Of a stretch of DNA of 64,000 nucleotides, positions 1-64,000 are shown piece by piece (positions within the stretch are counted from its first letter, which is position 1; each line of letters opens with the position of its first letter). Under the pieces are notes generated by a model, which saw only the letters and a list, made by a program, of their open reading frames with translations, had not been told where the DNA came from and ran no database searches. The position numbers were made by a program, and so were the translations under genes. The stretch is from Bacteroidota bacterium (GTDB lineage Bacteria > Bacteroidota > Bacteroidia > Flavobacteriales_F > PHOS-HE28): NCBI GenBank assembly GCA_014584605.1, contig JACTMO010000027.1:11690-75689 (forward strand), written 5' to 3'.

Positions 1-870
1 TTCCAGGGCCAGGTCGTACCGCTGCTGTGCGCGGTGGAAGACCACCCGTGTATTGAGCAGACGGGGCATCTCCCGGACCGCTCCCGTGCGCCGCACCCGG
101 TCCTCGGCCGAAAGCAGGTAGTGCTCGGCCTTGTCCAGCTGTTCCAGCTGGGCGTAGGCCCTGGCCAGGTCGCCCTCCACCCAGATCCGCTCCACCTCGC
201 TGCCGTGCCGTACGATGTAGGCGTGGGCCTTGTGCAGGAACGGTACCGCATTGCTCCAGCGCCTGTCCTCCATGTGGTAGGCGGCCAGCAGGTTCTGCGC
301 GAAGGCCATGCCCGAACTGTCGCGCACATCCTCGTACAGCCGGATGGCCTCGCTCACGTGGGCGATGGCCTCGTTGCGCCGACCGGTGATGTTGCAGGCG
401 TTGGCCATGTCGGTGAGCCCCCGCGTGATGGCCGCCGTATCGCTGCTGGCCCGCATATGCCCCAGGGCGATGCGGGCGTGCTCGTACCCGCGGTCGTTCT
501 GGCCGGTGGCGAACAGGGCGACGGAGATCCACCCATGGTCGTCGCCGATGGTACGCGCCTTCCCCATGCGCTCGGCAACGCCCAGGGCTTCCACCGCCCG
601 CTCCAGCATGTCCGTGTGCTGGCTCTGGATGTAATGCACGTAGCGGATGTTGTTCAGCACGTCATGGAGCAGGGCGTCGTCCTTGGCCTCCCGGGCCGCA
701 GGCAGGGCCTCCAGGGACAAACGCATGGCCTGCCCGGGGTCGCTCTCCAGCATGGCGTATGCGCTGTCGGCCAGCGCGCGCGGGCCGGGCCGTTGTGCCG
801 CGACCAGCATCGGGGCCATCGCCATCCAGGCGATGGCCAGGGTCCGGGCCTGTTGCAGTAGGGGTGCCAT
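1..870 (-). CDS. TPR-repeat protein, N-terminal part (gene continues past the left edge); possibly a TPR-type sensor
   Basis: Absent from the ORF track because it has no stop in the window. Reverse-strand translation from the ATG at 870 gives MAPLLQQARTLAIAWMAMAPMLVAAQ (signal-like). Repeated helical TPR-like units follow (AIAHVSEAIRLYEDVRDSSGMAFAQNLLAAYH, GDLARAYAQLEQLDKAEHYLL), open in frame to base 1. The + strand ORF 34..861 is its antisense shadow. Confidence 0.6.
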   Translation of the reverse strand, partial: MAPLLQQARTLAIAWMAMAPMLVAAQRPGPRALADSAYAMLESDPGQAMRLSLEALPAAREAKDDALLHDVLNNIRYVHYIQSQHTDMLERAVEALGVAERMGKARTIGDDHGWISVALFATGQNDRGYEHARIALGHMRASSDTAAITRGLTDMANACNITGRRNEAIAHVSEAIRLYEDVRDSSGMAFAQNLLAAYHMEDRRWSNAVPFLHKAHAYIVRHGSEVERIWVEGDLARAYAQLEQLDKAEHYLLSAEDRVRRTGAVREMPRLLNTRVVFHRAQQRYDLALE

Positions 871-943
871 GGGCACCAAGATCGCCAGATGCCGGAGCAC
901 TGCTGCACCCCGGCAACGCAGGCTATGAACCGGCGATCGTGGA

Positions 944-1870
944 TCAGCAGCGCTCCAGGAAGTTCTCGGCCAGCATGCAGCGCACGCTACCCCCGCCCAC
1001 AGCCTCGATGGTGGGGATGGGCACCGGCACCAGCTGGGCTTCGCGTTCCAGCGCCTGCCGCTGGTCGGGCCGCAGCGCATGAAAGGCCGTTTCGGAGAGC
1101 AGGATGAAGCACCCATCGCCGGAGGCCGCCCGGAGCTGCAGCATGTTGCCCACGTACCGGTGCATCTGCTCGAGCGTGATCGGGATGATCCGCTTGCCGG
1201 CGCGCTCAAGCTCGGCCTGCACATCCTCGCGGTCCACCGGGTAGGGCAGTGCGTCGAGGCAGAGCACCGCGAAGCCCTCCCCGATGCTCATCACCACGTT
1301 GGTGTGATAGACCGGCTGTGCGGCCAGGGTGCCGTTCATGGTGGCCAGGAAGGGTACCTGATGGCCGTCGGTCACTCCGCACCAGCTGTTGAGGGCGCGT
1401 TCGCTCGTGCGGGGCGAAAGGGCGGCATAGGCGGTGCGGTGCGCCCGGTCGAGCACCAGGCTGCCGGTCCCTTCCAGATAGCGGCCCTCGCGTTCCAGGC
1501 CGCTGAGGTCCACCACGCGGCGCACCAGGAACCCCTCGCGCGCCAGGGTGCGGTCCAGGCCATGGTCGCGTTCGGCACGGCGGCTGGGTGTGCACATGGG
1601 GTAGAGCACCACGGTGCCGTCCTCGTGGGTGCTGAACCAGTTGTTGGCGAACACGGCGTTCGGTGCGTCGGGGGCGATGGGGTCCAGCACCGTGGTGCCG
1701 ATGCCGCAGTGGCCCAGGGACTCCAGCAGGCCATCGAACTCGGCGCAGGCCCGGTCGCGCACGTCCGCATCGGGAAGAACGCGCTGGAACGCGTTGCTCG
1801 CGGCCGTCTGCGGATCGTGGCCGAAGCCGGTGGGGCGGAGCAGGAAGACGGCGGAGGCGGCGGTGCTCAT
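944..1870 (-). CDS. ctlX: Amidinotransferase-fold hydrolase, citrulline utilisation hydrolase CtlX-like
   Basis: 308-aa ORF with an ATG start. It has arginine-deiminase/amidinotransferase-fold features, including the C-terminal catalytic-Cys motif GGGSVRCM. It lies next to an arginase-family gene. Confidence 0.7.
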   Translation of the reverse strand: MSTAASAVFLLRPTGFGHDPQTAASNAFQRVLPDADVRDRACAEFDGLLESLGHCGIGTTVLDPIAPDAPNAVFANNWFSTHEDGTVVLYPMCTPSRRAERDHGLDRTLAREGFLVRRVVDLSGLEREGRYLEGTGSLVLDRAHRTAYAALSPRTSERALNSWCGVTDGHQVPFLATMNGTLAAQPVYHTNVVMSIGEGFAVLCLDALPYPVDREDVQAELERAGKRIIPITLEQMHRYVGNMLQLRAASGDGCFILLSETAFHALRPDQRQALEREAQLVPVPIPTIEAVGGGSVRCMLAENFLERC

Positions 1871-1955
1871 GGGTTCAGGCGATCACCGGCCAACGGTCCG
1901 GGCCTGCGGGGCGCAGCCTCGCACCGACCATTCCCGATCGCCAGCGGTGCCGTGC

Positions 1956-2894
1956 TCAACGTGCGCGCAGGATGGGGAAGAGGGGCTCCAGGATGCTGAG
2001 CGTGGCTTCGGCCATGGCATTGCCGGTATCGAGGGCCGGGTTGATCTCCACCACGTCGAGGGTCACCGTTCGAGGGTCGGCGCAAAGACCGCTCAACAGG
2101 GTGCTGGCCTCATCGAGCATCAGGCCGCCGGGCACCGGAGTGCCTGTGCCCTGGCTGATGGAGGGGTCCAGGCTGTCCACATCGAAGCTCACATGGATGT
2201 GCTCGCAGGCCGTGAGGTGGGCCAGGGTCTCGCGCACCACGGCGTCGGCGCCCTTGCGCCGCAGGTCCTCCACGGTGATGACCTTGATATGGTGCTCCTC
2301 GATGATGGCGCGCTCCTCGGGTTCGTAGTCGCGCAGGGCGATGAAGACCAGGTCGCTCGGGGTGAGCTTGGGGCCGCCGATGCCGATCTTCCGCAGGCGG
2401 TCCCACACATCCATGGTGAAGATGCGGGGCCGGTTGCGGCCCTTCTTCTCGATGTGCATGAGCAGGGCCAGGGGCATGCCATGCACATTGCCGCTCGGGG
2501 TGGTCCACGGACTGTGGAGGTCGGCGTGGGCATCGATCCACACCACGCCCAGGCGTTCGTTGGGGAAGGCCATCTTGGTGCCGCTCACCGAGCCGATGGC
2601 GATGGAGTGGTCCCCGCCCACCACAATGGGGAAGGTGTTGTTCCGCACATACCGGTACACCTCGTAGGCCAGGTCGCTCTCGAAGCGGATCAGGCCGTCG
2701 ATGTGGTGGGCGTTGGGCGAGTTGTCGTCCTCGTAGAGCACATCGTTCTCGTCGCGCAGGATGCTCTCCTCGGCGTGGCCGAAGAGCTCGCTGCCCAGTT
2801 TCCAGGCGGCCACGCGCAGGGCGGCCATGCCCATGCTGGCGCCTCGTTTGCCCGCTCCGATCTCCGAAGCCGCCTCGATCAATCGCAGTTCCAT
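1956..2894 (-). CDS. rocF: Arginase-family (ureohydrolase) enzyme, probably arginase
   Basis: Mn-site motifs GGDHSIA, DAHADL, SFDVDSLDP and GTGTPVPGG are present. Start trimmed to MELRLIEAASEIG (ATG at 2894); the track ORF begins 29 codons further upstream. Confidence 0.8.
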   Translation of the reverse strand: MELRLIEAASEIGAGKRGASMGMAALRVAAWKLGSELFGHAEESILRDENDVLYEDDNSPNAHHIDGLIRFESDLAYEVYRYVRNNTFPIVVGGDHSIAIGSVSGTKMAFPNERLGVVWIDAHADLHSPWTTPSGNVHGMPLALLMHIEKKGRNRPRIFTMDVWDRLRKIGIGGPKLTPSDLVFIALRDYEPEERAIIEEHHIKVITVEDLRRKGADAVVRETLAHLTACEHIHVSFDVDSLDPSISQGTGTPVPGGLMLDEASTLLSGLCADPRTVTLDVVEINPALDTGNAMAEATLSILEPLFPILRAR

Positions 2895-3004
2895 GCTGTT
2901 CAGGGGAGTCGGCCAAAGGTAGGGAGGCCCCTTCCGGGGGCAAGGGAAACCCTGCGGGGCCGGTTCCCGTAGGAAGGCCACCTGTCATTGCTTCAGAGCG
3001 ACCC

Positions 3005-3712
3005 ATGGACCTGTTCGGACGAAACACCTGCACCGTGCTGCTGGCCGTTGCCCTGATGGGCAACGGCTGCAGCCACGGGCTGCTCCAGGACCAGGTGGCC
3101 GAGGGTGTGATCGAGTACGCGCTCTCGTTCCCGGACTACGACCCCAACGGGTTGATGGCCGGCATGCTGCCGGAGAAGACGACGATGACCTTCACCAGGG
3201 ACCGTCAACTGGCCGAGCTCAGCGCCGGCATGGGGGTGTTCCGTACGACCATCATCACCGACAACGAGAGCAAGCAGCTCGACTACCACCTGAGCCTGCT
3301 CAGCAAGAAACTGGTCAGCCGCCTGCAGCCGCGCGACATGCCCACCTTCAACAAAGAGAAGCCCGCCCTCACCATCCTCTACACCAACGAGGAGGACACC
3401 ATTGCCGGCTACCCCTGCAAGAAGGCGGTGGCCGTGTTCGGGGACATCAATAAACCGGAGATCGACCTGTACTACACCGACCGGATCCGCATCGACGACC
3501 CCAACTGGTACAGTCCCTTCCAGGAGGTGCCCGGCGTGCTGTTGCGTTACGAGCTGGTCCAGTACGGCATGCGCATGCGGCTTGATGCCGTGGCGGTGAC
3601 CCCCGGTCCGGTGGACCCGGTGCGCTTCGCCCTGAAGGATGGCTACCAGGAAGTGCCGCCCGAGATCCTGGACCACGAGCTGCAGGAGGTGCTGGGCACC
3701 TTCAGCCTTTGA
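3005..3712 (+). CDS. Hypothetical lipoprotein
   Basis: 235-aa ORF with a signal peptide plus lipobox (LLAVALMGNGCS). I recognise no catalytic motif. Confidence 0.6.
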   Translation: MDLFGRNTCTVLLAVALMGNGCSHGLLQDQVAEGVIEYALSFPDYDPNGLMAGMLPEKTTMTFTRDRQLAELSAGMGVFRTTIITDNESKQLDYHLSLLSKKLVSRLQPRDMPTFNKEKPALTILYTNEEDTIAGYPCKKAVAVFGDINKPEIDLYYTDRIRIDDPNWYSPFQEVPGVLLRYELVQYGMRMRLDAVAVTPGPVDPVRFALKDGYQEVPPEILDHELQEVLGTFSL

Positions 3713-3792
3713 GCCTCAAGGGCTTCCGTTTTCCCTTCGCCAGTGTTGATAAGAGCCGGGCATCCCCGCCCGACGCCCGGCAGGCCCCCCGG

Positions 3793-3800
3793 TACTTTTG
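3793..3800 (+). promoter_or_regulatory. Bacteroidota-type -7 box TACTTTTG upstream of ftsK
   Basis: Exact match to TAnnTTTG, 34 nt upstream of the ATG at 3834. The TTG start used by the ORF track (3798) lies inside this box, which favours the ATG at 3834. Confidence 0.45.
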
Positions 3801-3833
3801 AACGTCCCGCGCGCCAGCCTGCGCGGGCGTTGC

Positions 3834-6434
3834 ATGCCCGTGGCCAACGACCGCAAGAACAGGGTGAAGCCCACCGACGACGGAACGGAGGAGAAAGCCC
3901 CCGAACGGAACAGCAAACGCAACCGGCCGCGCGATACCGGAACGGGTTGGTGGGCGCGTACCCGGCGGTTCCTGGCCGACCGGCGCACGCACAAGGTCGC
4001 CGGGCTCTTCCTGGTGCTGCTCAGCGGCTATCTGTTGGTGGCCTTCCTGAGCTACCTGTTCACCTGGCGGGCCGATCAGGACCTTACCAGCCGTTCGTGG
4101 GGAGCGTTGCTCAGCCGCGAGGTGGAGGCCGACAACTGGCTGGGCAAGCTCGGGGCCCTGGTGAGCCACCAGTTCATCCGCAGCTGGTTCGGCGTGGCCG
4201 CCTTCGCCTTTGTGCTGTGGAGCTTCCTGGGCGGGGTGCGCATCCTGATCGGAAGCTGGCTGTTGCCCGTGCGACGGACCCTCACCTGGAGCCTGGTGAC
4301 GTTGCTGTGGCTTCCGGCGGCCCTGGCCTTCGTTCTGCGGAGCGGTGAGCTCGCCTTCCTGGGCGGTGCGCTGGGCTACACCGTGAACGGTCATCTCACC
4401 GGCCTGCTGGGCAACTTCGGTGCAGGGGCCTTGCTGCTGTTCAGCCTGGCGGCGGTGCTCACGGCCGTGTTCGACCCCAGCTTCACCTGGCTCTCCGCCC
4501 TGCTGCAACGCCGGGCCGAAGCGCCCCCGGTGGAACCGCCTGTGGAGGAGCCCGTGGCCGCCAAGCCCAACCGGCTGCGCACGGAAGAGGCCGTACCGGT
4601 GGAGGTCGAAGCACCGGCCGTGGAGGCCGTCCGTGCCGAAGCCCCCCCCATGGACCTCATGCTGGAAGTTCCTGAACCACCCGCTCCGGCCGAGGTCGGG
4701 ACCGCACCGCTCGACATGGAGGTGGAAGGGCTGGTGCCCGAGGATGGTCCGGAGCTGGACCTGAGCCCCGCTGCGCAGGAGGAGACGCCCCCCGACCCCA
4801 TCCTGCCCGCCGTGCCCATCGCTGTGGAGGGCATGAGCGTGGAGGCCGGCGCCGAGGACAAGGTGCTCACCGAGGACCAGATCGAGGCCAAGCTGCAGGA
4901 GTTCGGGGAGTACGACCCCACGCTGGACCTGAGCAGCTACGAACTGCCCCCGCTGGACCTGCTGGTGGACCACGGCACCGGTGAGGTGACCGTCACCAAG
5001 GAGGAACTGGAGGCCAACAAGGACCGCATCGTGGCCACCCTGGGCCACTACAACATCGGCATCGACAAGATCAAGGCCACCATCGGCCCCACGGTCACCC
5101 TGTACGAGATCATCCCGCAGGCCGGGGTGCGCATCAGCAAGATCAAGAACCTGGAGGACGATATCGCCCTGAGCCTGGCAGCACTGGGCATTCGCATCAT
5201 CGCGCCGATCCCGGGCAAGGGCACCATCGGCATCGAAGTGCCCAACAGCAGGCCGCAAGTGGTGGGCATGCGCGCGGTGGTGGCCAGCGAGAAGTTCCAG
5301 AACACCAGCATGGACCTGCCGATCGTGCTGGGCAAGACCATCAGCAACGAAACCTTCGTCACGGACCTCAGCAAGATGCCGCACCTGCTGATGGCCGGTG
5401 CCACCGGCCAGGGCAAATCGGTGGGCCTCAACGCCATCCTGGTGAGCCTGCTGTACAAGAAGCACCCCAGCCAGATCAAGTTCGTGCTGGTGGACCCCAA
5501 GAAGGTGGAACTGACGCTCTTCAACAAGATCGAGCGGCACTTCCTGGCCAAGCTGCCCGGCGAGGGCGAGGCCATCATCACCGACACCAAGAAGGTGGTG
5601 GCCACCCTCAACAGCCTGTGCATCGAGATGGACGAGCGCTACGAGCTGCTGAAGGATGCGCAGGTGCGCAACATCAAGGAGTACAACAGCAAGTTCATCC
5701 GCCGCCGCCTGAACCCCGAGAACGGCCACCGCTACCTGCCCTACATCGTGCTGGTGGTGGACGAGTTCGCCGACCTGATCATGACGGCGGGCCGCGAGGT
5801 GGAGACACCCATCGCCCGCCTGGCCCAGCTGGCACGCGCCATCGGCATCCACCTGATCATCGCCACGCAGCGCCCCAGCGTCAACATCATCACCGGCACC
5901 ATCAAGGCCAACTTCCCGGCGCGCATCGCCTTCCGCGTCACCAGCAAGGTGGACAGCCGCACGATCCTGGACAGCGGCGGTGCCGAACAGCTGATCGGCC
6001 GTGGCGACATGCTGCTGAGCACGGGCAACGACCTCATCCGCATCCAGTGCGCCTTCGTGGACACGCCGGAGGTGGACAAGATCTGCGACTTCATCGGCGC
6101 GCAGCGCGGCTACCCCGACGCGCTCATCCTGCCCGAGGTGCCCACGGAAGAGGGCGGCGAACTGGACGTGGACGATGGCGAGCGCGACAGCATGTTCGAG
6201 GAGGCCGCCCGCCTGGTGGTGCAGACCCAGCAGGGTTCCACCTCGCTCATCCAGCGCAAGCTGAAGCTGGGCTACAACCGCGCCGGTCGCATCGTGGACC
6301 AGCTCGAGGCCGCCGGTGTGCTGGGGCCCTTCGAGGGCAGCAAGGCCCGCCGCGTGATGATCCCCAACGAAGCCGCCCTGGCCGCGCACCTGAACCAGGG
6401 CGTGGTGGCGGGGCCCGGATCAGGCGGGTTCTGA
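3834..6434 (+). CDS. ftsK: DNA translocase FtsK/SpoIIIE
   Basis: N-terminal TM helices and a Pro/Glu/Ala-rich linker precede the motor domain. The motor has Walker A GATGQGKS and Walker B VLVVDEFADL. A gamma winged-helix follows (GSTSLIQRKLKLGYNRAGRIVDQLE). Confidence 0.95.
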   Translation: MPVANDRKNRVKPTDDGTEEKAPERNSKRNRPRDTGTGWWARTRRFLADRRTHKVAGLFLVLLSGYLLVAFLSYLFTWRADQDLTSRSWGALLSREVEADNWLGKLGALVSHQFIRSWFGVAAFAFVLWSFLGGVRILIGSWLLPVRRTLTWSLVTLLWLPAALAFVLRSGELAFLGGALGYTVNGHLTGLLGNFGAGALLLFSLAAVLTAVFDPSFTWLSALLQRRAEAPPVEPPVEEPVAAKPNRLRTEEAVPVEVEAPAVEAVRAEAPPMDLMLEVPEPPAPAEVGTAPLDMEVEGLVPEDGPELDLSPAAQEETPPDPILPAVPIAVEGMSVEAGAEDKVLTEDQIEAKLQEFGEYDPTLDLSSYELPPLDLLVDHGTGEVTVTKEELEANKDRIVATLGHYNIGIDKIKATIGPTVTLYEIIPQAGVRISKIKNLEDDIALSLAALGIRIIAPIPGKGTIGIEVPNSRPQVVGMRAVVASEKFQNTSMDLPIVLGKTISNETFVTDLSKMPHLLMAGATGQGKSVGLNAILVSLLYKKHPSQIKFVLVDPKKVELTLFNKIERHFLAKLPGEGEAIITDTKKVVATLNSLCIEMDERYELLKDAQVRNIKEYNSKFIRRRLNPENGHRYLPYIVLVVDEFADLIMTAGREVETPIARLAQLARAIGIHLIIATQRPSVNIITGTIKANFPARIAFRVTSKVDSRTILDSGGAEQLIGRGDMLLSTGNDLIRIQCAFVDTPEVDKICDFIGAQRGYPDALILPEVPTEEGGELDVDDGERDSMFEEAARLVVQTQQGSTSLIQRKLKLGYNRAGRIVDQLEAAGVLGPFEGSKARRVMIPNEAALAAHLNQGVVAGPGSGGF

Positions 6435-6439
6435 GCCCC

Positions 6440-6778
6440 CTACCCCGTCAGGCGCCACAGCATCCCGGCAAGCACCACCGTCATGATCACCGAGTAGATG
6501 GTCTTGTTGTGACGGGCCAGCCACTCGGGCAGAAAGATGTCGAAGTTGGCGCGCTGGGAGTCGGAGTAGCGGCGGGCCACCACGGTGAGCGGGCAGCTCA
6601 TGCGAAAGAGGAGCAGCGCGATGATCTCGAGCCCCACCAGCCCCAGGCCCATCCAGAACCAGCGGTCGATGCGGTCGGCGATGACGGCGTAGAGGAGGTA
6701 GTGGATGACCGCGCTGAGCACCACCCAGATGACGGTGTGTACGGCCTTGATCGCGATCAACGCTGCCCGCGCTTGCAT
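6440..6778 (-). CDS. Small integral membrane protein with a CPLT motif (DUF2784-like; family assignment is an unverified recollection)
   Basis: Hydrophobic helices (HTVIWVVLSAVIHYLLYAVI, WMGLGLVGLEIIALLLF, IYSVIMTVVLAGMLW) and an SCPLT motif. ATG at 6778; an alternative GTG lies at 6826. Confidence 0.5.
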   Translation of the reverse strand: MQARAALIAIKAVHTVIWVVLSAVIHYLLYAVIADRIDRWFWMGLGLVGLEIIALLLFRMSCPLTVVARRYSDSQRANFDIFLPEWLARHNKTIYSVIMTVVLAGMLWRLTG

Positions 6779-6886
6779 GGCCCGAAGGTGGGCACGGGTG
6801 GCCCCCACGGCCCTGATGACGATCACCCACCAACGCCAGCGGCCCCCGAACAGGTCGGAGGCCGCTGACCCTGGGTCGCCATGCGA

Positions 6887-7390
6887 TCAGAACACCACGG
6901 CCTTGTTGCGGCGGGCGGGCGTCAGTCGGCGGGTATGCTCCACGGCCACACAACCGCCCTGCGCATCAAAGGCCAGGCGCCCCACGGGACCGGCATAGGC
7001 CAGTCCGCCCATGCGCTTCTCGAGTTCGAGCACCACGCCCATGCGCAGCTGCCGGTGGCCCTTGCCACCCGGGCCGAGCTCGGCGTAGTGCGTGTCCACC
7101 ACCACCTCCTTGGACAGGTGGCCGGGATGCTCGAAACGCATCCGCACCTCGGTGTCGGCCGGCAGCAGCACATCGAACCGGCCGGAGCGGGAGACGGTGG
7201 CGGTTTGGACCGTGCCACCTACGCGCACCTCCACCGTGGTCTGGTCGAAGCTGAGGGCCTCGACATGGAGCCAGCCGATCATCTCCACCGTTCCGCTGGC
7301 AAGTGGGGCCGGAGGCGGGTCGGCCTGGGTGGTGGCGAAAGGCACGAGGCAGGCGGCAAGCGCGGCCAGTAGGTGGGCGGTGCGGTGCAT
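6887..7390 (-). CDS. Secreted hypothetical protein with a carboxypeptidase-regulatory-like beta-sandwich pattern
   Basis: Only the C-terminal 167 codons of track ORF 6887..8461 look real. They begin MHRTAHLLAALAACLVPFATTQA (signal peptide). The pattern VEVRVGGTVQTATVSRSGRFDVLLPADTEVRMRFEHPGH is typical of CarboxypepD_reg-like folds. Confidence 0.55.
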   Translation of the reverse strand: MHRTAHLLAALAACLVPFATTQADPPPAPLASGTVEMIGWLHVEALSFDQTTVEVRVGGTVQTATVSRSGRFDVLLPADTEVRMRFEHPGHLSKEVVVDTHYAELGPGGKGHRQLRMGVVLELEKRMGGLAYAGPVGRLAFDAQGGCVAVEHTRRLTPARRNKAVVF

Positions 7391-7612
7391 GGTCGAGAAT
7401 GGTTGATGCCTGCGATACGGAACGCGCCCGCCCGGGTCACGCCGCTTCGACCAATGCGCAGGACCTGACCATGAACGACGGTTCCCTTCATACCGGATCG
7501 CTGACCCGCCCGCCTCCTCTGCCGACCGGGGACCGGAACCCGCCACCGGGCCTTGGCCTCCGAAGGGATCTCGCAGGGGCTGAATACCTTTCAGATCCCA
7601 ACCCCAGGACCC

Positions 7613-8365
7613 ATGCACCTGAACCCTACCCTGAAAGCCGCTTCGCTCCTGCTCGCTCTCGGCCCCATCACCAACGTGCATGCGCAGAACTGGATCGTGG
7701 GCGACCCGGTGGACATGCTGTTGTACAGCCACACCTCGTACGGCGGCTGCACCCCGGTCCCGGACCAGACCTTCACCCTGGAACCCAGCCCGGTGACGGG
7801 CGTGGGCTACAAGGCGATCATTACCGCCATCGACCCTCCTACCGGCAGCGTGAGCATCCTCCCGGGTCTCTCCAACGGCGTGGTGGGTTCCGGCTTGGCG
7901 ATCGACACGGCCGTGGAACGCAGCATCCTCCTGGCGCCTGGCACGACCAGCGCGGTGATCGAGTTCCGCGCCATGGGCACGCCCACCACGGCGGGCGAGG
8001 CGCACCCCTGCACCGCCAGCCCGTTCTGGTTGTCGAACCTCATGCTCTGTCCGGAGGGCCTGATCCCGGTGATCAACAACGCCTGCACGGTGCAATTGGG
8101 CACCGGCGTGGACGCCGGATCGGGCTTGGATCCCCGGATCCAATGGCCCACGGTAACCAACGGCCAAGAGCTGGTGATGCACCTGCCGTCCATGGCCCCC
8201 GGTACGGTGCGGGTGTTCGACGTGAACGGTCGGGTGGTGGCGCGGCGCGATATCACCGGGCAGGGAACCATCAGCCTTGTCGGCGAACGGGACGGCATCT
8301 ATGTGCTGAGCGTGTCCGGTCCTGACGGACAGACCTCCGTCCAGCGCTTCGCCCTGGTGCATTGA
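7613..8365 (+). CDS. Secreted protein of unknown function with a T9SS C-terminal sorting domain
   Basis: Signal peptide MHLNPTLKAASLLLALGPITNVHA. The C-terminus resembles a T9SS CTD (VRVFDVNGRVVARRDITGQGTISLVGERDGIYVLSVSGPDGQTSVQRFALVH). Confidence 0.7.
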   Translation: MHLNPTLKAASLLLALGPITNVHAQNWIVGDPVDMLLYSHTSYGGCTPVPDQTFTLEPSPVTGVGYKAIITAIDPPTGSVSILPGLSNGVVGSGLAIDTAVERSILLAPGTTSAVIEFRAMGTPTTAGEAHPCTASPFWLSNLMLCPEGLIPVINNACTVQLGTGVDAGSGLDPRIQWPTVTNGQELVMHLPSMAPGTVRVFDVNGRVVARRDITGQGTISLVGERDGIYVLSVSGPDGQTSVQRFALVH

Positions 8366-8495
8366 CCGTGCGGCGCATCCTGATGAAGCGGGCCCGTCGC
8401 TCCTGGAACGCCCGCCTGACCTGACCACGGCCGGAACGATCAACGCCGCAGGGCCGCGCATGGTGCGGCCTTACGGCTGAAGCAGCGGGCGCGGC

Positions 8496-9398
8496 TCACT
8501 GCCCGCCCGTCGGGGTGGCCGCTTTCTTCAGGCCGTCCTCGATCATGCCGAAGAACTGGTCCATCTTGGGCAGGATCACGATGCGGATCCGGCGGTTGGT
8601 GCTGCGCCCCTCGAGCGTGTCATTGCCAGCCTTCGGCACGTACTCGCTGCGGCCGGCGGCGGTGATGCGCGCGGGGTCCACCTTGTAGTCGTTCTGCAGC
8701 ACCCGGGTGATGGTGACCGCCCGGGACACGCTGAGGTCCCAGTTGTCCTTGAAGCACTCACGGCTGATGGGCACGTTGTCCGTGTGGCCCTCCACCAGCA
8801 CTTCCTGGTCGGGCTTGTCGTTGAGCACGGTGGCCACCTTGCCAAGCACCTCGCGGGCACGGGCCGAAAGCTCGGTGCTGCCGGTGCGGAACATCATCTT
8901 GTCGCTGAGCTCGATGAAGACGACGCTCTTCTCCACGTTCACCACCACATCCGTGTCGTTGAGGTTGCCCAGGGAGCTCTTGAGGCTGACGACCAGGGCC
9001 AGCGTGACGCTGTCCTTCTTGGTCAGTGCGTCCTGCAGGGTGCGGATGCGCAGGTCCTGTTCGCGGATCTGCTCCAGCGACCTCTCGAGGTTGGCGGCCT
9101 CCTGTTTGGTGAGGGTGGCCATCTGGTCCACGTTGTTGAGCAGGGCCGCGTTGGTGCTGTTGAGCTGGGCCACCTGGTCCTTGAGGTGCTCGTTCTTGTT
9201 CTGCAGTTCGGCCACCCGGGCCTCCAGCACGGCCTTCTCGCTGCGGCAGCCGTCAAGCCCGCGGTTGCACTCGTCCAGCTTGTTCTTCAACGTCTCGTTG
9301 GACAAGGTGAGGGCGGTGTACTTCTTCTTGGACACGCAGCCGGCGGAGCCGAGCAGCAGCACGCCCAGGGCGGCTGTCAGGAGGTGGGCAGGTCTCAT
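8496..9398 (-). CDS. OmpA-family lipoprotein with a coiled-coil N-terminal region
   Basis: Real start is MRPAHLLTAALGVLLLGSAGC (lipobox). A heptad-like coiled coil follows. The OmpA-like C-terminus reads LVEGHTDNVPI...NWDLSVSRA...GRSTNRRIRIVI. The upstream part of track ORF 8496..11192 is antisense to the next gene. Confidence 0.85.
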   Translation of the reverse strand: MRPAHLLTAALGVLLLGSAGCVSKKKYTALTLSNETLKNKLDECNRGLDGCRSEKAVLEARVAELQNKNEHLKDQVAQLNSTNAALLNNVDQMATLTKQEAANLERSLEQIREQDLRIRTLQDALTKKDSVTLALVVSLKSSLGNLNDTDVVVNVEKSVVFIELSDKMMFRTGSTELSARAREVLGKVATVLNDKPDQEVLVEGHTDNVPISRECFKDNWDLSVSRAVTITRVLQNDYKVDPARITAAGRSEYVPKAGNDTLEGRSTNRRIRIVILPKMDQFFGMIEDGLKKAATPTGGQ

Positions 9399-9539
9399 GG
9401 AACGGGATGGTTGCGCCAAAACTAACGGCCTCCTTCCGGGGCAGGACCCGACGGACAAGCTCCCCTTCCACACCCACCTGTTCACGGTGAGATCGCGTGA
9501 GGCGCGGCGGGGCCAGGTGCCGTGCCCTTCTTTGCGGCC

Positions 9540-10988
9540 ATGGCCCTCAGCCGTTTCTGGACCTTCATCCTGCTGCTCAGCATCGGCTATGCCCTGCTGA
9601 TGCTGGCCATGGGGCGGCAGCACAGCCTGGGCCTCCTGGTGAACGGCAAGCAGGGCGCACCGCTGGTGGTGTACGAGCGCGACACCGCCGAGCTGCCCGG
9701 CAGCCCGCTGCTGAACGACCTGCGGCAGAGCGGCTCCTCGAGCGTGGAGGCCGACGCCCCTGCGGTGATGCACGGCGACACCGTGTTCACCATCACCGCC
9801 AAGGGCACCGTGCAGGGCACCCTGGGCACCGTGCCGGCGGACGGCCTCTTCCCCACCTGCAAGAACACGGTGATGGAACTGTGGCTGCCGTTGATCGGCT
9901 ACCTCACCTTCTTCTGCGGCCTGATGAACCTGCTGGTGGACTCGCGCGCCATGGAGAAGCTGGCCCGCTTCCTCTCGCCGCTCTTCGGCCGCGTGTTCCC
10001 CGACCTGCCGAAGGACCACCCGGCCTACGGCTTCATGACCCTGAACTTCGCCGCCAACTTCCTGGGCCTGGACAACGCCGCCACGCCCTTCGGGCTTAAG
10101 GCCATGGAGAGCATGCAGGAGAGCAACCCCGCGCCGGAGCGGGCCACCAACAGCCAGATCATGTTCCTGTGCCTGCACGCGGCGGGCCTCACGCTGTTGC
10201 CCACCTCCATCATCGGCTACCGGGCGGCCATGGGCGCGGCCAATCCTGCGGACATCATGGTGCCCATGATCGTCACCAGCTTCGTGGGCACGCTGGCCGC
10301 CCTGGTCTTCGTGGCCGTGCGCCAGCGCATCAACCTGCTCAACGGGCCGGTGCTGCTCTTCGTGCTGGGCGTGAGCGGCGTGATCGGAGCCCTGATGGCC
10401 TACATCAGCGGGCTGGCCGGGGCGGCCAAGATCCACTTCACCGACAACCTCGGCAACGGCATGCTGCTGGGCATCATCCTGCTGATCGTGGCTTACGCCT
10501 TCCTGCACGAGCGTCGCTTCAAGGAGAAGGGCACCAACATGTTCGACTCCTTCATCCACGGCAGCAAGGACGGCTGGACCACCGGCCTGCGCGTGCTGCC
10601 GTACATGCTGGCCATGCTCGCCGCCCTGAGCATCTTCCGCAACAGCGGCCTGATGGAGATCGTGATGGGCGGCATCTCCCGCACGCTGGCCTTCGTGGGC
10701 GTGAGCCGCGAAGTGATCGACGCCATCCCCGTGGCCCTGATGCGCCCCTTCAGCTCGGGCGGCTCCCGAGGCTTCATGCTTGATGCCATGAAGACCTACG
10801 GCGCGGACACCTTCACCGGCCAGCTCGTCTCCATCCTGCAAGGTGCCGCCGAGACCACCTTCTACGTGATCGCCCTGTACTTCGGTGCCGTGAATGTGAA
10901 GGACACCCGCTACACCCTCGGCATCATGTTGCTGGTGGACCTGGTATGCGTGCTCACCGCCATCGGCGTGTGCATGGTGTACTTCTAA
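9540..10988 (+). CDS. Nucleoside-recognition (Gate) domain membrane protein, fused SpmA/SpmB-like
   Basis: Polytopic membrane protein with two Gate-like halves (NFAANFLGLDNAATPFGLKAME; PVALMRPFSSGGSRGFM). Start set to MALSRFWTF (ATG at 9540). Confidence 0.75.
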   Translation: MALSRFWTFILLLSIGYALLMLAMGRQHSLGLLVNGKQGAPLVVYERDTAELPGSPLLNDLRQSGSSSVEADAPAVMHGDTVFTITAKGTVQGTLGTVPADGLFPTCKNTVMELWLPLIGYLTFFCGLMNLLVDSRAMEKLARFLSPLFGRVFPDLPKDHPAYGFMTLNFAANFLGLDNAATPFGLKAMESMQESNPAPERATNSQIMFLCLHAAGLTLLPTSIIGYRAAMGAANPADIMVPMIVTSFVGTLAALVFVAVRQRINLLNGPVLLFVLGVSGVIGALMAYISGLAGAAKIHFTDNLGNGMLLGIILLIVAYAFLHERRFKEKGTNMFDSFIHGSKDGWTTGLRVLPYMLAMLAALSIFRNSGLMEIVMGGISRTLAFVGVSREVIDAIPVALMRPFSSGGSRGFMLDAMKTYGADTFTGQLVSILQGAAETTFYVIALYFGAVNVKDTRYTLGIMLLVDLVCVLTAIGVCMVYF

Positions 10989-11006
10989 GCACCGCAACTT
11001 TACACC

Positions 11007-11816
11007 ATGGAGGACCATGCGGCCTCGTTCGAGGTGAACCGTGCGTTGTGGAACGCCCGTACGCGCCACCACGTCGGCTCCAAGTTCTATGACGTGGAAG
11101 GCTTCCTGCGCGGCGCGAACTCGCTGGGTGCACATGAGATGGAGCTGCTCGGCGATGTGCGGGGCAAGCGTTTGCTGCACCTGCAATGCCACTTCGGGCA
11201 GGACACGCTATCGCTGGCGCGCATGGGCGCCGAGGTCACCGGGCTCGACCTTTCGGATGCAGCCATTGCCGAGGCGCGCGAACTCGCGGCACGCGCCGGA
11301 CTGGACGCTGCGTTCATGGTGGCGAACGTGCTCGACCCGCAGCCCGCGTTCGAGGGCCGCTTCGACATCATCTTCACCAGTTACGGCGTGTTGGGCTGGC
11401 TGCCGGACCTGGGTCCCTGGGCGCGGAACATCGCGCGTTGGCTGAAGCCCGGCGGGCGGCTGGTGCTGGTGGAGTTCCACCCGGCGGTATGGATGTTCAA
11501 CAACGAATTCACGGAGGTGACCTACTCCTACTTCAACAAGCAGCGGATCGAGGAGGTGGAACAAGGCACCTACGCCGACACGTCCGCGCCGATCGCCCTG
11601 CCCTCCCATACGTGGAACCATCCCCTTTCGGCCTCCATCACGGCGTTGCTGGAAGCGGGTTTGCGCATCGACGGCTTCCAGGAGCTGGACGGATCGCCGC
11701 ACGACTGCTTCGCCAACACCGTGCGCGGCGCCGATGGCCTGTACCGCATCCGCGGCATGGAAGGCAAGCTGCCCATGGTGTTCAGTGTGGTGGCCTCCCT
11801 GAGGGACCTTCGTTGA
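11007..11816 (+). CDS. Class I SAM-dependent methyltransferase
   Basis: 269 aa. Motif I-like RLLHLQCHFGQDT and a post-I acidic residue (VTGLDLSDAAI) are present. FDIIFTSYGVLGWLPD and GGRLVLVEFHP are typical of the Methyltransf_11/23 fold. Confidence 0.8.
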   Translation: MEDHAASFEVNRALWNARTRHHVGSKFYDVEGFLRGANSLGAHEMELLGDVRGKRLLHLQCHFGQDTLSLARMGAEVTGLDLSDAAIAEARELAARAGLDAAFMVANVLDPQPAFEGRFDIIFTSYGVLGWLPDLGPWARNIARWLKPGGRLVLVEFHPAVWMFNNEFTEVTYSYFNKQRIEEVEQGTYADTSAPIALPSHTWNHPLSASITALLEAGLRIDGFQELDGSPHDCFANTVRGADGLYRIRGMEGKLPMVFSVVASLRDLR

Positions 11817-11856
11817 CGGGCTTCGTGCGGAAGCGTTTTCTTTGCGCCCCCATCCC

Positions 11857-12339
11857 ATGGCCAAGCCCTACGCAGAAGACAAGATCGAGCGGCGCCGGTC
11901 CGCGATCCACGGCAACGGCGTGTTCGCCACGGCACCGATCCGCAAGGGAGAGCTCATCGTGCAGTACAAGGGCAGGCTGGTGACCCATGCCGAGGCCGAC
12001 AAGCAGCACGGCGGCGATGTCGCCAGCGGGCATACCTTCCTGTTCACCCTGAACGACTCCTGGATCATCGATGCCAACGTGCGCGGCAACATCGCCCGGT
12101 GGCTGAACCACAGTTGCGCCCCGAACTGCGAGGCGCTGGTGCATGAGGACGAAGGCGGCGACCCGCGCAAGGACCGGGTGATCATCGAGGCGCTTAGGTC
12201 CATCAAGCCCGGCGAGGAACTGACCTACGACTACGGCATCGTGCTGGACGAGCGGCACACGACCGTCCTGAAACGCATCTGGGGCTGTCGCTGTGGATCG
12301 CCGCGATGCACGGGCACCATGCTCAAGCCCAAGCGCTGA
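11857..12339 (+). CDS. SET-domain protein (putative protein-lysine methyltransferase) with a post-SET Cys motif
   Basis: SET signatures RWLNHSCAPNC and GEELTYDYG, plus a C-terminal CRCGSPRCTG (post-SET CxCx4C). ATG at 11857. Confidence 0.8.
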   Translation: MAKPYAEDKIERRRSAIHGNGVFATAPIRKGELIVQYKGRLVTHAEADKQHGGDVASGHTFLFTLNDSWIIDANVRGNIARWLNHSCAPNCEALVHEDEGGDPRKDRVIIEALRSIKPGEELTYDYGIVLDERHTTVLKRIWGCRCGSPRCTGTMLKPKR

Positions 12340-12350
12340 ACCGGCGTCGG

Positions 12351-12366
12351 TGGCACGCCCCTTGCT
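12351..12366 (+). promoter_or_regulatory. Sigma54 (-24/-12) promoter, perfect consensus TGGCACGCCCCTTGCT, upstream of lolA
   Basis: GG at 12352-12353 and GC at 12364-12365 with the canonical 10-nt separation. It matches TGGCACG-N4-TTGCW exactly. The site lies in the 53-nt SET-lolA spacer, 27 nt before the lolA ATG. Confidence 0.6.
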
Positions 12367-12392
12367 AAGGGCCTGGCGTACCTTCGCACCCC

Positions 12393-13043
12393 ATGAAAGC
12401 GATCCTCCCCCTGCTCGCCGCCGGCCTGCTGACCACCACCCTCGCCCACGGACAGGACGACCCCCGCAGCAAGGCCGTGCTGGACCGGCTGGTGGCCAAG
12501 AACAAGGCCTACACCAGCTTCGAGGCCGACTTCAGCAGCCGCCTGGTGAACAAGGCGGGCAAGCTGGACGTGAAACAGGCGGGCACCGTGAAGGTCAAGG
12601 GCCGCAAGTTCCACCTGGTCATGGACCGGAACACCGTGATCTGCGACGGCACCACACTGTGGACCTACAACAAGGAGGCCAACGAAGTGTCGCTGAACGC
12701 CGCCGCCGAGATGGACCAGGAGCTCGACCCCAGCAAGCTGTTCAGCATGTACGAAACGGGCTTCAAGAGCCAGTTCGTGAGCGAAGCCCCCGATGCGACC
12801 GGCGTGGTGCTGCAGACCTTGAAGCTCTTCCCCACCGAGCCCGGCCGGAAGCCCTACCACACCGTGGTGCTGGTGGTGGACAAGGCCAGGCTGGAGCCGC
12901 GCAGCGTGCAGGTGCTGTACAAGGACGGCAACGAGGTCACGTACACCCTCAAGCGCTTCGCGCCCAACGTGGAGCTGGCCGACGCCCTGTTCGTGTTCGA
13001 CAAGGCCAAGTACCCCGGGGTGGAGGTGAACGACCTGCGTTGA
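12393..13043 (+). CDS. lolA: Outer-membrane lipoprotein carrier protein LolA-like
   Basis: Signal peptide MKAILPLLAAGLLTTTLAHG. LolA-like pattern (FEADFSSRLVNKAGKLDVKQAGTVKVKGRKFHLVMD...DGTTLWTYNKEANEV). Confidence 0.8.
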   Translation: MKAILPLLAAGLLTTTLAHGQDDPRSKAVLDRLVAKNKAYTSFEADFSSRLVNKAGKLDVKQAGTVKVKGRKFHLVMDRNTVICDGTTLWTYNKEANEVSLNAAAEMDQELDPSKLFSMYETGFKSQFVSEAPDATGVVLQTLKLFPTEPGRKPYHTVVLVVDKARLEPRSVQVLYKDGNEVTYTLKRFAPNVELADALFVFDKAKYPGVEVNDLR

Positions 13044-13072
13044 GCGGGGCGGCAGCGCACGGGATGAACGTC

Positions 13073-13080
13073 TAATATTG
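13073..13080 (+). promoter_or_regulatory. Possible -7 box TAATATTG upstream of kup
   Basis: One mismatch to TAnnTTTG. It sits 24 nt upstream of the kup ATG, in an AT-rich patch of an otherwise GC-rich spacer. Confidence 0.3.
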
Positions 13081-13101
13081 CCGGCAGGCACGCCTGCCGG
13101 C
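13080..13101 (+). other. Perfect 10-bp stem hairpin (GCCGGCAGGC-AC-GCCTGCCGGC) immediately before the kup start codon
   Basis: Read directly from the sequence. The 3' arm ends 3 nt before the ATG at 13104. There is no U-tract, so this is not a classical terminator. Confidence 0.5.
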
Positions 13102-13103
13102 GT

Positions 13104-15095
13104 ATGGCAGACCTGCCGGGACCCATGTCCAGAGCCCACTCCCACCCCTTCTCCTGGGCAGGGGTCCTGATCGCGCTGGGCATCATCTTCGGCGACCTGG
13201 GCACCTCGCCGCTGTACGTCTTCAAAGCCATCATCGGCGAGCGGGAGATCGACCCGCAGCTGGTCCTGGGCGGCATCAGTTGTGTTTTCTGGACGCTCAC
13301 CGTCCAGACCACGTTGAAATACATCCTGCTGACCCTGCGGGCCGACAATCGCGGGGAGGGCGGCATCTTCTCGCTGTATGCGCTGGTGCGCCGTTTCGGC
13401 GGCTGGCTCTTCGTGCCGGCCATCCTGGGCGCCGCCACCCTGCTGGTGGACGGCATCATCACCCCGTCGATCACCGTATCCTCGGCGGTGGAAGGGCTGA
13501 GCGGCCTTCCGATGCTCGCTCCCTGGATCCAGCCGGGCAACGACCTTACCGTGTGGCTGGTGATCGCCATCCTCTCGGGGGTCTTCTTCGTGCAACGCTT
13601 CGGCACCAAGGCGGTGGGCTTCGCCTTCGGGCCCATGATGCTCATCTGGTTCAGCATGCTGCTGGTGCTCGGGCTGGGCCACGTCGTGCACCATCCCGAC
13701 GTGCTGCGGGCCCTCAACCCCTGGTACGCCTACGACCTGCTGGCCCACTACCCCCAGGGCTTCTGGCTGCTGGGCGCGGTGTTCCTGTGCACCACGGGCG
13801 CCGAGGCGCTGTACAGCGACCTGGGCCATTGCGGCCGACAGAACATCCAGGTGAGCTGGGCCTTCGTGAAGACCGCCCTGGTGGTGAACTACATGGGGCA
13901 GGGCGCATGGCTCCTGCACCAGGGCTCCACCCACCTGGAGGGCCGCAACCCCTTCTTCGAGCTGATGCCCCCCTGGTTCCTGCTGACGGGCATCCTCATC
14001 GCCACCTTCGCGGCCATCATCGCCAGCCAGGCCCTCATCAGCGGGGCCTACACCCTGATCAACGAGGCCATGACGCTGAACTTCTGGCCCCGGGTTCGCG
14101 TGAAGTTCCCCACCGTGATGCGGGGCCAGATCTACATCCCCAGCGTCAACTGGATGCTGTGGCTGGGCTGCGTGGGCGTGATGCTCTACTTCCGCGAGAG
14201 CGGCCTGATGGAGGCCGCCTACGGCTTCTTCATCTGCGTGGCCATGCTGATGACCACCACCCTCATGTTCGGCTGGTTGCGCTATGTGCGGCGCTGGCAC
14301 CTGGCCCTCGTGCTGCCCGTGATCGGCCTGTTCTTCGCTGTGGAGGGCGCCTACTTCGTGGCCAACGTGGCGAAGATCACCCACCGTGCCTGGTTCCTGC
14401 TCTTCGCCCTGGGCCTGGTGGCCGTGATGTTCATCTGGTACCGCGCCCGCAAGATCACCAACCGCTTCCTGGATTTCGTGCCGCTGGAGCAGTACGCACA
14501 GGCCCTGCGCGACCTGAGCGCCGACCCCGACATCCCCAAGTTCGCCACCCACCTGGTGTACCTCACCAAGGCCGACCACCCCGGCGATATCGAGCAGCAG
14601 ATCATCAACAGCATCCTGGCCCGCAAGGTGAAACGGGCCGAGATCTACTGGTTCGTCCACGTGAACTACACCGACGCACCCTACACCCTGGAATACCGGG
14701 TGCGTGAGCTGATCGACGACAAGGTGATCCGTGTGGACTTCGACCTGGGCTTCCGCATCCAGCCCAGGGTCAACCAGCTGTTCCGCCGCGTGCTCGAGGA
14801 ACTGGACGCCGACCAGGAACTGAAGTTCAGCAGCAAATATGAGTCCATCCGGCGCGGCGACTTCCACACCGACATCTGCTACGTGCTGATGGAGCGCTTC
14901 CTCTCGGTGGAGAACGAGTTCTCCCTGCGCGACGATGCCGTGCTGGACCTGTACTACGCGCTCAAGAAGCTCGCCCTCTCGGACCGCGAGGCCCTGGGGC
15001 TGGACCCCAACGTGACCGTGGTGGAGAAGGTCCCCCTGGTGATCCAGGCCCCTCGCGAACTACCCCTGCTGCGCCAGCGCCGGCGCAGTGCCTGA
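13104..15095 (+). CDS. kup: KUP/HAK/KT potassium uptake transporter
   Basis: 663 aa. It carries the N-terminal signature GIIFGDLGTSPLYVFKA, about 12 TM helices and a cytoplasmic C-terminal domain. Confidence 0.95.
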   Translation: MADLPGPMSRAHSHPFSWAGVLIALGIIFGDLGTSPLYVFKAIIGEREIDPQLVLGGISCVFWTLTVQTTLKYILLTLRADNRGEGGIFSLYALVRRFGGWLFVPAILGAATLLVDGIITPSITVSSAVEGLSGLPMLAPWIQPGNDLTVWLVIAILSGVFFVQRFGTKAVGFAFGPMMLIWFSMLLVLGLGHVVHHPDVLRALNPWYAYDLLAHYPQGFWLLGAVFLCTTGAEALYSDLGHCGRQNIQVSWAFVKTALVVNYMGQGAWLLHQGSTHLEGRNPFFELMPPWFLLTGILIATFAAIIASQALISGAYTLINEAMTLNFWPRVRVKFPTVMRGQIYIPSVNWMLWLGCVGVMLYFRESGLMEAAYGFFICVAMLMTTTLMFGWLRYVRRWHLALVLPVIGLFFAVEGAYFVANVAKITHRAWFLLFALGLVAVMFIWYRARKITNRFLDFVPLEQYAQALRDLSADPDIPKFATHLVYLTKADHPGDIEQQIINSILARKVKRAEIYWFVHVNYTDAPYTLEYRVRELIDDKVIRVDFDLGFRIQPRVNQLFRRVLEELDADQELKFSSKYESIRRGDFHTDICYVLMERFLSVENEFSLRDDAVLDLYYALKKLALSDREALGLDPNVTVVEKVPLVIQAPRELPLLRQRRRSA

Positions 15096-15162
15096 ACCGC
15101 CGCCCCCGCACCGCCGGGCCCACCGCCGTCGCATGTGCCGCACGGCGCCGCACCTTTGCCGC

Positions 15163-15579
15163 ATGGAGGCTGAAAAGACCACGACCATCAGCGCCCGGCT
15201 GGACGAGGCGCCGTACCTCACCCGCATGACCATGCGCGGCCACACCGTGGTGGCCGACGAGCCCCTGGATGAAGGGGGCCTGGACACGGGCCCCACGCCG
15301 CACGAGATGTTGTGCGGGGCCCTCGCGGGCTGCACCCTGATCACCATGCGGATGTACGCCGACCGCAAGGGATGGCCCGTCCGCACCCTGAGCGTGGACG
15401 TGCGCATGGACCGCAGCACCACGCTGGGCGCGGTGGAGACCCGCATGCACCTGGACATCGGCCTGGAGGGCGACCTGGACGACTCGCAGCGCGAAAGGCT
15501 GCTGCAGATCGCGACCCGCTGCCCCGTGCACCGCACCCTGATGAGCCCCGTACGGATCAGCATCGCCCAGAAGGCATGA
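15163..15579 (+). CDS. OsmC/Ohr-family peroxiredoxin-like protein
   Basis: Start trimmed to MEAEKTT (ATG at 15163). OsmC pattern GPTPHEMLCGALAGC and the second Cys motif ATRCPVHRTL are present. Confidence 0.8.
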   Translation: MEAEKTTTISARLDEAPYLTRMTMRGHTVVADEPLDEGGLDTGPTPHEMLCGALAGCTLITMRMYADRKGWPVRTLSVDVRMDRSTTLGAVETRMHLDIGLEGDLDDSQRERLLQIATRCPVHRTLMSPVRISIAQKA

Positions 15580-15630
15580 GCAACACGGCCGCCCAGGACT
15601 CCGGGCCGAACGCCCGACCGGCTTGAACCC

Positions 15631-16398
15631 ATGGACATCCGGCACTACCTGGACCGCATCGGCTCCCGCGGGGTGGACCGCCCCGACCTGGAGGGGCTGG
15701 TGCGCCTGCACAGGGCCCACTTGATGGCCGTACCCTTCGAGAACCTTCACATCCGGGCCCGTATCCCCATCGAGCTCGATGTGGAACGCCTGTTCGACAA
15801 GGTGGTGCGCCAGCGCCGTGGCGGTTTCTGCTACGAGCTGAACGGGCTCTTCGCCGAACTGCTCGAACGGCTCGGCTACCGGCTTGCGCGCGTACAGGGC
15901 CAGGTGTACGAGCAGCGTCGGCAACGCTACGGACCGCCCTTCGACCATATGGCCCTGCTGGTGGAGGTGGACCAGGACCGCTACCTGGTGGACGTGGGCT
16001 TTGGCGACCTGTTCATGAGCCCCCTGCCGTTGCGGGTGGACGAACCCTTCGAGGACGGCGGACGGGTGTACCGCCTCTGCCACGACGGCTCCGGGCAGCT
16101 GCTGCTGAAGCGTGCGAACGGCCGGGGCGACGTCCCGGTGTACCGCTTCAGCACGGACGACCACCCCTTCGCGGATTTCGCCCCGATGTGCCGCCACCAC
16201 CAGACCTCCCCGCACAGCCACTTCACCCAGCGCACCGTGGTGAGCATGGCCACGGCGAACGGGCGGGTGACGCTCACCGAGCGGCGCACCATCCTCACGC
16301 GCAATGGCTCGCGCGAGGAGCGCAGCCACGACGAGACCGGTTTCCGCGAGGCCCTGTGGACCCACTTCGGCATGACGCTGCCGGAGGCGTTCCACTGA
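15631..16398 (+). CDS. Arylamine N-acetyltransferase
   Basis: The NAT catalytic triad context is present: RGGFCYELN (Cys), PFDHMALLV (His), VDVGFGD (Asp). N-terminus is YLDRIG. Confidence 0.85.
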   Translation: MDIRHYLDRIGSRGVDRPDLEGLVRLHRAHLMAVPFENLHIRARIPIELDVERLFDKVVRQRRGGFCYELNGLFAELLERLGYRLARVQGQVYEQRRQRYGPPFDHMALLVEVDQDRYLVDVGFGDLFMSPLPLRVDEPFEDGGRVYRLCHDGSGQLLLKRANGRGDVPVYRFSTDDHPFADFAPMCRHHQTSPHSHFTQRTVVSMATANGRVTLTERRTILTRNGSREERSHDETGFREALWTHFGMTLPEAFH

Positions 16399-16595
16399 CC
16401 GGACGGAACGTGGTGTTCCGGGTGCCGGGCCCATGGATGCCCATGCCGGGCGCCGATCCGGCCGTTCGCAGACCGTGATGTCGGCTTCCGCGCCCCACCC
16501 ACGGGTGCGGTACCGGCCGCGCCATCGTCGGTGCTTCCACGGTCGCGACATGCACACATCCGTCCAGGTACCGGAACGGTCCGCCCCGGGTCGGC

Positions 16596-16603
16596 TACTT
16601 TTG
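16596..16603 (+). promoter_or_regulatory. Bacteroidota-type -7 box TACTTTTG upstream of the DedA gene
   Basis: Exact TAnnTTTG, 20 nt upstream of the ATG at 16623. Confidence 0.45.
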
Positions 16604-16622
16604 CCCGCCTTATCCGTACCCC

Positions 16623-17279
16623 ATGGAGATCGTCCAGGAGTTCTGGTACTTCATCACGCACCTCAACGAGACGCTGCCGGTCTTCATCCAAGACCATGGC
16701 GCCTGGATCTACGCACTGCTGTTCGCGATCATCTTCGTGGAGACCGGTCTGGTGGTGATGCCCTTCCTGCCCGGCGACTCGCTCCTGTTCGTGGCGGGCA
16801 CCCTGGCCGCCGGCGGCATGCTGGACCTGGGCCTGCTGCTGGCGCTGCTGTTCGTGGCAGCGGTGCTGGGCGACAACATCAACTACGCCGTGGGCCGTTG
16901 GTCCGGTGCGCATGTGGTGGGCTGGAAACTGTTCGGCCGGGCCCTGGTGCGCCCCAAGGACCTCGACAAGACGCACGCCTACTTCGAGAAGTACGGAGTG
17001 AAGACGATCATCATCGCACGCTTCATCCCGATCGTGCGCACCATCACGCCCTTCGTGGCCGGTGTTGGCGCGATGGCCTACCGGCGCAAGTTCCTGCCGT
17101 ACGACGTGCTGGGCGGAGCGCTGTGGATCGGTCTGCTCACGATGCTGGGCTTCCTCTTCGGCAACCTGCCCTTCGTACAGAAGCACTACGAGACCGTGAT
17201 CCTGGCCATCATCGGAATCAGCGTGTTGCCGATGGTGCTTGAACTTGTCCGCCAGCGGCTCAATGATCGGGCCCGTTGA
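16623..17279 (+). CDS. DedA-family membrane protein
   Basis: DedA signature FVETGLVVMPFLPGDSLLFVAG and ARFIPIVRTITPFVAG. Confidence 0.9.
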   Translation: MEIVQEFWYFITHLNETLPVFIQDHGAWIYALLFAIIFVETGLVVMPFLPGDSLLFVAGTLAAGGMLDLGLLLALLFVAAVLGDNINYAVGRWSGAHVVGWKLFGRALVRPKDLDKTHAYFEKYGVKTIIIARFIPIVRTITPFVAGVGAMAYRRKFLPYDVLGGALWIGLLTMLGFLFGNLPFVQKHYETVILAIIGISVLPMVLELVRQRLNDRAR

Positions 17280-18043
17280 ACGTTGACCCTTCCGTGGCAC
17301 AGTACGGGTTGATCGGCCGCTCGCTCGGCCACTCACGCTCCCCGGGGATCTTCGCGTCCATCTTCGCCCGCGAAGGCCTGGCGGGCACGCCATATGGGCT
17401 GTTCGAACTGGAACGGGTGGAGGACCTGCCCGCCCTGATCGACCGGCATCCGGACCTGCGGGGCCTCAACGTGACCATCCCGTACAAACAAGCCGTGATG
17501 CCCCTGCTGCACGGGCTGAGCCCCGAAGCCGCCACCGTGGGTGCGGTGAACTGCATCCGGATCCAGGACGGTCGATGGACGGGGCACAACACGGACATCG
17601 ACGGCTTCCGGGCCCTGATCGCCCCGCACCTGCACGCCCTGTCCACCCACGAGGGGGCCCTGCATCCGCGTGCCCTGGTGCTGGGCAGCGGCGGCGCCAG
17701 CCGTGCCGTGGCCTGGGTGCTGCGCGAGGCGGGCCTGCGGTTCCGCGTGGTGAGCCGCAACCACGAACGCGGCGACCTTACCTGGGACCAGGTGGACCGC
17801 ACCGTGCTGGGCGTGTGCCGGTTGCTCATCAACACCACACCACTGGGCATGTGGCCCAAGGTGGATGAGGCCCCCCCGCTTCCTTACGAGCTGCTCACCG
17901 CACGACACCACCTTGTCGACCTGATCTATGCGCCCGAGGAGACCTTGTTCCTTCGGCATGGACGGGAGGCGGGCGCCACCGTGGCGAACGGCCTGGCGAT
18001 GCTGCGCGAACAGGCTGAGGCGGCCTGGCGGTGGTGGCGGTGA
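17276..18043 (+). CDS. aroE: Shikimate dehydrogenase
   Basis: YGLIGRSLGHSRSP, NVTIPYK, GHNTD and GSGGASRAV (NADP loop). The TTG start overlaps the dedA stop by 4 nt. Confidence 0.85.
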   Translation: MNVDPSVAQYGLIGRSLGHSRSPGIFASIFAREGLAGTPYGLFELERVEDLPALIDRHPDLRGLNVTIPYKQAVMPLLHGLSPEAATVGAVNCIRIQDGRWTGHNTDIDGFRALIAPHLHALSTHEGALHPRALVLGSGGASRAVAWVLREAGLRFRVVSRNHERGDLTWDQVDRTVLGVCRLLINTTPLGMWPKVDEAPPLPYELLTARHHLVDLIYAPEETLFLRHGREAGATVANGLAMLREQAEAAWRWWR

Positions 18044-18113
18044 CCCCGGCCGGCTGATGGCGGTCATACCGGAGCGTGCCCGTTCTTCGCGTCCTTCGCA
18101 CATCCTCCCGCCG

Positions 18114-19781
18114 ATGAGACCACACACATCCTTCCCTTCCTGGGCGCTCGCCTGCCTGCTGTCCGCCCCGGCCATGGCCCAGGTCATGAACCCCCTGGCG
18201 ATACCACCGGCCCTGGTGCAGGACACCTTCGACCTGGTGGTGGACGAGCACGTCGTCAGTTTCTATCCCGGGGTGAACACCAACACCTACGGTGCGAGCG
18301 CACCGTACCTGGGGCCCACGCTGGTGCTGCAACAGGGCGACACGGCCCGCATCCGGGTCCACAACGAACTGGCCCAGCTCACCAGCATGCACTGGCACGG
18401 CATGCGGGTGCCCGGCTGGGCGGACGGCGGCCCTCCGCGCGAGGTGCTGCCCGGTGAGACCTGGTTCGTGGAATTCCCGGTGAACAACCCGGCCGCCACC
18501 TTCTGGTACCACCCCCACCCCGACGGGCTCACCGCCGAACAGGCCCACCAGGGCGTGGCCGGGGCCATCGTGGTGCGCGACAGCATCGAAGCGGCGCTGG
18601 ACCTTCCACGCACCTATGGCGTGGACGACCTGCCCGTGGTGATCCAGGACCGCCGGTTCGCACCCAACGGCAACTTCGTCTTCGGCCCTTACGGCGACTC
18701 GGTGCTGGTGAACGGCACCCCGCATGCGTATGTGGAATGCCCGGCCCAGGTGCTGCGCCTGCGGCTGCTCAACGGCAGCAACGCCCGCGTGTACCAGCTC
18801 GGCTTCGACGACGACCGCATTTTCCACGTGATCGCCGGGGACGGCGGGCTGCTGTCCGCCCCGGTGCCCACCGACCGGCTGCCCTTGAGCAACGGCGAAC
18901 GCGCCGAGGTGTTGCTGGACCTCACCGGCATGGAAGGCGACAGCCTGCTGCTGATGAGCTACGGCAGCGAACTGCCCACCACGGTGCCTGGCGGCAACAA
19001 CCCCATCTGGGAATCGAGCGTGCTCAACGGGGCCGACTTCGCGGTGCTGCGCATCCGCGTCACGGCGCCCACGGCCGATCCGGTGACGACCATCCCCGCC
19101 ACCCTGACGACCGTGACACCCCACGATGAGGCCGACGCCGTGCGCACGCGTGTCAAGGAGCTCGCCGGTACGGGCATGGTGGGCATGGGCATGTTCACCA
19201 TCAACGGGCTCATGTTCGACCCCGCCGTGGTGAACGACACCGTGCTGCTGGGCAGCACCGAGGTGTGGGAGATCGTGAACAACAGCAACATGGCCCATCC
19301 CATGCACCTCCACGGCGGATCCTTCTTCGTGCTGGACCGCGACGGTGCCCCTCCCGATCCCTGGGAGCAAGGGCCCAAGGATGTGGTGCTGGTGGATGCC
19401 GGGGCCACGGTCCGCATCATCATGCGCTTCGAGGACCTCACCGACGGCTGGCCCTTCATGTACCATTGCCATAACCTGATGCACGAGGACAACATGATGA
19501 TGCTGCAGTACATCGTGGTGGACCAGAGCACCGCGCTGCCTGCCGCACCGGAGCCCGGGCGGGCCGGCCTGTTCCCGGTGCCCACGGCCGGCGAGGTCCA
19601 CTACGTCTGTCCCTTCCCGGTACGGGAGCTGCGCATCACGGATGCCGCCGGGCGCATCGTGCACACCGATGGCGACCTGCCCGACCGCGGGACGTTGCAC
19701 GTCCCCCTGCCGCCGGGCAGCTACGTCGTGGACTTCAGCGACGGCCTGCGTCGTTGCACGGCCGGGTTGCTGGTGCAATGA
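18114..19781 (+). CDS. Multicopper oxidase with a T9SS C-terminal sorting domain
   Basis: Start trimmed to MRPHTSFPSWALACLLSAPAMA (signal). Copper-site motifs are HWHG, WYHPHP, HPMHLHG and HCHNLMHEDNMMM. The C-terminal tail is T9SS CTD-like (LFPVPTAGEVHYV...GSYVVDFSDG...LLVQ). Confidence 0.85.
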   Translation: MRPHTSFPSWALACLLSAPAMAQVMNPLAIPPALVQDTFDLVVDEHVVSFYPGVNTNTYGASAPYLGPTLVLQQGDTARIRVHNELAQLTSMHWHGMRVPGWADGGPPREVLPGETWFVEFPVNNPAATFWYHPHPDGLTAEQAHQGVAGAIVVRDSIEAALDLPRTYGVDDLPVVIQDRRFAPNGNFVFGPYGDSVLVNGTPHAYVECPAQVLRLRLLNGSNARVYQLGFDDDRIFHVIAGDGGLLSAPVPTDRLPLSNGERAEVLLDLTGMEGDSLLLMSYGSELPTTVPGGNNPIWESSVLNGADFAVLRIRVTAPTADPVTTIPATLTTVTPHDEADAVRTRVKELAGTGMVGMGMFTINGLMFDPAVVNDTVLLGSTEVWEIVNNSNMAHPMHLHGGSFFVLDRDGAPPDPWEQGPKDVVLVDAGATVRIIMRFEDLTDGWPFMYHCHNLMHEDNMMMLQYIVVDQSTALPAAPEPGRAGLFPVPTAGEVHYVCPFPVRELRITDAAGRIVHTDGDLPDRGTLHVPLPPGSYVVDFSDGLRRCTAGLLVQ

Positions 19782-19839
19782 GCAGGGCCGCAATGGGCCG
19801 GTGCGTGGCTTCCCTTGCCTGCTACACCGGGCACTGCGG

Positions 19840-20256
19840 TCAGTTGTTCAGCGCGCCCTGCTCGATCCAGTCCCGGATGATCGCGAGTTCCTCACTGCTC
19901 AGGGCGGTTCCGTCCGGTGGCATGCCCAACCCGTAGACCTCGGTGTAGTTCACCTTGTGCCAGAGCACGCTGGCATCCGGGTCGCCGGGCACGATCCGTA
20001 CCGCTGGCGCATGTCCACTGCTCTCCACGTTCACCAGGTTGTTGTACGCTTCCGTGGCGGAAAGGTCCATGTCGCCCATCGGCGGATGACAGGTCCAGCA
20101 ATGTGCGGTGAAGATGGGCAGCACCTCGGCGCTGAAGTAAGCGGTATCGATGGGCGTATCGGGTGGCTTGGGCGCCGGGATGTGCAACGGGCCCTCGTCC
20201 TTGGTGCAGGCGGAGAGCAGAAGTGCGAACACGAGGACGGATGCGGAACGGTCCAT
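19840..20256 (-). CDS. Small haem-binding lipoprotein (single CxxCH, PSCyt1/haem-binding-domain-like)
   Basis: Lipobox LLLSAC. Haem motif in FSAEVLPIFTAHCWTCHPP. A C-terminal IRDWIEQGALNN is typical of this small domain. Confidence 0.7.
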   Translation of the reverse strand: MDRSASVLVFALLLSACTKDEGPLHIPAPKPPDTPIDTAYFSAEVLPIFTAHCWTCHPPMGDMDLSATEAYNNLVNVESSGHAPAVRIVPGDPDASVLWHKVNYTEVYGLGMPPDGTALSSEELAIIRDWIEQGALNN

Positions 20257-20259
20257 GTA

Positions 20260-21174
20260 TCAGTGCTTGGGGGCCTTGGGCTTCACGAGGAGCGTGCGGG
20301 CGATGTTGAAGCCCAGGTGGAACTGGCCCTCGTCGTAGCGCGATGCAGGCATGGTGTAGGCCCGCTGCTCGATGATCTCCTGGCCGCTGGTGAGCACGAT
20401 CTGGAAGATGTGCCCCTGCGTGGCCACCTCATAAGCGATGGCCAGGGGCTCCAGACGATGGCCGGGCCGATGCCCCATGACGATCGGTGCAGCCTCCACC
20501 AGCACAGAACCCTTGGGACTCACCTTGAATCGCCCGGCCACCACCGTGGCAAGGGTAAAATTGTGCTCCCCCACGGCCACCAGGTTGCGATGCACGGCCA
20601 CAGGCGCCACCTGCATGGAGAGCCATGCATTGAAGCGCCGTGCCAGGATGAGCTGCGCGCTGTAGGAAAGGCGATGTTCGAAGCGGTAGGCGAACGGCGT
20701 GCTGCCGTCGGCGAAGAAATCGCGCTCCCCCACGGTGGGCTGGTCATCGCTCATGAGGGCCGCACTGGCCATCACCGTGAGCGATACGGGCATCTCGTTC
20801 TCCACCGTCTGCTTCAGCACCCGGAACTTGGCACCCAGGTCCCACACCTTGCCGTTCTTGGACCTGCCGAGCTCAAGCTGTGCATGGCGGAATGGTGCGT
20901 ACTGGAAGGAGAAACGGATGTTGGCCGGCAGATCGAGCCCGGCGAACTGCTTCCATAACTGTTCATCGGCGCCCAGCGTACCGAAGCGGTGCTGGATCAT
21001 GAACCCGAAGGACCGCTTGCGCGGCACCACCTCCACGCTGTGGGCGTTCACCACCTGTGTGCCGGCGAAAGTCCCGGTGACGAGCTCGGGCTCGGTCCCC
21101 TCCTGGGCCACCAAGGCCCAGGCGCAGAGCAGTGCGGCAACGGACGAGGCCGACCGGTGGATACAGCTTATCAT
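20260..21174 (-). CDS. Predicted outer-membrane beta-barrel protein (DUF5777-like; family name recalled, unverified)
   Basis: Signal peptide (SSVAALLCAWALVAQ). Alternating amphipathic beta-strand pattern throughout. Its start overlaps the upstream cytochrome c stop by 4 nt. Confidence 0.55.
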   Translation of the reverse strand: MISCIHRSASSVAALLCAWALVAQEGTEPELVTGTFAGTQVVNAHSVEVVPRKRSFGFMIQHRFGTLGADEQLWKQFAGLDLPANIRFSFQYAPFRHAQLELGRSKNGKVWDLGAKFRVLKQTVENEMPVSLTVMASAALMSDDQPTVGERDFFADGSTPFAYRFEHRLSYSAQLILARRFNAWLSMQVAPVAVHRNLVAVGEHNFTLATVVAGRFKVSPKGSVLVEAAPIVMGHRPGHRLEPLAIAYEVATQGHIFQIVLTSGQEIIEQRAYTMPASRYDEGQFHLGFNIARTLLVKPKAPKH

Positions 21175-21560
21175 GGGTGTGTGAGGGTCCGGATATAGTG
21201 CGCCACGGCCCAGCGGTCCTCCCGACTGAGCACCTGCTCGTAGGAGGCCATCTCACCGCGGCCATGGGTGATCTTCCAGTAGAGCGCTCCGTTGCTCTGT
21301 TGCTGCACGGCCCCTGAACCCAGGTCGGCCGGCTTCACCTTGAGGACGACGGCATTGGGTCCATCACCGCGGCCTTCCAGGCCATGGCAGGTCCAGCACA
21401 ATGAACGGAAGACCTTGGCTCCGCGCGCCGCCGCTTTGGGATCGCCCGCCATGGGGTCCTTCATGCGATCGGCCTCCGGCGGCGCGGTCCATGGCTCACC
21501 GGCACGGTCCAGGGACATCAGCACAAGGAATGTGCCCAACAGAAGGATGCTGCGGCTCAT
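21171..21560 (-). CDS. Class I c-type cytochrome (mono-haem)
   Basis: Signal peptide, CWTCH haem motif, distal Met context (ITHGRGEMASY). Its start overlaps the upstream gene stop (ATGA). Confidence 0.8.
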   Translation of the reverse strand: MSRSILLLGTFLVLMSLDRAGEPWTAPPEADRMKDPMAGDPKAAARGAKVFRSLCWTCHGLEGRGDGPNAVVLKVKPADLGSGAVQQQSNGALYWKITHGRGEMASYEQVLSREDRWAVAHYIRTLTHP

Positions 21561-23509
21561 GGTCGGTCGGTTCGGGAAGTGGTGCGCAAGGATGCCAGCG
21601 CCTGCTGCACCCTTGCATCGGTGGGGCTCAAGCGGGCGGCGGCCACCAGATGCTCCTCGGCCTGCCGGGTCCGTCCGGAACGTGCGTGCAGCACGCCCAG
21701 CGTGTAGCGCAACCGGGCATCGTTAGGCCGGAGCTCCGTGAGCCGCTCCAGGTGCGGAAGCGCAAGGTCGGGGCGTCCCTGCTGAAGGTGAATGGCCCCC
21801 AGGTTGTTGCGCAGCATGTCCTCAGGGCCACCGTTGCGCAACGCGTCCTCAAAATACCGGATCGCTTCGTCGGTCCGGCCGGTACGATGGGCCAGGGCCC
21901 CGGCGGCGACCAGAAGGTCTCCATCTCCAGGGGCGCGGGTCAGACCGGTCGCATAGGCCTGGCGAGCACCATCGACATCGCCTTCGGCCTCACGTGCGGC
22001 AGCGAGCGCCGCAGCTGATCGTGCCAGCATCAACCGGCCCTGCGTACCTGAACGGTCCATCCCCAGCACCAGGTTCTCGGCCCAAAGGCGCATGGCTTCG
22101 GACCGGTCCCCGGTCGCCGCCTTCATCTCCCCCAGCCGGAAACGCGCTTCGGCATGACCGGGATCGTCGGCCAGGATCCCTTCCAGCAGCTGGGACGAAC
22201 GCGATGTCCCGCCCTGTAGCCTGTAGAGCGAGGCCAGTTCGAAGCGGCGGTCCACAGGCTCGAAAAGGCCGACCCGCAAGGCCGTACCGTAGTGCGCCAC
22301 CGCGCGCCGTATCCGGTCCATGTCCGGTGTTCCGGCTGCCGCCTGCCTGTACAGCGTGCGACCCACGATCGTGTGATATTGTACGAAGGCGCTGTGCACG
22401 AACAGGACGGACAGGCCGACGATGAAGGCGGCGACGACGACGCCCCTGGGTCGCAATGAGCCGTCCATCTTCAGGGTCGCCCCCCTGAACTGCACGGCCC
22501 CCTTGCGCAGAAGCCGCAGACCGAGGACCAAGGCCCAGGCGGTGCAGACCGACAGCGCTACGGCGAGCAGGAAGGGCACGGCATCGTACAGGCCCCGGTA
22601 CACGGGCATGGCGAGCAGGAAGACCACCGCCAGGAACACGTCCTCGCCCACGGTGTTGCTGAACCGCCCCCCATAGGCGCCCATGGGATGCCCTTTGCGG
22701 AAGAGGGGCGGCAAGCGGAAGCCGTAGCGTACGGCGTTCTCCGGGCAGGCGGTGACGCAATCCAGGTCCTTGAGGCACCGCGGATTGGTGACCATGCCAT
22801 GAACGGCCAGCTCGCGGTGTACAAGGATGTCCGATGAGCAGGCCTTGGTGCAGAGCCCGCATTGGCTGCAGTCCTTGGTGAGCACGATGCGACCCGGAGC
22901 GAACTGGTCCGCGATCCCGAAGAGCGCCCCGTACGGGCAGGCCTGGAAGCAGAAGCCGCGGCTTCCCAGCAGGTACACGATGATGAACCCACAGACCAGG
23001 AAGGTGAGCACCGCAACACTCGGTGGCGGCAGGTTGCGCCACATGTCGTCCGTGGTGAAGGAGGACCAGCGCGCACTGCCGGCGGCCACCACCTCCAGGG
23101 CCTGTGCGCTCTCCCCGTGCCACGCCTGCAGCAATTGCGGCCAGATGAAGAGGTAGAACATGACCCCCACCGGTACCCAGATGAGCGTGCGCGAACGGAT
23201 GGGCTGTCGCTTGATGCGCAGCCGGTCAAGCAACCATCCGGAGGCATCCTGCAAGGCGAGGATGTGGCATCCCCAGGAGCAGAAGAAGCGGCCGAGAACG
23301 AGCGTGGCCACCATCACCAACGCCATGAGCAGGAAGCCCGCGGTGAGGATCCCCTGGTGTATGGTGTAGAGCACTTCGTTGAACTCGAGCGGAGCCAGCG
23401 TCCGGCCCTTGAGCTTCCAATGGACGAAGTGGACCACGAAGAGCAGGTGGACGCCCACCAGGGTGGCCACGCGCCATTTGGCATAGTTGGTCCTGCGGGC
23501 CCCGGCCAT
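21557..23509 (-). CDS. NapH/NosH/CcoG-like polyferredoxin membrane protein fused to C-terminal TPR repeats
   Basis: TM helices carry GRFFCSWGCH and GFCFQACPYGALFG. Two ferredoxin motifs are present (CSQCGLCTKACSSD, CLKDLDCVTACPEN). About 250 aa of TPR-like repeats follow (AEARFRLGEMKAATGD, AIRYFEDALRNG, LRYTLGVLHARSGR). Start trimmed to MAGARRTNYAKWR (23509). Confidence 0.75.
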   Translation of the reverse strand: MAGARRTNYAKWRVATLVGVHLLFVVHFVHWKLKGRTLAPLEFNEVLYTIHQGILTAGFLLMALVMVATLVLGRFFCSWGCHILALQDASGWLLDRLRIKRQPIRSRTLIWVPVGVMFYLFIWPQLLQAWHGESAQALEVVAAGSARWSSFTTDDMWRNLPPPSVAVLTFLVCGFIIVYLLGSRGFCFQACPYGALFGIADQFAPGRIVLTKDCSQCGLCTKACSSDILVHRELAVHGMVTNPRCLKDLDCVTACPENAVRYGFRLPPLFRKGHPMGAYGGRFSNTVGEDVFLAVVFLLAMPVYRGLYDAVPFLLAVALSVCTAWALVLGLRLLRKGAVQFRGATLKMDGSLRPRGVVVAAFIVGLSVLFVHSAFVQYHTIVGRTLYRQAAAGTPDMDRIRRAVAHYGTALRVGLFEPVDRRFELASLYRLQGGTSRSSQLLEGILADDPGHAEARFRLGEMKAATGDRSEAMRLWAENLVLGMDRSGTQGRLMLARSAAALAAAREAEGDVDGARQAYATGLTRAPGDGDLLVAAGALAHRTGRTDEAIRYFEDALRNGGPEDMLRNNLGAIHLQQGRPDLALPHLERLTELRPNDARLRYTLGVLHARSGRTRQAEEHLVAAARLSPTDARVQQALASLRTTSRTDRP

Positions 23510-23519
23510 GGGGGACCGA

Positions 23520-25571
23520 TCAGTGGATGGCGACCCTCCGTGTGAATGCACGGCCATCAACGCGCAATCCAAGCATGTACACCCCGGCCGGCAGGTGGTC
23601 CAAGTCCATGGCCCGGATCACCTGGCCCGCAGGTGCATCGAAACGCTCGGCGGATACGCGACGCCCCGTGAGGTCCACCAACTCGACCTCCACGACCGTG
23701 GGGCGGAGCAGGTGCAGAGACAGGTCGAAGTGCCCGTCGTTGGGGTTGGGATACACCTCGAACCCGCGAAGGGACAAGGGCTCATCGACACCGGTGCATA
23801 CCTCCACCGTGACGGGCACGCTGGTCATCGCGCTCAGGCAGCTGCCCCCGCCGACCTCCACCTCCCAATCGTAGAAATACGGATACTCGGTGGACCCGCC
23901 GGACGAACCGGTGATGCTCGCCACCGCACCGATGGCATAGGGATAGCTGACACCGCTGGTGCTGCGCCACAGGTCGGTGGTGCCGCTCACATTGATCAGG
24001 TAGTTGTGGCCCGGCAGGATGTCCCAATCGAGGTCCACCCGCGACTCACCGGCCGGCACCATCACCGAGTGCGATGCGCGCAGCACGCCGATGCCGTCCA
24101 CCAGCTCAATGGTCCGCATGGCCGCACTGCCCGCATAGACCTTCACCGAGGCGAGCCGGAAGGAGGCCAGCGCGTCGAAGCGGAGCGAGCGACCACCGGC
24201 GTGATGGCCACCGCTTCCAGCGTTGTTCGGCTTGCCCCCGTATATGGTCGTCCCTTGTGTGCTGATACGGTCGGCCACCTGGTAGGTGGTGCTGGCATAC
24301 AGGGGCGGCGTGGTGTAAGTGGCTCCGCTGCCCACCGGGTCGCCGAACTGGTCGAACCATTGCGGGTCCAGACCCGTGGTGCTGAGCACCGCCTGTTCTC
24401 CCTCGCAGATGAGAACGCCCGCCGCCGTGGGGGCCGTGGGCTGCGGAAGGGCCGTGACCGTGAAGGGGGCCGATGTGGCCGTGCCGCAATAGCCGGTGAC
24501 GGTCACCGTGTAGGTACCGGGGCCAGCCATGATCCGGCTCGTGGTGGCGCCGGTGGACCACTGATAGGACGTGCCCGGCGAGGCGTAGAGCTCCACTTGG
24601 TCGCCCTGGCAGACGAACGCCTGCTGGTCGCAGTGGATCTCGGCCACTGCCGATGTGGGCGATTGCTGGGTGAGCGTATAGGGAATGGCCGTCCAGTTGT
24701 TGGTCTCGTCGGCCTCCACCACCACGTTCAACGGATCCGACTCCATCACGATCCAATACGCACCGTTGCAGGCGCCGCTCGGGATGTCGATCCACATGCC
24801 ATCGAGATACTCGCTGTACACATCGGTGTACCCCGAGGAGATCCCCTGCCGGGTCATGCTGCACCCGTACGACCCGCCCAAGCCCAGGTTCGGAAAGTTC
24901 GGCCCGGTGAGGGTGGTACCCGCGTTATAGGTCGTGTTGTTGTCCTTGCAATGATGGAGGGCCGCGCCGGCATTGCAGCTGTGATAGTCCATCAGGCAGA
25001 AACCGAGCTTGTACCCCTGGCCTACGATGGGCCATTGGCGCGGGTCGCTCACTCCGGTCTCCTGCATGCGCAGGCTGAAAATGCCCCACTGGTCGTAGTG
25101 CGTGTGCCCGTGGGTGGGGTGGTAGGTCATGCCCTGCGGCATCACCCGCTCCGTGGAGGTCATCACCGCGCCGTTCTTGTGAAAGATGCGCTGCGTGGTG
25201 AGCTGCTTGGCGGTGCCGCCATTGGGACATGCGAACTGCTGCTGGGCCGAGGGATCGTAGACCACGAAGGTGTCCACACCGCACACGAATCTCCTATAGC
25301 CGTTGAGGTCCACCCCTCGAACCTCCAACGGACCGTACCCGATATTGGGCGTGGAGCTCGAGACGTAGATCCGCCCCGGGTCCTCGTTCGGACCGCTGAG
25401 GTAGTTGAGCGCGGCGTACCACGACGTGGTCATGTCGGGAAGCAGGTCACAATTCGACCCCTGCCCGGGCGGGCACTGGCATGTGGTGGCGTTGCTCGTG
25501 GTGCATTGTGCGGCGGCCCCGAGCGGACCGATGAACAGCGCGGCGACCGGAAGAAGCAGACGGTGGTGCAT
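23520..25571 (-). CDS. Secreted lysyl-oxidase-like (LOX catalytic-domain) protein with Ig-like repeats and a T9SS C-terminal sorting domain
   Basis: Signal peptide MHHRLLLPVAALFIGPLGAAAQ. LOX-like motifs are YHPTHGHTHYDQW (compare the animal LOX copper site WHSCHQHYHS), GYKLGFCLMDYHSC (compare GHKASFCLEDTSC), GYTDVYSEYLDGMWIDIPSG (compare [20 protein letters not shown]) and EADETNNW (compare ESDYTNNV). The C-terminus is a T9SS CTD (VYPNPNDGHFDLSL...GVYMLGLRVDGRAFTRRVAIH). Confidence 0.75.
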   Translation of the reverse strand: MHHRLLLPVAALFIGPLGAAAQCTTSNATTCQCPPGQGSNCDLLPDMTTSWYAALNYLSGPNEDPGRIYVSSSTPNIGYGPLEVRGVDLNGYRRFVCGVDTFVVYDPSAQQQFACPNGGTAKQLTTQRIFHKNGAVMTSTERVMPQGMTYHPTHGHTHYDQWGIFSLRMQETGVSDPRQWPIVGQGYKLGFCLMDYHSCNAGAALHHCKDNNTTYNAGTTLTGPNFPNLGLGGSYGCSMTRQGISSGYTDVYSEYLDGMWIDIPSGACNGAYWIVMESDPLNVVVEADETNNWTAIPYTLTQQSPTSAVAEIHCDQQAFVCQGDQVELYASPGTSYQWSTGATTSRIMAGPGTYTVTVTGYCGTATSAPFTVTALPQPTAPTAAGVLICEGEQAVLSTTGLDPQWFDQFGDPVGSGATYTTPPLYASTTYQVADRISTQGTTIYGGKPNNAGSGGHHAGGRSLRFDALASFRLASVKVYAGSAAMRTIELVDGIGVLRASHSVMVPAGESRVDLDWDILPGHNYLINVSGTTDLWRSTSGVSYPYAIGAVASITGSSGGSTEYPYFYDWEVEVGGGSCLSAMTSVPVTVEVCTGVDEPLSLRGFEVYPNPNDGHFDLSLHLLRPTVVEVELVDLTGRRVSAERFDAPAGQVIRAMDLDHLPAGVYMLGLRVDGRAFTRRVAIH

Positions 25572-25635
25572 GGATGTGCGTCGGATGTGGTCGAAATTGA
25601 GGCCATCGGCCCTCAGGAGGATATGACCTGTATCA

Positions 25636-25710
25636 TGTTCATGAACAGTTCGACCAACAGGGTCATGGTGGATCCATGGATACCCATGTACATAGAATGA
25701 TGTGCATCAT
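25636..25710. promoter_or_regulatory. Cluster of four AT-rich palindromes in the LOX/mbnP divergent promoter region
   Basis: The four palindromes are TGTTCATGAACA (25636-25647, perfect 12-mer), ATCCATGGAT (25672-25681), ATGTACAT (25686-25693) and ATGATG-TG-CATCAT (25697-25710). The last resembles a Fur-type AATGAT...ATCAT core. Confidence 0.5.
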
Positions 25711-25745
25711 AGGACAGAACCCGCGACCACGCTCATCTTGCATGT

Positions 25746-26519
25746 ATGAAGACCCTTCCGCCGCAGTCCGACATCCTCCGGTCGGCGCTGCTGCCCGCGT
25801 TGCTCCTCACCGTTGTTCTGCCCGGTTGCTCCAAGGAGGACGACAGCCTCCCGGACCCGCCATCCCCTACACCCGGAACGGGCATCACCCTCCGTTTGGA
25901 ACACCATGCCGACGGTGTGCCCCTCCAGTTCGACACCGTGCTCTACACCACCGCGTCGGGCCATTCCTATTCGGTGAGCCATCTGGAATACTACATCAGC
26001 GGCATCAGGCTGTTGACAGCAGATACGGGCGACGTGGAGCCGATGATCCCCGGTCCTTTCCTGATCAACGCCCGGCATGAGGCCAGCTTCGACCTGGGAG
26101 CGCTCCCGCCAGGCGACCACACAGGGGTTGAGCTCCGGCTGGGCCTGACACCGGACCTCAACCTCACCGGTGCGCTGCCCAACACGATCGAGAATGTGAA
26201 CATGGCATGGCCCGACGGCATGGGCGGCGGGTATCACTTCATGAAGTTCGAAGGTCATTTCATGAACGCTGGAACCCCCAACGGGTACGCCATCCACCTG
26301 GGCCGGAACGAGATCCTTCCCACCTGCCTCGCCCCGGACGACCTGCACCTGAACGGCAGTGCGCAAACGCTCCTGCTGCGCTTCAACCTCAACGAGGTGT
26401 TCCGGTCGCCGCACACATACGACCTGGTGAGCGGGAGCTACTCCATGGGCGACATGGTGCTCATGGGGCTGCTGCGCGACAACTGTGCCGACGCGTTCAC
26501 AGCGGCCATGGAACCATGA
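25746..26519 (+). CDS. mbnP: MbnP-family periplasmic copper-binding lipoprotein
   Basis: Lipobox VVLPGCS. MbnP-like pattern (YSVSHLEYYISGIRL, NMAWPDGMGGGYHFMKFEGHF). It is translationally coupled to a di-haem MauG/CCP-family gene, the canonical MbnP/MbnH pairing. Confidence 0.7.
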   Translation: MKTLPPQSDILRSALLPALLLTVVLPGCSKEDDSLPDPPSPTPGTGITLRLEHHADGVPLQFDTVLYTTASGHSYSVSHLEYYISGIRLLTADTGDVEPMIPGPFLINARHEASFDLGALPPGDHTGVELRLGLTPDLNLTGALPNTIENVNMAWPDGMGGGYHFMKFEGHFMNAGTPNGYAIHLGRNEILPTCLAPDDLHLNGSAQTLLLRFNLNEVFRSPHTYDLVSGSYSMGDMVLMGLLRDNCADAFTAAMEP

Positions 26520-27547
26520 AGTCCGCCGTTCCCACCGTCCAGGCCGCGGCCTTGGTGCTCCTCTGCCTCACGGCATGCCGTCGCGATGTGCCCGAGGAGC
26601 CCGCATCCGGTGCCCATACCACGCCATTCATCCTCGACCTCCCGGCCAACTTCCCGGTCCCGATCATCCCCGCGTCCAACCCCCTGACGGAGGAAGGCAT
26701 CGCTCTTGGACGTCGGCTTTACTACGACACCCTCCTTTCCCGGAACGGGCCGTTCGAGGGCTTCGCCTGTGCCAGCTGCCACCACCAGGCCACATCCTTC
26801 ACCACACCAACCGCAGGAACGAACGTACTCGCCCATGTGAACCTCGCCTGGGGCACGAACTTCCTTTGGAACGGCAAGGTCTGTGGCACGCTGGAGGACG
26901 TGATGCGCTTTGAAGTGGAGGAGTTCTTCCAAGTGGACATGGCCGAACTGAACGCACATCCCGACTACCCGCAGCTCTTTCAAGAGGCCTTCGGCATCGA
27001 CAACATCACCAGCGACCACGTTGTGAAGGCCCTGGCCCAGTGGTTCAGGCGAATGGTCTCGAGCAACAGCCGGCTGGACCGGCATCTGCGTGGGGAGCTG
27101 CTCCTCACGCCCGAGGAAATGAACGGCGCCATGATCTTTCTCTCGGAGGTCGGCGATTGCTTCCACTGCCACCCCCTGCCTCTGATGACCGACAACGGCT
27201 TCCACAACATCGGCCTCGCTTCGACCTTCGGCGGCTTCGATGTGGGACGCTTTGCCATTACCGGAGCCCCGATGGACATGGGCGCGTTCAAGACCCCTAC
27301 CCTGCGCAACATCGCCCTGACAGCCCCTTACATGCACGATGGCCGCTTCCAGACCCTGGAAGAGCTGGTGGAGTTCTACAACAGCGGTGTCCAGCATTCG
27401 GCCAGCCTGGACCCCCTCATGACCAAGCCCGGCCCCAGCCTCACCCTGGGCCTCACCCCCCAGGATAAAGCGAACCTGGTGAGCTTCCTGCACACGCTCA
27501 CCGACGAGGCCTTCCTTACGGACCCGGCCCTGGGAAGCCCGTTCTGA
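26516..27547 (+). CDS. mbnH: Di-haem cytochrome c peroxidase / MauG-family protein (MbnH-like)
   Basis: Start MKSAVPTVQAAALVLLCLTAC (ATG at 26516 overlaps the mbnP stop, ATGA). Two haem motifs are present, CASCHH and CFHCH. CCP-family patterns FKTPTLRNIALTAPYMHDGRF are present. Confidence 0.85.
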   Translation: MKSAVPTVQAAALVLLCLTACRRDVPEEPASGAHTTPFILDLPANFPVPIIPASNPLTEEGIALGRRLYYDTLLSRNGPFEGFACASCHHQATSFTTPTAGTNVLAHVNLAWGTNFLWNGKVCGTLEDVMRFEVEEFFQVDMAELNAHPDYPQLFQEAFGIDNITSDHVVKALAQWFRRMVSSNSRLDRHLRGELLLTPEEMNGAMIFLSEVGDCFHCHPLPLMTDNGFHNIGLASTFGGFDVGRFAITGAPMDMGAFKTPTLRNIALTAPYMHDGRFQTLEELVEFYNSGVQHSASLDPLMTKPGPSLTLGLTPQDKANLVSFLHTLTDEAFLTDPALGSPF

Positions 27548-27694
27548 GCACACAGGTCCAGCACGCACGGATACGACCCGGCGATGCATCCTCCGCAGTG
27601 CAACAGGCGCCGCGCCCCCTCTGCACACCGCTCCTGGAGGCCGCTTCGGGCACTTCGTTCCCCGGACGACCGCGCCATCGATGCGCCGACCCTT

Positions 27695-27702
27695 TACTTT
27701 CG
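27695..27702 (+). promoter_or_regulatory. Possible -7 box TACTTTCG upstream of the Crp/Fnr gene
   Basis: One mismatch to TAnnTTTG. The same octamer occurs before the Rrf2 gene at 29927-29934. It lies 6 nt before the ATG at 27708 and inside the longer track ORF, which favours the 27708 start. Confidence 0.3.
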
Positions 27703-27707
27703 CCGCC

Positions 27708-28400
27708 ATGGGCAAGGACAGCGTCACGCTGCATCAGCGATTGGACGAGCTGATCCGGTTGTACTGCAGCCTGGAATGGCGCCGCCGCATGCGCGACCAC
27801 AACATCCAGGCGATCTACGCCAAGGGCGAGGCGATCTTCAGCAGCGGTGGGCAGGCCGACCGGATGTTCATGGTGGACCACGGCCGCGTGAAGGTGGTGG
27901 CCGACCTCGGCAACGGCCAGGGCCGCATCATCCGGCTGGCGGGTGATGGAGAGATGCTGGGGCATCGCGCGCTGGGGCGCAAACCCACCTACACGGCCAG
28001 CGCCATCGCCCTGGTGCCCACCCGTGTGAACGCGATACCGATGTCGCTCTTCCTCAGGGCCCTCCAGGAGAACCCGCGGTTCTGCTTCCAATTCCTGCTG
28101 GAGTTCGCTGCGGAGATGCGGCAGCTGGACCGGCATCTGCGCGACCTGCGGACCATGGACGTGACGCAACGCGTGATCCGGACGCTGCTGGAGTGTCGGG
28201 ACACCTTCGGCATGGACATCGCGGACAGCCGACGCCTGGCCTTCACGCTGCCGCGCCGGGACATCGCCAGCATGGCGGACACCACCTATGAATCCGTGGT
28301 GCGGTGCCTGTCCGGCCTCCAGCAGGAGGGGCTCATCCAACTGGTGGGCAAATCGGTGCGGCTGCTGCGGCCCAAGGCCCTGGAGGCACGCCTGCGCTGA
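27708..28400 (+). CDS. Crp/Fnr-family transcriptional regulator (no FNR-type N-terminal Cys cluster)
   Basis: cNMP-binding-like beta-roll (IFSSGGQADRMFMVDHGRVKV, RLAGDGEMLGHRAL). C-terminal HTH with the recognition helix YESVVRCLSG (E..R pattern of FNR-family TTGAT readers). Confidence 0.85.
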   Translation: MGKDSVTLHQRLDELIRLYCSLEWRRRMRDHNIQAIYAKGEAIFSSGGQADRMFMVDHGRVKVVADLGNGQGRIIRLAGDGEMLGHRALGRKPTYTASAIALVPTRVNAIPMSLFLRALQENPRFCFQFLLEFAAEMRQLDRHLRDLRTMDVTQRVIRTLLECRDTFGMDIADSRRLAFTLPRRDIASMADTTYESVVRCLSGLQQEGLIQLVGKSVRLLRPKALEARLR

Positions 28401-28433
28401 TCCCGTGTCCGCGCCGGCAGCCCGGGCGGCAGA

Positions 28434-29807
28434 TCACAGCGGCGCGAAATGGGCCGTGAAGTGCCGCAGGAACCGCGGCTCCCTGGTGATGCGGAAACCC
28501 TTCGCCTGCTTGCGCACCCGCATCACCTCCTCGAAGGTCTCGACCACGTACTCCATGTGGCTCTGGGTATAGACCCGGCGGGGTATGGCCAGCCGCACCA
28601 GCTCCATGGCCGATGGCTTCAACGTGCCATCGGGTCGGTAGGTGCCGAACATCACCGAACCGATCTCCACGCTGCGGATGCCGGCCAGCCGGTACAGCTC
28701 GCACACCAGGGCCTGGCCGGGGTATTCGTGCGGCGGGATGTGCGGGTACAGCGCCTTGGCATCGATGTACACGGCGTGACCGCCGATCGGCCGCATGAGC
28801 GGAACGCCCAGCTCGTGCAGCTTGCGGCCCACGAAGGTGGTGCTCTTGATGCGGTAGTCCAGGTAGTGCGGGTCGAACACCTCCTGTAGGCCGATGGCGA
28901 TGGCCTCCATGTCGCGTCCGCTCAGACCGCCGTACGTGGTAAAGCCCTCGGTGATGATGAGCAGGTTGATGCAGGCCTCGGCCAACCCGGCATCGCGCAA
29001 GGCCAGGAAGCCGCCCATGTTCACGAGCGCGTCCTTCTTGGCGCTCATGACGGCACCGTCCGCCAGGGCGAACATGCGCTGGGCGATCTGCCGGTAGGTC
29101 GCCCCCTCCATGCCCTCCTCACGCTCCTTGATGAACCAGCTGTTCTCGGCGATGCGGCAGCAATCCAGCAGGAAGAGCACCCCATGAGCCTTGCAGGTGC
29201 GGGCCACCGCCTCGGCATTGGCCAGGCTCACCGGCTGACCGCCCCCACTGTTGTTGGTGACGGTGAGGATCACCGCGCCGACCTTCCCCTTGTGCTCCTT
29301 GAGGAGGGCCTCCAGCGCGACAATGTCCATGTTGCCCTTGAAAGGGTGCTCCAGCCCGGGATCACGCCCTTCGGCGATGGGGATGTCGATGGCGGTGGCC
29401 CCGGTGAACTCGATGTTGGCCCGCGTGGTATCGAAGTGCGTGTTGCTGATGAACACCTTGCCCGGACCGCCCAGGTGCCCGTAAAGGATGCGCTCGCCGG
29501 CGCGGCCCTGGTGGGTGGGCAGCACGTGCGCCATGCCGGTGAGGTCCTGCACTTCCGCCTGCATGCGCTCCCAGCTGCGCGATCCGGCATAGGCCTCGTC
29601 GCCTTCCATCAGGCCGGCCCACTGATGCGCGCTCATCGCGCTGGTGCCGCTGTCGGTCATCAGGTCGATGATCACGTCGCGGGACCGGAGCAGGAAGGGG
29701 TTGTAATGGGCCTCCTGCAGGTATTCGCAGCGCTCGGCCTCGGTGCTCAGGCCGATCGGCTCCACGCTCTTGATGCGGAAGGGTTCGATGATGGTGTGGT
29801 GCTTCAT
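28434..29807 (-). CDS. tnaA: Tryptophanase (beta-eliminating lyase, TnaA-type)
   Basis: Real start is MKHHTIIEPFRIKSVEP (29807). PLP-lysine context [13 protein letters not shown]. TnaA-like SNTHFDTTRAN, ELYRLAGIRSVEIGS and FLRHFTAHF. Confidence 0.8.
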   Translation of the reverse strand: MKHHTIIEPFRIKSVEPIGLSTEAERCEYLQEAHYNPFLLRSRDVIIDLMTDSGTSAMSAHQWAGLMEGDEAYAGSRSWERMQAEVQDLTGMAHVLPTHQGRAGERILYGHLGGPGKVFISNTHFDTTRANIEFTGATAIDIPIAEGRDPGLEHPFKGNMDIVALEALLKEHKGKVGAVILTVTNNSGGGQPVSLANAEAVARTCKAHGVLFLLDCCRIAENSWFIKEREEGMEGATYRQIAQRMFALADGAVMSAKKDALVNMGGFLALRDAGLAEACINLLIITEGFTTYGGLSGRDMEAIAIGLQEVFDPHYLDYRIKSTTFVGRKLHELGVPLMRPIGGHAVYIDAKALYPHIPPHEYPGQALVCELYRLAGIRSVEIGSVMFGTYRPDGTLKPSAMELVRLAIPRRVYTQSHMEYVVETFEEVMRVRKQAKGFRITREPRFLRHFTAHFAPL

Positions 29808-29951
29808 GGGGGGATCGGGCGGACCCCGACGCCATGCGCCGGGGCTGCAAAGCTGCCCGTTGACCAGCGCACCGTTCCTGACGGAGGTCACCTGGTGCCC
29901 GCATGCGCGAACGGGCCGCACCACCGTACTTTCGCCCGCCGAACGCGGACC

Positions 29952-30386
29952 ATGTTCTCCAAAGCGTGCGAATACGGCATCCGGGCGGCGATGTGCCTCG
30001 CTTCCTCCGGCCGCACGAACTGCCGCTTGAGCATCCGGGAGGTGGCCGAGCGGACGGGTTCGCCGGAGGCCTTCACCGCCAAGGTGCTGCGCAAGCTGGT
30101 GGAGGGCGGCATGGTCGTGTCGCAACGCGGCCCGCACGGCGGCTTCCTCATCACTCCGGAGCAGGCCCGCAGGATCCGCATCAGCCGCATCGTGGACCTG
30201 ATCGACGGCGACTCGGTGTACAAGGGCTGTGGCCTTGGCCTGGACCGCTGCGACGCCCGCAGGCCCTGCCCGCTGCACGACCAGTTCGCCCGGGTGCGGG
30301 CCGACCTGCGCCGCATGCTGGAAGGCACCACCCTGCACGACGTGGTGGACGGGGTCCCCCTGGACCGCATCATCCTCAAGCGCTGA
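29952..30386 (+). CDS. Rrf2-family transcriptional regulator, NsrR/IscR-like with Fe-S ligand cysteines
   Basis: Start MFSKACEYGIRAAM. wHTH LSIREVAERTGSPEAFTAKVLRKLVEGGMVVSQRGPHGGF. Cys triad GCGLGLDRCDARRPCPLH. The gene sits directly upstream of a truncated haemoglobin/RIC cluster. Confidence 0.85.
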   Translation: MFSKACEYGIRAAMCLASSGRTNCRLSIREVAERTGSPEAFTAKVLRKLVEGGMVVSQRGPHGGFLITPEQARRIRISRIVDLIDGDSVYKGCGLGLDRCDARRPCPLHDQFARVRADLRRMLEGTTLHDVVDGVPLDRIILKR

Positions 30387-30460
30387 GCCCCGACCGACGG
30401 ACAGGGACCGTGTGCATGCGGACCCACGTTATGGGCCTTATCATCCACTTGATCGAATAA

Positions 30461-30483
30461 TAGATACTTTTGTCCAGTATTTA
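30461..30483 (+). promoter_or_regulatory. AT-rich 23-bp imperfect dyad TAGATACT-TTTGTCC-AGTATTTA overlapping a TACTTTTG -7 box; candidate Rrf2/NsrR operator
   Basis: The 8-bp arms are complementary at 7 of 8 positions. The left arm resembles the enterobacterial NsrR half-site AAGATGCATTT. It lies in an AT-rich island of about 50 bp, between the Rrf2 gene and the truncated haemoglobin gene. Confidence 0.4.
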
Positions 30484-30545
30484 GGACCCGCCCCACGGTC
30501 CCACCGATGCTTGGAGGACTTCTCCCTCACCGAACAATAGCCTGC

Positions 30546-30659
30546 ATGGTCGGCATGACCAAGGACCTCCCGTCGCTGGTACGGGCCCTGAACATCGCAT
30601 TCCCGGGTCTCATCCTGTTCCATGCCAACCCGGACCGGCAGCTTTCCGATCACGCATGA
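30546..30659 (+). CDS. Candidate 37-codon upstream ORF coupled to the truncated haemoglobin gene (speculative)
   Basis: ATG at 30546 gives MVGMTKDLPSLVRALNIAFPGLILFHANPDRQLSDHA. Its TGA (30657-30659) overlaps the haemoglobin ATG (30656) as ATGA. Third-codon positions are mostly G/C, as in real genes here. It is too short to appear in the ORF track. Confidence 0.2.
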   Translation: MVGMTKDLPSLVRALNIAFPGLILFHANPDRQLSDHA

Positions 30660-31057
30660 GCACGCCCTCCCGCACCGACATCCACGACCGTCGGCACATT
30701 GAACAGCTGGTGAACAGCTTCTACGGGGAGGTGCGGCAGGACGCGCTCCTGGGGCCCATCTTCAACGGGGTGATCGGCGACCGGTGGCCGGAGCACCTGG
30801 AGAAGATGTACCGTTTCTGGGCCACGGTGCTCATCAACGAAAGCTCCTACACGGGCACCCCGCTGCGCCCCCACCTCCCCCTGCCCATCGGTGGAACGCA
30901 TTTCGAGCGCTGGCTCCACCTCTTCCACCAAACCGTGGACCGGCATTTCGAGGGCCCCGTGGCCGAACTGGCCAAGCGGAACGCCGCGCGCATGGCCACC
31001 ATGTTCCAGGAGCGGATCACGCTCCACCGCACGCACCCCCAAAACTTCATCCAATGA
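30656..31057 (+). CDS. Group III truncated haemoglobin
   Basis: 133 aa. Pattern IEQLVNSFYGEVRQDALLGPIFN...WPEHLEKMYRFWATVL...H...FERWLHLF is typical of group III (Ctb-like) truncated haemoglobins. Confidence 0.8.
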   Translation: MSTPSRTDIHDRRHIEQLVNSFYGEVRQDALLGPIFNGVIGDRWPEHLEKMYRFWATVLINESSYTGTPLRPHLPLPIGGTHFERWLHLFHQTVDRHFEGPVAELAKRNAARMATMFQERITLHRTHPQNFIQ

Positions 31058-31938
31058 GCACCGCAAGAACGACCATGCCTTCCGCCGCAACGGACCGCAG
31101 GAACCCCGGGCACACCCCGCCGGACGAAGAGCAGCACGGCAGCTATGCACCGGGCCACGACGGCACGGACGCCGACCTGGCCAGGGCTCCCGGCCACTGG
31201 GTGCTGGCCCGCATGGGCAAGCGCGTGCTCCGGCCCGGCGGGCTGGACCTCACCCGCCGGATGCTCGGTGCCCTGGACATCGGCGTGGAGCAGCATGTGG
31301 TGGAGTTCGCCCCCGGGCTGGGCGGCACGGCCGCACTGGCCCTGGCCCGCAACCCGCGCTCCTATACGGGCATCGATCGCGACAGGTCCGTGGTGGACCG
31401 TTTGCAGGCCACCATGGGCGGCCCCGGACGCCGCTTCCAGGAAGGCCAGGCCGCCCGAACCGGCCTGCCCGAAGCGACGGCCGACCGGGTGTACGGGGAG
31501 GCGATGCTCACCATGCACGCCGACCATCGGAAGCAGGAGATCATCCGCGAGGCCTACCGCATCCTCCGGCCCGGCGGCCTTTACGGCATCCACGAACTGG
31601 GCCTGCAGCCCGACAGCCTGCCTGCCGCCCACAAGGCCGCCGTGCAGCGCGACCTGGCCACCGCCATCCGCGTGAACGCACGGCCCCTCACCGCCCAGGA
31701 ATGGCAGGGCCTGCTGGAAGCCGAGGGCTTCAAGGTGCTGTGGGTGGAACAAAGCCCCATGCGCCTGCTGGAACCGGGCCGGATTATCGCCGATGAAAGC
31801 CTTGTTGGCGCGCTGCGCATCACCTGGAACATCCTGCGCAACCCCGTGGCACGACAGCGGGTGCAGGACATGCGCCGCGTGTTCCAGCGCCATCGTGCCC
31901 ACATGAACGCCATCGCCATCGTGGCCGCACGCCCCTGA
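31054..31938 (+). CDS. Class I SAM-dependent methyltransferase
   Basis: Start MSTARTT (ATG at 31054 overlaps the haemoglobin stop, ATGA). Motif I VVEFAPGLGGTA, plus YRILRPGGLYGIHE. Confidence 0.75.
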   Translation: MSTARTTMPSAATDRRNPGHTPPDEEQHGSYAPGHDGTDADLARAPGHWVLARMGKRVLRPGGLDLTRRMLGALDIGVEQHVVEFAPGLGGTAALALARNPRSYTGIDRDRSVVDRLQATMGGPGRRFQEGQAARTGLPEATADRVYGEAMLTMHADHRKQEIIREAYRILRPGGLYGIHELGLQPDSLPAAHKAAVQRDLATAIRVNARPLTAQEWQGLLEAEGFKVLWVEQSPMRLLEPGRIIADESLVGALRITWNILRNPVARQRVQDMRRVFQRHRAHMNAIAIVAARP

Positions 31939-32004
31939 CCCCGCCGGCCCCCGCAAGCCCGATCAGGAGCGGCAGTGGAACAGGCTGACGTCCATCATGT
32001 ATTT

Positions 32005-32028
32005 ATGGATGTTTTTGTCCGTTTCTTT
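32005..32028 (+). promoter_or_regulatory. AT-rich motif ATGGATGTTTTTGTCCGTTTCTTT upstream of ric, related to the 30461 site
   Basis: It shares GAT-N2-TTTTGTCC with the 30461-30483 site and ends 15 nt before the ric ATG (32044). It could be a -7 box, an operator, or both. Confidence 0.3.
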
Positions 32029-32043
32029 GCCCAACAACAGACC

Positions 32044-32790
32044 ATGACCATGTCGATCCCCTTCAGCCCCGAACGCACCATCGGCTCCATCGTTGCCGAC
32101 GACTACCGCAGTGCCGCCGTTTTCCAGTCCCACGGCATCGACTTCTGCTGCAAGGGCGGAAGGACCATCGCCGAGGTGTGCGGTGCCAAGGGCCTCGACC
32201 CGGGCAAACTGGAGGCTGAGATCCGTCAGGCGGTCGAACGCGATGGCGGTGCGAGCGACGACGTGAAGGAGTGGCCGCTGTCCCGCTTGATCGAGCACAT
32301 CGAGCGGGTCCACCATCGGTACATCGACGCGCGCTCGGTCACCCTGTTGCAGTTCCTGGAGAAGCTCTGCCGCGTGCATGGCGGGCGCCATCCCGAGCTG
32401 TTCCAGATCCACGAGGAGTTCCATGCCTGTGCGGGCGCCATGGCCATGCACATGAAGAAGGAGGAGCTGATCCTGTTCCCCTTCATCAACCAGCTGGAGA
32501 AGGCCAAGTTGCACGGTGGAGAGGTCCCCACGCCGGGTTTCGGCACGGTGGCCAACCCCATCGCCATGATGGAGGACGACCACGACGCGGAGGGTGAGCG
32601 CTTCCGTCGCATCGCCGAGCTGAGCAACGGGTACACCACCCCACCCGACGGTTGCACCACCTACGCCACGGCCTACGCCATGCTGCGCGAGTTCGAGGAG
32701 GACCTGCACCGCCACATCCATCTGGAGAACAACATCCTGTTCCCGCGGGCCAAGGCCCTGGAGGAGGAGTTGCGCCATGCCACCGCTTGA
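32044..32790 (+). CDS. ric: Iron-sulfur cluster repair di-iron protein (RIC; YtfE/ScdA family)
   Basis: ScdA_N motif GIDFCCKGGRT. Hemerythrin-like di-iron ligands are present (HHRYID, HMKKEELILFP, EDDHD, HIHLENNILFP). Confidence 0.9.
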   Translation: MTMSIPFSPERTIGSIVADDYRSAAVFQSHGIDFCCKGGRTIAEVCGAKGLDPGKLEAEIRQAVERDGGASDDVKEWPLSRLIEHIERVHHRYIDARSVTLLQFLEKLCRVHGGRHPELFQIHEEFHACAGAMAMHMKKEELILFPFINQLEKAKLHGGEVPTPGFGTVANPIAMMEDDHDAEGERFRRIAELSNGYTTPPDGCTTYATAYAMLREFEEDLHRHIHLENNILFPRAKALEEELRHATA

Positions 32791-33205
32791 GCGGCATGCG
32801 CTGTTGCGGTCGGTGAGCCACGAGCACCACGAGGCGCTGGTGTTCTGCTGGCGGTTGCGCAAGGCCCTGGAGCACGGCGCAGACCCTACGGAGCAGATGG
32901 GTCCGGCCGTTGACTTCTACCACCGTCGGCTCCTGCCCCACTTCGCGATCGAGGAGGAAGTGGTGTTCCCGGTCCTGGGTGCGTTGGACCCCCAGGTGAA
33001 GCGGGCCATCGCCGAGCACCGCAGGCTCACGCGGCTCTTCCTTTCCAAGGGCGACCCGCTCAGCACCCTATCCCGCATCGAGGACGAGCTGCAGGCCCAT
33101 GTACGCTTCGAGGAGCGGTTGCTCTTCCCACGCATCCAGGCCGTGGCCACCGAGCAGCAGCTGGAGCGCATCGACCGGATGCACGGTCTGCTCACCGGCG
33201 TCTGA
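32777..33205 (+). CDS. Hemerythrin-domain protein
   Basis: HEHHE, HFAIEEEVVFP and HVRFEERLLFP cation-binding motifs. It overlaps the ric 3' end by 14 nt. Confidence 0.8.
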   Translation: MPPLERHALLRSVSHEHHEALVFCWRLRKALEHGADPTEQMGPAVDFYHRRLLPHFAIEEEVVFPVLGALDPQVKRAIAEHRRLTRLFLSKGDPLSTLSRIEDELQAHVRFEERLLFPRIQAVATEQQLERIDRMHGLLTGV

Positions 33206-33234
33206 GCCCCGGCGAGGCCGCTACCTTTACGGCC

Positions 33235-34350
33235 ATGGGCGCAGCAGGAACGCCATGGGTGGTGGTTGACGGCCCGGACGAGCGGTTGCGCGAGCGCATC
33301 AAGGAGCTGGGCTGCCTGTATGCCGTGGCGCGCATCGCGCAAAGCCATGAGGCCGACCTGGAGGCCACCCTGCAGGCCGTGCTGAACGCCATCCCCCAAG
33401 GTTGGAAGCGGCCGGAGCACCTGTGGGTGGCCCTGGAGCTGGACGGTCGGCACCTGCGTGCCGAAGGCCCCGAGGGTCCCCGGCTCCCGCAGACCGTGCG
33501 CGTGGATGGTGAGCCGCGAGGCACCCTGACCGTGGGCTATCCCGCACACGAGGCCCCGGGCCCCGGCACGGGCTTCCTGGCCGAAGAGGCCCAGTTGCTG
33601 GAGCGCCTGGCCGCCGAGGTGTCCGTGATCCTGGAACGCCAGGAACGGCGGGAGCGGCAGCGCTTGTTCGAGGCGCGCATGCTGCAGCAGGACCGCCTGA
33701 GCGTGCTCGGGGAGCTCACCGCCGGCATCGCCCACGAGCTCAACACGCCCCTGGGCAACGTGCTGGGTTATGCCGAGCTGTTGATGGCCGAGGAGCGTGA
33801 CCCGGCCCGGCGGGAGGACCTTCAGCGCATCATCGACTCGGCCCTCACCGGCCGCGAGGTGGTGAAACGCCTGATGTACTTCAGCTGCGAGATGCCCAGC
33901 CAGTTCAGTGAACAGGGGTTGAACGAGGCGGTGGAAGGTGTGCTGCGCCTGCTGCGCCGGCAGGTGGAGGACGCCCGGCTCGACCTGTGTACGGACCTCG
34001 CCCCGTCCCTGCCGCCGGTGCGGCTGGACCGCGTGCAGTTCGAGCAGGTGCTCACCAACCTGGTGCTGAACGCCGTGGCCGCCACGCCTGCCGGGGGGCG
34101 GTTGCGCATTGCCACCGACCTGCACGAAGGTCGCGTGCGGATGCGCGTGGAGGACTCCGGGCATGGCATCGCGCCGGAGCACCTCAAGAAGATCTTCCAA
34201 CCCTTCTTCACCACCAAACCGCCGGGGGTCGGCACCGGTCTGGGCCTGTCCGTGGTGCATGGCATCGTCAAGGGCCACGGCGGCGGGATCGCGGTCGAGA
34301 GCGCCCCCGGAGCGGGCACCTGCTTCACCATCACCCTGCCACCGGCATGA
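33235..34350 (+). CDS. Soluble sensor histidine kinase (no TM segments)
   Basis: H-box LTAGIAHELNTPL, N-box LTNLVLNAV, G-boxes EDSGHGI and GTGLGLSVV. The N-terminal sensor region of about 140 aa starts with ELGCLYAVARI. A -7-like TACCTTTA lies at 33222-33229. Confidence 0.85.
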   Translation: MGAAGTPWVVVDGPDERLRERIKELGCLYAVARIAQSHEADLEATLQAVLNAIPQGWKRPEHLWVALELDGRHLRAEGPEGPRLPQTVRVDGEPRGTLTVGYPAHEAPGPGTGFLAEEAQLLERLAAEVSVILERQERRERQRLFEARMLQQDRLSVLGELTAGIAHELNTPLGNVLGYAELLMAEERDPARREDLQRIIDSALTGREVVKRLMYFSCEMPSQFSEQGLNEAVEGVLRLLRRQVEDARLDLCTDLAPSLPPVRLDRVQFEQVLTNLVLNAVAATPAGGRLRIATDLHEGRVRMRVEDSGHGIAPEHLKKIFQPFFTTKPPGVGTGLGLSVVHGIVKGHGGGIAVESAPGAGTCFTITLPPA

Positions 34351-35687
34351 GCCTGCCCGGAACGGCATCGGTGCTGCTGGTGGACGACGCGCGCGACATG
34401 CTGGAGCTGCTGCGCCGGAGCGTCAATGCCATGGGCCTCACCCCCTTCACCGCCGACAACGCCGTGGACGCCATCGGCCTTCTGGAACAAGGTCCGGTGG
34501 ACGTGGTCATCACCGACCTGAACATGCCCGGCGTCAGCGGCATTCAGCTGGTGCGGTACCTGGGCGAACGCCATCCGGACATCCCGGTGCTGGTGATCAC
34601 GGGCTACCCCCGGTTGGAGGACGCCGTTCAGGTGATGAAGCTGGGGGCCGTGGAGTACCTCGTGAAGCCCTTCACGCAGGAGGAGCTGCGCCAGGCCGTG
34701 GAGCGCGTGCTGCGCACCATCGGTGCCCGTGCGGCCGGTGCCCCGAAGGCCGTTGAGGCGCGAGAAGGCTTCCACGGGCTTCTGGGCCGTTCGCCCGCCA
34801 TGCAGGAGGTGTACCGCGTGATCGACAGGACGCGGAACAACAGGGCTACCGTGCTGGTGACCGGGGAGAGCGGCACGGGCAAGGAGATGGTGGCCCGCGC
34901 CATCCACTACAACAGCACCAGCGCCGCCTCCCCCTTCATCGCGGTGAATTGTGGCGCCATCCCCGACCAGCTGATGGAGAGCGAGCTCTTCGGCCACATG
35001 AAGGGTGCCTTCACCGGGGCCACCACCAGCCGGGCAGGCTTCTTCCAGGCCGCCGATGGGGGCACCCTTTTCCTGGACGAGATCGGCAACGCCAGCCCGG
35101 CGGTGCAGGCCAAGCTGCTGCGCGCCATCCAGGACAAGGAGATCACCATGCTGGGGGCCACCCGGCCCCAGCGCGTGGACGTGCGGCTGATCTCGGCCGC
35201 CAACAACGACCTGCCCGCGATGATCCGTCAGGGCGGCTTCCGCGAGGACCTGTACTACCGCCTGAACCTCATCCACATCCACCTGCCGCCCCTGCGCAAC
35301 CGTACCGAGGACCTTCCCCAGCTGGTGGATCACTTCAACCATCGCTTCAGCAAGGAGCTGGGCAAGGCCCCGTTGCGCATCGCCACCCCGGTCCTGGAGG
35401 CCTTCGCGGCCTACCCCTGGCCGGGCAACGTGCGCGAGCTGGAGCATCTGGTGCATCGCCTGGCGATCCTCAAGGACGGGGCCGTCGCCCCGTCGGACCT
35501 GCCGGCGCACATGCTCTCGCCCGCTCCGCAGCCCGCTGCACCCCATGCCCTGATGAGCCTGGCCGAAATGGAGCGCCAGTACATCCGGCAGGTGTTGGAG
35601 GGGGTCGGGCACAACAAAACGAAGGCGGCGGAGATCCTGGGGATCGACCGAAAGACCTTGCGCGGGAAGCTGAAAGACCCGGGGTGA
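34347..35687 (+). CDS. Sigma54-dependent response regulator (NtrC family: REC + AAA+ + Fis HTH)
   Basis: REC domain (VLLVDDA, VVITDLNMPGVSG, KPF). Walker A GESGTGKE. Sigma54-contact loop GAFTGA. HTH NKTKAAEILGIDRKTLRGKL. The ATG overlaps the kinase stop (ATGA). Confidence 0.9.
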   Translation: MSLPGTASVLLVDDARDMLELLRRSVNAMGLTPFTADNAVDAIGLLEQGPVDVVITDLNMPGVSGIQLVRYLGERHPDIPVLVITGYPRLEDAVQVMKLGAVEYLVKPFTQEELRQAVERVLRTIGARAAGAPKAVEAREGFHGLLGRSPAMQEVYRVIDRTRNNRATVLVTGESGTGKEMVARAIHYNSTSAASPFIAVNCGAIPDQLMESELFGHMKGAFTGATTSRAGFFQAADGGTLFLDEIGNASPAVQAKLLRAIQDKEITMLGATRPQRVDVRLISAANNDLPAMIRQGGFREDLYYRLNLIHIHLPPLRNRTEDLPQLVDHFNHRFSKELGKAPLRIATPVLEAFAAYPWPGNVRELEHLVHRLAILKDGAVAPSDLPAHMLSPAPQPAAPHALMSLAEMERQYIRQVLEGVGHNKTKAAEILGIDRKTLRGKLKDPG

Positions 35688-35838
35688 TCCGCCCCGGCCG
35701 GGGCCGTTCGCCCCGCAGCCTGCTTTCCGATCCCGGAACCATGCCGACGATGTCGCGAACGCCTTGTTTTCGTTATTTCGCTGCCTCTCAGCCGATCGCG
35801 TATCGCGCCCCGACGCATGAAGGAACATCGTGACCGAT

Positions 35839-35854
35839 CGGCACAGCCCTTGGC
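35839..35854 (+). promoter_or_regulatory. Weak sigma54-like element CGGCACAGCCCTTGGC upstream of the Cys-rich mini-ORF
   Basis: GGCAC-N5-TTGG. The -24 half is good, but the -12 reads TTGG instead of TTGC, or GC shifted by 1 nt. It lies 25 nt before the ATG at 35879, directly downstream of a sigma54 activator gene. Confidence 0.3.
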
Positions 35855-35878
35855 TTGGGCCGCGCGCCAACCGCGCCC

Positions 35879-36139
35879 ATGCACCAGCCGATCGCTCCCA
35901 TCCCGCTCTGTACCAACTGCGTTCACCGCGGCCGTTGCACCTTTGAACGCCGTGCGGCGGGCCCCGTCCTCTTCTGTGAACTGCACACCATGCCCCCTGC
36001 GCCCGTACGGCTCCCGGTCCGCCCGGGCCCCGCACCGGCCATGGCGGTCGGCGGGCTTTGCAGCACCTGCGATAACCGGGACCACTGTGCGCTCCGTAAA
36101 CAGGACCGCATCATCCTGCACTGCGAACATTACCGATAG
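35879..36139 (+). CDS. 86-aa Cys-rich protein made of two tandem C-x2-C-x5-C-x(11-12)-C-E-x-[HY] modules (function unknown)
   Basis: The sequence is MHQPIAPIPLCTNCVHRGRCTFERRAAGPVLFCELH...GLCSTCDNRDHCALRKQDRIILHCEHYR. The two modules align residue by residue. Codon third positions are mostly G/C. The ORF ends 24 nt before gdh. Confidence 0.5.
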   Translation: MHQPIAPIPLCTNCVHRGRCTFERRAAGPVLFCELHTMPPAPVRLPVRPGPAPAMAVGGLCSTCDNRDHCALRKQDRIILHCEHYR

Positions 36140-36163
36140 GAACCTCTGAAGGAACAACCAACC

Positions 36164-37456
36164 ATGCAACCTGAAACAGCGGCGAAACACGCCGAGAAAA
36201 GACAAGGCATGTACAAGGTCGTGATGGACCAGTTCGAGCATGCCGCGGACATCATGGGCCTGGACCCCGGTGTGCGGAAGATCCTGGCCAAGACCAACAG
36301 CGAGATCGTGGTCCACTTCCCGGTGAAGCTGGACAACGGTACCATCGAGGTCTTCACCGGGTACCGCGTACAGCACAACAATGCGCTCGGGCCCTACAAG
36401 GGCGGCCTGCGCTACCACCAGACGGTGGACCTGGACTCGGCGCGTGCCCTGGCCATCTGGATGACCTGGAAGACCGCGCTGGCCGGCCTGCCCTACGGCG
36501 GTGGCAAAGGCGGCGTGGAGATCAACCCCAAATTGTACTCCAAGGGTGAGCTGGAGCGCATCACGCGCAGGTTCACTTACGCGTTGGGCGACAACATCGG
36601 TCCCGATCTGGACATCCCGGCGCCCGACGTGAACACCAACCCGCAGATCATGGCCTGGATCGCCGACACATACTCCAGCACCAAGTCACCGGCCACGCGC
36701 TTCGCCAACCTGCACGTGGTGACCGGCAAGCCGCTGGGTGCGGGCGGCCTGGAGGGTCGCGACCGCGCCACCGGTTTCGGTGTGGTGGCCACCCTGAAGG
36801 CCTGGTCCAAGCGCAAGGGCAAGACCCTCAAGGGCATGCGCTTCATCGTGCAGGGCTTCGGCAATGTGGGCTATTGGACGGCGCACTTCCTCACCAAGGA
36901 AGGAGCGGTGCTGATCGCCGTGCAGGACGCCAGTTCCACCATCCACGACCCGAAGGGCATCGATCCCGAGGACCTGAACCGCCACGTGGAGGCCAACAAC
37001 CGCAGCATCACCGGCTATCCGAAGGCCGCCACCATGGACCCCGCAGGCTTTTTCGGCCTGGCGTGCGACATCGTGGTGCCCGCCGCCCTGGGCAACCAGA
37101 TCACTGCGGCCAATGCCGGTGGCATCAAGGCCCAGGTGGTGGCCGAAGGCGCCAACGGCCCCACCGACACCGAAGGTGAGGCCATCCTGCGCGCCAACGG
37201 TGTGGACATCATCCCGGACATCCTGTGCAACAGCGGCGGGGTGATCGGCAGCTACTACGAGTGGCTGCAGAACAAACGCAGCGAGATCTGGAAGATCGAC
37301 GAGGTGCTGGGCATGATCCAGGACAAGGTGATCACGGCCTTCGACCAGGTGGTGAACACCGCCGAGGAGTTCAATGCGAACTGGCGCGACAGCGCCTACA
37401 TCGTGGCCCTGCGGCGTCTGGAGAAAACCTACATGGAACGCGGCATCTTCCCGTAG
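36164..37456 (+). CDS. gdhA: Glutamate dehydrogenase (Glu/Leu/Phe/Val dehydrogenase family)
   Basis: GPYKGGLRYH, LPYGGGKGGV (catalytic Lys region), and Rossmann FIVQGFGNVG. Confidence 0.9.
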   Translation: MQPETAAKHAEKRQGMYKVVMDQFEHAADIMGLDPGVRKILAKTNSEIVVHFPVKLDNGTIEVFTGYRVQHNNALGPYKGGLRYHQTVDLDSARALAIWMTWKTALAGLPYGGGKGGVEINPKLYSKGELERITRRFTYALGDNIGPDLDIPAPDVNTNPQIMAWIADTYSSTKSPATRFANLHVVTGKPLGAGGLEGRDRATGFGVVATLKAWSKRKGKTLKGMRFIVQGFGNVGYWTAHFLTKEGAVLIAVQDASSTIHDPKGIDPEDLNRHVEANNRSITGYPKAATMDPAGFFGLACDIVVPAALGNQITAANAGGIKAQVVAEGANGPTDTEGEAILRANGVDIIPDILCNSGGVIGSYYEWLQNKRSEIWKIDEVLGMIQDKVITAFDQVVNTAEEFNANWRDSAYIVALRRLEKTYMERGIFP

Positions 37457-37457
37457 C

Positions 37458-38558
37458 ATGCAGCATCTGGGGGTATTGAAAGAGGGTGAGCGCCGCCGCC
37501 TGGTGGCGCTCGCCCCTGCCGGCGTGCAGCGGCTCGCGAAGCATTTGAAGGTGAGCGTGCAGCGCGGTGCCGGCCGTGCGGCCGGGTACTCCGATGATTC
37601 CTTTGAGCAGGCCGGAGCCACCCTGGTGGAGCATCGCGACGACATCCTGCGGAACTGCGACGTGGTGCTGGGCCACGACAGCCACTACCGCGGAGAGGAC
37701 CTCGGCGCTCTGAAGACCTTCATCGGCTTCCACAACGTGCTGAACGATCGGTCCGTGGTGGATCCCTACAAACGGCCGGGCATCACGCTGTACAGTCTGG
37801 ACCTGATCCCGCGCACCACCCTGGCCCAGGCCATGGACGTGCTGTCCTCGGTGGCCTCCATCAGCGGCTACCAGGCCGTGCTGCTCGCAGCCGAACGATC
37901 GCTGGCCACCGTGCCGATGATCACCAGTGCGGGCGGGACCTTGCGCCCGGCTCGCTTCCTGATCATGGGCGCCGGGGTGGCCGGCCTGCAGGCCATCGCC
38001 ACTGCCCGCCGCCTGGGAGCCATCGTCCGCGCCTTCGACGTGCGATCGGCCTCCCGTACAGAGGTGGAAAGCCTCGGCGCCACCTTCATCGATGTCGAGG
38101 GGACCATGGAGGACAAAAAGGCGGGCGGCTACGCCGTGGAGCAGAGCGCCGCCCAGCTGGAGCGCGTGCGCAAGGTGATCCACCTGGAGGCCGTCCTGGC
38201 CGACGTGATCATCACCACGGCCAAGGTGCCGGGAAAGCGGGCCCCGCTGCTGATCACCGAGGACATGGTGCGGAGCATGAAGCCCGGGGCCGTGGTCGTG
38301 GACCTTGCGGCCGCCACCGGTGGCAACTGCGCCCTCACCGAACCCGATGCCGTGACCATGCGCGGGGAGGTGACCATCCTCGGCCCCACCGCCATCGAGT
38401 GCAGTTGCGCCCATTCCACCTCCTTCCTCCTGTCCAACAACTACACCACCTTCATCGAGCACCTGCTCAAGAACGCGGACGATCCCGAGGACGACATCCT
38501 CAAGGGTACCTGCGTGGTGCGCAATGGGGAGGTGGTCAACGCGCGTTACCTCGCCTGA
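37458..38558 (+). CDS. pntA: NAD(P) transhydrogenase subunit alpha, part 1 (dI)
   Basis: Start MQHLGVLKE, 1 nt after the gdh stop. AlaDH/PNT domain with IMGAGVAGLQAIATARRLGA. Confidence 0.85.
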   Translation: MQHLGVLKEGERRRLVALAPAGVQRLAKHLKVSVQRGAGRAAGYSDDSFEQAGATLVEHRDDILRNCDVVLGHDSHYRGEDLGALKTFIGFHNVLNDRSVVDPYKRPGITLYSLDLIPRTTLAQAMDVLSSVASISGYQAVLLAAERSLATVPMITSAGGTLRPARFLIMGAGVAGLQAIATARRLGAIVRAFDVRSASRTEVESLGATFIDVEGTMEDKKAGGYAVEQSAAQLERVRKVIHLEAVLADVIITTAKVPGKRAPLLITEDMVRSMKPGAVVVDLAAATGGNCALTEPDAVTMRGEVTILGPTAIECSCAHSTSFLLSNNYTTFIEHLLKNADDPEDDILKGTCVVRNGEVVNARYLA

Positions 38559-38699
38559 GAACAGGGGAAGAAGGCGTCCGGAGCACCACCGCCGACCGGG
38601 ACGACCCCTGACCCGGTCCACCATGGCCGACGTGCGTCCTTGGCGCAGCATCCGCACCATTCCCTGCCACATCCCATCTTTACCGACCATTCACCTCCC

Positions 38700-39020
38700 A
38701 TGGACTTCACGTACCACATCACGGCCATCGATGGTCTCTTCATCCTCGCCATGAGCCTGCTGCTCGGCTTCGAGGTCATCAAGAACGTGCCGGCGGTGCT
38801 GCACACGCCCCTGATGTCCGGCTCGAACGCGATCAGCGGCATCATCCTCTTCGGGGGCCTGATCCAGCTGATGAGCACGCCGCCGGACCGCGTGTGGGTG
38901 CTGCTCTTCGCCTCCATCGCGGTGCTGCTGGGGTCCATGAACATCTCGGGCGGTTTTTTCGTCACCCACCGCATGCTCTCCATGTTCCAGGTGAACAAGA
39001 AGAAGCCGGTGAACAAGTGA
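38700..39020 (+). CDS. NAD(P) transhydrogenase subunit alpha, part 2 (membrane dII fragment)
   Basis: Start MDFTYHITAIDGLFILAMS. About 106 aa with three TM helices (LHTPLMSGSNAISGIILFGG). Confidence 0.8.
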   Translation: MDFTYHITAIDGLFILAMSLLLGFEVIKNVPAVLHTPLMSGSNAISGIILFGGLIQLMSTPPDRVWVLLFASIAVLLGSMNISGGFFVTHRMLSMFQVNKKKPVNK

Positions 39021-39144
39021 TCCCGGATCGCGGTCCCGGGCGCGCGCCCCTGCCACGAACAGCAGAGACCGGCCCTTGCACCGGTGCCGTGCTCCTCGTC
39101 CCCTCCCCCACGCCCCCGAACAACAACAGCATATCGCCCCCCGC

Positions 39145-40527
39145 ATGGAGTTCCTGTTCCTCGCCGCCACGATCGGCCTGATCCTCGGCCTGAAGTTCAT
39201 GGGCGACCCCGCCCGGGCCGTGCTCGGCAACGCCGTGGCCGCCTTCAGCGTGGTGACCGCACTGATCGGCGTGATCATCACATCGTATGCACCGGAGAAG
39301 GGGGGCGGCACCTTCAACATCGTGCTGGTGGTGGCCCTGCTCGCCGCCGGGGGCATCATCGGCCGGGTGATGGCCGTGCGCGTACCGATGACCGGCATGC
39401 CGCAGCTGGTGGCGATGCTCAACGGTTTCGGGGGCCTCGCCGCCGTGGTGATCGCCCTGATCGAAGGGATCGCACACCCCATCGGTGACGACATGCGCCT
39501 GACCGGCGGGCTGTTGCTGTTGAGCGCTGTTTTCGGCGGCGTGGCCTTCACCGGCAGCCTGGTGGCGCACTCCAAGCTGGAGGGTAAGAAGCTGCCCAAG
39601 GCCAGGCCCGTACACATCATGGCCGCCCGGGTGCTGTTGTGGTGCATGGTGGCCCTCTTCGTGGCCTACATGGTGGTCCCTGCGCCGTTCATGTCCTTCC
39701 CCTCGCTGCTGATCCTGATCACCGTGCTCTCGCTCATCTACGGGGCCCTCTTCACCCTGCCCATCGGCGGGGCGGACATGCCGGTGCTGATCTGCTTCCT
39801 GGTGGCGCTGCACGGCCTGGTGGCCCTGCTGGCGGGCCTGTTCTTCCACGACACGGTGATGCTCATCGGCGGTGTGCTGGTGGGTGCCACGGGGTCCCTG
39901 CTCACCCTGGCCATGAGCAAGGCCATGAACCGCACGCTGCGCAGCGTGCTTGCGGGGGTGATCAAGCGCGACACAGGCACCAGCGACCGCGAGCAGGACA
40001 TCCGTCCGATCAGCGCGCCAGAGACCGCCTCCCTGCTGGCCTTCAGCAAGCAGGTGGCCATCGTGCCGGGCTACGGCATGGCCGTGAGCCAGGCCCAGGG
40101 CGTATGCCAGGAGATGCAGGTGCTGCTGGAGCGCATGGGCGCCACCGTGCACTACATCATCCACCCCGTGGCCGGACGCATGCCGGGCCACATGAACGTG
40201 CTGCTGGCCGAGGCCAACGTGGATTACGACAAGATCATCGCCATGGAGGACGCCAACGACGTGATGGACCGCTACGACGCCGTGCTGGTCATCGGTGCCA
40301 ACGACGTGGTGAACCCTGCGGCCGAGACCGACCCGGGTTCTTCCATCCACGGCATGCCCATCATCCGCGCCTATGCCGCCAAGCAGGTCATCGTGCTCAA
40401 GCGCGGCATGGCCACGGGCTATTCGGGCGAGATGAACCTGCTGTTCGACCGCGCCAACTGCCGTCTGCTCTTCGGCGACGCCCGCGGAAGCCTGCGCGCC
40501 ATCATCGACGAACTCAAACGCATCTGA
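39145..40527 (+). CDS. pntB: NAD(P) transhydrogenase subunit beta
   Basis: Start MEFLFLAATIGLILGLKFMG. Membrane dII plus the dIII NADP(H) domain (GYGMAVSQAQ, HPVAGRMPGHMNVLLAEA, GANDVVNPAA). Confidence 0.9.
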   Translation: MEFLFLAATIGLILGLKFMGDPARAVLGNAVAAFSVVTALIGVIITSYAPEKGGGTFNIVLVVALLAAGGIIGRVMAVRVPMTGMPQLVAMLNGFGGLAAVVIALIEGIAHPIGDDMRLTGGLLLLSAVFGGVAFTGSLVAHSKLEGKKLPKARPVHIMAARVLLWCMVALFVAYMVVPAPFMSFPSLLILITVLSLIYGALFTLPIGGADMPVLICFLVALHGLVALLAGLFFHDTVMLIGGVLVGATGSLLTLAMSKAMNRTLRSVLAGVIKRDTGTSDREQDIRPISAPETASLLAFSKQVAIVPGYGMAVSQAQGVCQEMQVLLERMGATVHYIIHPVAGRMPGHMNVLLAEANVDYDKIIAMEDANDVMDRYDAVLVIGANDVVNPAAETDPGSSIHGMPIIRAYAAKQVIVLKRGMATGYSGEMNLLFDRANCRLLFGDARGSLRAIIDELKRI

Positions 40528-40529
40528 CC

Positions 40530-40943
40530 ATGGAGAACCCCCGCCTCATCATTTCCGTGAAGGAGCGCGACCTGATGCGCTCCTGGATCATCGGCCACAC
40601 GGCACCGGACATCCAGGTGCGCGACAGCCTGGACCGCCTGTACAAGGAGCTGGAGACCGCCGACGTTCGCCAGGAGGAGGACATGCCCGCCGACGTGGTC
40701 CGGGTGTGCAGCGTGGTGGACGTGGGCATGCCCGCCGGCCGCAAGAACGGCCTGCAGCTCGTGATGCATGCTGATGCCGACCTCAAGCAGAACAAGCTCT
40801 CGGTGCTCTCGGTGCTGGGCAGCGCGCTCATCGGCTACCGCCAGGGCGCCCGCATCGTCTGGAGGCTCCCGCAAGGCGACCAGACGATCATCCTGGAGCG
40901 GGTGGACAACTCGCGCTGCGGCATGGACGCCCTGGGCGCTTAG
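40530..40943 (+). CDS. rnk: GreA/GreB C-terminal-domain protein, Rnk-like (regulator of nucleoside diphosphate kinase)
   Basis: 137 aa. It has a short N-terminal coiled region and a GreA/B C-terminal FKBP-like pattern (VVRVCSVVDV...KLSVLSVLGSALIGYRQGARIVW). It starts 3 nt after the pntB stop. Confidence 0.65.
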   Translation: MENPRLIISVKERDLMRSWIIGHTAPDIQVRDSLDRLYKELETADVRQEEDMPADVVRVCSVVDVGMPAGRKNGLQLVMHADADLKQNKLSVLSVLGSALIGYRQGARIVWRLPQGDQTIILERVDNSRCGMDALGA

Positions 40944-41108
40944 TGTGGTGGCCCCGAAGTTGGTTAACTGAAGATCCGCCCCTATTTCGTCTTCATGCAA
41001 GGCGGAACATGCGCGGCGTAGCGGACGCTACGGCGAAGTGTTCCAACGCGGCAGGAAGGCCAAAGAGGGGTGGTGATGGATAATGAACTTAGGGGACGCC
41101 ACACTTAG
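40939..41108. repeat. 170-bp nested inverted-repeat element (MITE-like or bidirectional terminator) between convergent rnk and tpl
   Basis: The outer arms are CTTAGTGTGGTGGCCCCGAAGTT (40939-40961) and AACTTAGGGGACGCCACACTTAG (41086-41108), complementary at 19 of 23 positions. An inner hairpin at 41004-41044 reads GGAACA...CGGCGTAGCG-GA-CGCTACGGCG...TGTTCC. Confidence 0.5.
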
Positions 41109-41137
41109 GAATGGACGCGCCCTCGGGCGCTCCTCCC

Positions 41138-44388
<3,251 letters not shown>

Positions 44389-44420
44389 CGTGCGAAGGTC
44401 CCGGTATCCCCAAAGCCGGA

Positions 44421-44445
44421 ATATGATGTTTGTCAGTCAATGAAG
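44421..44445 (+). promoter_or_regulatory. AT-rich patch ATATGATGTTTGTCAGTCAATGAAG in the 611-aa gene/norZ divergent region, related to the 30461 and 32005 motifs
   Basis: It contains GATGTTTGTC. This is the only AT-rich stretch in a 380-bp GC-rich intergenic region. Confidence 0.25.
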
Positions 44446-44768
44446 CACGGAGGATCTGGTCTCCCTTTCCGCGAAAAACGTATGGGCCCTGTCTGGCGCG
44501 GGCACGGGACGGTCGGCCTGTCCCGCACGCTCCACCGGGATGGATGCGCGTTCCCGGGCCTCAGGCCCCTTCAACACCGCTTCTCGCGTCAGGCGTTCAC
44601 ATGGTCTGCACCTCGTTCCACACGGCGCGAGGAGCAGGTCGCATCGGGCCCTCCCCACGCCTGATACGGCTCAGCCCGTCCGCTTCCTCACCGGAGCACT
44701 TTGGTCCGGCCGCGCAGGCACGGAGAGATGCCGTCCATCCTCCGCTTCAGGCCCGCGCAGCAACACCC

Positions 44769-47084
44769 ATGACCGACCGTCCCGTGCTCCGTTGGCTGAT
44801 GCAGCCGCGCCATTGGTGGATCCCTCTGCTGGCCATCTTCCTCATCAGCGCGGCCGGTGTTTCGTGGATCGTGCATGAGGCGTACCATGATGCCCCTCCC
44901 CTTGCGAACATGGTGGGCCCCGACGGAGAGGTGGTGGTGCGGGGCGAGGGGATCCGCGACGGTCAGGAGGTGTTCCTGAAGCATGCGCTGATGGAGTACG
45001 GAAGCATGTTCGGCGATGGTGCCGGCCGCGGTCCCGATCTCACAGCCGAAGCGCTGCACCTCACGGCAGGCTTCATGCGCGAGCACATCGCCGGGGAGCT
45101 TGAGCGTGCGCAGGGCGCACCACCGGACCCGGACGAACTGCTGGCGATCGCCGAACGGGTGAAACGGGAGCTGAAGGCCTCGGCCTATGACCCGGCGGCC
45201 GACGTGGTGCGGCTCACCGCCGCACAGGTGGCGGCCGTGGAGCGGCTCCGCGCGTACACCGTGGACCGCTTCACCCGGCAGGCGCGGCCAGGCTCCTTTC
45301 CACCACCGGGCTTCCTCACGGACACCGTCGCCTTGCGCGCGCTGAGCGACTTCTTCTTCTGGGGAGGCTGGGTCTGTGCGGCCCAACGACCGGGCGAGAC
45401 CTTCAGCTACACGCACAACTGGCCCTACGACCCCGATGCGGGCAACCTGCCCACCGGCCCCGTGCTGTGGTGGAGCGTGATCGGTGTGCTGGTCTTCATC
45501 CTCGCGCTGGGGGCCGTACTGTTCGCCTACGGCCAGTTCGACAGCCTCAACGAGGAGAGCCTGACGGCCGGGTCCGGCGAGCGCATGGACGCCGCTGCCG
45601 TTCGCGACTTCAGGCCAGGCCCGCTGCAGCGCGCCACCTTCAAGTATTTCCTGGCTGCCGCGTTGGTCTTCGTGGTCCAGGTGCTCAGCGGTGCCATCAC
45701 CATCACGTCCTTCACCGACTATCTGGGCAAGGTGGGCATCGACCTATCCGGGGTTCTTCCCCTGGTGGTATCGCGCAGCTGGCACCTGTCGCTCGCCTTG
45801 TTCTGGATCAGCGCCTGTTGGATCGGCATCTCCATCTTCCTGGTCCCGATGATCGGCAGGGAGACCGCAGGCCTCGTGCGGTGGACGAACGTGCTGTTCT
45901 GGGCCATCGTGGTGCTGGTGGCCGGCACGGTGGCGGGCTCCTACGCCGGGCCGATGGGCCTGCTGGGCGGGCATTGGTCCATGCTGGGGCACCAGGGATG
46001 GGAGTTCGTGGAGTTCGGCCGCCTGTTCCAGGGCTTGCTGCTCGCGGTGCTCGTCACCTGGGCGGCCATCCTTTACGCAGGCTGCCGGCCCGCCTTCCGC
46101 AAGGGCCGACCGTGGGCGCTGCCCAACTGGCTGGTGTACTCCACGGTGTGCATCAGCCTGCTGCTGCTGTCGGGCTTCGTTTCCACGCCACGGACCAACT
46201 TCGTCATCGCCGACCTGTGGCGTTGGGCGGTGATCCACATGTGGGTGGAGGCCTTCTTCGAAGTGTTCACCACCATCGTGGTGGGCTGGCTCATGGTGCG
46301 CATGGGCCTGGTGGGACAGGCCTCGGTGACCCGCGTGGTCTACCTGGCCACGCTGCTCTTCCTGGGATCGGGCCTGCTGGGCATCTCGCACAACTTTTAC
46401 TGGAACGCCAAGCCGGTGGCCACCATGGCCCTGGGGAGCGTATTCAGCACCCTGCAGGTGGTGCCGCTGATCCTGCTCACCCTGGAGGCCTGGCGTTTCA
46501 ACCGGATGCGGCGTGAACGGACGACCCCTGCGGGTGCCTTCGGCCAGTCGGAGGTGTTCCTGTTCCTGGTGGCGGTGAACTTCTGGAACTTCTTCGGGGC
46601 CGGTGTGCTCGGCCTGATCATCAACCTGCCCATCGTGAACTACTACGAGCACGGCACCTACCTCACGGTCAACCACGGGCACGCCGCGCTCTTCGGCGTG
46701 TACGGCAACCTCTCGATCGCCGCGCTCCTCTTCTGCTGCAAACTGCTGATGGAACCCGGCGCATGGAACGGTCGTTGGGTGCGCATCGCGTTCTGGTCGC
46801 TCAACATCGGCCTGCTGCTCATGGTGGTGATGGACCTGCTCCCGGCCGGTCTGGTGCAACTGCAGGCGGTGCTGGAGCACGGTTTCTGGTACGCCCGGTC
46901 CGAACAGTTCATCGGAGGACCGGTGTTCGAGGGGCTCACCTGGCTGCGCGGTATCGGCGCCACGCTCTTCATCCTGGGCGGGGTGTTCCCCATCGCCTGG
47001 GCGGTGCTGAGGGGTGCCCGGCGGCTGAAGCCTTTGCGCACACGGCAGGAAAGGACGGTGGAAGCGGAGATGTCCGTCGGCTGA
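44769..47084 (+). CDS. norZ: Quinol-dependent nitric oxide reductase (qNOR, single-subunit NorZ/NorB type)
   Basis: Start trimmed to MTDRPVLRWLMQPRHWWIPLL. An N-terminal extension of about 290 aa has one TM and no CxxCH. The haem-copper core carries HMWVEAFFE, ISHNFYWNAKP and VNHGHAALFGVYG. Confidence 0.9.
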   Translation: MTDRPVLRWLMQPRHWWIPLLAIFLISAAGVSWIVHEAYHDAPPLANMVGPDGEVVVRGEGIRDGQEVFLKHALMEYGSMFGDGAGRGPDLTAEALHLTAGFMREHIAGELERAQGAPPDPDELLAIAERVKRELKASAYDPAADVVRLTAAQVAAVERLRAYTVDRFTRQARPGSFPPPGFLTDTVALRALSDFFFWGGWVCAAQRPGETFSYTHNWPYDPDAGNLPTGPVLWWSVIGVLVFILALGAVLFAYGQFDSLNEESLTAGSGERMDAAAVRDFRPGPLQRATFKYFLAAALVFVVQVLSGAITITSFTDYLGKVGIDLSGVLPLVVSRSWHLSLALFWISACWIGISIFLVPMIGRETAGLVRWTNVLFWAIVVLVAGTVAGSYAGPMGLLGGHWSMLGHQGWEFVEFGRLFQGLLLAVLVTWAAILYAGCRPAFRKGRPWALPNWLVYSTVCISLLLLSGFVSTPRTNFVIADLWRWAVIHMWVEAFFEVFTTIVVGWLMVRMGLVGQASVTRVVYLATLLFLGSGLLGISHNFYWNAKPVATMALGSVFSTLQVVPLILLTLEAWRFNRMRRERTTPAGAFGQSEVFLFLVAVNFWNFFGAGVLGLIINLPIVNYYEHGTYLTVNHGHAALFGVYGNLSIAALLFCCKLLMEPGAWNGRWVRIAFWSLNIGLLLMVVMDLLPAGLVQLQAVLEHGFWYARSEQFIGGPVFEGLTWLRGIGATLFILGGVFPIAWAVLRGARRLKPLRTRQERTVEAEMSVG

Positions 47085-47149
47085 GGGACATGCACGGTGC
47101 GGCTCCGGCCCGGGTGATGGGCCGCTGACCGCGTGTCCCAAGGTGGTGC

Positions 47150-48697
47150 TCAGCTCACGGGCTCCACCTCCCAGCAGTGCGCCCCGACGCTTTCGGGCTC
47201 GTTCAGCGCGGCCTCGGCCACGGTGCGGGCCACCACCAGCAGGTCACGGAGGTCCATCAAGGCCGTGGTCCACCGGCGCCGCTCCCAGATGGGCTGCACC
47301 TGCCGGCTGATGCGGTTGATGGCGCGCAGGGAATGCTGCAGGCCGTGCTCGGTGCGTATGATGCCCACGTGCTTGGTCATGGTGTGCGTGAGGGCGGCCA
47401 TGGCGCGGTCCACCACCTCCACGGGCCGTTTGGCCAGGCGGTCGCGCCGGATGATGCGCTGGGGCAGGGGTGCCACGGCCGGCAGGTCCTCCCAGGCGAC
47501 CTCTGCGGCGCGTTTGGGGATCACCAGGGCCTCCAGGAGCGAGTTGGACGCGAGCCGGTCGGCACCGTGCACCCCGCTGCCCGCACATTCACCCAGGGCG
47601 AAGAGCCCCGGGATGGAGGTGCGCCCCCGGTCGTCGGTGCGCAGACCACCGCACATGTAGTGGACGGCGGGCATCACGGGCAGCAGGTCGCGTCCGGGCA
47701 ACAGGCCGTGGGCGCGACAGGCCAGGGCGATCGCGGGGAACTCATGGGCGAAGCGCTCCACGCCGATGGGTCCGGCGTCCAGCCACACATGAGGCACACC
47801 GGCATGCATCATCTCCCGATGGATGGCGCGGGCCACCACGTTGCGCGGCGCCAGGTCGCCCATGGGGTGCACCCCCCGCATCAGCGGTCGCAGGTCGGCG
47901 CCGAGCAGCCGTGCACCGGCACCGCGCACCGCTTCGCTGATCAGGTTCACCGTGCCGTGGGCGCCGGTGTGGAGGGCCGTGGGATGGAACTGCACGAAGG
48001 CCATGTCGCGCGTGAGGGCTGCGGCACGGATGCCCATGGCGATGCCGTCGCCCGAGGCGCCCTGCGGGTTGGTGGTGTGTTCGTACATCCGTCCCGCCCC
48101 ACCTGTGGCCAGTACCACCAGATGCGCGAACCGGTCCATGACGTCGCCCGTGCGCAGGTCCACGGCACGTACCCCGATGCAACGGCGGTCGGCCCCTTCG
48201 CCCGAGATGATCAGGTCGATGGCCCGCTGATCGGGGAGCACCTCGATCGCGGGCATGAGCTCCACGCGCCGTTGCAGCACGCGCACGATCTCCTCGCCGG
48301 TGCGGTCGCGATGATGCACCACACGGGCCGTGCTGTGCCCGCCTTCCCGGGCCAGGCGCAAGGCCCCATCGGTGCCCCGATCGAAGTGGGCCCCCAGGCC
48401 GATGAGCCCCCGGATCAACGCCGGGCCTTCGCGCACCACCAGGCGGACCACGGCCTCGTCGTTACGGCCGGCCCCTGCCACGAGCGTGTCGCGCACATGG
48501 TCCTCGAACGAATCATCCCCGCGCATCACGGCCGCCACGCCGCCCTGGGCCTGGAAGGAATTGCTCACCTGCACCACGGCCTTGGACAGGATCCGGATGC
48601 GTACCGGCCTCCTCCCCGCCTGGTCGGCCAGCTGGGTGGCGTAGGTCATGCCGGCGATACCGCCGCCCACCACGAGGATCTCGGTCGGTTCGCTCAT
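47150..48697 (-). CDS. nadB: L-aspartate oxidase
   Basis: FAD loop VVGGGIAG, GGVAAV, RVVHHRDRTGEEI and HYMCGGL. The ATG overlaps the nadA stop (ATGA). Confidence 0.9.
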   Translation of the reverse strand: MSEPTEILVVGGGIAGMTYATQLADQAGRRPVRIRILSKAVVQVSNSFQAQGGVAAVMRGDDSFEDHVRDTLVAGAGRNDEAVVRLVVREGPALIRGLIGLGAHFDRGTDGALRLAREGGHSTARVVHHRDRTGEEIVRVLQRRVELMPAIEVLPDQRAIDLIISGEGADRRCIGVRAVDLRTGDVMDRFAHLVVLATGGAGRMYEHTTNPQGASGDGIAMGIRAAALTRDMAFVQFHPTALHTGAHGTVNLISEAVRGAGARLLGADLRPLMRGVHPMGDLAPRNVVARAIHREMMHAGVPHVWLDAGPIGVERFAHEFPAIALACRAHGLLPGRDLLPVMPAVHYMCGGLRTDDRGRTSIPGLFALGECAGSGVHGADRLASNSLLEALVIPKRAAEVAWEDLPAVAPLPQRIIRRDRLAKRPVEVVDRAMAALTHTMTKHVGIIRTEHGLQHSLRAINRISRQVQPIWERRRWTTALMDLRDLLVVARTVAEAALNEPESVGAHCWEVEPVS

Positions 48698-49656
48698 CCC
48701 AGTTCAAGCATGCGGCGCAGCGCGCGGTGCGCCCGAACACGTACGTCCTCGTCCAGCAGGACCTCCGGCCGCTCATCGCGCAGGGCGGCCAGCACCTTCT
48801 CCAGGGTGTTCAGCTTCATGTAAGGGCACTCGCTGCACGCGCAGGCGTTCTCGGCGAAGGCCGGCGCCGCGATCAGCGTCTTGTGCGGCACGCTCTGCCG
48901 CATGTTGTGCAGGATGCCGGCCTCGGTGGCCACGATGAAGGTGTCGGCCGGATCCTCCTGCACGAAGCGCAGCAAGGAGGAGGTGGAGCCCACGTGCTGG
49001 GCCATCTCCAGCACATGCTCGGGGCACTCGGGGTGGGCGATGAGCCTGGCCTCGGGATGCTTGCCCAGCAGCAGCTTCAGCTTGTCGGCGGAGATGTCCA
49101 CGTGCACCTCGCACACACCGTCCCACAGCAACATCTTCCTGCCGGTGACACGCTGCACGTAGGCGCCCAGATGCTTGTCGGGCGCAAAGAGCACGGGGCG
49201 GTCCTTCGGAATGCTCTGGACCACGCGCACCGCGTTGCTGCTGGTGCAGATGATGTCGCTCAGGGCCTTCACCTCGGCCGAGCAATTGATGTAGGTGACG
49301 GCCACGTGCTCGGGGTGGGCCTCGCGGAAAGCGCGGAAGAGGTGAGCCGGGGCCGCATCGGCCAGCGAGCATCCGGCGTTCATGTCGGGCACCAGCACCT
49401 TGCGGCCGGGATTGAGGATCTTGGCCGTCTCGGCCATGAAATGCACCCCGCAGAAGAGGATGATGGGGGCCGAAGCGCGCTCGGCGGCCTGGGCCAATGC
49501 CAGGCTGTCCCCGATATGATCGGCCAGGCTCTGGATCTCGGGCGTCTGGTAGTAGTGGGCCAGGATCACCGCTTTCTTCTCCTGCTTCAAGCGCAGGATC
49601 TCGGCTGTCAGCAGGGCGGCCTGGTCCAGGTCCGGGTTCGGCACGATCGTGCTCAT
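48694..49656 (-). CDS. nadA: Quinolinate synthase
   Basis: Real start MSTIVPNPDLDQAALLTAEI (49656). ILAHYYQ, CGVHFMAETAKIL, NAGCSLAD and CSECPYMK (Fe-S ligands). Confidence 0.9.
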   Translation of the reverse strand: MSTIVPNPDLDQAALLTAEILRLKQEKKAVILAHYYQTPEIQSLADHIGDSLALAQAAERASAPIILFCGVHFMAETAKILNPGRKVLVPDMNAGCSLADAAPAHLFRAFREAHPEHVAVTYINCSAEVKALSDIICTSSNAVRVVQSIPKDRPVLFAPDKHLGAYVQRVTGRKMLLWDGVCEVHVDISADKLKLLLGKHPEARLIAHPECPEHVLEMAQHVGSTSSLLRFVQEDPADTFIVATEAGILHNMRQSVPHKTLIAAPAFAENACACSECPYMKLNTLEKVLAALRDERPEVLLDEDVRVRAHRALRRMLELG

Positions 49657-51011
49657 GGTTTCTCCACGGTGTGTGCAGGGGTCCGGTCCTGAACGATCGC
49701 TGCGGCCGATGCCGGTCGGAAGCTGGCCTGGAGCAGCGGCACGGCGATGAGGGCCAGGCCCGCCGCCACACCGAAGCCGGCCACCACGAACACCTGCAGC
49801 ACGGGGTCCACGGGTGCCATGAGCTGCGTATGGTCCGTGATGCCCAGGGCCGTCATGCGCCAGCCCTTGATGAGGCCTGCGACGATCAGGGCCACCCAGA
49901 ACACCACCAGGCTGTACACCGCCAGCAGGCGGCCGCGTTCCATCCAGCGCCCACCGCCACCCGCCTGATCGACCCGCAGGACCCACGTCAGGGACCCCAG
50001 CAGGATCATGGTGTTGATGCCGACGGTGGTGCCCATGGCATGGGCCACCGTGACGTGGGTGCCATGGGTGTACCGGTTGATGGCCGGGAAGGACATCAGC
50101 AGCGCGAGGGCCAGGTTGAGGAAGACCCACAGCTCGGCGGTGATCAGGAAGCGGTAGGTGGTGAGATGGCCGAGGCGGCGGTTCTCGGCGAGCTTGGCCT
50201 TGAACCCGCGGATGATGTCGATGAGCAGCACCCACTCGGCCATGCTGATGGCGTATGCGGTATGCCGGATCCACCCGGCCGTGGGCGCACTGTAGATGTG
50301 ATGCCCCCAGTTGAACATCAGGTTCGACAGGCCCAGGAACCAGAAGGCGAAGACCTTCGGCCCCCGGGCGATGCGGTCGTCGCCGCCGATCCGGGTCATC
50401 AGGTACAGGGCGGACCCGTAGATCATCTGGTTCCAGGCGCCCACCATGGCGCCGTTCGACTTCCACTGCACGGTGATCTCGCGCATGTAGGTATCCCGGA
50501 ACCAGGGTATCTGCCAGAGGTTCTGTTCCAGGAAGGTGATCAGGAAGAAGACCACCCCGGTGGTCCACATCCACACGTAGAGCGGCGGGTCCGTTGGGCG
50601 CTGGCGCCAGGCCCGGAAGTGGTCCACCATGAAGAGCAGCCAGGCCAGCAACACCGGGATGCCGAGCATGGGCGGGAACTCCCAGTACTCCCTCCCGCCG
50701 AAGCGGTTGAGCGCGTACGCGATGAGGATCGCCACGAAGGAGGCTGCCCAGACGGCGACGAAGACCGTGTACGGCATCGTGGGTCGTGCAAGGCGGAAGG
50801 CTTCGGTGCGGTGATGGGCCACGGCGGCGGACGCCCCGGTGATGATCCAGAACAGGGCGGCGGACACGTGCGCCGGGCGGAGCTTCTTGAAGGCCATCAT
50901 CTGGCCGACGGACGGGTACATGTACGCCAGGCCGGCCAGCAGGCCGAACAACAGCGTGGCCAGCAGCATCAGCAGGGCCAGGCGGACGTGCCAGCGGTGT
51001 GCGGTGTTCAT
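49653..51011 (-). CDS. norB: NorB-like haem-copper oxidase superfamily subunit I (probable nitric oxide reductase catalytic subunit)
   Basis: Real start MNTAHRWHVRLALLML (51011). 12 predicted TM helices. Adjacent His pair NWGHHIY and HGTHVTVAHAMG. It is paired with a NorC-like cytochrome, and its stop overlaps the nadA start. Confidence 0.7.
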   Translation of the reverse strand: MNTAHRWHVRLALLMLLATLLFGLLAGLAYMYPSVGQMMAFKKLRPAHVSAALFWIITGASAAVAHHRTEAFRLARPTMPYTVFVAVWAASFVAILIAYALNRFGGREYWEFPPMLGIPVLLAWLLFMVDHFRAWRQRPTDPPLYVWMWTTGVVFFLITFLEQNLWQIPWFRDTYMREITVQWKSNGAMVGAWNQMIYGSALYLMTRIGGDDRIARGPKVFAFWFLGLSNLMFNWGHHIYSAPTAGWIRHTAYAISMAEWVLLIDIIRGFKAKLAENRRLGHLTTYRFLITAELWVFLNLALALLMSFPAINRYTHGTHVTVAHAMGTTVGINTMILLGSLTWVLRVDQAGGGGRWMERGRLLAVYSLVVFWVALIVAGLIKGWRMTALGITDHTQLMAPVDPVLQVFVVAGFGVAAGLALIAVPLLQASFRPASAAAIVQDRTPAHTVEKP

Positions 51012-51400
51012 GGCGTCAGAATGAATGTGCCCGTCCAGTGCACGGCACTGTCGGGGACCCTGCTCTGGCCGGAGGCGTCCACCCAGGTGAGGAAGGCGAC
51101 CAGGTCGTCCATCTCGGCCGGGGTGATCGGGTGTGCCGGCATGCGAAGGGTGCCGTGCTGCACAAAGGCCCGCACATGGGCATCGCCCTTGGTGGAGACC
51201 ACGTCCGTGAGGTCGGGCCCCATGTAGCCGCCCAGGCCGTACAGCTGATGGCAGGCCACACAATTGTTGGCCTGCCACACGTCCACGCCCCGGCGCACCT
51301 GCGCATCCGCCTTCCCGCCTTCGCCAGTGCCGTGATAGGCGGACCAGGTCCCGACCACGAAGGCCAAGGCGAGGAAGGCCAGCACCTTACGCTGCCACAT
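51008..51400 (-). CDS. norC: NorC-like membrane-anchored mono-haem cytochrome c
   Basis: N-terminal anchor VLAFLALAFVVGTW. GVDVWQANNCVACHQLYGLGGYMGPDLT and MPAHPITPAEMDDLVAFLTW closely resemble my recollection of proteobacterial NorC (VWEQNNCVGCHTLLGEG...PEL; MPQF.LSEGQVDDLAEFLKW). Confidence 0.75.
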   Translation of the reverse strand: MWQRKVLAFLALAFVVGTWSAYHGTGEGGKADAQVRRGVDVWQANNCVACHQLYGLGGYMGPDLTDVVSTKGDAHVRAFVQHGTLRMPAHPITPAEMDDLVAFLTWVDASGQSRVPDSAVHWTGTFILTP

Positions 51401-51435
51401 GGCCGCAAATAACGACCATCAGGTTCGGCAAAAAG

Positions 51436-51449
51436 TTGACGAGCATCAA
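51436..51449 (-). promoter_or_regulatory. FNR/DNR-type box TTGATGCTCGTCAA upstream of norC
   Basis: On the gene strand it reads TTGAT-GCTC-GTCAA, a 9 of 10 match to TTGAT-N4-ATCAA and an exact match to the DNR/NNR variant TTGAT-N4-GTCAA. It is centred about 42 nt upstream of the norC ATG. Confidence 0.5.
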
Positions 51450-51502
51450 CTTCTCGGAAGGGGTCGCGCTGTGGCCCTGGCCTTTGGGCCATGCGCCGAT
51501 CC

Positions 51503-51544
51503 AAAATGTCGAAGGCTGCGGTCCCCGGGAGGTCCGCAGCCTTC
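51503..51544 (-). terminator. Rho-independent terminator downstream of nrdJ
   Basis: On the minus strand: GAAGGCTGCGG-(12-nt loop)-CCGCAGCCTTC, a perfect 11-bp stem followed by GACATTTTGG. The stem begins 21 nt after the nrdJ stop. Confidence 0.6.
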
Positions 51545-51564
51545 GCTGTTCCGGGGTCCGCGCC

Positions 51565-54150
51565 CTATCCGCACTTGCTGCTTCCGCAGCTGCGGCACTT
51601 CAGACAGCCCTCCTCGTAATACACCCCTTCGCTGTCGCCGCAGTCGGCGCACTTGCGACCGCCGGCGCTGGTGCCGTCGGGGATGTAGCGCGAGAGGGCC
51701 CGCACCACACCGTTCTTCCAGGTGTTCAGGGTGGCATCGTACAGGTTGAGGTTGGCCACCACGTCCACCACCTGCAGCACGGGCATGCCCTGGCGCAACA
51801 TGCCGCTGATCAGGATCGCGTAGTTCCAGAACTCCTTGTTGAAGGTGCGGCTCAGGCCCTGCACGGTGACGTTGTAGCCCTCGTCGTCGTCGTACTCCAG
51901 GTCGTAGCGGTTCTTGTCGCGCTTGGCGTCGCGGCGCTTCACCACCCATCCGCGGCTCACCCAGCGCGGCAGCTCGAAGCCGCCGTTGGCCTTGCCGGTG
52001 AAGATCTCGTACGGCTTGCCATCGAGCAGGCCCACCACGGCGATCCACGGCTCGGTCTCGTTGTTGAAGCGCAGGACGTCGGCCTCCAGGCGCTCGGGGC
52101 GGGGCATGGCGTGCGCTGCGAGGTCCTTGGCGGCCTCCTTGTCCTTCTTATCGTCGGTGGAGATGAGCACGCCGCTGCGGCTGCCGTCGCGGTAGACCGT
52201 GATGCCCTTGAGGCCCTGGTGCCAGGCCTCCAGGTAGATGCTTCCGACCTCGTCCACCGTGGCCGTGGCCGGCAGGTTGATGGTGCTGCTGATGCTGTGG
52301 GTGGTGTACTTCTGCACCACGGCCTGCATGCGGATGCGCTTGTGCCAGTCGATGTCGTTGGCGGTGGCGCCGGCATAGGGGCTTTCGGCGGGGTCGGTCT
52401 TGCCGGTGGCCTCCATCCAGTCGACCACGCGCGGGTGGTGCACGGTGAACTCCTCCCATTGGTCGCCCAGGTCGTCGGTGAAGGTGACCTTGGCGTCCGG
52501 GGTGCCGGGCACCAGCTTGCGGCGACGGGTGTAGCCGAGCATGTAGACCGGTTCGATGCCGCTGCTGGTACGGGTGAGCAGGCTCAGGGTGCCGGTGGGT
52601 GCCACGGTGCTGAGGCTGATGTTGCGGCGGCCGTGGCGCATCATGCGATCATGCACCTCGGACAGTTCCTTGCCCAGCATGGTCACGAACTCGCTGCTGC
52701 GCTCCACGGCGGGCGAGAAGCCCTCGAAGGCCCCGCGCTCAATGGCCATGTCGATGCTGCTGTCGAACTCCGCGCGGCACTTGGTGCGCAGGATGTCCTC
52801 GGCGGCCTCGATGGCGGCGTCGCTGTCGTACTTGAGGCCCAAGGCGGCCAGCGCGTCGGCCAGTCCGGTGAAGCCCAGTCCCGTGCGGCGCCCCTTGCGC
52901 CCCGTGTCGCGCAGCAGCTCCCAGGTCTCGCGTTCGGTGCGCTTCAACTCATCCGGCTCGGGATCGGCGTCCACTTTTTCCAGGATGCGGTCCACCGCCA
53001 TGAGCTCCAGGTCCACCAGGTCGTCCATGAGACGCTGCGCCTCGTAAGTGACGGCGGCGAAGCGCTCGTGGTCGAACCATGCGCGGTGGGTGAAGGGCTC
53101 ATTGACGAAGTTGTGCAGGTTGATGGCGATCAACCGGCAGCTGTCCCCGCCCTGCATGGCGATCTCGCTGCACGGATTGGTGCTTTCGTTGCGGAAGCCC
53201 GGATACACGCTGCTGGTGCTGTACAGGTGCTGCCGGTCCCAGAAGATCACCCCGGGTTCGGCGGTGGCGTGGGCGCAGGTGATCAGCGTGCTCCAGAGCT
53301 CGCGTGCCTTCACCACCTTGGTCACCGAGGGTTTCGGTGCATCGATGGGCCAGCGCAGGGTGAAATCGGCATCGGCCTCCACGGCCCGCAGGAACTCGTC
53401 GCTCACACGCACGCTCACGTTGGCGCCGGTGACCTTGGCCAGGTCCTGCTTGATGGTGATGAAGTGCTCCACATCGGGGTGGGCGATGTCCATGGTGAGC
53501 ATCAGCGCGCCCCTCCTGCCCTTCTGGGCCACCTCGCGCGTGGTGTTGCTGAAGCGCTCCATGAAGCTCACCGCGCCGGTGCTGGTGCGTGCGGCGTTGC
53601 TCACCGAGGCCCCGGCGGGACGCAGCGTGCTGAGGTCGAAGCCCACCCCGCAGCGGCGCTTGAAGAGCTGGGCGAGCTGCTGGTCGTTGTGGAAGATGCC
53701 CCCGTAGCTGTCCAGCGGCGAAGGGATCACCACGCAGTTGCTCAGGGAGGCCAGGCGGAAGGGGTCGCCCAGCGAGGCCATCACGCTTCCCTGCGGCACC
53801 ACGTCGCGGAACCCGTCGAAGAGCTTGAAGATGCGTTCCTCGTCCAGCGGGTCGCGGGTGCGGCCATACGTCGAGAGCAGGTTCCGCTTCTCCGCCGGCA
53901 CCGCTCCGTACTTGGACTCGATGCGGGCGAACTCCCGGGCCATGCGCCGGTGCATGTCCTCCGGGCTCTTCTCCAGCAACCGACCCTGTTCATCGCGCAG
54001 CGCATACTTGTTCACCCAGGTGGTGGCCGCCAGTTCATCGCCTTTGAAGTAGGCCCGGGTGAGCTCAAGCACTTCTTCGGGGCTGAATGGTCCGGTGGTG
54101 GTTCTGGGGGCCACGGTGTTTCGGGCGGTGGATGCGATGAGCGTCGGCAT
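51565..54150 (-). CDS. nrdJ: Class II (adenosylcobalamin-dependent) ribonucleotide reductase
   Basis: Start trimmed to MPTLIAST (54150). FKGDELAATTWVNKYALRD, active-site NPCSEI and RRTGLGFTGLADAL are present. The C-terminal redox/zinc tail reads CADCGDSEGVYYEEGCLKCRSCGSSKCG. Confidence 0.9.
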   Translation of the reverse strand: MPTLIASTARNTVAPRTTTGPFSPEEVLELTRAYFKGDELAATTWVNKYALRDEQGRLLEKSPEDMHRRMAREFARIESKYGAVPAEKRNLLSTYGRTRDPLDEERIFKLFDGFRDVVPQGSVMASLGDPFRLASLSNCVVIPSPLDSYGGIFHNDQQLAQLFKRRCGVGFDLSTLRPAGASVSNAARTSTGAVSFMERFSNTTREVAQKGRRGALMLTMDIAHPDVEHFITIKQDLAKVTGANVSVRVSDEFLRAVEADADFTLRWPIDAPKPSVTKVVKARELWSTLITCAHATAEPGVIFWDRQHLYSTSSVYPGFRNESTNPCSEIAMQGGDSCRLIAINLHNFVNEPFTHRAWFDHERFAAVTYEAQRLMDDLVDLELMAVDRILEKVDADPEPDELKRTERETWELLRDTGRKGRRTGLGFTGLADALAALGLKYDSDAAIEAAEDILRTKCRAEFDSSIDMAIERGAFEGFSPAVERSSEFVTMLGKELSEVHDRMMRHGRRNISLSTVAPTGTLSLLTRTSSGIEPVYMLGYTRRRKLVPGTPDAKVTFTDDLGDQWEEFTVHHPRVVDWMEATGKTDPAESPYAGATANDIDWHKRIRMQAVVQKYTTHSISSTINLPATATVDEVGSIYLEAWHQGLKGITVYRDGSRSGVLISTDDKKDKEAAKDLAAHAMPRPERLEADVLRFNNETEPWIAVVGLLDGKPYEIFTGKANGGFELPRWVSRGWVVKRRDAKRDKNRYDLEYDDDEGYNVTVQGLSRTFNKEFWNYAILISGMLRQGMPVLQVVDVVANLNLYDATLNTWKNGVVRALSRYIPDGTSAGGRKCADCGDSEGVYYEEGCLKCRSCGSSKCG

Positions 54151-54360
54151 GGATCGGAATGGTGAGGGCGTCAAAACTCCCCGCAAGATCTTCCGACCGG
54201 ACTGATGCGGATCATCCTCGGCGGATCGATCATCAACACGGTTGTGAACGATCCGCGCAGAGTCGCGATCGGCGCGGCCTGGAACGACAAGAGCGCCCTG
54301 CGGGAGGGCGCCCTTGCCGACTTTCACCGACATGCCACCGGGCACGTCGAGGCGATCCGC

Positions 54361-54921
54361 TCAACCGGGCAGCAACACCTTGTCGATCACATGCACCACA
54401 CCATTGCTGGCCGGTACGCTCGCCACCACGGTGGCGTCGTTGATCATCACCTTGCCGTCCTTCACGCTCACCTTCACGTTGGAGCCATTGACCATGTTGA
54501 GGCTCTGTCCGTCGCGCAACTGCTCGGTCTTCAGCACGCCCACGTACACGTGGTACTCCAGCACGTTCTGCAGGTCGCCTTTCTTCTCGGGCTTCAACAG
54601 CCCGTCCACGGTGCCCGCAGGCAGCGCGTCGAATGCTGCGTTGACGGGGGCGAACACGGTGAAGGGCCCCGCATTGCTGAGCGCGTCCACCAGCTCGGCG
54701 GCCTTCACGGCGGCGACCAGGGTGCTGTGGTCCGGCGACCCGACGGCGACGCCCACCACGTTCTTCTGCGACTGGTCATCCACCACGGTGGATTGGCCTC
54801 CGCCCACCGGTTCCGGTGCGGCGGCTCCTGTGGACTGCTCCGGCGCGGGTGCGCCGCATGCGGCCAGCAGTACGGTGGTGGCGAGCACTAAGATGTTCTT
54901 CGAAGGGATGTTGGGGGTCAT
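54361..54921 (-). CDS. Fasciclin (FAS1) domain lipoprotein
   Basis: Start MTPNIPSKNILVLATTVLLAACG (lipobox). FAS1 motifs FTVFAPVNAAFDALP and GVVHVIDKVLLP. Confidence 0.85.
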   Translation of the reverse strand: MTPNIPSKNILVLATTVLLAACGAPAPEQSTGAAAPEPVGGGQSTVVDDQSQKNVVGVAVGSPDHSTLVAAVKAAELVDALSNAGPFTVFAPVNAAFDALPAGTVDGLLKPEKKGDLQNVLEYHVYVGVLKTEQLRDGQSLNMVNGSNVKVSVKDGKVMINDATVVASVPASNGVVHVIDKVLLPG

Positions 54922-55107
54922 GGTCCTGTTTGGATGGTTGCACAAACTTTCATCACGTGTGCGTTCCATGCACTGACCGTTGACCGCTCTGTTCCTGATC
55001 CGTGTCACGTCCTCCAGGTGATGACCGGGCGTGCCGCTCCCGAAGCGCCATGCGATCCGGCGGCTTCCCTGAGCGGGTGCGGCGATGCGGAGGAGCGATG
55101 ACCGGGC

Positions 55108-55881
55108 TCAGAGGTCCTTGGAGCGGAACACGCGGAAGGCGAGCACCGTGGGCCAGGCGACCCAGAGCAACATGAAGGCCAGGGCCGCCCCGATGCCGGG
55201 GCCGGAGCCGAGGAGCTTCTTGTACACCGCTCCGCTGTATCCCATCATGGCCGCGAGGTCCACCTGGATGGTGACGGCGATGCGGGCCAGGTCGATCGGG
55301 TTGAGGGCGGCCACCGGGAGGACGAAGGGCTCGACGGGCCGGTCGCTGAACGCGAAGAGCAGGGCCATCAGCAGCGCGTCGTACACCAGCACGGCGCCCG
55401 CCCAGGCGGCCAACGCCGTGCCGACACCGCGGGCCTTGTCGCGGTTCACCAGGGCGATGAGGGTGCCCAGCGCCAGGAACACCCAGGCCAGCAGCACGGC
55501 CGCCACCAGCAGCACCAGGGAAGTGCCCCCCGGGGCATGCACGGTGAGCGGAAGACCGAGCCCGAAGAGCAGGGCCACCAGGAAGGACAGGCCCAGCGCG
55601 AGCATGCGCCCGCCCAGGATGGCGCTGCGGCCGATGGGTTGCACGGCGAGCAGCTGGGTGAACTCCTGGGCGCCGTAGGTATAGACCACCGTGAACACCA
55701 GGGCCACCAGCGGCACCAGGGCAAGCACGACCTGCACCAGGCTCAGCACGGCCTTGATGGCCTCACCTTCCACCAGGAACAGCCCCTCGGCCACCACGAA
55801 CAGCAGGGCGGCAAAGGCCAGCACCGAGCGGTTGCGCGCCAGGTCCACCAGGGTATAGTAGAGCACCTTGCCCATGGTCAT
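55108..55881 (-). CDS. nosY: ABC-2 type permease NosY
   Basis: Six-TM hydrophobic protein immediately downstream of, and overlapping, the ABC ATPase gene in a nos cluster. Confidence 0.8.
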   Translation of the reverse strand: MTMGKVLYYTLVDLARNRSVLAFAALLFVVAEGLFLVEGEAIKAVLSLVQVVLALVPLVALVFTVVYTYGAQEFTQLLAVQPIGRSAILGGRMLALGLSFLVALLFGLGLPLTVHAPGGTSLVLLVAAVLLAWVFLALGTLIALVNRDKARGVGTALAAWAGAVLVYDALLMALLFAFSDRPVEPFVLPVAALNPIDLARIAVTIQVDLAAMMGYSGAVYKKLLGSGPGIGAALAFMLLWVAWPTVLAFRVFRSKDL

Positions 55882-56594
55882 CGGGGATCGGCGAGCATGA
55901 GGGGCAACGCGGCCGACAGGCGGTCCGTGCCGGTGCGGGCGAGGATCTCGCGCAAGGGCAGCAGGAATCGCAGCGTGCCGTCCTGCAGGTAGGCCACCCG
56001 GTCAGCCAGGGCCTCCACCTCCTCCATCAGGTGCGAGGTGATGAGCACCGTGCCTCCCCTTTCACGCACCGCAGCGGCGCGGCCCAGCACGGTCCGTGCG
56101 CTCAGGGGATCGAGGCCGGCGGTGGGTTCATCCATCACCAGGATGTCCGGGGCGGAACGGAAGGCGAGCACGGCGCTCACCTTCTGCATGGTGCCGCCCG
56201 AGAGGGTGCCCAGGCGCTTCTGCAGCTGCGTGGAAAGGCCCAGGTCCTCCACCAGCCCATCGTCGGTGCGTTCGGGTGCAAGGCCGCGCACGTCGCGCAT
56301 CATGTCCAGCAACTGGCCGATGGTGAGCGCGGGCGGGAACTGGGAGATCTGGGGCATGTATCCGATCCGGTGCCGGTAAGCGGGGTCGTCACCGATCCGT
56401 TCGCCGTTCACATGGATGGCCCCGCTGGTGGGACGCACCAGGCCCAGCAGGCACTTGATGAAGGTGGTCTTGCCCGAGCCGTTGGGCCCGATCACCATCA
56501 CCACTTCGCCGGTGTGGAAACCGGCATCCACGTCGCGCAGCGCCCACAGCTTGCGATAGCGCTTGCCGACCCCCTTGAAGGTGATGCTATCCAT
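55878..56594 (-). CDS. nosF: ABC transporter ATP-binding protein NosF
   Basis: Walker A GPNGSGKTT, signature LSGGTMQKV, Walker B ILVMDEPTAGLD. It overlaps both nosD and nosY. Confidence 0.85.
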   Translation of the reverse strand: MDSITFKGVGKRYRKLWALRDVDAGFHTGEVVMVIGPNGSGKTTFIKCLLGLVRPTSGAIHVNGERIGDDPAYRHRIGYMPQISQFPPALTIGQLLDMMRDVRGLAPERTDDGLVEDLGLSTQLQKRLGTLSGGTMQKVSAVLAFRSAPDILVMDEPTAGLDPLSARTVLGRAAAVRERGGTVLITSHLMEEVEALADRVAYLQDGTLRFLLPLREILARTGTDRLSAALPLMLADPR

Positions 56595-57843
56595 GCGGGG
56601 GGCGCATCAGGGGCCGGTCGTCCTTCAAGGCATCGGGCGTAAGCGAGGGGATCACTCGTTCGGCCTGGTCCAGCAAGGTCACGAAGAGGCTCCGGGAAAA
56701 AATGATGGCGTAGGGGATGCGCTCCACCAGCAACGCAAAGAAACCCACCGGGCGATAGGGCACGTCGCCGTGTCCGTCGCGGTCCAGGTCATAGCCGAGG
56801 TGCCGGTCCCAATAGTTGGCCGCAAGGGTGTTCAGCATCAGGTCGCCGTTGGTGCTCACATCAAAGGTGTTGCCGATGAAGGAATTGCCCGCAATGGTAC
56901 AGCCTGTGGCGTTGGAGAACAGGCGCAGGGCCCAGCCGTTGGAGCGGAAGCTGTTCCCTTCGGCACGCACCCGGTTGCAACCGTCCACCATAAGACCGGT
57001 GGTGTTGTCCGTGAAACTGTTGTCCCGCACCTCACTATCATTGATCTCCTTGAGCAGCAGACCATACGCGCTGCCGCCCCGGTTGTGCATGAACCGGTTC
57101 CCGGTCATCCGGATGCTGTGGCTGAACATCACGGCCACCCCGGCGCCGTTGTCCACGAATTCATTGCCCGCGTAGTCGTTGCGGTGGCTGAACATGAAGT
57201 GCAGGCCGTAGCGCAGGTTGCCCCGGCACAGGTTGTCCTCGATGCGCGAGCCGGTGACGAACTCGAAGTAGATGCCGTCGCGGTGGTGTTCGGCGCGGTT
57301 GCCTCGGATCACCGCGTCCGCACAACGCCACATGTGGATGCCGTTGGCGCGGCGCGTCTCCGGTGTGGCCGGGTCGCCCAGGATGCGATTGCCGGTGATC
57401 AGGGCCCGCTTGGTGTTGACCAGGTGAAGGGCGAAGAAGCAGTTGCGCAGCTCGTTGTCCAGCAGCTTCACATCGTCCCCCCCGTCCACGTGGATGCCCG
57501 CGTTATCGTGGATGTTGCTCACCAGCGTCCCGGTGATGACGAATCCCTTCACGGTGACGTTCGGGGCGGTGATCACCAGCACATGCCCTTGCTGCCCCCC
57601 ATCGATCACGGGTGCCCCGACGCCCAGCAGCGTGAGCGGCCTGTCGATCACCAGGGCCCCTTCGGCGTATGTGCCGGCCAGCACGCGGATGCTGTCGTTG
57701 GCCGCTGCGGTGGACAGGACGGTGCGCAGCTTTGTATGCGGCCCCTTCGGGGACACGGTCCATGTGGTGGCGGCCGCAGGGACCGCCAGTCCCATCGCCA
57801 GGGCCCATGCGGCCGGTCGGCGGAGGATGCCCCTGCGCGTCAT
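56587..57843 (-). CDS. nosD: Periplasmic right-handed beta-helix protein NosD
   Basis: Signal peptide. Repeated parallel beta-helix units (N-x-I/F-x-x-N-x-x-G pattern: NRILGD, NRAEHHRDGIY, NEFVDNGAGV, NSFTDNTTGL, NSFRSNGWAL). Canonical position between nosL and nosF. Confidence 0.85.
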   Translation of the reverse strand: MTRRGILRRPAAWALAMGLAVPAAATTWTVSPKGPHTKLRTVLSTAAANDSIRVLAGTYAEGALVIDRPLTLLGVGAPVIDGGQQGHVLVITAPNVTVKGFVITGTLVSNIHDNAGIHVDGGDDVKLLDNELRNCFFALHLVNTKRALITGNRILGDPATPETRRANGIHMWRCADAVIRGNRAEHHRDGIYFEFVTGSRIEDNLCRGNLRYGLHFMFSHRNDYAGNEFVDNGAGVAVMFSHSIRMTGNRFMHNRGGSAYGLLLKEINDSEVRDNSFTDNTTGLMVDGCNRVRAEGNSFRSNGWALRLFSNATGCTIAGNSFIGNTFDVSTNGDLMLNTLAANYWDRHLGYDLDRDGHGDVPYRPVGFFALLVERIPYAIIFSRSLFVTLLDQAERVIPSLTPDALKDDRPLMRPPHG

Positions 57844-58280
57844 TCCCCGGCGAACAATTTCCTCACGGCGGTCCAGTCCATGGCCTCGCCGGGAAAGTGT
57901 TCCATGGCCGCCCTGCGGTCTTCCTCGGAGGAGAAGGCCGCCACGTTGCCGCGCATGGGGCTGTTGAGCGAGGGGGCGTGCAGGTACAGGGCGCCGGTGG
58001 CGTCAATGAGGGTGCCGGGATGGGCGAAGTCGGCCACATGCCAGGAGGCCACCTGGCCCTCGGCGATCGTGCCCAGGTCCACATGCGGCACCATGCACTC
58101 CGGCCCGTCGAACACGTAGGTGCGGCCCTTCAACGTCCGTATCGCTGCTCCGAACCTGGCGTCCACGACGTTCATGCGGCAATGCGCGCATTCCGCGGCG
58201 CCGTAGGCAATGGTCGGCGGCCCTTCCGCGCAGCCTGTGGCGACCAGCATCCATGCCGCCGTGATGGTGGCGCGCATCAT
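57840..58280 (-). CDS. nosL: Copper-chaperone lipoprotein NosL
   Basis: Start MMRATITAAWMLVATGC (lipobox). The ATG at 58280 overlaps the upstream stop (ATGA). NosL pattern ECAHCRMNVVDARFGAAI...YVFDGPECM. Confidence 0.8.
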   Translation of the reverse strand: MMRATITAAWMLVATGCAEGPPTIAYGAAECAHCRMNVVDARFGAAIRTLKGRTYVFDGPECMVPHVDLGTIAEGQVASWHVADFAHPGTLIDATGALYLHAPSLNSPMRGNVAAFSSEEDRRAAMEHFPGEAMDWTAVRKLFAGE

Positions 58281-58864
58281 TTCCGGACCGCTGAAGCGGC
58301 GGGCAGAGACCTCCGCCATTCGTACAGCAGTATCAGAAGACCTGTGACAATGGAGAAGAAGAGCACGTAGCCTCCGATGTCCGGCAGGGACCAGGCCTCG
58401 AAGTTGAGCAATGTCTTGTGGCCGAGGAGCGGCGGCTGGTAGGCCATGCCCTCCACCTTGATGGCCGCGTGGGGATCCAGGTCATGGCCGTACTTGTAGC
58501 CCCAGGAATACATGTCCCACATGGACCAGATGACGAAGGCCAGGAGCGTGAAGATCCAACCGCCCAGGGCCCAGCGGCGGCCGATGAGCGCGGCGATGAC
58601 GCCGCCGCCGATGAGCAGGCCGATGGCGTAACGCATGATGGCGAACTCCGGGAACATGTCGTTCTCGATCTTGGCCATGCCGATGTAGTGGTTCAGGCCG
58701 TTGATCTGGTCCACGTTGCCCGTGAACCTGTCGTGGTAGATCTGTAGCACCAGGCCTTCCGGGTATTGCGGGGCCGAGAGGTCGATGCGCCAGATGGGCT
58801 GCCAAAGCATCACACCCATGGCCAATGCGGCGACGGCGATGAGGATCCTGGAGATGGGGCGCAT
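58277..58864 (-). CDS. Four-TM membrane protein between nosZ and nosL (NosB-like accessory protein of clade II nos clusters)
   Basis: Start placed at MRPISRILIAVAALAMGVML (58864). The track ORF extends to 58999 through a non-hydrophobic Arg/Pro-rich stretch. The call rests on hydrophobic helices plus conserved position. Confidence 0.6.
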   Translation of the reverse strand: MRPISRILIAVAALAMGVMLWQPIWRIDLSAPQYPEGLVLQIYHDRFTGNVDQINGLNHYIGMAKIENDMFPEFAIMRYAIGLLIGGGVIAALIGRRWALGGWIFTLLAFVIWSMWDMYSWGYKYGHDLDPHAAIKVEGMAYQPPLLGHKTLLNFEAWSLPDIGGYVLFFSIVTGLLILLYEWRRSLPAASAVRK

Positions 58865-59025
58865 GATCGGTCGTTTTACGGCCCGCGGTACGGGCCTGGT
58901 GCTGTGGTCCAACGGTTGCGGCCGGGCGGCCCTGACAGAAACCCTTCGTGCCGGGACCTCGACTTCTATGACTTCCATATTCATCGTTCGTGTTTTCATG
59001 TTCTGAGGCGCCGTGGCGCCCCATG

Positions 59026-59085
59026 GAACGGAACACCCGGCCCCTTCACCGCTTCGCGATGCCGGGGGCCGGGTGCTTTCCGTTC
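59026..59085 (-). terminator. Very stable stem-loop 15-74 nt downstream of the nosZ stop (intra-operon terminator/attenuator or mRNA-stabilising hairpin)
   Basis: The arms are GAACGGAA+CACCCGGCCCC (59026-59044) and GGGGCCGGGTG+TTCCGTTC (59065-59085). They pair over 19 bp, with a 2-nt bulge and a 20-nt loop. A second GGCGCC-GT-GGCGCC palindrome follows at 59007-59020. Confidence 0.55.
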
Positions 59086-59099
59086 ATGCGGGAGGCGGG

Positions 59100-61094
59100 T
59101 CAGATGCCCGCGTCGGGGGATTTGGTATTCGCGCTCAGAGGCACGTTGCTGTTGGCCGGAGACACACGGATGTAGCCCTGCATCTCCTGGTGGAGGGCGC
59201 TGCAGAAATCCGTGCAATAGAAGGGCTTCACACCCACGCTCAGGGGCACCCACTTCAGGGTCTGGGTCTCACCGGGCATGATCAGGAGCTCGGCGTTCTG
59301 GGCACCCTTGATCGCGAAGCCGTGCGGCACGTCCCAGTCCTGTTCCAGATTGGTGACGTGGAAGTACACCTCGTCACCCAGCTTCACCCCTTCGATGTTG
59401 TCCGGGGCGAAGTGCGAGCGGATGCTCGTCATGTAGATGTGCACCTCCTTGCCCTTGCGTTCCACCCGGGCGTCCTTCTCGCCCTTGGCGGCATAGGGAT
59501 GCTGATTCTCCTCGATCTTGAAGAACTTCACCTCGCGCGGTTTCACCAGTTCGGCCGGGATGGCCTGGGCGTAGTGCGGCTCACCGGTGGTGGGGAAGTC
59601 GAGCAGCAGCTCCATCTTGTCGCCGTCGATGCTGAACAGCTGGGCGCTCTGCGACAGCTCTGGCCCGGTGGGCAGGTAACGGTCCTTGGTGATCTTGTTG
59701 TAGGCGATCACGTACTTGCCCCAGGGCTGCTTGCTGTCGCCGCCGGGCACGCACAGGTGGCCGATGGAGTAATAGGTCGGAACCCGGTCCAGGATCTCGA
59801 GCTTCTCCACGTTCCACTTCACGATCTCGCTGCTCACGAAGAAGCTGGTATACGCGTTGCCATTGGCATCGAACTCGGTGTGCAGAGGCCCGAGACCGGG
59901 CTTCTTCACCTCGCCGTGCAGCACGCTCTCGTACTTCAGCACCGGGATGCCTGCGAAATCGCCTTCCACGTCCTTGGCCTCGATGGCCTTCTGCATCTTC
60001 TCGAAGCTGAACACCGGGATGAGGGCCGCGAGCTTCCCACTGCCCACGATGTACTTGCCGGTGGGATCCACGTCGCAGCCGTGCGGGCTCTTGGGGCACG
60101 GCATGAAGTAGAGCAGCCCGGGGTGGTCCTTCGGGTCCAGTTGCAACACATCCTCGTACACGGTGGTCTCGCTGCTGTGGGTGTGGTCGTTCCACCAGTT
60201 GCTGTAGTGCTTGCCCGGCACGCGCTTGCCTTTGCCCTCCTTGGCGAGCTGCTCGGCCAGCTTCCAGTTCACCGCCATGATGAAGTCCTTGTCACGCTGG
60301 CTGGCGTTCACCTCGAGCAGGTCGTGTGCCTGCTCGGTGTTGTAGCAGCTGAAGAAGAACCAGCCCTCGCTCGGGCCCTTGCCGGCATGGCTCAGGTCGA
60401 AGTCGATCGCCGGGGTGACGATCTGGAAGGCGATGCTCATCTTGCCCGACTCGGGCTCGGGATGGATGAAGCTCACCGTGCCCTTGAAGGTCTCCTTGTA
60501 GGAATCGATCGCCACATCGCGTTCCGCGTCGCTGCCCATGGGGATGCTGAAGCGGGTGCCCGCCACCACGTATTCGCTGTTGCCGGTGGTGAAGGGGGAG
60601 CTGTGGTTGCCCGCACTGTTGGGGATCTCGATGATGCTGTGTGTGCGGAAGGTCCCTAGATCGATCAGCGCGATGCGCGGGGTGTTGTTGCCATTGATGA
60701 AGCACCATTTGCCATCGGGGATGCCGTTGGTCTGGCTCAGCTCCGGATGGTGGCTGTCGTCCCAAGGGATGAAGCCGTGGCTGGTCATCAGCATGCCCTT
60801 GGTCTCCTCGCTGTAGCCGTAACCCGTCTCGGGGTCCTGGCTGAACACGGGCACCTCGCGCAACAGTCGCCCGCTGGGCAGACCGTACACCGCAAGCTGA
60901 CCGCTGAAGCCGCCGCTGACCATATTGTAGAATTCATCGTAGGCCCCTGGTTTCACATAAACCTTCGAGGCCGCATCGCCGGTGACCACCGTCTTGGTGG
61001 TGGTGGGCCGGCACCCCGGCAGGGAGTTGACCAGCACGAACGCCAGGCCGACCAGGGCCAGGGTTCCTGTGGTGAGCAACAAGGGTCGTTTCAT
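59100..61094 (-). CDS. nosZ: Nitrous-oxide reductase, clade II (Sec-dependent) NosZ
   Basis: Sec/lipoprotein-like signal (LVNSLPGC) with no twin-arginine motif. CuZ propeller His motifs are present (DDSHHPE, GNHSSP, HGCDV, HYAQA). The CuA site reads CTDFCSALHQEMQGY. Confidence 0.95.
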   Translation of the reverse strand: MKRPLLLTTGTLALVGLAFVLVNSLPGCRPTTTKTVVTGDAASKVYVKPGAYDEFYNMVSGGFSGQLAVYGLPSGRLLREVPVFSQDPETGYGYSEETKGMLMTSHGFIPWDDSHHPELSQTNGIPDGKWCFINGNNTPRIALIDLGTFRTHSIIEIPNSAGNHSSPFTTGNSEYVVAGTRFSIPMGSDAERDVAIDSYKETFKGTVSFIHPEPESGKMSIAFQIVTPAIDFDLSHAGKGPSEGWFFFSCYNTEQAHDLLEVNASQRDKDFIMAVNWKLAEQLAKEGKGKRVPGKHYSNWWNDHTHSSETTVYEDVLQLDPKDHPGLLYFMPCPKSPHGCDVDPTGKYIVGSGKLAALIPVFSFEKMQKAIEAKDVEGDFAGIPVLKYESVLHGEVKKPGLGPLHTEFDANGNAYTSFFVSSEIVKWNVEKLEILDRVPTYYSIGHLCVPGGDSKQPWGKYVIAYNKITKDRYLPTGPELSQSAQLFSIDGDKMELLLDFPTTGEPHYAQAIPAELVKPREVKFFKIEENQHPYAAKGEKDARVERKGKEVHIYMTSIRSHFAPDNIEGVKLGDEVYFHVTNLEQDWDVPHGFAIKGAQNAELLIMPGETQTLKWVPLSVGVKPFYCTDFCSALHQEMQGYIRVSPANSNVPLSANTKSPDAGI

Positions 61095-61122
61095 GGCTAT
61101 TTTGGTTGTGGTGATCTTCGGT

Positions 61123-61599
61123 TCAGAGGGTACGCATGAACTCCAGCACCTGGCGGGCCTCCTCCATGCTGAGGTTCTGGTTCGGCATGCGGACGAGGCA
61201 TTGTTCCAGTTGCTTCTGCGCCTCGGGGTCCTCGGCCAGCATGGCGTCGGTGTTCACGATCATGTTCATGATCCACTCGGGCTGGCGGCGCGTGGTGATG
61301 CCTTTCCAGCCCGGCCCCACCACACGGTTGTCGCCCGTGCTGTGGCAGGCCTGGCACTTCACATCGTAGCTGGCCTTGCCCTTCTCCACCATGCCTTTGT
61401 CGATCTCGCCCAGCGTGATATCGGCCGCCGTAAGCAGTTTGGCCTTGCCGGCACCGGCGGCTTCTCCACCGGGCGTGGACTGCTCGGCCGCCGGTGCACC
61501 CGGAGGGCCGGCTTTCGTTTCGCTCTGCCCTCCGCCACAGGCGGCGAGCATGGCCGTGCCCAGCAGGGCTGCGGCGGTCATCTTCAAGGTGGTGGTCAT
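61123..61599 (-). CDS. Mono-haem c-type cytochrome lipoprotein upstream of nosZ (probable electron donor)
   Basis: Start MTTTLKMTAAALLGTAMLAACG (lipobox). Gly/Ala/Pro linker. Haem motif CQACH, with a distal Met in LVRMPNQ. Confidence 0.8.
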   Translation of the reverse strand: MTTTLKMTAAALLGTAMLAACGGGQSETKAGPPGAPAAEQSTPGGEAAGAGKAKLLTAADITLGEIDKGMVEKGKASYDVKCQACHSTGDNRVVGPGWKGITTRRQPEWIMNMIVNTDAMLAEDPEAQKQLEQCLVRMPNQNLSMEEARQVLEFMRTL

Positions 61600-61630
61600 G
61601 GTTTCGGTGATTCTGTTTCGTTGCTTTGGG

Positions 61631-61644
61631 CTGACAAATCTCAA
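61631..61644 (-). promoter_or_regulatory. Degenerate FNR/DNR-like box TTGAGATTTGTCAG upstream of the nos cytochrome c gene
   Basis: 8 of 10 match to TTGAT-N4-GTCAA on the gene strand. It is centred about 38 nt upstream of the ATG at 61599, similar to the spacing at norC. Confidence 0.3.
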
Positions 61645-61647
61645 GCA

Positions 61648-61678
61648 GCAAATTTGCACACTCTATGACAATTGTCAT
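61648..61678. promoter_or_regulatory. Two perfect AT-rich palindromes, GCAAATTTGC and ATGACAATTGTCAT, in the nos/12-TM-gene divergent promoter region
   Basis: GCAAATTTGC lies at 61648-61657 and ATGACAATTGTCAT at 61665-61678, 7 nt apart. The second ends 40 nt upstream of the ATG at 61718. Confidence 0.45.
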
Positions 61679-61717
61679 CCACGGACCTGACCTCCATCGC
61701 TCCCTTCGCCCCCTGAG

Positions 61718-62956
61718 ATGAACGAAGCCCGCCGTTGGTACCGGATCGCCCTGGCCGACCTGCTGGTGGCCGCCGTGATCGGCTGCATCCTGCGGACGAT
61801 CTACATCGTGGAGATCCCCCACTTGACCTTCAAACCCCTGCTGCACGCGCACTCGCACACGGCCTTGCTGGGATGGATCTTCATCGGCCTGATGGTCTTC
61901 CTGCTGGACGATGAGCCCGATGAGCGGACCCGGCGCAGGAGGAAGGCCCTGCTGTGGACGGCCCAGGCCGCGGTGATCGGCATGCTGGTGAGCTTCTCGA
62001 TCCAGGGATACGGCACGGTGTCCATCGCCATGTCGGCGTTGCACATGCTCACCTCCTACCTGCTGGTGCGCGAGGCCTGGATGGCCACGCGGGCCTGGTC
62101 GCCCGTGGGCAGCCGTTCCCTGGCGCGGATCGCCTTGATCGGCTTCATCCTCTCCACCCTCGGCATCTGGGCCATCGGCCCCTTGCTGGCCGCCGGTCAG
62201 TTCGGCACCGAGATCTACTACTGGAGCATCCAGTTCTTCCTGCACTTCCAGTTCAACGGCTGGGCCTGGTTCGCCGCCCTGGCGCTCTGGGGGCGCTGGG
62301 CCGAACAGCAGGGCTCCCCCACCCCGCTGGACCGCTTCACGGTGCGGCTGTGGGTGGTGTCCACCGTGCTGAGCTTCGCGCTGGCCATCGCCTGGAGCGA
62401 ACGCTTCTGGTACATCATCGCCGTGAACTCGATCGCCGTGCTGCTCCAGTTGTGGGCCGGCTGGCGCACCGCCCTCGCCCTGCGCCGCACCCAGGTGCAA
62501 CTGATGGGACAGGCCCAGCTCTGGGCCTGGCGCTGCGTCACCTACGCCCTGGTGGTGATGGGCCTGAAGGTGCTGATGCAGGCCGCCGTGGCCATCCCCC
62601 CCGTGGCCATCATGGCCTTCACCATCCGCAACTACGTGGTCGGCTTCATCCACCTGAACATGCTCGGGGCCATCACCCTGATGCTCTTCGCCATGGCCCT
62701 GTTGCGCGGCTGGTTCGTATCCACCTCTACGCGCGTGCGCATCGGGCTGTCGCTGTTCACCTCGGGCATGGTGCTCACCGAGGGCCTGCTCTTCCTGCAG
62801 GGCACCCTGTTCTGGATGGGCCTGGGCATGATGCCCGGCTATCATCCCATGTTGCTGGGCGCCAGCATCCTGCTGCCAGTCGGCGTGGCCATCCTGATCC
62901 TGTTCCCCCTGGGCCGCGGGCGCAGCCGACGCCTGGTCATGGAACGCCGCCGCTGA
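61718..62956 (+). CDS. 12-TM membrane protein with conserved histidines (NnrS-like?), divergent from the nos operon
   Basis: 412 aa with about 12 hydrophobic helices. Intramembrane His motifs are LLHAHSHTALLGW, FFLHFQFNGW and GFIHLNMLGA. The resemblance to NnrS (HAHEMLFG-type motif) is from memory and weak. Confidence 0.4.
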   Translation: MNEARRWYRIALADLLVAAVIGCILRTIYIVEIPHLTFKPLLHAHSHTALLGWIFIGLMVFLLDDEPDERTRRRRKALLWTAQAAVIGMLVSFSIQGYGTVSIAMSALHMLTSYLLVREAWMATRAWSPVGSRSLARIALIGFILSTLGIWAIGPLLAAGQFGTEIYYWSIQFFLHFQFNGWAWFAALALWGRWAEQQGSPTPLDRFTVRLWVVSTVLSFALAIAWSERFWYIIAVNSIAVLLQLWAGWRTALALRRTQVQLMGQAQLWAWRCVTYALVVMGLKVLMQAAVAIPPVAIMAFTIRNYVVGFIHLNMLGAITLMLFAMALLRGWFVSTSTRVRIGLSLFTSGMVLTEGLLFLQGTLFWMGLGMMPGYHPMLLGASILLPVGVAILILFPLGRGRSRRLVMERRR

Positions 62957-63015
62957 GCGACGGACCGGCCGCTCCCTGCGATCGGTCACGGGCCTACTTT
63001 TGCGGCCCTTCCGCC

Positions 63016-64000
63016 ATGGCCGCACCGCGCTACACCGTGGACCCCGACCGGCTTGACGGCGTCGTGGCCGACCCGCTGTTCCGGGCCGTGGCCGCAGAGG
63101 CCGCCGTCCAGGGCCTTCCCGCCTATGCCATCGGCGGCTTCGTGCGCGACCGGCTGATCGGCAGACCCTGCAAGGACATCGACTTCGTGGTGGAGGGCGA
63201 CGGCATGGCCTTCGCCGCAGGCGTGGCCACGCGCCTGAACGCCGGCCCGGTGCATGTGTTCAAGAACTTCGGCACGGCCATGTTCACCCTGCGGGGGGCC
63301 GCTACCACCGGAGCCGACGACCTCCAGGTGGAGTTCGTGGGCGCCCGCCGCGAGAGCTACAGCCGCCACAGCCGCAAGCCCGAGGTGGTGCCCGGCAGCA
63401 TCCGAGACGACCAGGAGCGCCGCGACTTCACCATCAACGCGCTGGCCATCTCGCTCAACGCCGGCAGCGTGGGCGCGCTGGTGGACCCCTTCGGCGGCCT
63501 GCTGCACCTGGACCAGGGCCTGATCCGCACCCCGCTGGACCCGGACATCACCTTCAGCGACGACCCGCTCCGCATGTTGCGCGCCGTGCGCTTCGCCAAC
63601 CAGCTGGGCTTCACGATCGATCCGGAGACCTTCGCCGCCATCGGCCGCAACGCCGAACGCCTGGAGATCATCAGCGCCGAACGCATCCACGGCGAGCTCA
63701 ACAAGATCATCGCCTGCGACCGGCCCAGCATCGGCTTCAACCTGATGCACGACAGCGGCCTCCTTCAACGCTTCTTCCCGGAGTTCGTAGCCCTTCGCGG
63801 CGCCGAGGAGAAACACGGCATCGGGCACAAGGACAACTTCCACCACACCCTGCAGGTGCTGGACAACGTGTGCGCCGCGAGCGTTGACCTGTGGCTTCGC
63901 TGGGGGGCCGTGCTGCACGACATCGCCAAGCCCCTCACCAAGCGCTTCGTTCCGGGCCAGGGCTGGACCTTCCACGGCCACGAGGACAAAGGCGCACGCA
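63016..64000 (+). CDS. tRNA nucleotidyltransferase/poly(A) polymerase-family protein with HD domain (CCA-adding enzyme-like), 5' part; continues past the right edge
   Basis: Absent from the ORF track (no stop in the window). Translation from the ATG at 63016 gives AYAIGGFVRDRLIGRPCKDIDFVV, RRDFTINALA and DPLRMLRAVRF, then the HD region GHKDNFHHTLQVLD...AVLHDIAKP. Track ORF 62986..63981 (-) is its antisense shadow. Confidence 0.85.
   Translation, partial: MAAPRYTVDPDRLDGVVADPLFRAVAAEAAVQGLPAYAIGGFVRDRLIGRPCKDIDFVVEGDGMAFAAGVATRLNAGPVHVFKNFGTAMFTLRGAATTGADDLQVEFVGARRESYSRHSRKPEVVPGSIRDDQERRDFTINALAISLNAGSVGALVDPFGGLLHLDQGLIRTPLDPDITFSDDPLRMLRAVRFANQLGFTIDPETFAAIGRNAERLEIISAERIHGELNKIIACDRPSIGFNLMHDSGLLQRFFPEFVALRGAEEKHGIGHKDNFHHTLQVLDNVCAASVDLWLRWGAVLHDIAKPLTKRFVPGQGWTFHGHEDKGAR

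Follow-up and report, generated by a model that had tools for sequence, protein, structure and literature searches.

A conserved Bacteroidota operon joining a lysyl-oxidase-like T9SS protein to Fe-S and c-type cytochrome proteins, with a putative operator shared with nitrous-oxide respiration genes

Gene content of the five-gene operon

The window, that is, the whole 64 kb stretch of Bacteroidota DNA analysed here, contains within positions 19840-25571 five minus-strand genes, designated G1 to G5 (Table 1), which formed one contiguous unit in an ORF check. A 10-nt gap separates G1 from G2, G2/G3 and G3/G4 each overlap by 4 nt (ATGA), and G4/G5 are 3 nt apart; these are exactly the coordinates and junctions given in the original prediction of five packed genes, whose five family assignments were likewise all reproduced by Pfam and NCBIfam profile searches. 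GC3 is about 0.82-0.85 across all five ORFs, typical of real genes in a genome of 66% GC. A scan limited to sigma-70-like rather than Bacteroidota-type promoters, and to intrinsic terminators, detected neither inside the unit. On one side of the operon lies a convergent gene for a CueO-like multicopper oxidase; to judge by its orthologs, which are 551-552 aa long, this gene probably begins near 18126. On the other side is the divergent mbnP-mbnH pair, encoding a Pfam-assigned MbnP and a di-haem enzyme of the NCBIfam MbnH family (204 bits).

Table 1. Features of the window discussed in the text
Feature	Positions	Strand	Description
CueO-like multicopper oxidase	17928-19781	+	convergent; three Pfam Cu-oxidase domains; NCBIfam CueO 348 bits
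G5	19840-20256	-	138 aa; PSCyt1-like mono-haem lipoprotein
G4	20260-21174	-	304 aa; DUF5777 outer-membrane beta-barrel, predicted 12 strands
G3	21171-21560	-	129 aa; exported class I mono-haem cytochrome c (C55xxC58H59, Met104)
G2	21557-23509	-	650 aa, ATG start; predicted seven-TM polyferredoxin with periplasmic C-terminal TPR
G1	23520-25571	-	683 aa; signal peptide, LOX-like catalytic domain, Ig-like domains, beta-sandwich domain, T9SS CTD
CRP/FNR-type palindrome ATGACCTGTATCAT	25623-25636		~60 bp upstream of G1 start codon; proposed operon operator
Second palindrome copy ATGATGTGCATCAT	25697-25710		divergent G1/mbnP intergenic region
mbnP, mbnH	25746-27547 (25746-26519, 26516-27547)	+	divergent from G1; box-bearing intergenic region in common
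Crp/Fnr-family regulator	27681-28400	+	cNMP_binding and HTH_Crp_2 (Pfam); candidate palindrome binder
nosZ	59100-61094		
nos operon cytochrome c	61123-61659		
Third palindrome copy ATGACAATTGTCAT	61665-61678		immediately upstream of clade II nos operon; exact copy

G1 matches the Lysyl_oxidase, Ig-like and T9SS type A C-terminal domain families (Pfam, NCBIfam), with a catalytic domain at about residues 22-305 that holds H154/H156/H158, K188 and Y252, and a sorting domain at residues 606-683. A single-sequence phmmer search found no PDB match; the profile of G1 orthologs matched the LOXL2 structure 5ZE3 (E=6.7e-10) with the HxHxH copper motif, the Lys (K653 in LOXL2) and the Tyr (Y689) all aligned, and the AF2 model reached a pLDDT of 84. 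The domain, which also has many conserved Cys, is homologous to the LOX catalytic domain (PF01186), although the similarity is remote, the Pfam match spans the C-terminal third only, and in G1 the domain is fused to Ig-like and T9SS sorting domains. We know of no LOX in a cytochrome/Fe-S operon context, here apparently under low-O2-type control. K188 and Y252, the putative cofactor residues, are invariant in 45 orthologs, whereas the three copper histidines are absent from about 12 of the 45, which nevertheless retain Lys/Tyr and all partner genes. The earlier label "copper amine-oxidase-type" holds for the protein in this window but less plainly for these orthologs, whose sequence pattern fits a cytochrome-served quinoprotein more readily than a copper oxidase that uses O2 unaided.

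G2 contains Fer4_5, Fer4, a dicluster ferredoxin motif and TPR repeats (Pfam, NCBIfam), and the orthologs annotated by others have an identical length of 650 aa. Hydropathy and the positive-inside rule predict seven TM helices, with the Fe-S clusters inside and the TPR domain (~400-650) in the periplasm, a topology that had been left to prediction when the TPR fusion was first noticed. The motifs on the predicted cytoplasmic side are two CX3CP (C77-C81, C187-C191), CxxCxxCxxxC (214-224) and CxxDxxCxxxCP (245-256); H27, H30 and H372 are conserved transmembrane histidines. All Cys/Asp cluster ligands are conserved in 45 orthologs, and the motifs are kept across phyla. With the NapH/NosH/MauN polyferredoxins G2 shares the four-TM core, both CX3CP motifs, the cytoplasmic two-cluster ferredoxin domain and a denitrification context, and NapH is its best NCBIfam match, yet at 57 bits against a cut-off of 234 it lies far under the family cut-offs. 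It further differs in three additional TM helices, the ~250-aa TPR domain, the invariant Asp of the second cluster motif and the TM histidines, and its gene has no NapG/NosG partner, its neighbours being the mono-haem cytochrome c, barrel and LOX-like genes. The cupric reductase CcoG/FixG, raised in the original prediction as a possible identity that would defeat it, likewise has a NapH-like membrane Fe-S core followed by an extra TM segment and a periplasmic C-terminal domain, and G2's clade has a copper-related gene neighbourhood; however, no CcoG, FixG_C or Fer4_18 model was among the matches listed for G2, whose C-terminal domain is TPR rather than Ig-like and whose gene is not beside ccoNOQP or ccoI.

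G3 carries a signal peptide and matches Cytochrome_CBB3 and Cytochrom_C (Pfam), with CxxCH kept in 46/47 orthologs and Met104 in 47/47. Its gene lies directly upstream of the barrel gene in all cases, fused in register with it and not with G2. G4 belongs to DUF5777 (PF19089; E=1.6e-63, 215 bits), with H62, R63 and H167 invariant and H255 present in 46/47 orthologs. Structure prediction, suggested at the outset, gave a confident 12-strand barrel (AF2, pLDDT 85), for which Foldseek returned generic outer-membrane barrels alone (e.g. OmpG, FapF; TM ≤0.47). G5 scores 22.6 bits against the PSCyt1 model of Pfam (cut-off 22); its lipobox Cys17 followed by x-K-D-(E/S)-G-P, its C53xxC56H57 and its M112-P-P are kept in 43-44 of 44 orthologs. 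Its K-D-E agrees with K-(D/E)2, the Bacteroidetes lipoprotein export signal (PMC5080379), by which G5 is predicted to be surface-exposed. Since a G5-like CxxCH or CxxxCH lipoprotein also adjoined the DUF5777 gene in 4/4 contexts examined outside the module (with YceI in 3/4, and also a Rieske protein in one), the barrel and the lipoprotein cytochrome appear to be a general pair.

Conservation of the five-gene linkage

Loci were collected from 44 species-level genomes via the barrel gene and as 14 complete metagenome loci via the Fe-S gene, the genomes compared being uncultured MAGs throughout. All five genes occur together in 41/44 genomes and 14/14 metagenome loci, so that the neighbourhood comparison proposed earlier for the LOX-like gene and its four partners was strongly positive. 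The linkage reaches MAGs of Flavobacteriales, Chitinophagales, Sphingobacteriales and Bacteroidia, down to ~36% barrel identity, survives three kinds of gene rearrangement, and is not due to chance. In L036 the module is divided between two blocks that converge, in L044 the gene order is permuted, and L049 and L050 retain the cytochrome, barrel, lipoprotein and LOX genes with G2 missing. The LOX-like and Fe-S/TPR genes are always directly adjacent and move as one block in the rearranged loci (L036, L044), apart from the cytochrome-barrel-lipoprotein block. A group of distant loci (8 by clustering) has a sixth gene upstream of LOX, which in two scanned loci encodes a T9SS-anchored "choice-of-anchor V" protein with CxxCH, a candidate for another surface haem. 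No publication describing the five-gene system was found in a literature search, in line with the earlier remark that no described system of such composition was known.

The operon is not the sole setting of the G2 family, which is large, widespread and cross-phylum. Homologs of other phyla do without all four other genes; they lie near Rrf2, and one planctomycete locus, L057, has NnrS and genes of a bc complex nearby. Every assessable Bacteroidota homolog lies within the five-gene module and not beside nosZ. The bordering genes are clade-specific neighbours: mbnPH, outside the conserved core, is found in ~21 Flavobacteriales-clade loci and lacking in distant ones, and the multicopper oxidase is missing from all distant loci.

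A palindrome shared with nos and nor-like genes

The palindrome ATGAY-N4-RTCAT has three exact matches in the window against 0.17 expected, two upstream of G1 and one before the nos operon, which comprises a cytochrome c gene, nosZ, nosL, nosD, nosF and nosY. Because the exact palindrome precedes both, the five-gene operon is placed in the same putative regulon as the nos operon. In ~30 related loci a box stands at roughly −60 to −110, ahead of either the LOX-like gene or the operon's first gene; it precedes each half of the split locus, and in L001 two boxes occupy the G1/mbnP-type intergenic region too. As in the window, boxes pair the LOX operon with nosC-nosZ in L026, L029 and L030, and with a norC-like gene in L001 and L058. 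NosZ or NOR are therefore possible partners acting in trans, and the earlier view that the module has no obvious reductase partner was too strong. The neighbouring Crp/Fnr-family regulator has NCBIfam matches all under cut-offs and, by sequence inspection, no FNR-type N-terminal Cys cluster. In ~30 loci the sequence retrieved on either side of the operon, at most 10 kb, includes a Crp homolog, a linkage restricted to the Flavobacteriales clade.

A tentative electron-transfer chain and its alternatives

We tentatively read the operon, with a probability of roughly 40%, as encoding a chain that carries electrons across the cell envelope, is connected to a quinoprotein at the surface and serves under low-oxygen or denitrifying conditions. 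The direct basis of this reading is the set of genes present, their conservation, their motifs, the topology predicted from them and the putative operator in common; from these we infer which proteins touch, whether they hold haem and LTQ, where each of them resides and which way the electrons flow. In the inner membrane, the cytoplasmic Fe-S clusters and NapH-like CX3CP motifs of G2 would pass electrons between the periplasm and either the menaquinol pool or a donor in the cytoplasm. On the periplasmic side the TPR domain of G2 may dock partners, and G3 would act as a soluble cytochrome c. The G4 barrel with its cognate lipoprotein G5 would form the outer-membrane step, and T9SS-exported G1, with a Lys-Tyr-derived quinone (LTQ-type) centre, the terminal redox site. 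A CRP/FNR-family regulator would turn the operon on alongside the N2O/NO respiration genes when oxygen is scarce, and G1 might then exchange electrons with cytochromes instead of relying on O2. Electrons could run from amine oxidation at the surface to the periplasmic cytochrome c pool, NosZ and NOR, or from menaquinol out to the surface quinoprotein.

This chain is favoured by a linkage that persists through rearrangement in the sampled loci, by the conservation of every redox motif (CxxCH and Met in G3/G5, the Cys/Asp ligands of G2, K188/Y252 of G1), by predicted locations that cover every envelope layer, by the general barrel-lipoprotein pairing, by the additional T9SS-anchored CxxCH protein of some distant loci, by the co-regulation with nosC-nosZ and norC-like genes that the palindrome suggests, and by the ~12 orthologs that have lost the copper His and not the partner genes. 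Quinoprotein amine dehydrogenases (MADH with TTQ; QHNDH with CTQ and a haem c subunit) offer the same concept of a protein-derived quinone that passes electrons to c-type cytochromes or cupredoxins rather than O2, with accessory redox proteins co-encoded, the mau cluster including NapH-like MauN and di-haem MauG; their catalytic subunits, however, are unrelated to G1 and periplasmic rather than T9SS-exported, and the LTQ of G1 is deduced from the conserved Lys/Tyr alone. The porin-cytochrome conduits MtrCAB, PioAB and Cyc2 similarly pair a barrel gene with c-type cytochrome genes, one of which encodes a lipoprotein that is probably surface-located, and the operon also encodes a quinol-linked protein of the inner membrane. 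They have no sequence or fold kinship with this module, their barrels have 16-26 strands against ~12 in G4, the cytochromes here are mono-haem, neither multi-haem nor barrel-fused, and the terminal component is a quinoprotein-like enzyme rather than a metal-reducing or -oxidising cytochrome. Against the chain, no cytochrome domain would fit inside a barrel as narrow as one of 12 strands, and mono-haem proteins, of which there are two or three, cannot on their own bridge the outer membrane in the manner of MtrCAB. NapH-type clusters face the cytoplasm with no NapG-like periplasmic partner encoded; transfer from cytochrome c to menaquinone would be uphill, so G2 suits one flow direction only; and G2 homologs of other phyla do without the remaining genes. 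In the histidine-less orthologs, LTQ would also have to form without copper.

The joint movement of the LOX-Fe-S/TPR block could instead point to a TPR chaperone or maturation role, an unlikely alternative but the best placed one. G2, with its TPR and redox centres, and the cytochromes would oxidise the precursor Tyr/Lys or load copper in the periplasm, so that G1 acquires its LTQ ahead of export by the T9SS, much as MauG and the mau-cluster ferredoxins serve TTQ. Such help would count most where O2 is too scarce for the enzyme to process itself. Membership of G2 in the NapH/MauN superfamily, the MauG-family mbnH next door in the Flavobacteriales clade and the apparent low-O2-type regulation agree with this, and His-less orthologs that keep Lys/Tyr would need outside help for quinone formation. 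Yet a periplasmic step needs no outer-membrane barrel, surface-signal lipoprotein or T9SS-anchored CxxCH protein; L049 and L050 keep LOX and the other partners without G2, phyla in which no LOX gene lies nearby commonly have G2 homologs, and G3 and G5 resemble ordinary His/Met electron carriers rather than MauG-like catalysts.

Somewhat less probable is that two co-regulated units are joined here, G2 and G3 forming a NosGH/NosC-like menaquinol-to-cytochrome c route to NosZ/NOR, and the LOX, barrel and lipoprotein serving an unrelated surface function. The common operator would suit this, as would nos clusters 4-7 kb from the module in L026, L029, L030, L023 and L065, a non-Bacteroidota G2 homolog 1.6 kb upstream of nosZ in L116, the Rrf2, NnrS and bc-complex neighbours in other phyla, and a scan of the window's nos-cluster ORFs that recognised neither nosG nor nosH. 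It is opposed by the confinement of assessable Bacteroidota G2 homologs to the module, by the coupling of G3 to the barrel gene, by a linkage that holds in orders with no nearby nos gene, and by a comparison of G3 with the cytochrome c of the nos cluster that detected no similarity.

Least probable of the three is copper supply, in which the His3 site of G1 and surface cytochromes would capture or reduce copper for copper-rich respiratory enzymes such as NosZ, the DUF5777 barrel would import it, G2 would reduce cupric ions as CcoG does, and periplasmic copper would be buffered by MbnP together with the CueO-like oxidase. NapH-like proteins do include the cupric reductase CcoG, mbnPH and the oxidase flank the operon in ~20 loci with a shared box-containing promoter region, and the operon seems to be co-regulated with the copper enzyme NosZ, but about a quarter of G1 orthologs lack the copper ligands while Lys/Tyr is invariant, all distant loci keep the five genes without these copper neighbours, the CcoG-type models are not among the listed G2 matches, and the barrel shows no evident Met/His/Cys motif of a copper channel. 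A route for disposing of the enzyme's products, also proposed earlier, gained no support. Overall, this conserved five-gene operon, with a putative control site in common with nitrous-oxide respiration genes, has the appearance of a redox system that extends to the cell surface and for which no description was found.

Layout and conserved linkage of the five genes

The five minus-strand open reading frames (ORFs) of the module lie exactly where the original prediction had placed them, and its family calls for all five products were reproduced with Pfam and NCBIfam, namely a LOX-like T9SS protein (G1), a Fe-S/TPR polyferredoxin (G2), a cytochrome c (G3), a DUF5777 barrel (G4) and a haem lipoprotein (G5). 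From G1 to G5, the first junction is a gap of 10 nt, the next two are ATGA overlaps and the last is a gap of 3 nt. The longest ORF of G2 starts from a TTG at 23572, while the ATG at 23509 gives 650 aa, which is the length given for orthologs by independent gene callers. Codon-position GC of all five ORFs shows the pattern of genuine genes in the source genome (about 66% GC over the whole window). The operon is bounded by a convergent gene at one end and a 174-bp divergent intergenic region at its start, and inside it a scan not tuned to Bacteroidota promoters predicted neither a sigma-70-type promoter nor an intrinsic terminator.

Coordinates of the module, its neighbours and the denitrification genes in the window
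Feature	Position	Strand or orientation	Remark
CueO-like multicopper oxidase	17928-19781	convergent with operon	
G5	19840-20256	minus	138 aa
G4	20260-21174	minus	304 aa
G3	21171-21560	minus	129 aa
G2	21557-23509	minus	650 aa
G1	23520-25571	minus	683 aa
mbnP-mbnH	25746-27547	divergent from G1	
Crp/Fnr-family regulator	27681-28400		
First beta-eliminating lyase	28434-30338		tryptophanase subfamily
Truncated-globin-like gene	30656-31057		just beyond Crp gene
RIC/YtfE iron-sulfur repair di-iron protein	31975-32790		just beyond Crp gene
Histidine kinase and sigma-54 NtrC-type response regulator	33235-35687		just beyond Crp gene
Second beta-eliminating lyase	41138-42523		tryptophanase subfamily; after 611-aa ORF
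611-aa ORF	42553-44388	divergent from qNor-like gene	no family match
One-mismatch box ATGATGTTTGTCAG	44423-44436		
qNor-like nitric oxide reductase	44430-47084		NorB cytochrome-c-like domain and COX1
541-aa ORF	49653-51278		weak COX1 (haem-copper oxidase subunit I) match
Complete clade II nos cluster	54361-61678	minus	
Fasciclin-domain gene	54361-55008	minus	
nosY-like	55108-55881	minus	
nosF	55878-56594	minus	
nosD	56587-57843	minus	
nosL	57840-58319	minus	
240-aa ORF	58277-58999	minus	no family match; possibly nosB
nosZ	59100-61094	minus	
nos-cluster cytochrome c	61123-61659	minus	
Exact box ATGACAATTGTCAT	61665-61678		

Conservation of the neighbourhood, the key check of the original prediction, came out strongly positive. 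By scanning a single genome of each GTDB species with a narrow DUF5777 alignment, which biases the set toward one DUF5777 subfamily, 44 loci were obtained, with titles covering Flavobacteriales, Chitinophagales, Arcticibacter, Bacteroidia and one low-GC contig binned as Gammaproteobacteria; comparison of the window proteins with six-frame ORFs found all five genes together in 41 of these species-level loci. Of the other three, one is truncated by the end of its contig and two (L049 and L050) lack only G2, their G5 being a lipoprotein of 267 aa that has diverged but retains the C-terminal CxxCH/MPP/W..GA.NN signature. Independently, metagenomes were scanned with G2 as the anchor, which gave 24 Bacteroidota-type loci; the five genes were present in 14/14 complete ones, the others running off contig ends. 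Barrel identity falls to about 36% among the loci and the scores of all five proteins drop in parallel, which indicates that the set evolved as a unit; chance adjacency is excluded by the conserved linkage. Two rearranged loci, one with cytochrome-barrel-lipoprotein and LOX-Fe-S on opposite strands (L036) and one with a permuted gene order (L044), keep the genes linked and divide the module into two sub-blocks, that is, LOX with Fe-S/TPR, and cytochrome c with barrel and lipoprotein. The module does not adjoin LOX-like homologs of ≤55% identity elsewhere in Bacteroidota (P0121, P0141 and P0134). Thus, the linkage belongs to one LOX subfamily, which is also recognisable by a conserved C-terminal region, and not to all Bacteroidota LOX.

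Flanking ORFs were clustered all against all in the low-GC loci only, as high-GC loci were swamped by shadow ORFs. Beyond the module, only a sixth gene, immediately upstream of LOX, was conserved among the 19 distant low-GC loci, occurring in eight (L037-L041, L043, L045 and L047). Its product in L041 (4514-5338) and L047 (4475-5326) is a T9SS-anchored protein of the choice-of-anchor V type whose N-terminal part bears CxxCH, and the other copies were assigned by sequence clustering or a matching T9SS tail. The pair of choice-of-anchor V gene and LOX is present as two tandem copies in L047.

Protein families of the module

G1 matches the Pfam Lysyl_oxidase model PF01186 at residues 233-301 (39.3 bits vs a cut-off of 20.4), and its other domains are Ig-like CHU_C-associated and a T9SS type A sorting domain, for which residues 606-682 exceed the cut-offs of PF18962 (31.4 bits) and TIGR04183 (39.2 bits). 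The similarity to LOX is remote: a single-sequence phmmer search of G1 against the PDB returned the T9SS C-terminal domain 8glk only and no LOX structure, so that a profile was needed to reach LOXL2, and the profile of G1 orthologs and homologs matched human LOXL2 (5ZE3) at E=6.7e-10 over profile positions 132-293. In this alignment, H154, H156 and H158 of G1 correspond to the copper histidines, K188 to K653 and Y252 to Y689, the latter two LOXL2 residues being the pair from which lysine tyrosylquinone (LTQ) forms. K188 and Y252, invariant in 45 orthologs and in 28 broader homologs, are a putative LTQ-forming pair. The three-histidine HxHxH copper site is present in the window G1 and 33/45 orthologs, and its histidines are replaced in about 12/45, in at least two lineages (L020/21/23/35 and L037-40/43/46/47/52), the variants being 'TYVSTQNNTRFDQW' and 'TYHGGGSLYNDEW' as against 'TYHPTHGHTHYDQW' in the window G1; every partner gene is still there in these lineages. 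Since the copper histidines are lost while the Lys/Tyr pair and the partners are kept, a self-contained O2-using copper amine oxidase is not the common denominator of the orthologs, that denominator being a putative Lys/Tyr-based centre served by partner proteins.

The AF2 model of G1 (pLDDT 84) comprises a catalytic domain, Ig-like domains, a beta-sandwich and the sorting domain; Foldseek with the full-length model returned only Ig-like multidomain proteins (e.g. GhpA), leaving the catalytic and beta-sandwich domains uninformed. The function of prokaryotic LOX is called unknown in reviews (PMC4448552, PMC6452851). LOX-like paralogs elsewhere in Bacteroidota (L006 and L007) occur in multiple copies beside other T9SS cargo, including an M36 metallopeptidase, MAM-domain proteins and a 1251-aa LOX/P_proprotein/PKD protein, with no cytochrome, Fe-S or barrel genes nearby. 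Upstream of LOX in the split locus L036, the gene at 15516-16367 matches Aspzincin_M35, a lysine-specific metallo-endopeptidase family, just below threshold (29 bits vs 30), a suggestive neighbour for a lysyl-oxidase-like gene.

In G2, two membrane motifs of the Fer4_5 type are accompanied by a dicluster ferredoxin segment and, at the C-terminus, by TPR repeats. NapH is its top curated family, yet G2 differs from NapH in lying far below the curated thresholds (NF007013, 57.3 bits vs 234; TIGR02163, 47.9 bits vs 213). The layout is of NapH/MauN type, with four TM helices bearing two CX3CP motifs (C77xxxC81 and C187xxxC191P), followed by two cytoplasmic Fe-S cluster motifs (C214xxCxxCxxxC224 and C245xxD248xxC251xxxC255P), in the second of which (CxxDxxCxxxCP) one Cys is replaced by an invariant Asp. 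Seven TM helices are predicted from hydropathy and the positive-inside rule, which place the N-terminus together with the Fe-S domain on the cytoplasmic side and the TPR domain on the periplasmic side; the Fe-S loop is Lys/Arg-rich, and histidines in TM1 and TM7 are conserved. Neither the window operon nor the set of genes conserved in related loci yielded a gene for a NapG/NosG/MauM-type periplasmic ferredoxin. A CcoG/FixG identity of G2, which the original prediction had named as a case against it, was rejected: FixG_C, Fer4_18 and CcoG models are absent among the best 25 of 26 Pfam and 25 of 36 NCBIfam matches listed, and the C-terminal domain of G2 is TPR whereas that of CcoG/FixG is the Ig-like FixG_C.

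The homolog search with G2 gave 990 matches. Homologs from Planctomycetota and Dormibacteraeota share about 50% identity over the membrane/Fe-S domain with >100 invariant positions, and the invariant Asp and the TM histidines are features of the family across phyla (L056, L057 and L080-L136). On these sequence features, the G2-type polyferredoxin-TPR proteins appear to form a large, highly conserved cross-phylum family of their own, as yet uncharacterised. Outside Bacteroidota, the family genes are without the LOX, barrel and cytochrome neighbours of the module. They are often near Rrf2 regulators (nine loci), multihaem cytochromes, bc-complex genes or nosZ, which in L116 lies 1.6 kb downstream of the G2 homolog. 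A beta-eliminating lyase gene adjoins or is translationally coupled to the G2-family gene in L057, L119, L124 and L130 and also recurs next to it in L094, L107 and L113, coupling being seen sometimes in Planctomycetota-like contigs; such a lyase is also near the five-gene module in the window and in six related loci (L033, L034, L058, L065, L068 and L075). On comparison, the 611-aa ORF beside the second lyase of the window was rejected as a G2 paralog.

G3 is a class I cytochrome c (PF13442, 49 bits; PF00034, 46 bits) with an N-terminal hydrophobic export signal directly readable in the sequence, its haem motif C55/C58/H59 being kept in 46/47 orthologs and M104 in 47/47; comparison gave no support to its being a paralog of the nos-cluster cytochrome c, and this candidate was rejected. 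G4 scores 214.7 bits on DUF5777 (PF19089; cut-off 23.1), and its AF2 model (pLDDT 85) is a 12-strand barrel, with which Foldseek found generic outer-membrane barrels and porins only. G5 matches PSCyt1 (PF07635) marginally, at 22.6 bits vs a cut-off of 22, and has C53/C56/H57 (CxxCH) in 44/44 sequences and M112-P113, within an M-P-P motif, in 43/44. Its lipobox L-S-A-C17 is followed by T-K19-D20-E21, with K19 in 43/44 and D20 in 42/44, and the residues after the lipid-modified Cys read x-K-D-E/S-G-P in at least 42/44. As this fits the K-(D/E)2 export signal of Bacteroidetes surface lipoproteins (PMC5080379), G5 is predicted to be surface-exposed.

DUF5777 genes outside the module, in Hymenobacter and three metagenome contexts (L004, L053, L054 and L055), are accompanied by small G5-like lipoproteins with CxxCH or the rarer CxxxCH in 4/4 contexts. 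That distant DUF5777 genes have such companions suggests that barrel and lipoprotein cytochrome form a general outer-membrane redox pair, which was recruited by the module. YceI was also found in 3/4 of these contexts, an OB-fold (tRNA_anti-like) protein in two and a Rieske protein in one. No paper mentioning DUF5777 was found in the searchable literature.

A putative common operator and a possible denitrification island

The palindrome ATGAY-N4-RTCAT, a putative operator of CRP/FNR type, has three exact copies in the window compared with 0.17 expected, two in the G1/mbnP intergenic region and the third directly upstream of the clade II nos operon. In about 30 related loci, a box lies ~60-110 bp upstream of the LOX gene; where the choice-of-anchor V gene leads the operon, it lies ~65 bp upstream of that gene, and the split locus L036 has a box ahead of each half. 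L026, L029 and L030 have only two exact boxes in ~21 kb, one before LOX and one before nosC-nosZ, and L001 and L058 have an extra box ahead of a norC-like gene. The one-mismatch box of the window is located in the divergent region at the start of the qNor-like gene. The most economical reading of this box distribution is that the five-gene operon may belong to a CRP/FNR-type regulon also covering N2O and NO respiration, in which case its expression would be expected under oxygen limitation.

The neighbours of the operon in the Flavobacteriales clade are mbnP-mbnH (divergent), a Crp/Fnr-family regulator and a CueO-like multicopper oxidase (convergent), the arrangement with mbnP-mbnH and the oxidase being found in ~20 Flavobacteriales MAGs. 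MbnP is a copper-binding protein and MbnH a MauG-like di-haem enzyme. All three neighbours are absent from the distant loci and are thus clade-specific company, the copper theme of the locus being confined to this clade. The oxidase is CueO-like with three cupredoxin domains and was rejected as NirK. The globin, RIC/YtfE and kinase/regulator genes are consistent with a nitrosative-stress and denitrification island, in which the 541-aa ORF is a further respiratory gene.

Electron transfer across the envelope and alternative readings

Each part of the module belongs to or resembles a known kind: the LOX fold, a NapH-like core, class I and PSCyt1 cytochromes and an outer-membrane barrel. As a concept, the whole resembles porin-cytochrome conduits and quinoprotein amine dehydrogenases, of which MADH and QHNDH are unrelated in sequence. 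In the conduits MtrAB, PioAB and Cyc2, a large barrel of 16-26 strands encloses a (multi)haem cytochrome or is fused to one, whereas the module has a 12-strand barrel and separate mono-haem cytochromes, and no Mtr-type matches were found for its proteins. The original prediction knew of no described system with such a composition, and our literature searches, nos accessory genes included, likewise found none; no link of lysyl oxidase with T9SS or with clusters of cytochrome genes emerged, and the module goes unmentioned in a survey that covered nos clusters of the same Danish wastewater MAGs. We class it with envelope redox modules, with a fair chance that it is of a categorically new sort.

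Taken together, location, cofactor motifs, conservation and regulation make an electron-transfer chain across the envelope the best-supported model for G1-G5, to which we assign a probability of roughly 40%. Its order would be G2 in the inner membrane, G3 in the periplasm, G4 with G5 in the outer membrane and G1 on the surface, where the choice-of-anchor V haem protein would join G1 in some lineages. Electrons from surface amine oxidation might enter the periplasmic cytochrome c pool and reach NosZ and NOR, with G2 as a parallel menaquinol input into the same pool; or, menaquinol-derived electrons might flow outward to the surface quinoprotein. The weak points of the model are the small barrel, the mono-haem cytochromes, the lack of a NapG-like partner and the formation of LTQ without copper in histidine-less orthologs. 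We hold it possible, if rather doubtful, that the operon encodes a new extracytoplasmic respiratory module in which a T9SS-displayed LTQ protein, as surface amine dehydrogenase or quinone-based terminal site, would be wired to NosZ and NOR of the denitrification chain via lipoprotein cytochrome, small DUF5777 barrel, periplasmic cytochrome c and NapH-like/TPR polyferredoxin.

The constant adjacency of LOX and Fe-S/TPR, together with the histidine-less G1 orthologs, would also fit a periplasmic system for maturation of the LOX cofactor, which we consider unlikely, as it leaves the outer-membrane and surface parts unexplained. Even less probable are two units that are merely co-regulated, with G2 and G3 serving NosZ and NOR; the operator in common and the nearby nos clusters speak for them, but every assessable Bacteroidota G2 homolog sits inside the module. 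Copper supply for NosZ, to which the mbnPH and CueO-like neighbours point, is the most improbable of these, because G1 orthologs have lost copper ligands and distant loci lack mbnPH and the multicopper oxidase.

With an envelope-spanning chain as the preferred model, the operon ties together bacterial LOX, DUF5777, the NapH-like/TPR polyferredoxin family, which is widespread and named only generically, and outer-membrane electron transfer in Bacteroidota, to our knowledge essentially unexplored. Its carriers are abundant N2O reducers of wastewater plants, in which its expression seems to be induced along with that of nosZ and nor. Should the LTQ module be true, a physiological role would for the first time be assigned to bacterial lysyl oxidases, to DUF5777 and to the polyferredoxin-TPR family, and Bacteroidota would be shown to move electrons across the outer membrane. 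A real chain would represent a new coupling of anaerobic respiration to reactions at the surface, for example amine oxidation or the cross-linking of matrix, and a quinoprotein apparently able to do without its copper site. Were the operon instead a maturation or copper-supply system for N2O respiration, it would still bear on the limits of biological N2O removal.

Follow-up and report, generated by a model that had tools for sequence, protein, structure and literature searches.

Aerobic/anaerobic enzyme pairs are known, i.e., hemF/hemN and nrdAB/nrdDG. In NAD synthesis, three steps of the kynurenine route depend on O2, and NadA and NadB bypass this route (Perli et al. 2021, PMC8262920). Anaerobic fungi acquired nadAB and therefore synthesize NAD without O2, while their kynurenine genes were lost (PMC8262920). 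In our literature searches we found no paper on low-O2-switched NAD synthesis routes in bacteria and nothing relevant on a link of norCB with nadAB or of NsrR with nadA. For the haem-copper enzymes, Murali et al. 2024 described an uncharacterised 'N2O red' family near cNOR that is without the active-site Tyr, a proposal prompted by the Bacteroidetes bacterium Flexibacter canadensis (PMC11214002).

We analyzed a window of 64,000 nucleotides from a Bacteroidota genome, in which a four-gene block probably places an O2-free back-up NAD route under a low-oxygen/NO switch. As in hemF/hemN and nrdAB/nrdDG, an O2-independent alternative would replace a failing O2-requiring route. In contrast to hemF/hemN, it is a whole branch that would be swapped, i.e., NadB-NadA versus TDO-KMO-kynureninase-HAAO, and this branch is fused to a haem-copper enzyme. 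Unlike in the anaerobic fungi, neither route has been lost in the bacterium, and the anaerobic one seems to be under regulation.

The block comprises four consecutive minus-strand genes, namely those for a cytochrome c with the motif CVACH (51400-51008, 130 aa), a haem-copper subunit I (51011-49653, 452 aa), the [4Fe-4S] quinolinate synthase NadA (49656-48694, 320 aa) and the FAD enzyme L-aspartate oxidase, NadB (48697-47150, 515 aa). They are joined by ATGA start/stop overlaps at 51011-51008, 49656-49653 and 48697-48694, exactly the positions given in an earlier note on this sequence, and intergenic space between the four genes is therefore zero. A motif scan between the block genes, including the junction of the norB-like gene with nadA, where the earlier note had considered an internal promoter and terminator, gave neither a sigma-70-like site or a Bacteroidetes -7 motif nor a convincing terminator. 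Rfam elements or riboswitches upstream of nadA, nrdJ and the cytochrome c gene were not found at E ≤ 1. From its layout, the block is predicted to be co-transcribed as one operon, although there may be a weak promoter inside it. NadA matched NF006878 at 436 bits (cut-off 294) and TIGR00550 at 366 bits (cut-off 263), with its ligand cysteines C96, C182 and C274/C277 kept in 60/60 aligned NadA sequences. NadB matched TIGR00551 with a narrow margin (457.1 bits versus a cut-off of 452.75). Further copies of either gene, a possibility that had been raised before, were not found in the 99.9%-complete genome, i.e., nadA and nadB are both single copies, and the next matches to the NadB model were SdhA-like at no more than 115 bits.

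The 452-aa subunit I is a member of an uncharacterised family of Bacteroidota proteins close to cNOR NorB and cbb3 CcoN. This family is large, with members in 572 species-representative genomes and about 17% of our class sample. Databases name it NorB or cbb3 oxidase, and NCBI calls members cbb3-type subunit. The gene layout resembles that of cNOR, i.e., a small, putatively membrane-anchored cytochrome c is encoded first, followed by a 12-helix subunit I of about 450 aa. Subunit I also has the GREYxE loop, HH pair, helix-II His and proximal His of cNOR, with H48, H237/H238 and H324 retained. The stretch between residues 132 and 236 is free of His and thus lacks the helix-VI His, the column of which is an invariant Gly/Asn inside QWKSNG in the family alignment. 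In HMMER alignments against 4XYD and 3O0R, the column of cNOR Glu211 (P. aeruginosa numbering) is an invariant Val190, this column being approximate with a gap nearby. In the helix-X motif AHAM, the invariant M326 replaces the second His of the cNOR HxH, and the low-spin haem ligands are by alignment His/Met, not His/His. L231/M232 occupy the position of the cbb3 helix-VII Tyr.

Due to these changed active-site ligands, subunit I is not part of a canonical respiratory NorCB, and the names norC and norB used in the earlier note were not borne out. We rejected canonical cNOR because the helix-VI His, the active-site Glu and the second helix-X His are all absent. An O2-reducing oxidase, which the earlier note had also taken into account, was rejected because the His-Tyr cross-link pair of cbb3 is absent, i.e., the ligand residues do not support it. 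We also rejected eNOR, sNOR, gNOR and nNOR, which are B-family relatives with CuA-type subunits, whereas subunit I is nearest to cNOR and cbb3. An AlphaFold model (pLDDT 84, pTM 0.87) had the 12-helix haem-copper subunit I fold. Foldseek with this model gave cbb3 CcoN (3MK7, 6XKW) as the best structural match (TM 0.83 to 3MK7), followed by TM 0.78–0.80 to 4XYD and 0.77–0.80 across 3O0R/4XYD. In contrast to cbb3, ccoO and ccoP are absent beside the enzyme gene, and a genuine cbb3 gene is encoded separately in the genome, on contig C60. A search of the PDB with the single subunit I sequence gave zero matches. The family profile was needed here, and it matched best to 4XYD (43 bits), then comparably to cbb3 CcoN (35 bits). 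Subunit I reached no NCBIfam model, and its Pfam match was generic COX1 alone (74 bits).

The partner cytochrome c matched PF13442 (39.5 bits) and PF00034 (37.3 bits) but stayed under the cut-off of PF22085 (22.7 versus 29 bits), so that it passes the cut-offs of generic cytochrome c models only. It is a monohaem protein with a single N-terminal hydrophobic segment and without a cytoplasmic partner domain, and is presumed to be periplasmic and membrane-anchored. Its gene was found directly upstream of the oxidase gene in 80/80 loci examined.

In contrast to cNOR, the neighbours of the family are NO-stress or nadAB genes, not norQD or nir genes. In Chitinophagales, the enzyme is followed by genes for a hemerythrin, an Rrf2 regulator, a conserved unknown membrane protein and a RIC/YtfE-like protein, and at one locus (L147) the order is nadA-nadB-RIC-Rrf2 on the same strand. 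The cytochrome c/subunit I enzyme most likely handles NO, with a rebuilt active site. The 'N2O red' family is of a size of similar order to the present one, the two being compared by description only (PMC11214002). Unlike what this family name suggests, however, the neighbours Rrf2, RIC, hemerythrin and nadAB point to NO, not N2O, and the genome already has a NosZ cluster. For annotation, the enzyme gene should not count as norB in denitrification inventories. The conserved partners (NsrR-like regulator, RIC, hemerythrin, nadAB) suggest that the family helps its hosts to deal with NO in oxic/anoxic habitats such as wastewater sludge, in which these bacteria are consumers but not producers of NO and N2O.

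Upstream of the cytochrome c gene we found a Crp/Fnr-type palindrome, TTGATGCTCGTCAA (51436..51449, minus strand), 36-49 nt before the ATG. It is one mismatch from TTGAT-N4-ATCAA. Its centre is about 42 nt from the ATG and, with a very short or absent leader, at a similar distance from the likely transcription start, as in FNR/ANR/FixK class II promoters. The FNR-type box described in the earlier note is hence present, but in its exact form, TTGA-N6-TCAA, it is conserved at this promoter in this genome and its nearest relative (L030) only, whereas a looser form is found genus-wide. From aligned upstream regions we derived this conserved operator as TGAY-N4-RTCA and used it in place of the exact FNR box. 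In the window, TTGA-N6-TCAA occurs three times (0.21 expected) and TGAY-N4-RTCA 14 times (3.0 expected), with the qNOR-like gene, nrdJ and nos among those preceded by the latter. A TGAY-N4-RTCA box is also located 35–65 nt ahead of the start of the cytochrome c gene in about 20 related loci of the genus. Moreover, it precedes nadA in 7/14 genus loci without oxidase and in loci of other families (L141, L143-L147), with a chance expectation before nadA of about 0.02 per locus.

Six nucleotides before the cytochrome c ATG, the sequence TTATTTG (51406..51412, minus strand) is like the Bacteroidetes -7 element TAnnTTTG, and similar T-rich elements were present at the same place in five other loci (L025, L027, L031, L033, L150). 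Such an element would imply a very short or absent leader and would put the box centre near -42, i.e., in class II geometry. Four HTH_Crp_2 matches are encoded in the genome; three score above the curated cut-off, and one of the four lies in the window. The Crp/Fnr protein of the window shares 28% and 19% identity with the two regulators located between nadAB and oxidase in L141, and this comparison was uninformative.

A strong hairpin followed by AUUUU (51501..51545, minus strand, -28.3 kcal/mol, z -4.1) just past the nrdJ stop codon is probably the terminator of the upstream nrdJ transcript, which would leave the cytochrome c promoter on its own. nrdJ encodes a B12-dependent, i.e., O2-independent, class II ribonucleotide reductase (51565..54150, minus strand; TIGR02504, 486 bits, cut-off 400) and is equipped with a separate TGAY-N4-RTCA box (54203-54214). 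In several sister species (L111, L112, L114, L115), nrdJ lies directly upstream of nadA and the oxidase genes are absent between them. Convergent with nadB is the gene for a qNOR-like haem-copper protein of 771 aa (44769..47084, plus strand), with a TGAY-N4-RTCA box at 44424-44435 in its upstream region. A clade II nos cluster is also located in the window.

To assess how often the enzyme is linked to nadA, we used a class sample of 401 genomes, 68 of which have the enzyme and 59 of these 68 also nadA. Synteny was scored in 80 loci and in these 68 genomes, compared with 572 genomes that have the family. In 15/59 genomes from ten families, nadA was found within 5 kb of the enzyme gene, versus about 0.2 genomes expected by chance according to our own estimate. 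The linkage, which the earlier note had reported from a single locus, is thus not a one-off. It occurs in five arrangements, i.e., downstream, upstream, divergent, and convergent with or without intervening genes, and on the enzyme tree the linkage state changes at least 11 times. Within this one genus, two enzyme clades of 43% identity are each found upstream of nadAB. In the tree, the genus 'type 1' enzyme branches within a Chitinophagales clade, which indicates horizontal transfer, and in a divergent NadA clade 7/8 members are linked to the enzyme. Related genomes are not independent, and part of the recurrence may therefore be inherited or cassette-spread. We also noted a transposase adjoining the cluster in two loci (L026/L139).

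NirK and NirS were not found in the genome. The organism is therefore not a denitrifier, and 'denitrification control' of de novo NAD synthesis, as put forward in the earlier note, is inaccurate. In contrast, the idea of a conditional control is supported in the form of a low-O2/NO control, which is backed by the ten-family linkage and by the boxes before oxidase-free nadA.

The genome encodes a second way to quinolinate. Kynurenine-route enzymes were found as TDO (PF03301, 189 + 90 bits), kynureninase (TIGR01814, 432 bits) and 3-hydroxyanthranilate dioxygenase (3-HAO; PF06052, 180 bits), together with nadC (TIGR00078, 300 bits). We judged the route on TDO, kynureninase, 3-HAO and QPRTase. Within the genus, 3-HAO is present in 60/61 genomes but nadA in 24/61 only, from which we conclude that nadAB is accessory and the kynurenine route core. 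The presence of this second route explains why nadAB tolerates a conditional promoter. In the class, 57/67 enzyme-bearing genomes have the kynurenine route. A predicted excess of the route in nadAB-linked genomes was rejected, with 13/15 linked versus 37/44 unlinked genomes. As the route is common throughout the class and no more so in linked genomes, the two-route argument explains the tolerance of conditional control, not the origin of the linkage. Two linked genomes (G333, G210) were without 3-HAO.

On balance, we favour the explanation that the block is a single Crp/Fnr-driven low-O2/NO operon, in which an enzyme related to cNOR and cbb3 is combined with nadAB as the O2-independent quinolinate route for times when the air-phase kynurenine route fails. 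Crp/Fnr activation from the class II promoter would read cytochrome c, subunit I, nadA and nadB as one transcript, and the low-oxygen/NO regulon of the window would also take in the qNOR-like gene, the class II ribonucleotide reductase gene and the clade II nos genes. nadAB would sit in this regulon because its quinolinate route is O2-independent as well as O2- and NO-labile. In air, the O2-dependent tryptophan/kynurenine route would supply NAD; without oxygen, nadAB would take over, with NadB handing its electrons to fumarate. We propose in this way the acting regulator and its signal, the enzyme activity and the division of labour between the routes. If this is true, NAD biosynthesis joins the pathways, those of haem and ribonucleotides among them, that run in aerobic and anaerobic versions under FNR-type control. 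More tentatively, and with somewhat less confidence than would be needed to expect it, many Bacteroidota may switch between the kynurenine and nadAB routes with oxygen. A Crp/Fnr-type regulator would then couple a horizontally mobile, accessory nadAB to the NOR/cbb3-like enzyme for anoxic, NO-exposed conditions. The recurrent fusion of the genes would in this case reflect a mutual functional dependence of enzyme and NadA, with NO/O2 scavenging preserving NadA. The nadAB linkage also offers a way into a large haem-copper family that is mis-annotated in databases.

Along the lines of the rationale in the earlier note, nadAB might be co-induced with an NO-removing enzyme to replace and locally protect damaged NadA, the link then being NO, not oxygen. 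This fits with Rrf2 (NsrR-like), RIC/YtfE-like and hemerythrin genes as the commonest neighbours of the enzyme, with RIC and Rrf2 after nadA-nadB on the same strand in L147, with the two NOR-type genes that flank nadAB here, and with the absence of a detected nitrite reductase, so that the NO enzymes must face NO from outside. However, that NO harms NadA is an assumption drawn from its type of exposed [4Fe-4S] cluster, the removal of NO by the enzyme is a predicted activity, and the contrast of accessory nadA and core kynurenine route in the genus is left unexplained. We therefore regard NO damage as unlikely to be the main reason for the linkage, although it is compatible with the low-O2/NO operon and not exclusive of it, as low-O2 and NO signals commonly act through the same regulators.

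Still less probable is that the linkage has no functional meaning, i.e., that a mobile cytochrome c/oxidase module inserted upstream of nadAB or that a four-gene cassette spread. The tree and the context are to some extent in line with mobility: nrdJ directly before nadA in the sister species suggests that the oxidase pair was inserted, the 'type 1' enzyme was apparently transferred horizontally, the divergent NadA clade accompanies the enzyme, and a transposase lies beside the cluster in the two loci mentioned. Neutral hitch-hiking would, however, hardly give ten families, five arrangements and at least 11 state changes, or two enzyme clades arriving independently upstream of nadAB in one genus. 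The observed-to-expected linkage of about 15 to 0.2 and the common operator boxes on nadA alone also speak against it. Finally, cytochrome c and oxidase could be a dedicated electron sink for amino-acid-oxidising flavoenzymes, NadB here and proline dehydrogenase elsewhere. We consider this very improbable: NadB is soluble and cytoplasmic, has a tiny flux and O2 and fumarate as known acceptors, whereas the cytochrome c is presumed periplasmic and has no domain for a cytoplasmic partner, and the divergent and convergent arrangements do not suggest a complex. Nevertheless, NadB and proline dehydrogenase alike use FAD and require an electron acceptor, and proline dehydrogenase is often encoded downstream of the enzyme where nadAB is not (L015, L016, L019, L023, Flavobacteriales-type).

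Four consecutive ORFs occupy positions 51400–47150 on the minus strand of the window and are joined, as the earlier note had described, by ATGA start/stop overlaps at 51011–51008, 49656–49653 and 48697–48694. The first encodes a 130-aa cytochrome c that has a hydrophobic segment at its N-terminus, carries the haem-c site CVACH and is matched by generic cytochrome c models. The second product, 452 aa long, is a haem-copper subunit I with a 74-bit match to Pfam COX1. The last two genes encode NadA (quinolinate synthase) and NadB (L-aspartate oxidase), which each exceed the curated equivalog cut-off. NadA keeps its invariant cluster cysteines, and neither nadA nor nadB has a further copy in the genome. 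The names norC and norB used earlier were wrong. Subunit I reached no NCBIfam model, and its ligand set is altered. A promoter and terminator separating "norB" from nadA had also been considered; searches within the block gave neither a sigma-70-like site nor a TAnnTTTG motif, and no terminator that is credible. No Rfam family matched. The block thus appears to be one co-transcribed operon.

The hairpin that closes nrdJ upstream is strong (−28.3 kcal/mol, z −4.1) and is followed by a short U run. Between this hairpin and the cytochrome c ATG lies the palindrome TTGATGCTCGTCAA (51449–51436, minus strand), which confirms the FNR-type box proposed for this site. Located 6 nt before the ATG is a T-rich stretch that looks like a Bacteroidetes −7 box, and we place the putative transcription start of the block here. 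The form of the palindrome that is conserved 5' of cytochrome c within the genus is TGAY-N4-RTCA; this motif is also found ahead of nadA in several other families and, within the genus, at half of the loci without the oxidase. The window holds 14 copies vs 3.0 expected, a 4.7-fold enrichment (44424–44435, 54203–54214, 61666–61677 and others), and copies precede the qNOR-like gene, the nos cluster and nrdJ, which encodes an O2-independent RNR. This distribution suggests one low-O2/NO regulon over a 20-kb island of the window; for the block itself, a Crp/Fnr-type regulator and its signal are predicted.

Single-sequence search with the 452-aa protein found no solved structures, and a profile built from 25 homologues matched cNOR NorB (4XYD, 43 bits) and cbb3 CcoN (35 bits). 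The AlphaFold model (pLDDT 84) superimposed on cbb3 CcoN with TM 0.83 and on cNOR NorB with 0.78–0.80, with qNOR and the A/B families ranking behind. Histidines H48, H237/H238 and H324 are retained, residues 132–236 contain no histidine at all, the helix-VI ligand position falls within an invariant QWKSNG, and Val replaces the cNOR glutamate; these ligand changes are invariant across the family. No tyrosine is suitably placed for a His-Tyr cross-link. From the helix-X motif AHAM, the low-spin haem would be expected to be His/Met-ligated. With neither helix-VI His nor cNOR Glu, the protein is not the canonical NOR it had been taken for; when the Murali et al. 2024 criteria (PMC11214002) are applied, both an O2 reductase and a canonical NOR are ruled out. 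Going by its description, the cNOR-related 'N2O red' family of the same study may include subunit I.

The family of subunit I is large: over 1,600 clusters were retrieved, 572 species-representative genomes carry it, and the subunit I gene is always immediately preceded by the cytochrome c gene. In Chitinophagales-type loci the conserved 3' genes encode a hemerythrin-domain protein, an Rrf2 (NsrR-like) regulator, a ~430-aa polytopic membrane protein and a DUF2249-ScdA_N-hemerythrin protein of RIC/YtfE type. Rrf2/NsrR, RIC/YtfE and hemerythrin are hallmark nitrosative-stress genes, and an NO-related role is therefore our best guess for the enzyme. The membrane protein (~420–435 aa, HAHSH-type motif; loci L045:10275–11585, plus strand, and L142:5993–7261, minus strand) had no Pfam or NCBIfam match; it is a conserved neighbour of the oxidase in each of the two enzyme clades (29% identity, E 2e-30) and in L142 lies between nadB and cytochrome c. 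Four Flavobacteriales-type families without the nadAB link carry proline dehydrogenase directly 3' of the oxidase (L015:244–1434 and L016:185–1402, minus strand; also L019 and L023). NirK and NirS were not found in the 99.9%-complete genome, but it carries a clade II nos cluster and the qNOR-like gene, together with oxidases of the A and cbb3 types, a gene content that makes the organism a consumer rather than a producer of NO and N2O.

The link between enzyme and nadAB is more than chance. The enzyme occurs in 68 of the 401 genomes of the class sample, 59 of which have nadA (the unpublished genomes G153 and G237 were counted only in this tally). In 15 of these 59, from 10 GTDB families, nadA lies within 5 kb of the enzyme, with an estimated ~0.2 linked cases expected by chance for a 3.5-Mb genome, related genomes not being independent. 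The arrangement, new to the earlier note, is hence not unique to the window. Five arrangements occur: the window's order (families f1, f25, f34, f49), nadA-nadB 5' of the enzyme genes and sharing their strand (f7, f33, f56), divergent (f32), convergent (f29), and convergent with RIC and Rrf2 after nadB (f40). On the enzyme tree, the linkage state changes at least 11 times. In the f40 locus (L147:6690–7979, plus strand), the RIC/YtfE-like protein and Rrf2 regulator follow nadA-nadB on the same strand, convergent with the oxidase pair, with a class II RNR gene in the vicinity.

Within the genus, the order cytochrome c, oxidase, nadA, nadB is repeated in many species. Two enzyme clades, 43% identical, are present, one Flavobacteriales-type and the other, including the window's, nested within Chitinophagales; both stand immediately 5' of nadAB. 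In sister species nadA directly follows nrdJ without the oxidase pair between them, and we conclude that the pair was inserted. A divergent NadA clade (L144, L145, L147, L148, L149, L105, L109, L158; Pfam 314–330 bits vs about 410; 37–40% identical to the window's NadA) almost always adjoins oxidase genes. Linkage in seven of its eight members suggests some cassette transfer of nadA with the enzyme. A 'standard' NadA clade of 14 members has no linked case. In f49, divergent NadA stands in place of the 'standard' NadA of a sister genome; in f7, a transposase (rve/HTH_Tnp_1) lies immediately 3' of the nadA-nadB-cytochrome c-oxidase cluster (L139:2590–3858, minus strand, = L026:75–1343).

Conditional control of single-copy nadA and nadB looks dangerous at first sight. 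Yet a predicted kynurenine route to quinolinate makes such control tolerable: tryptophan 2,3-dioxygenase, kynureninase, 3-hydroxyanthranilate 3,4-dioxygenase (3-HAO) and nadC are all encoded in this genome as well. This route requires O2 at three steps; NadB/NadA function without O2, with fumarate as acceptor, and the NadA cluster is oxygen-labile (PMC8262920). Of 61 genomes of the genus, 60 have 3-HAO, which is thus core, and only 24 have the accessory nadA. Across the class, genomes with and without linked nadAB commonly encode the kynurenine route; it accounts for the tolerable control, not for the origin of the fusion.

The four-gene feature is real and recurrent. In the simplest reading, nadAB would belong to the low-O2/NO regulon in its own right, and two members of this regulon would have been fused into one operon in the window genome. 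Most likely, this is a variation on a known theme, in which an anaerobic alternative pathway under FNR control is attached to an uncharacterised enzyme family. That a co-induced NO-removing enzyme shields the NadA [4Fe-4S] cluster, or compensates its damage, is compatible with all data and may hold in part. An oxidase pair serving as electron sink for flavoenzymes such as NadB is a minor alternative, kept alive by the proline dehydrogenase beside the oxidase in other families.

Some assemblies were irregular. The oxidase locus of contig L095, a contig assigned to the Azovibrio restrictus (Betaproteobacteria) bin, is almost the same as L045 of a Bacteroidetes MAG, probably through a binning error. 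In the MAG G007 (L012/L046), nadB is split in two and the oxidase alignment breaks off at residue 365, some 300 nt short of nadA; frameshifts or assembly errors may be responsible. The 76%-complete MAG G062 has oxidase-nadA-nadB on two separate contigs (L132 and L134), possibly by duplication or strain heterogeneity.
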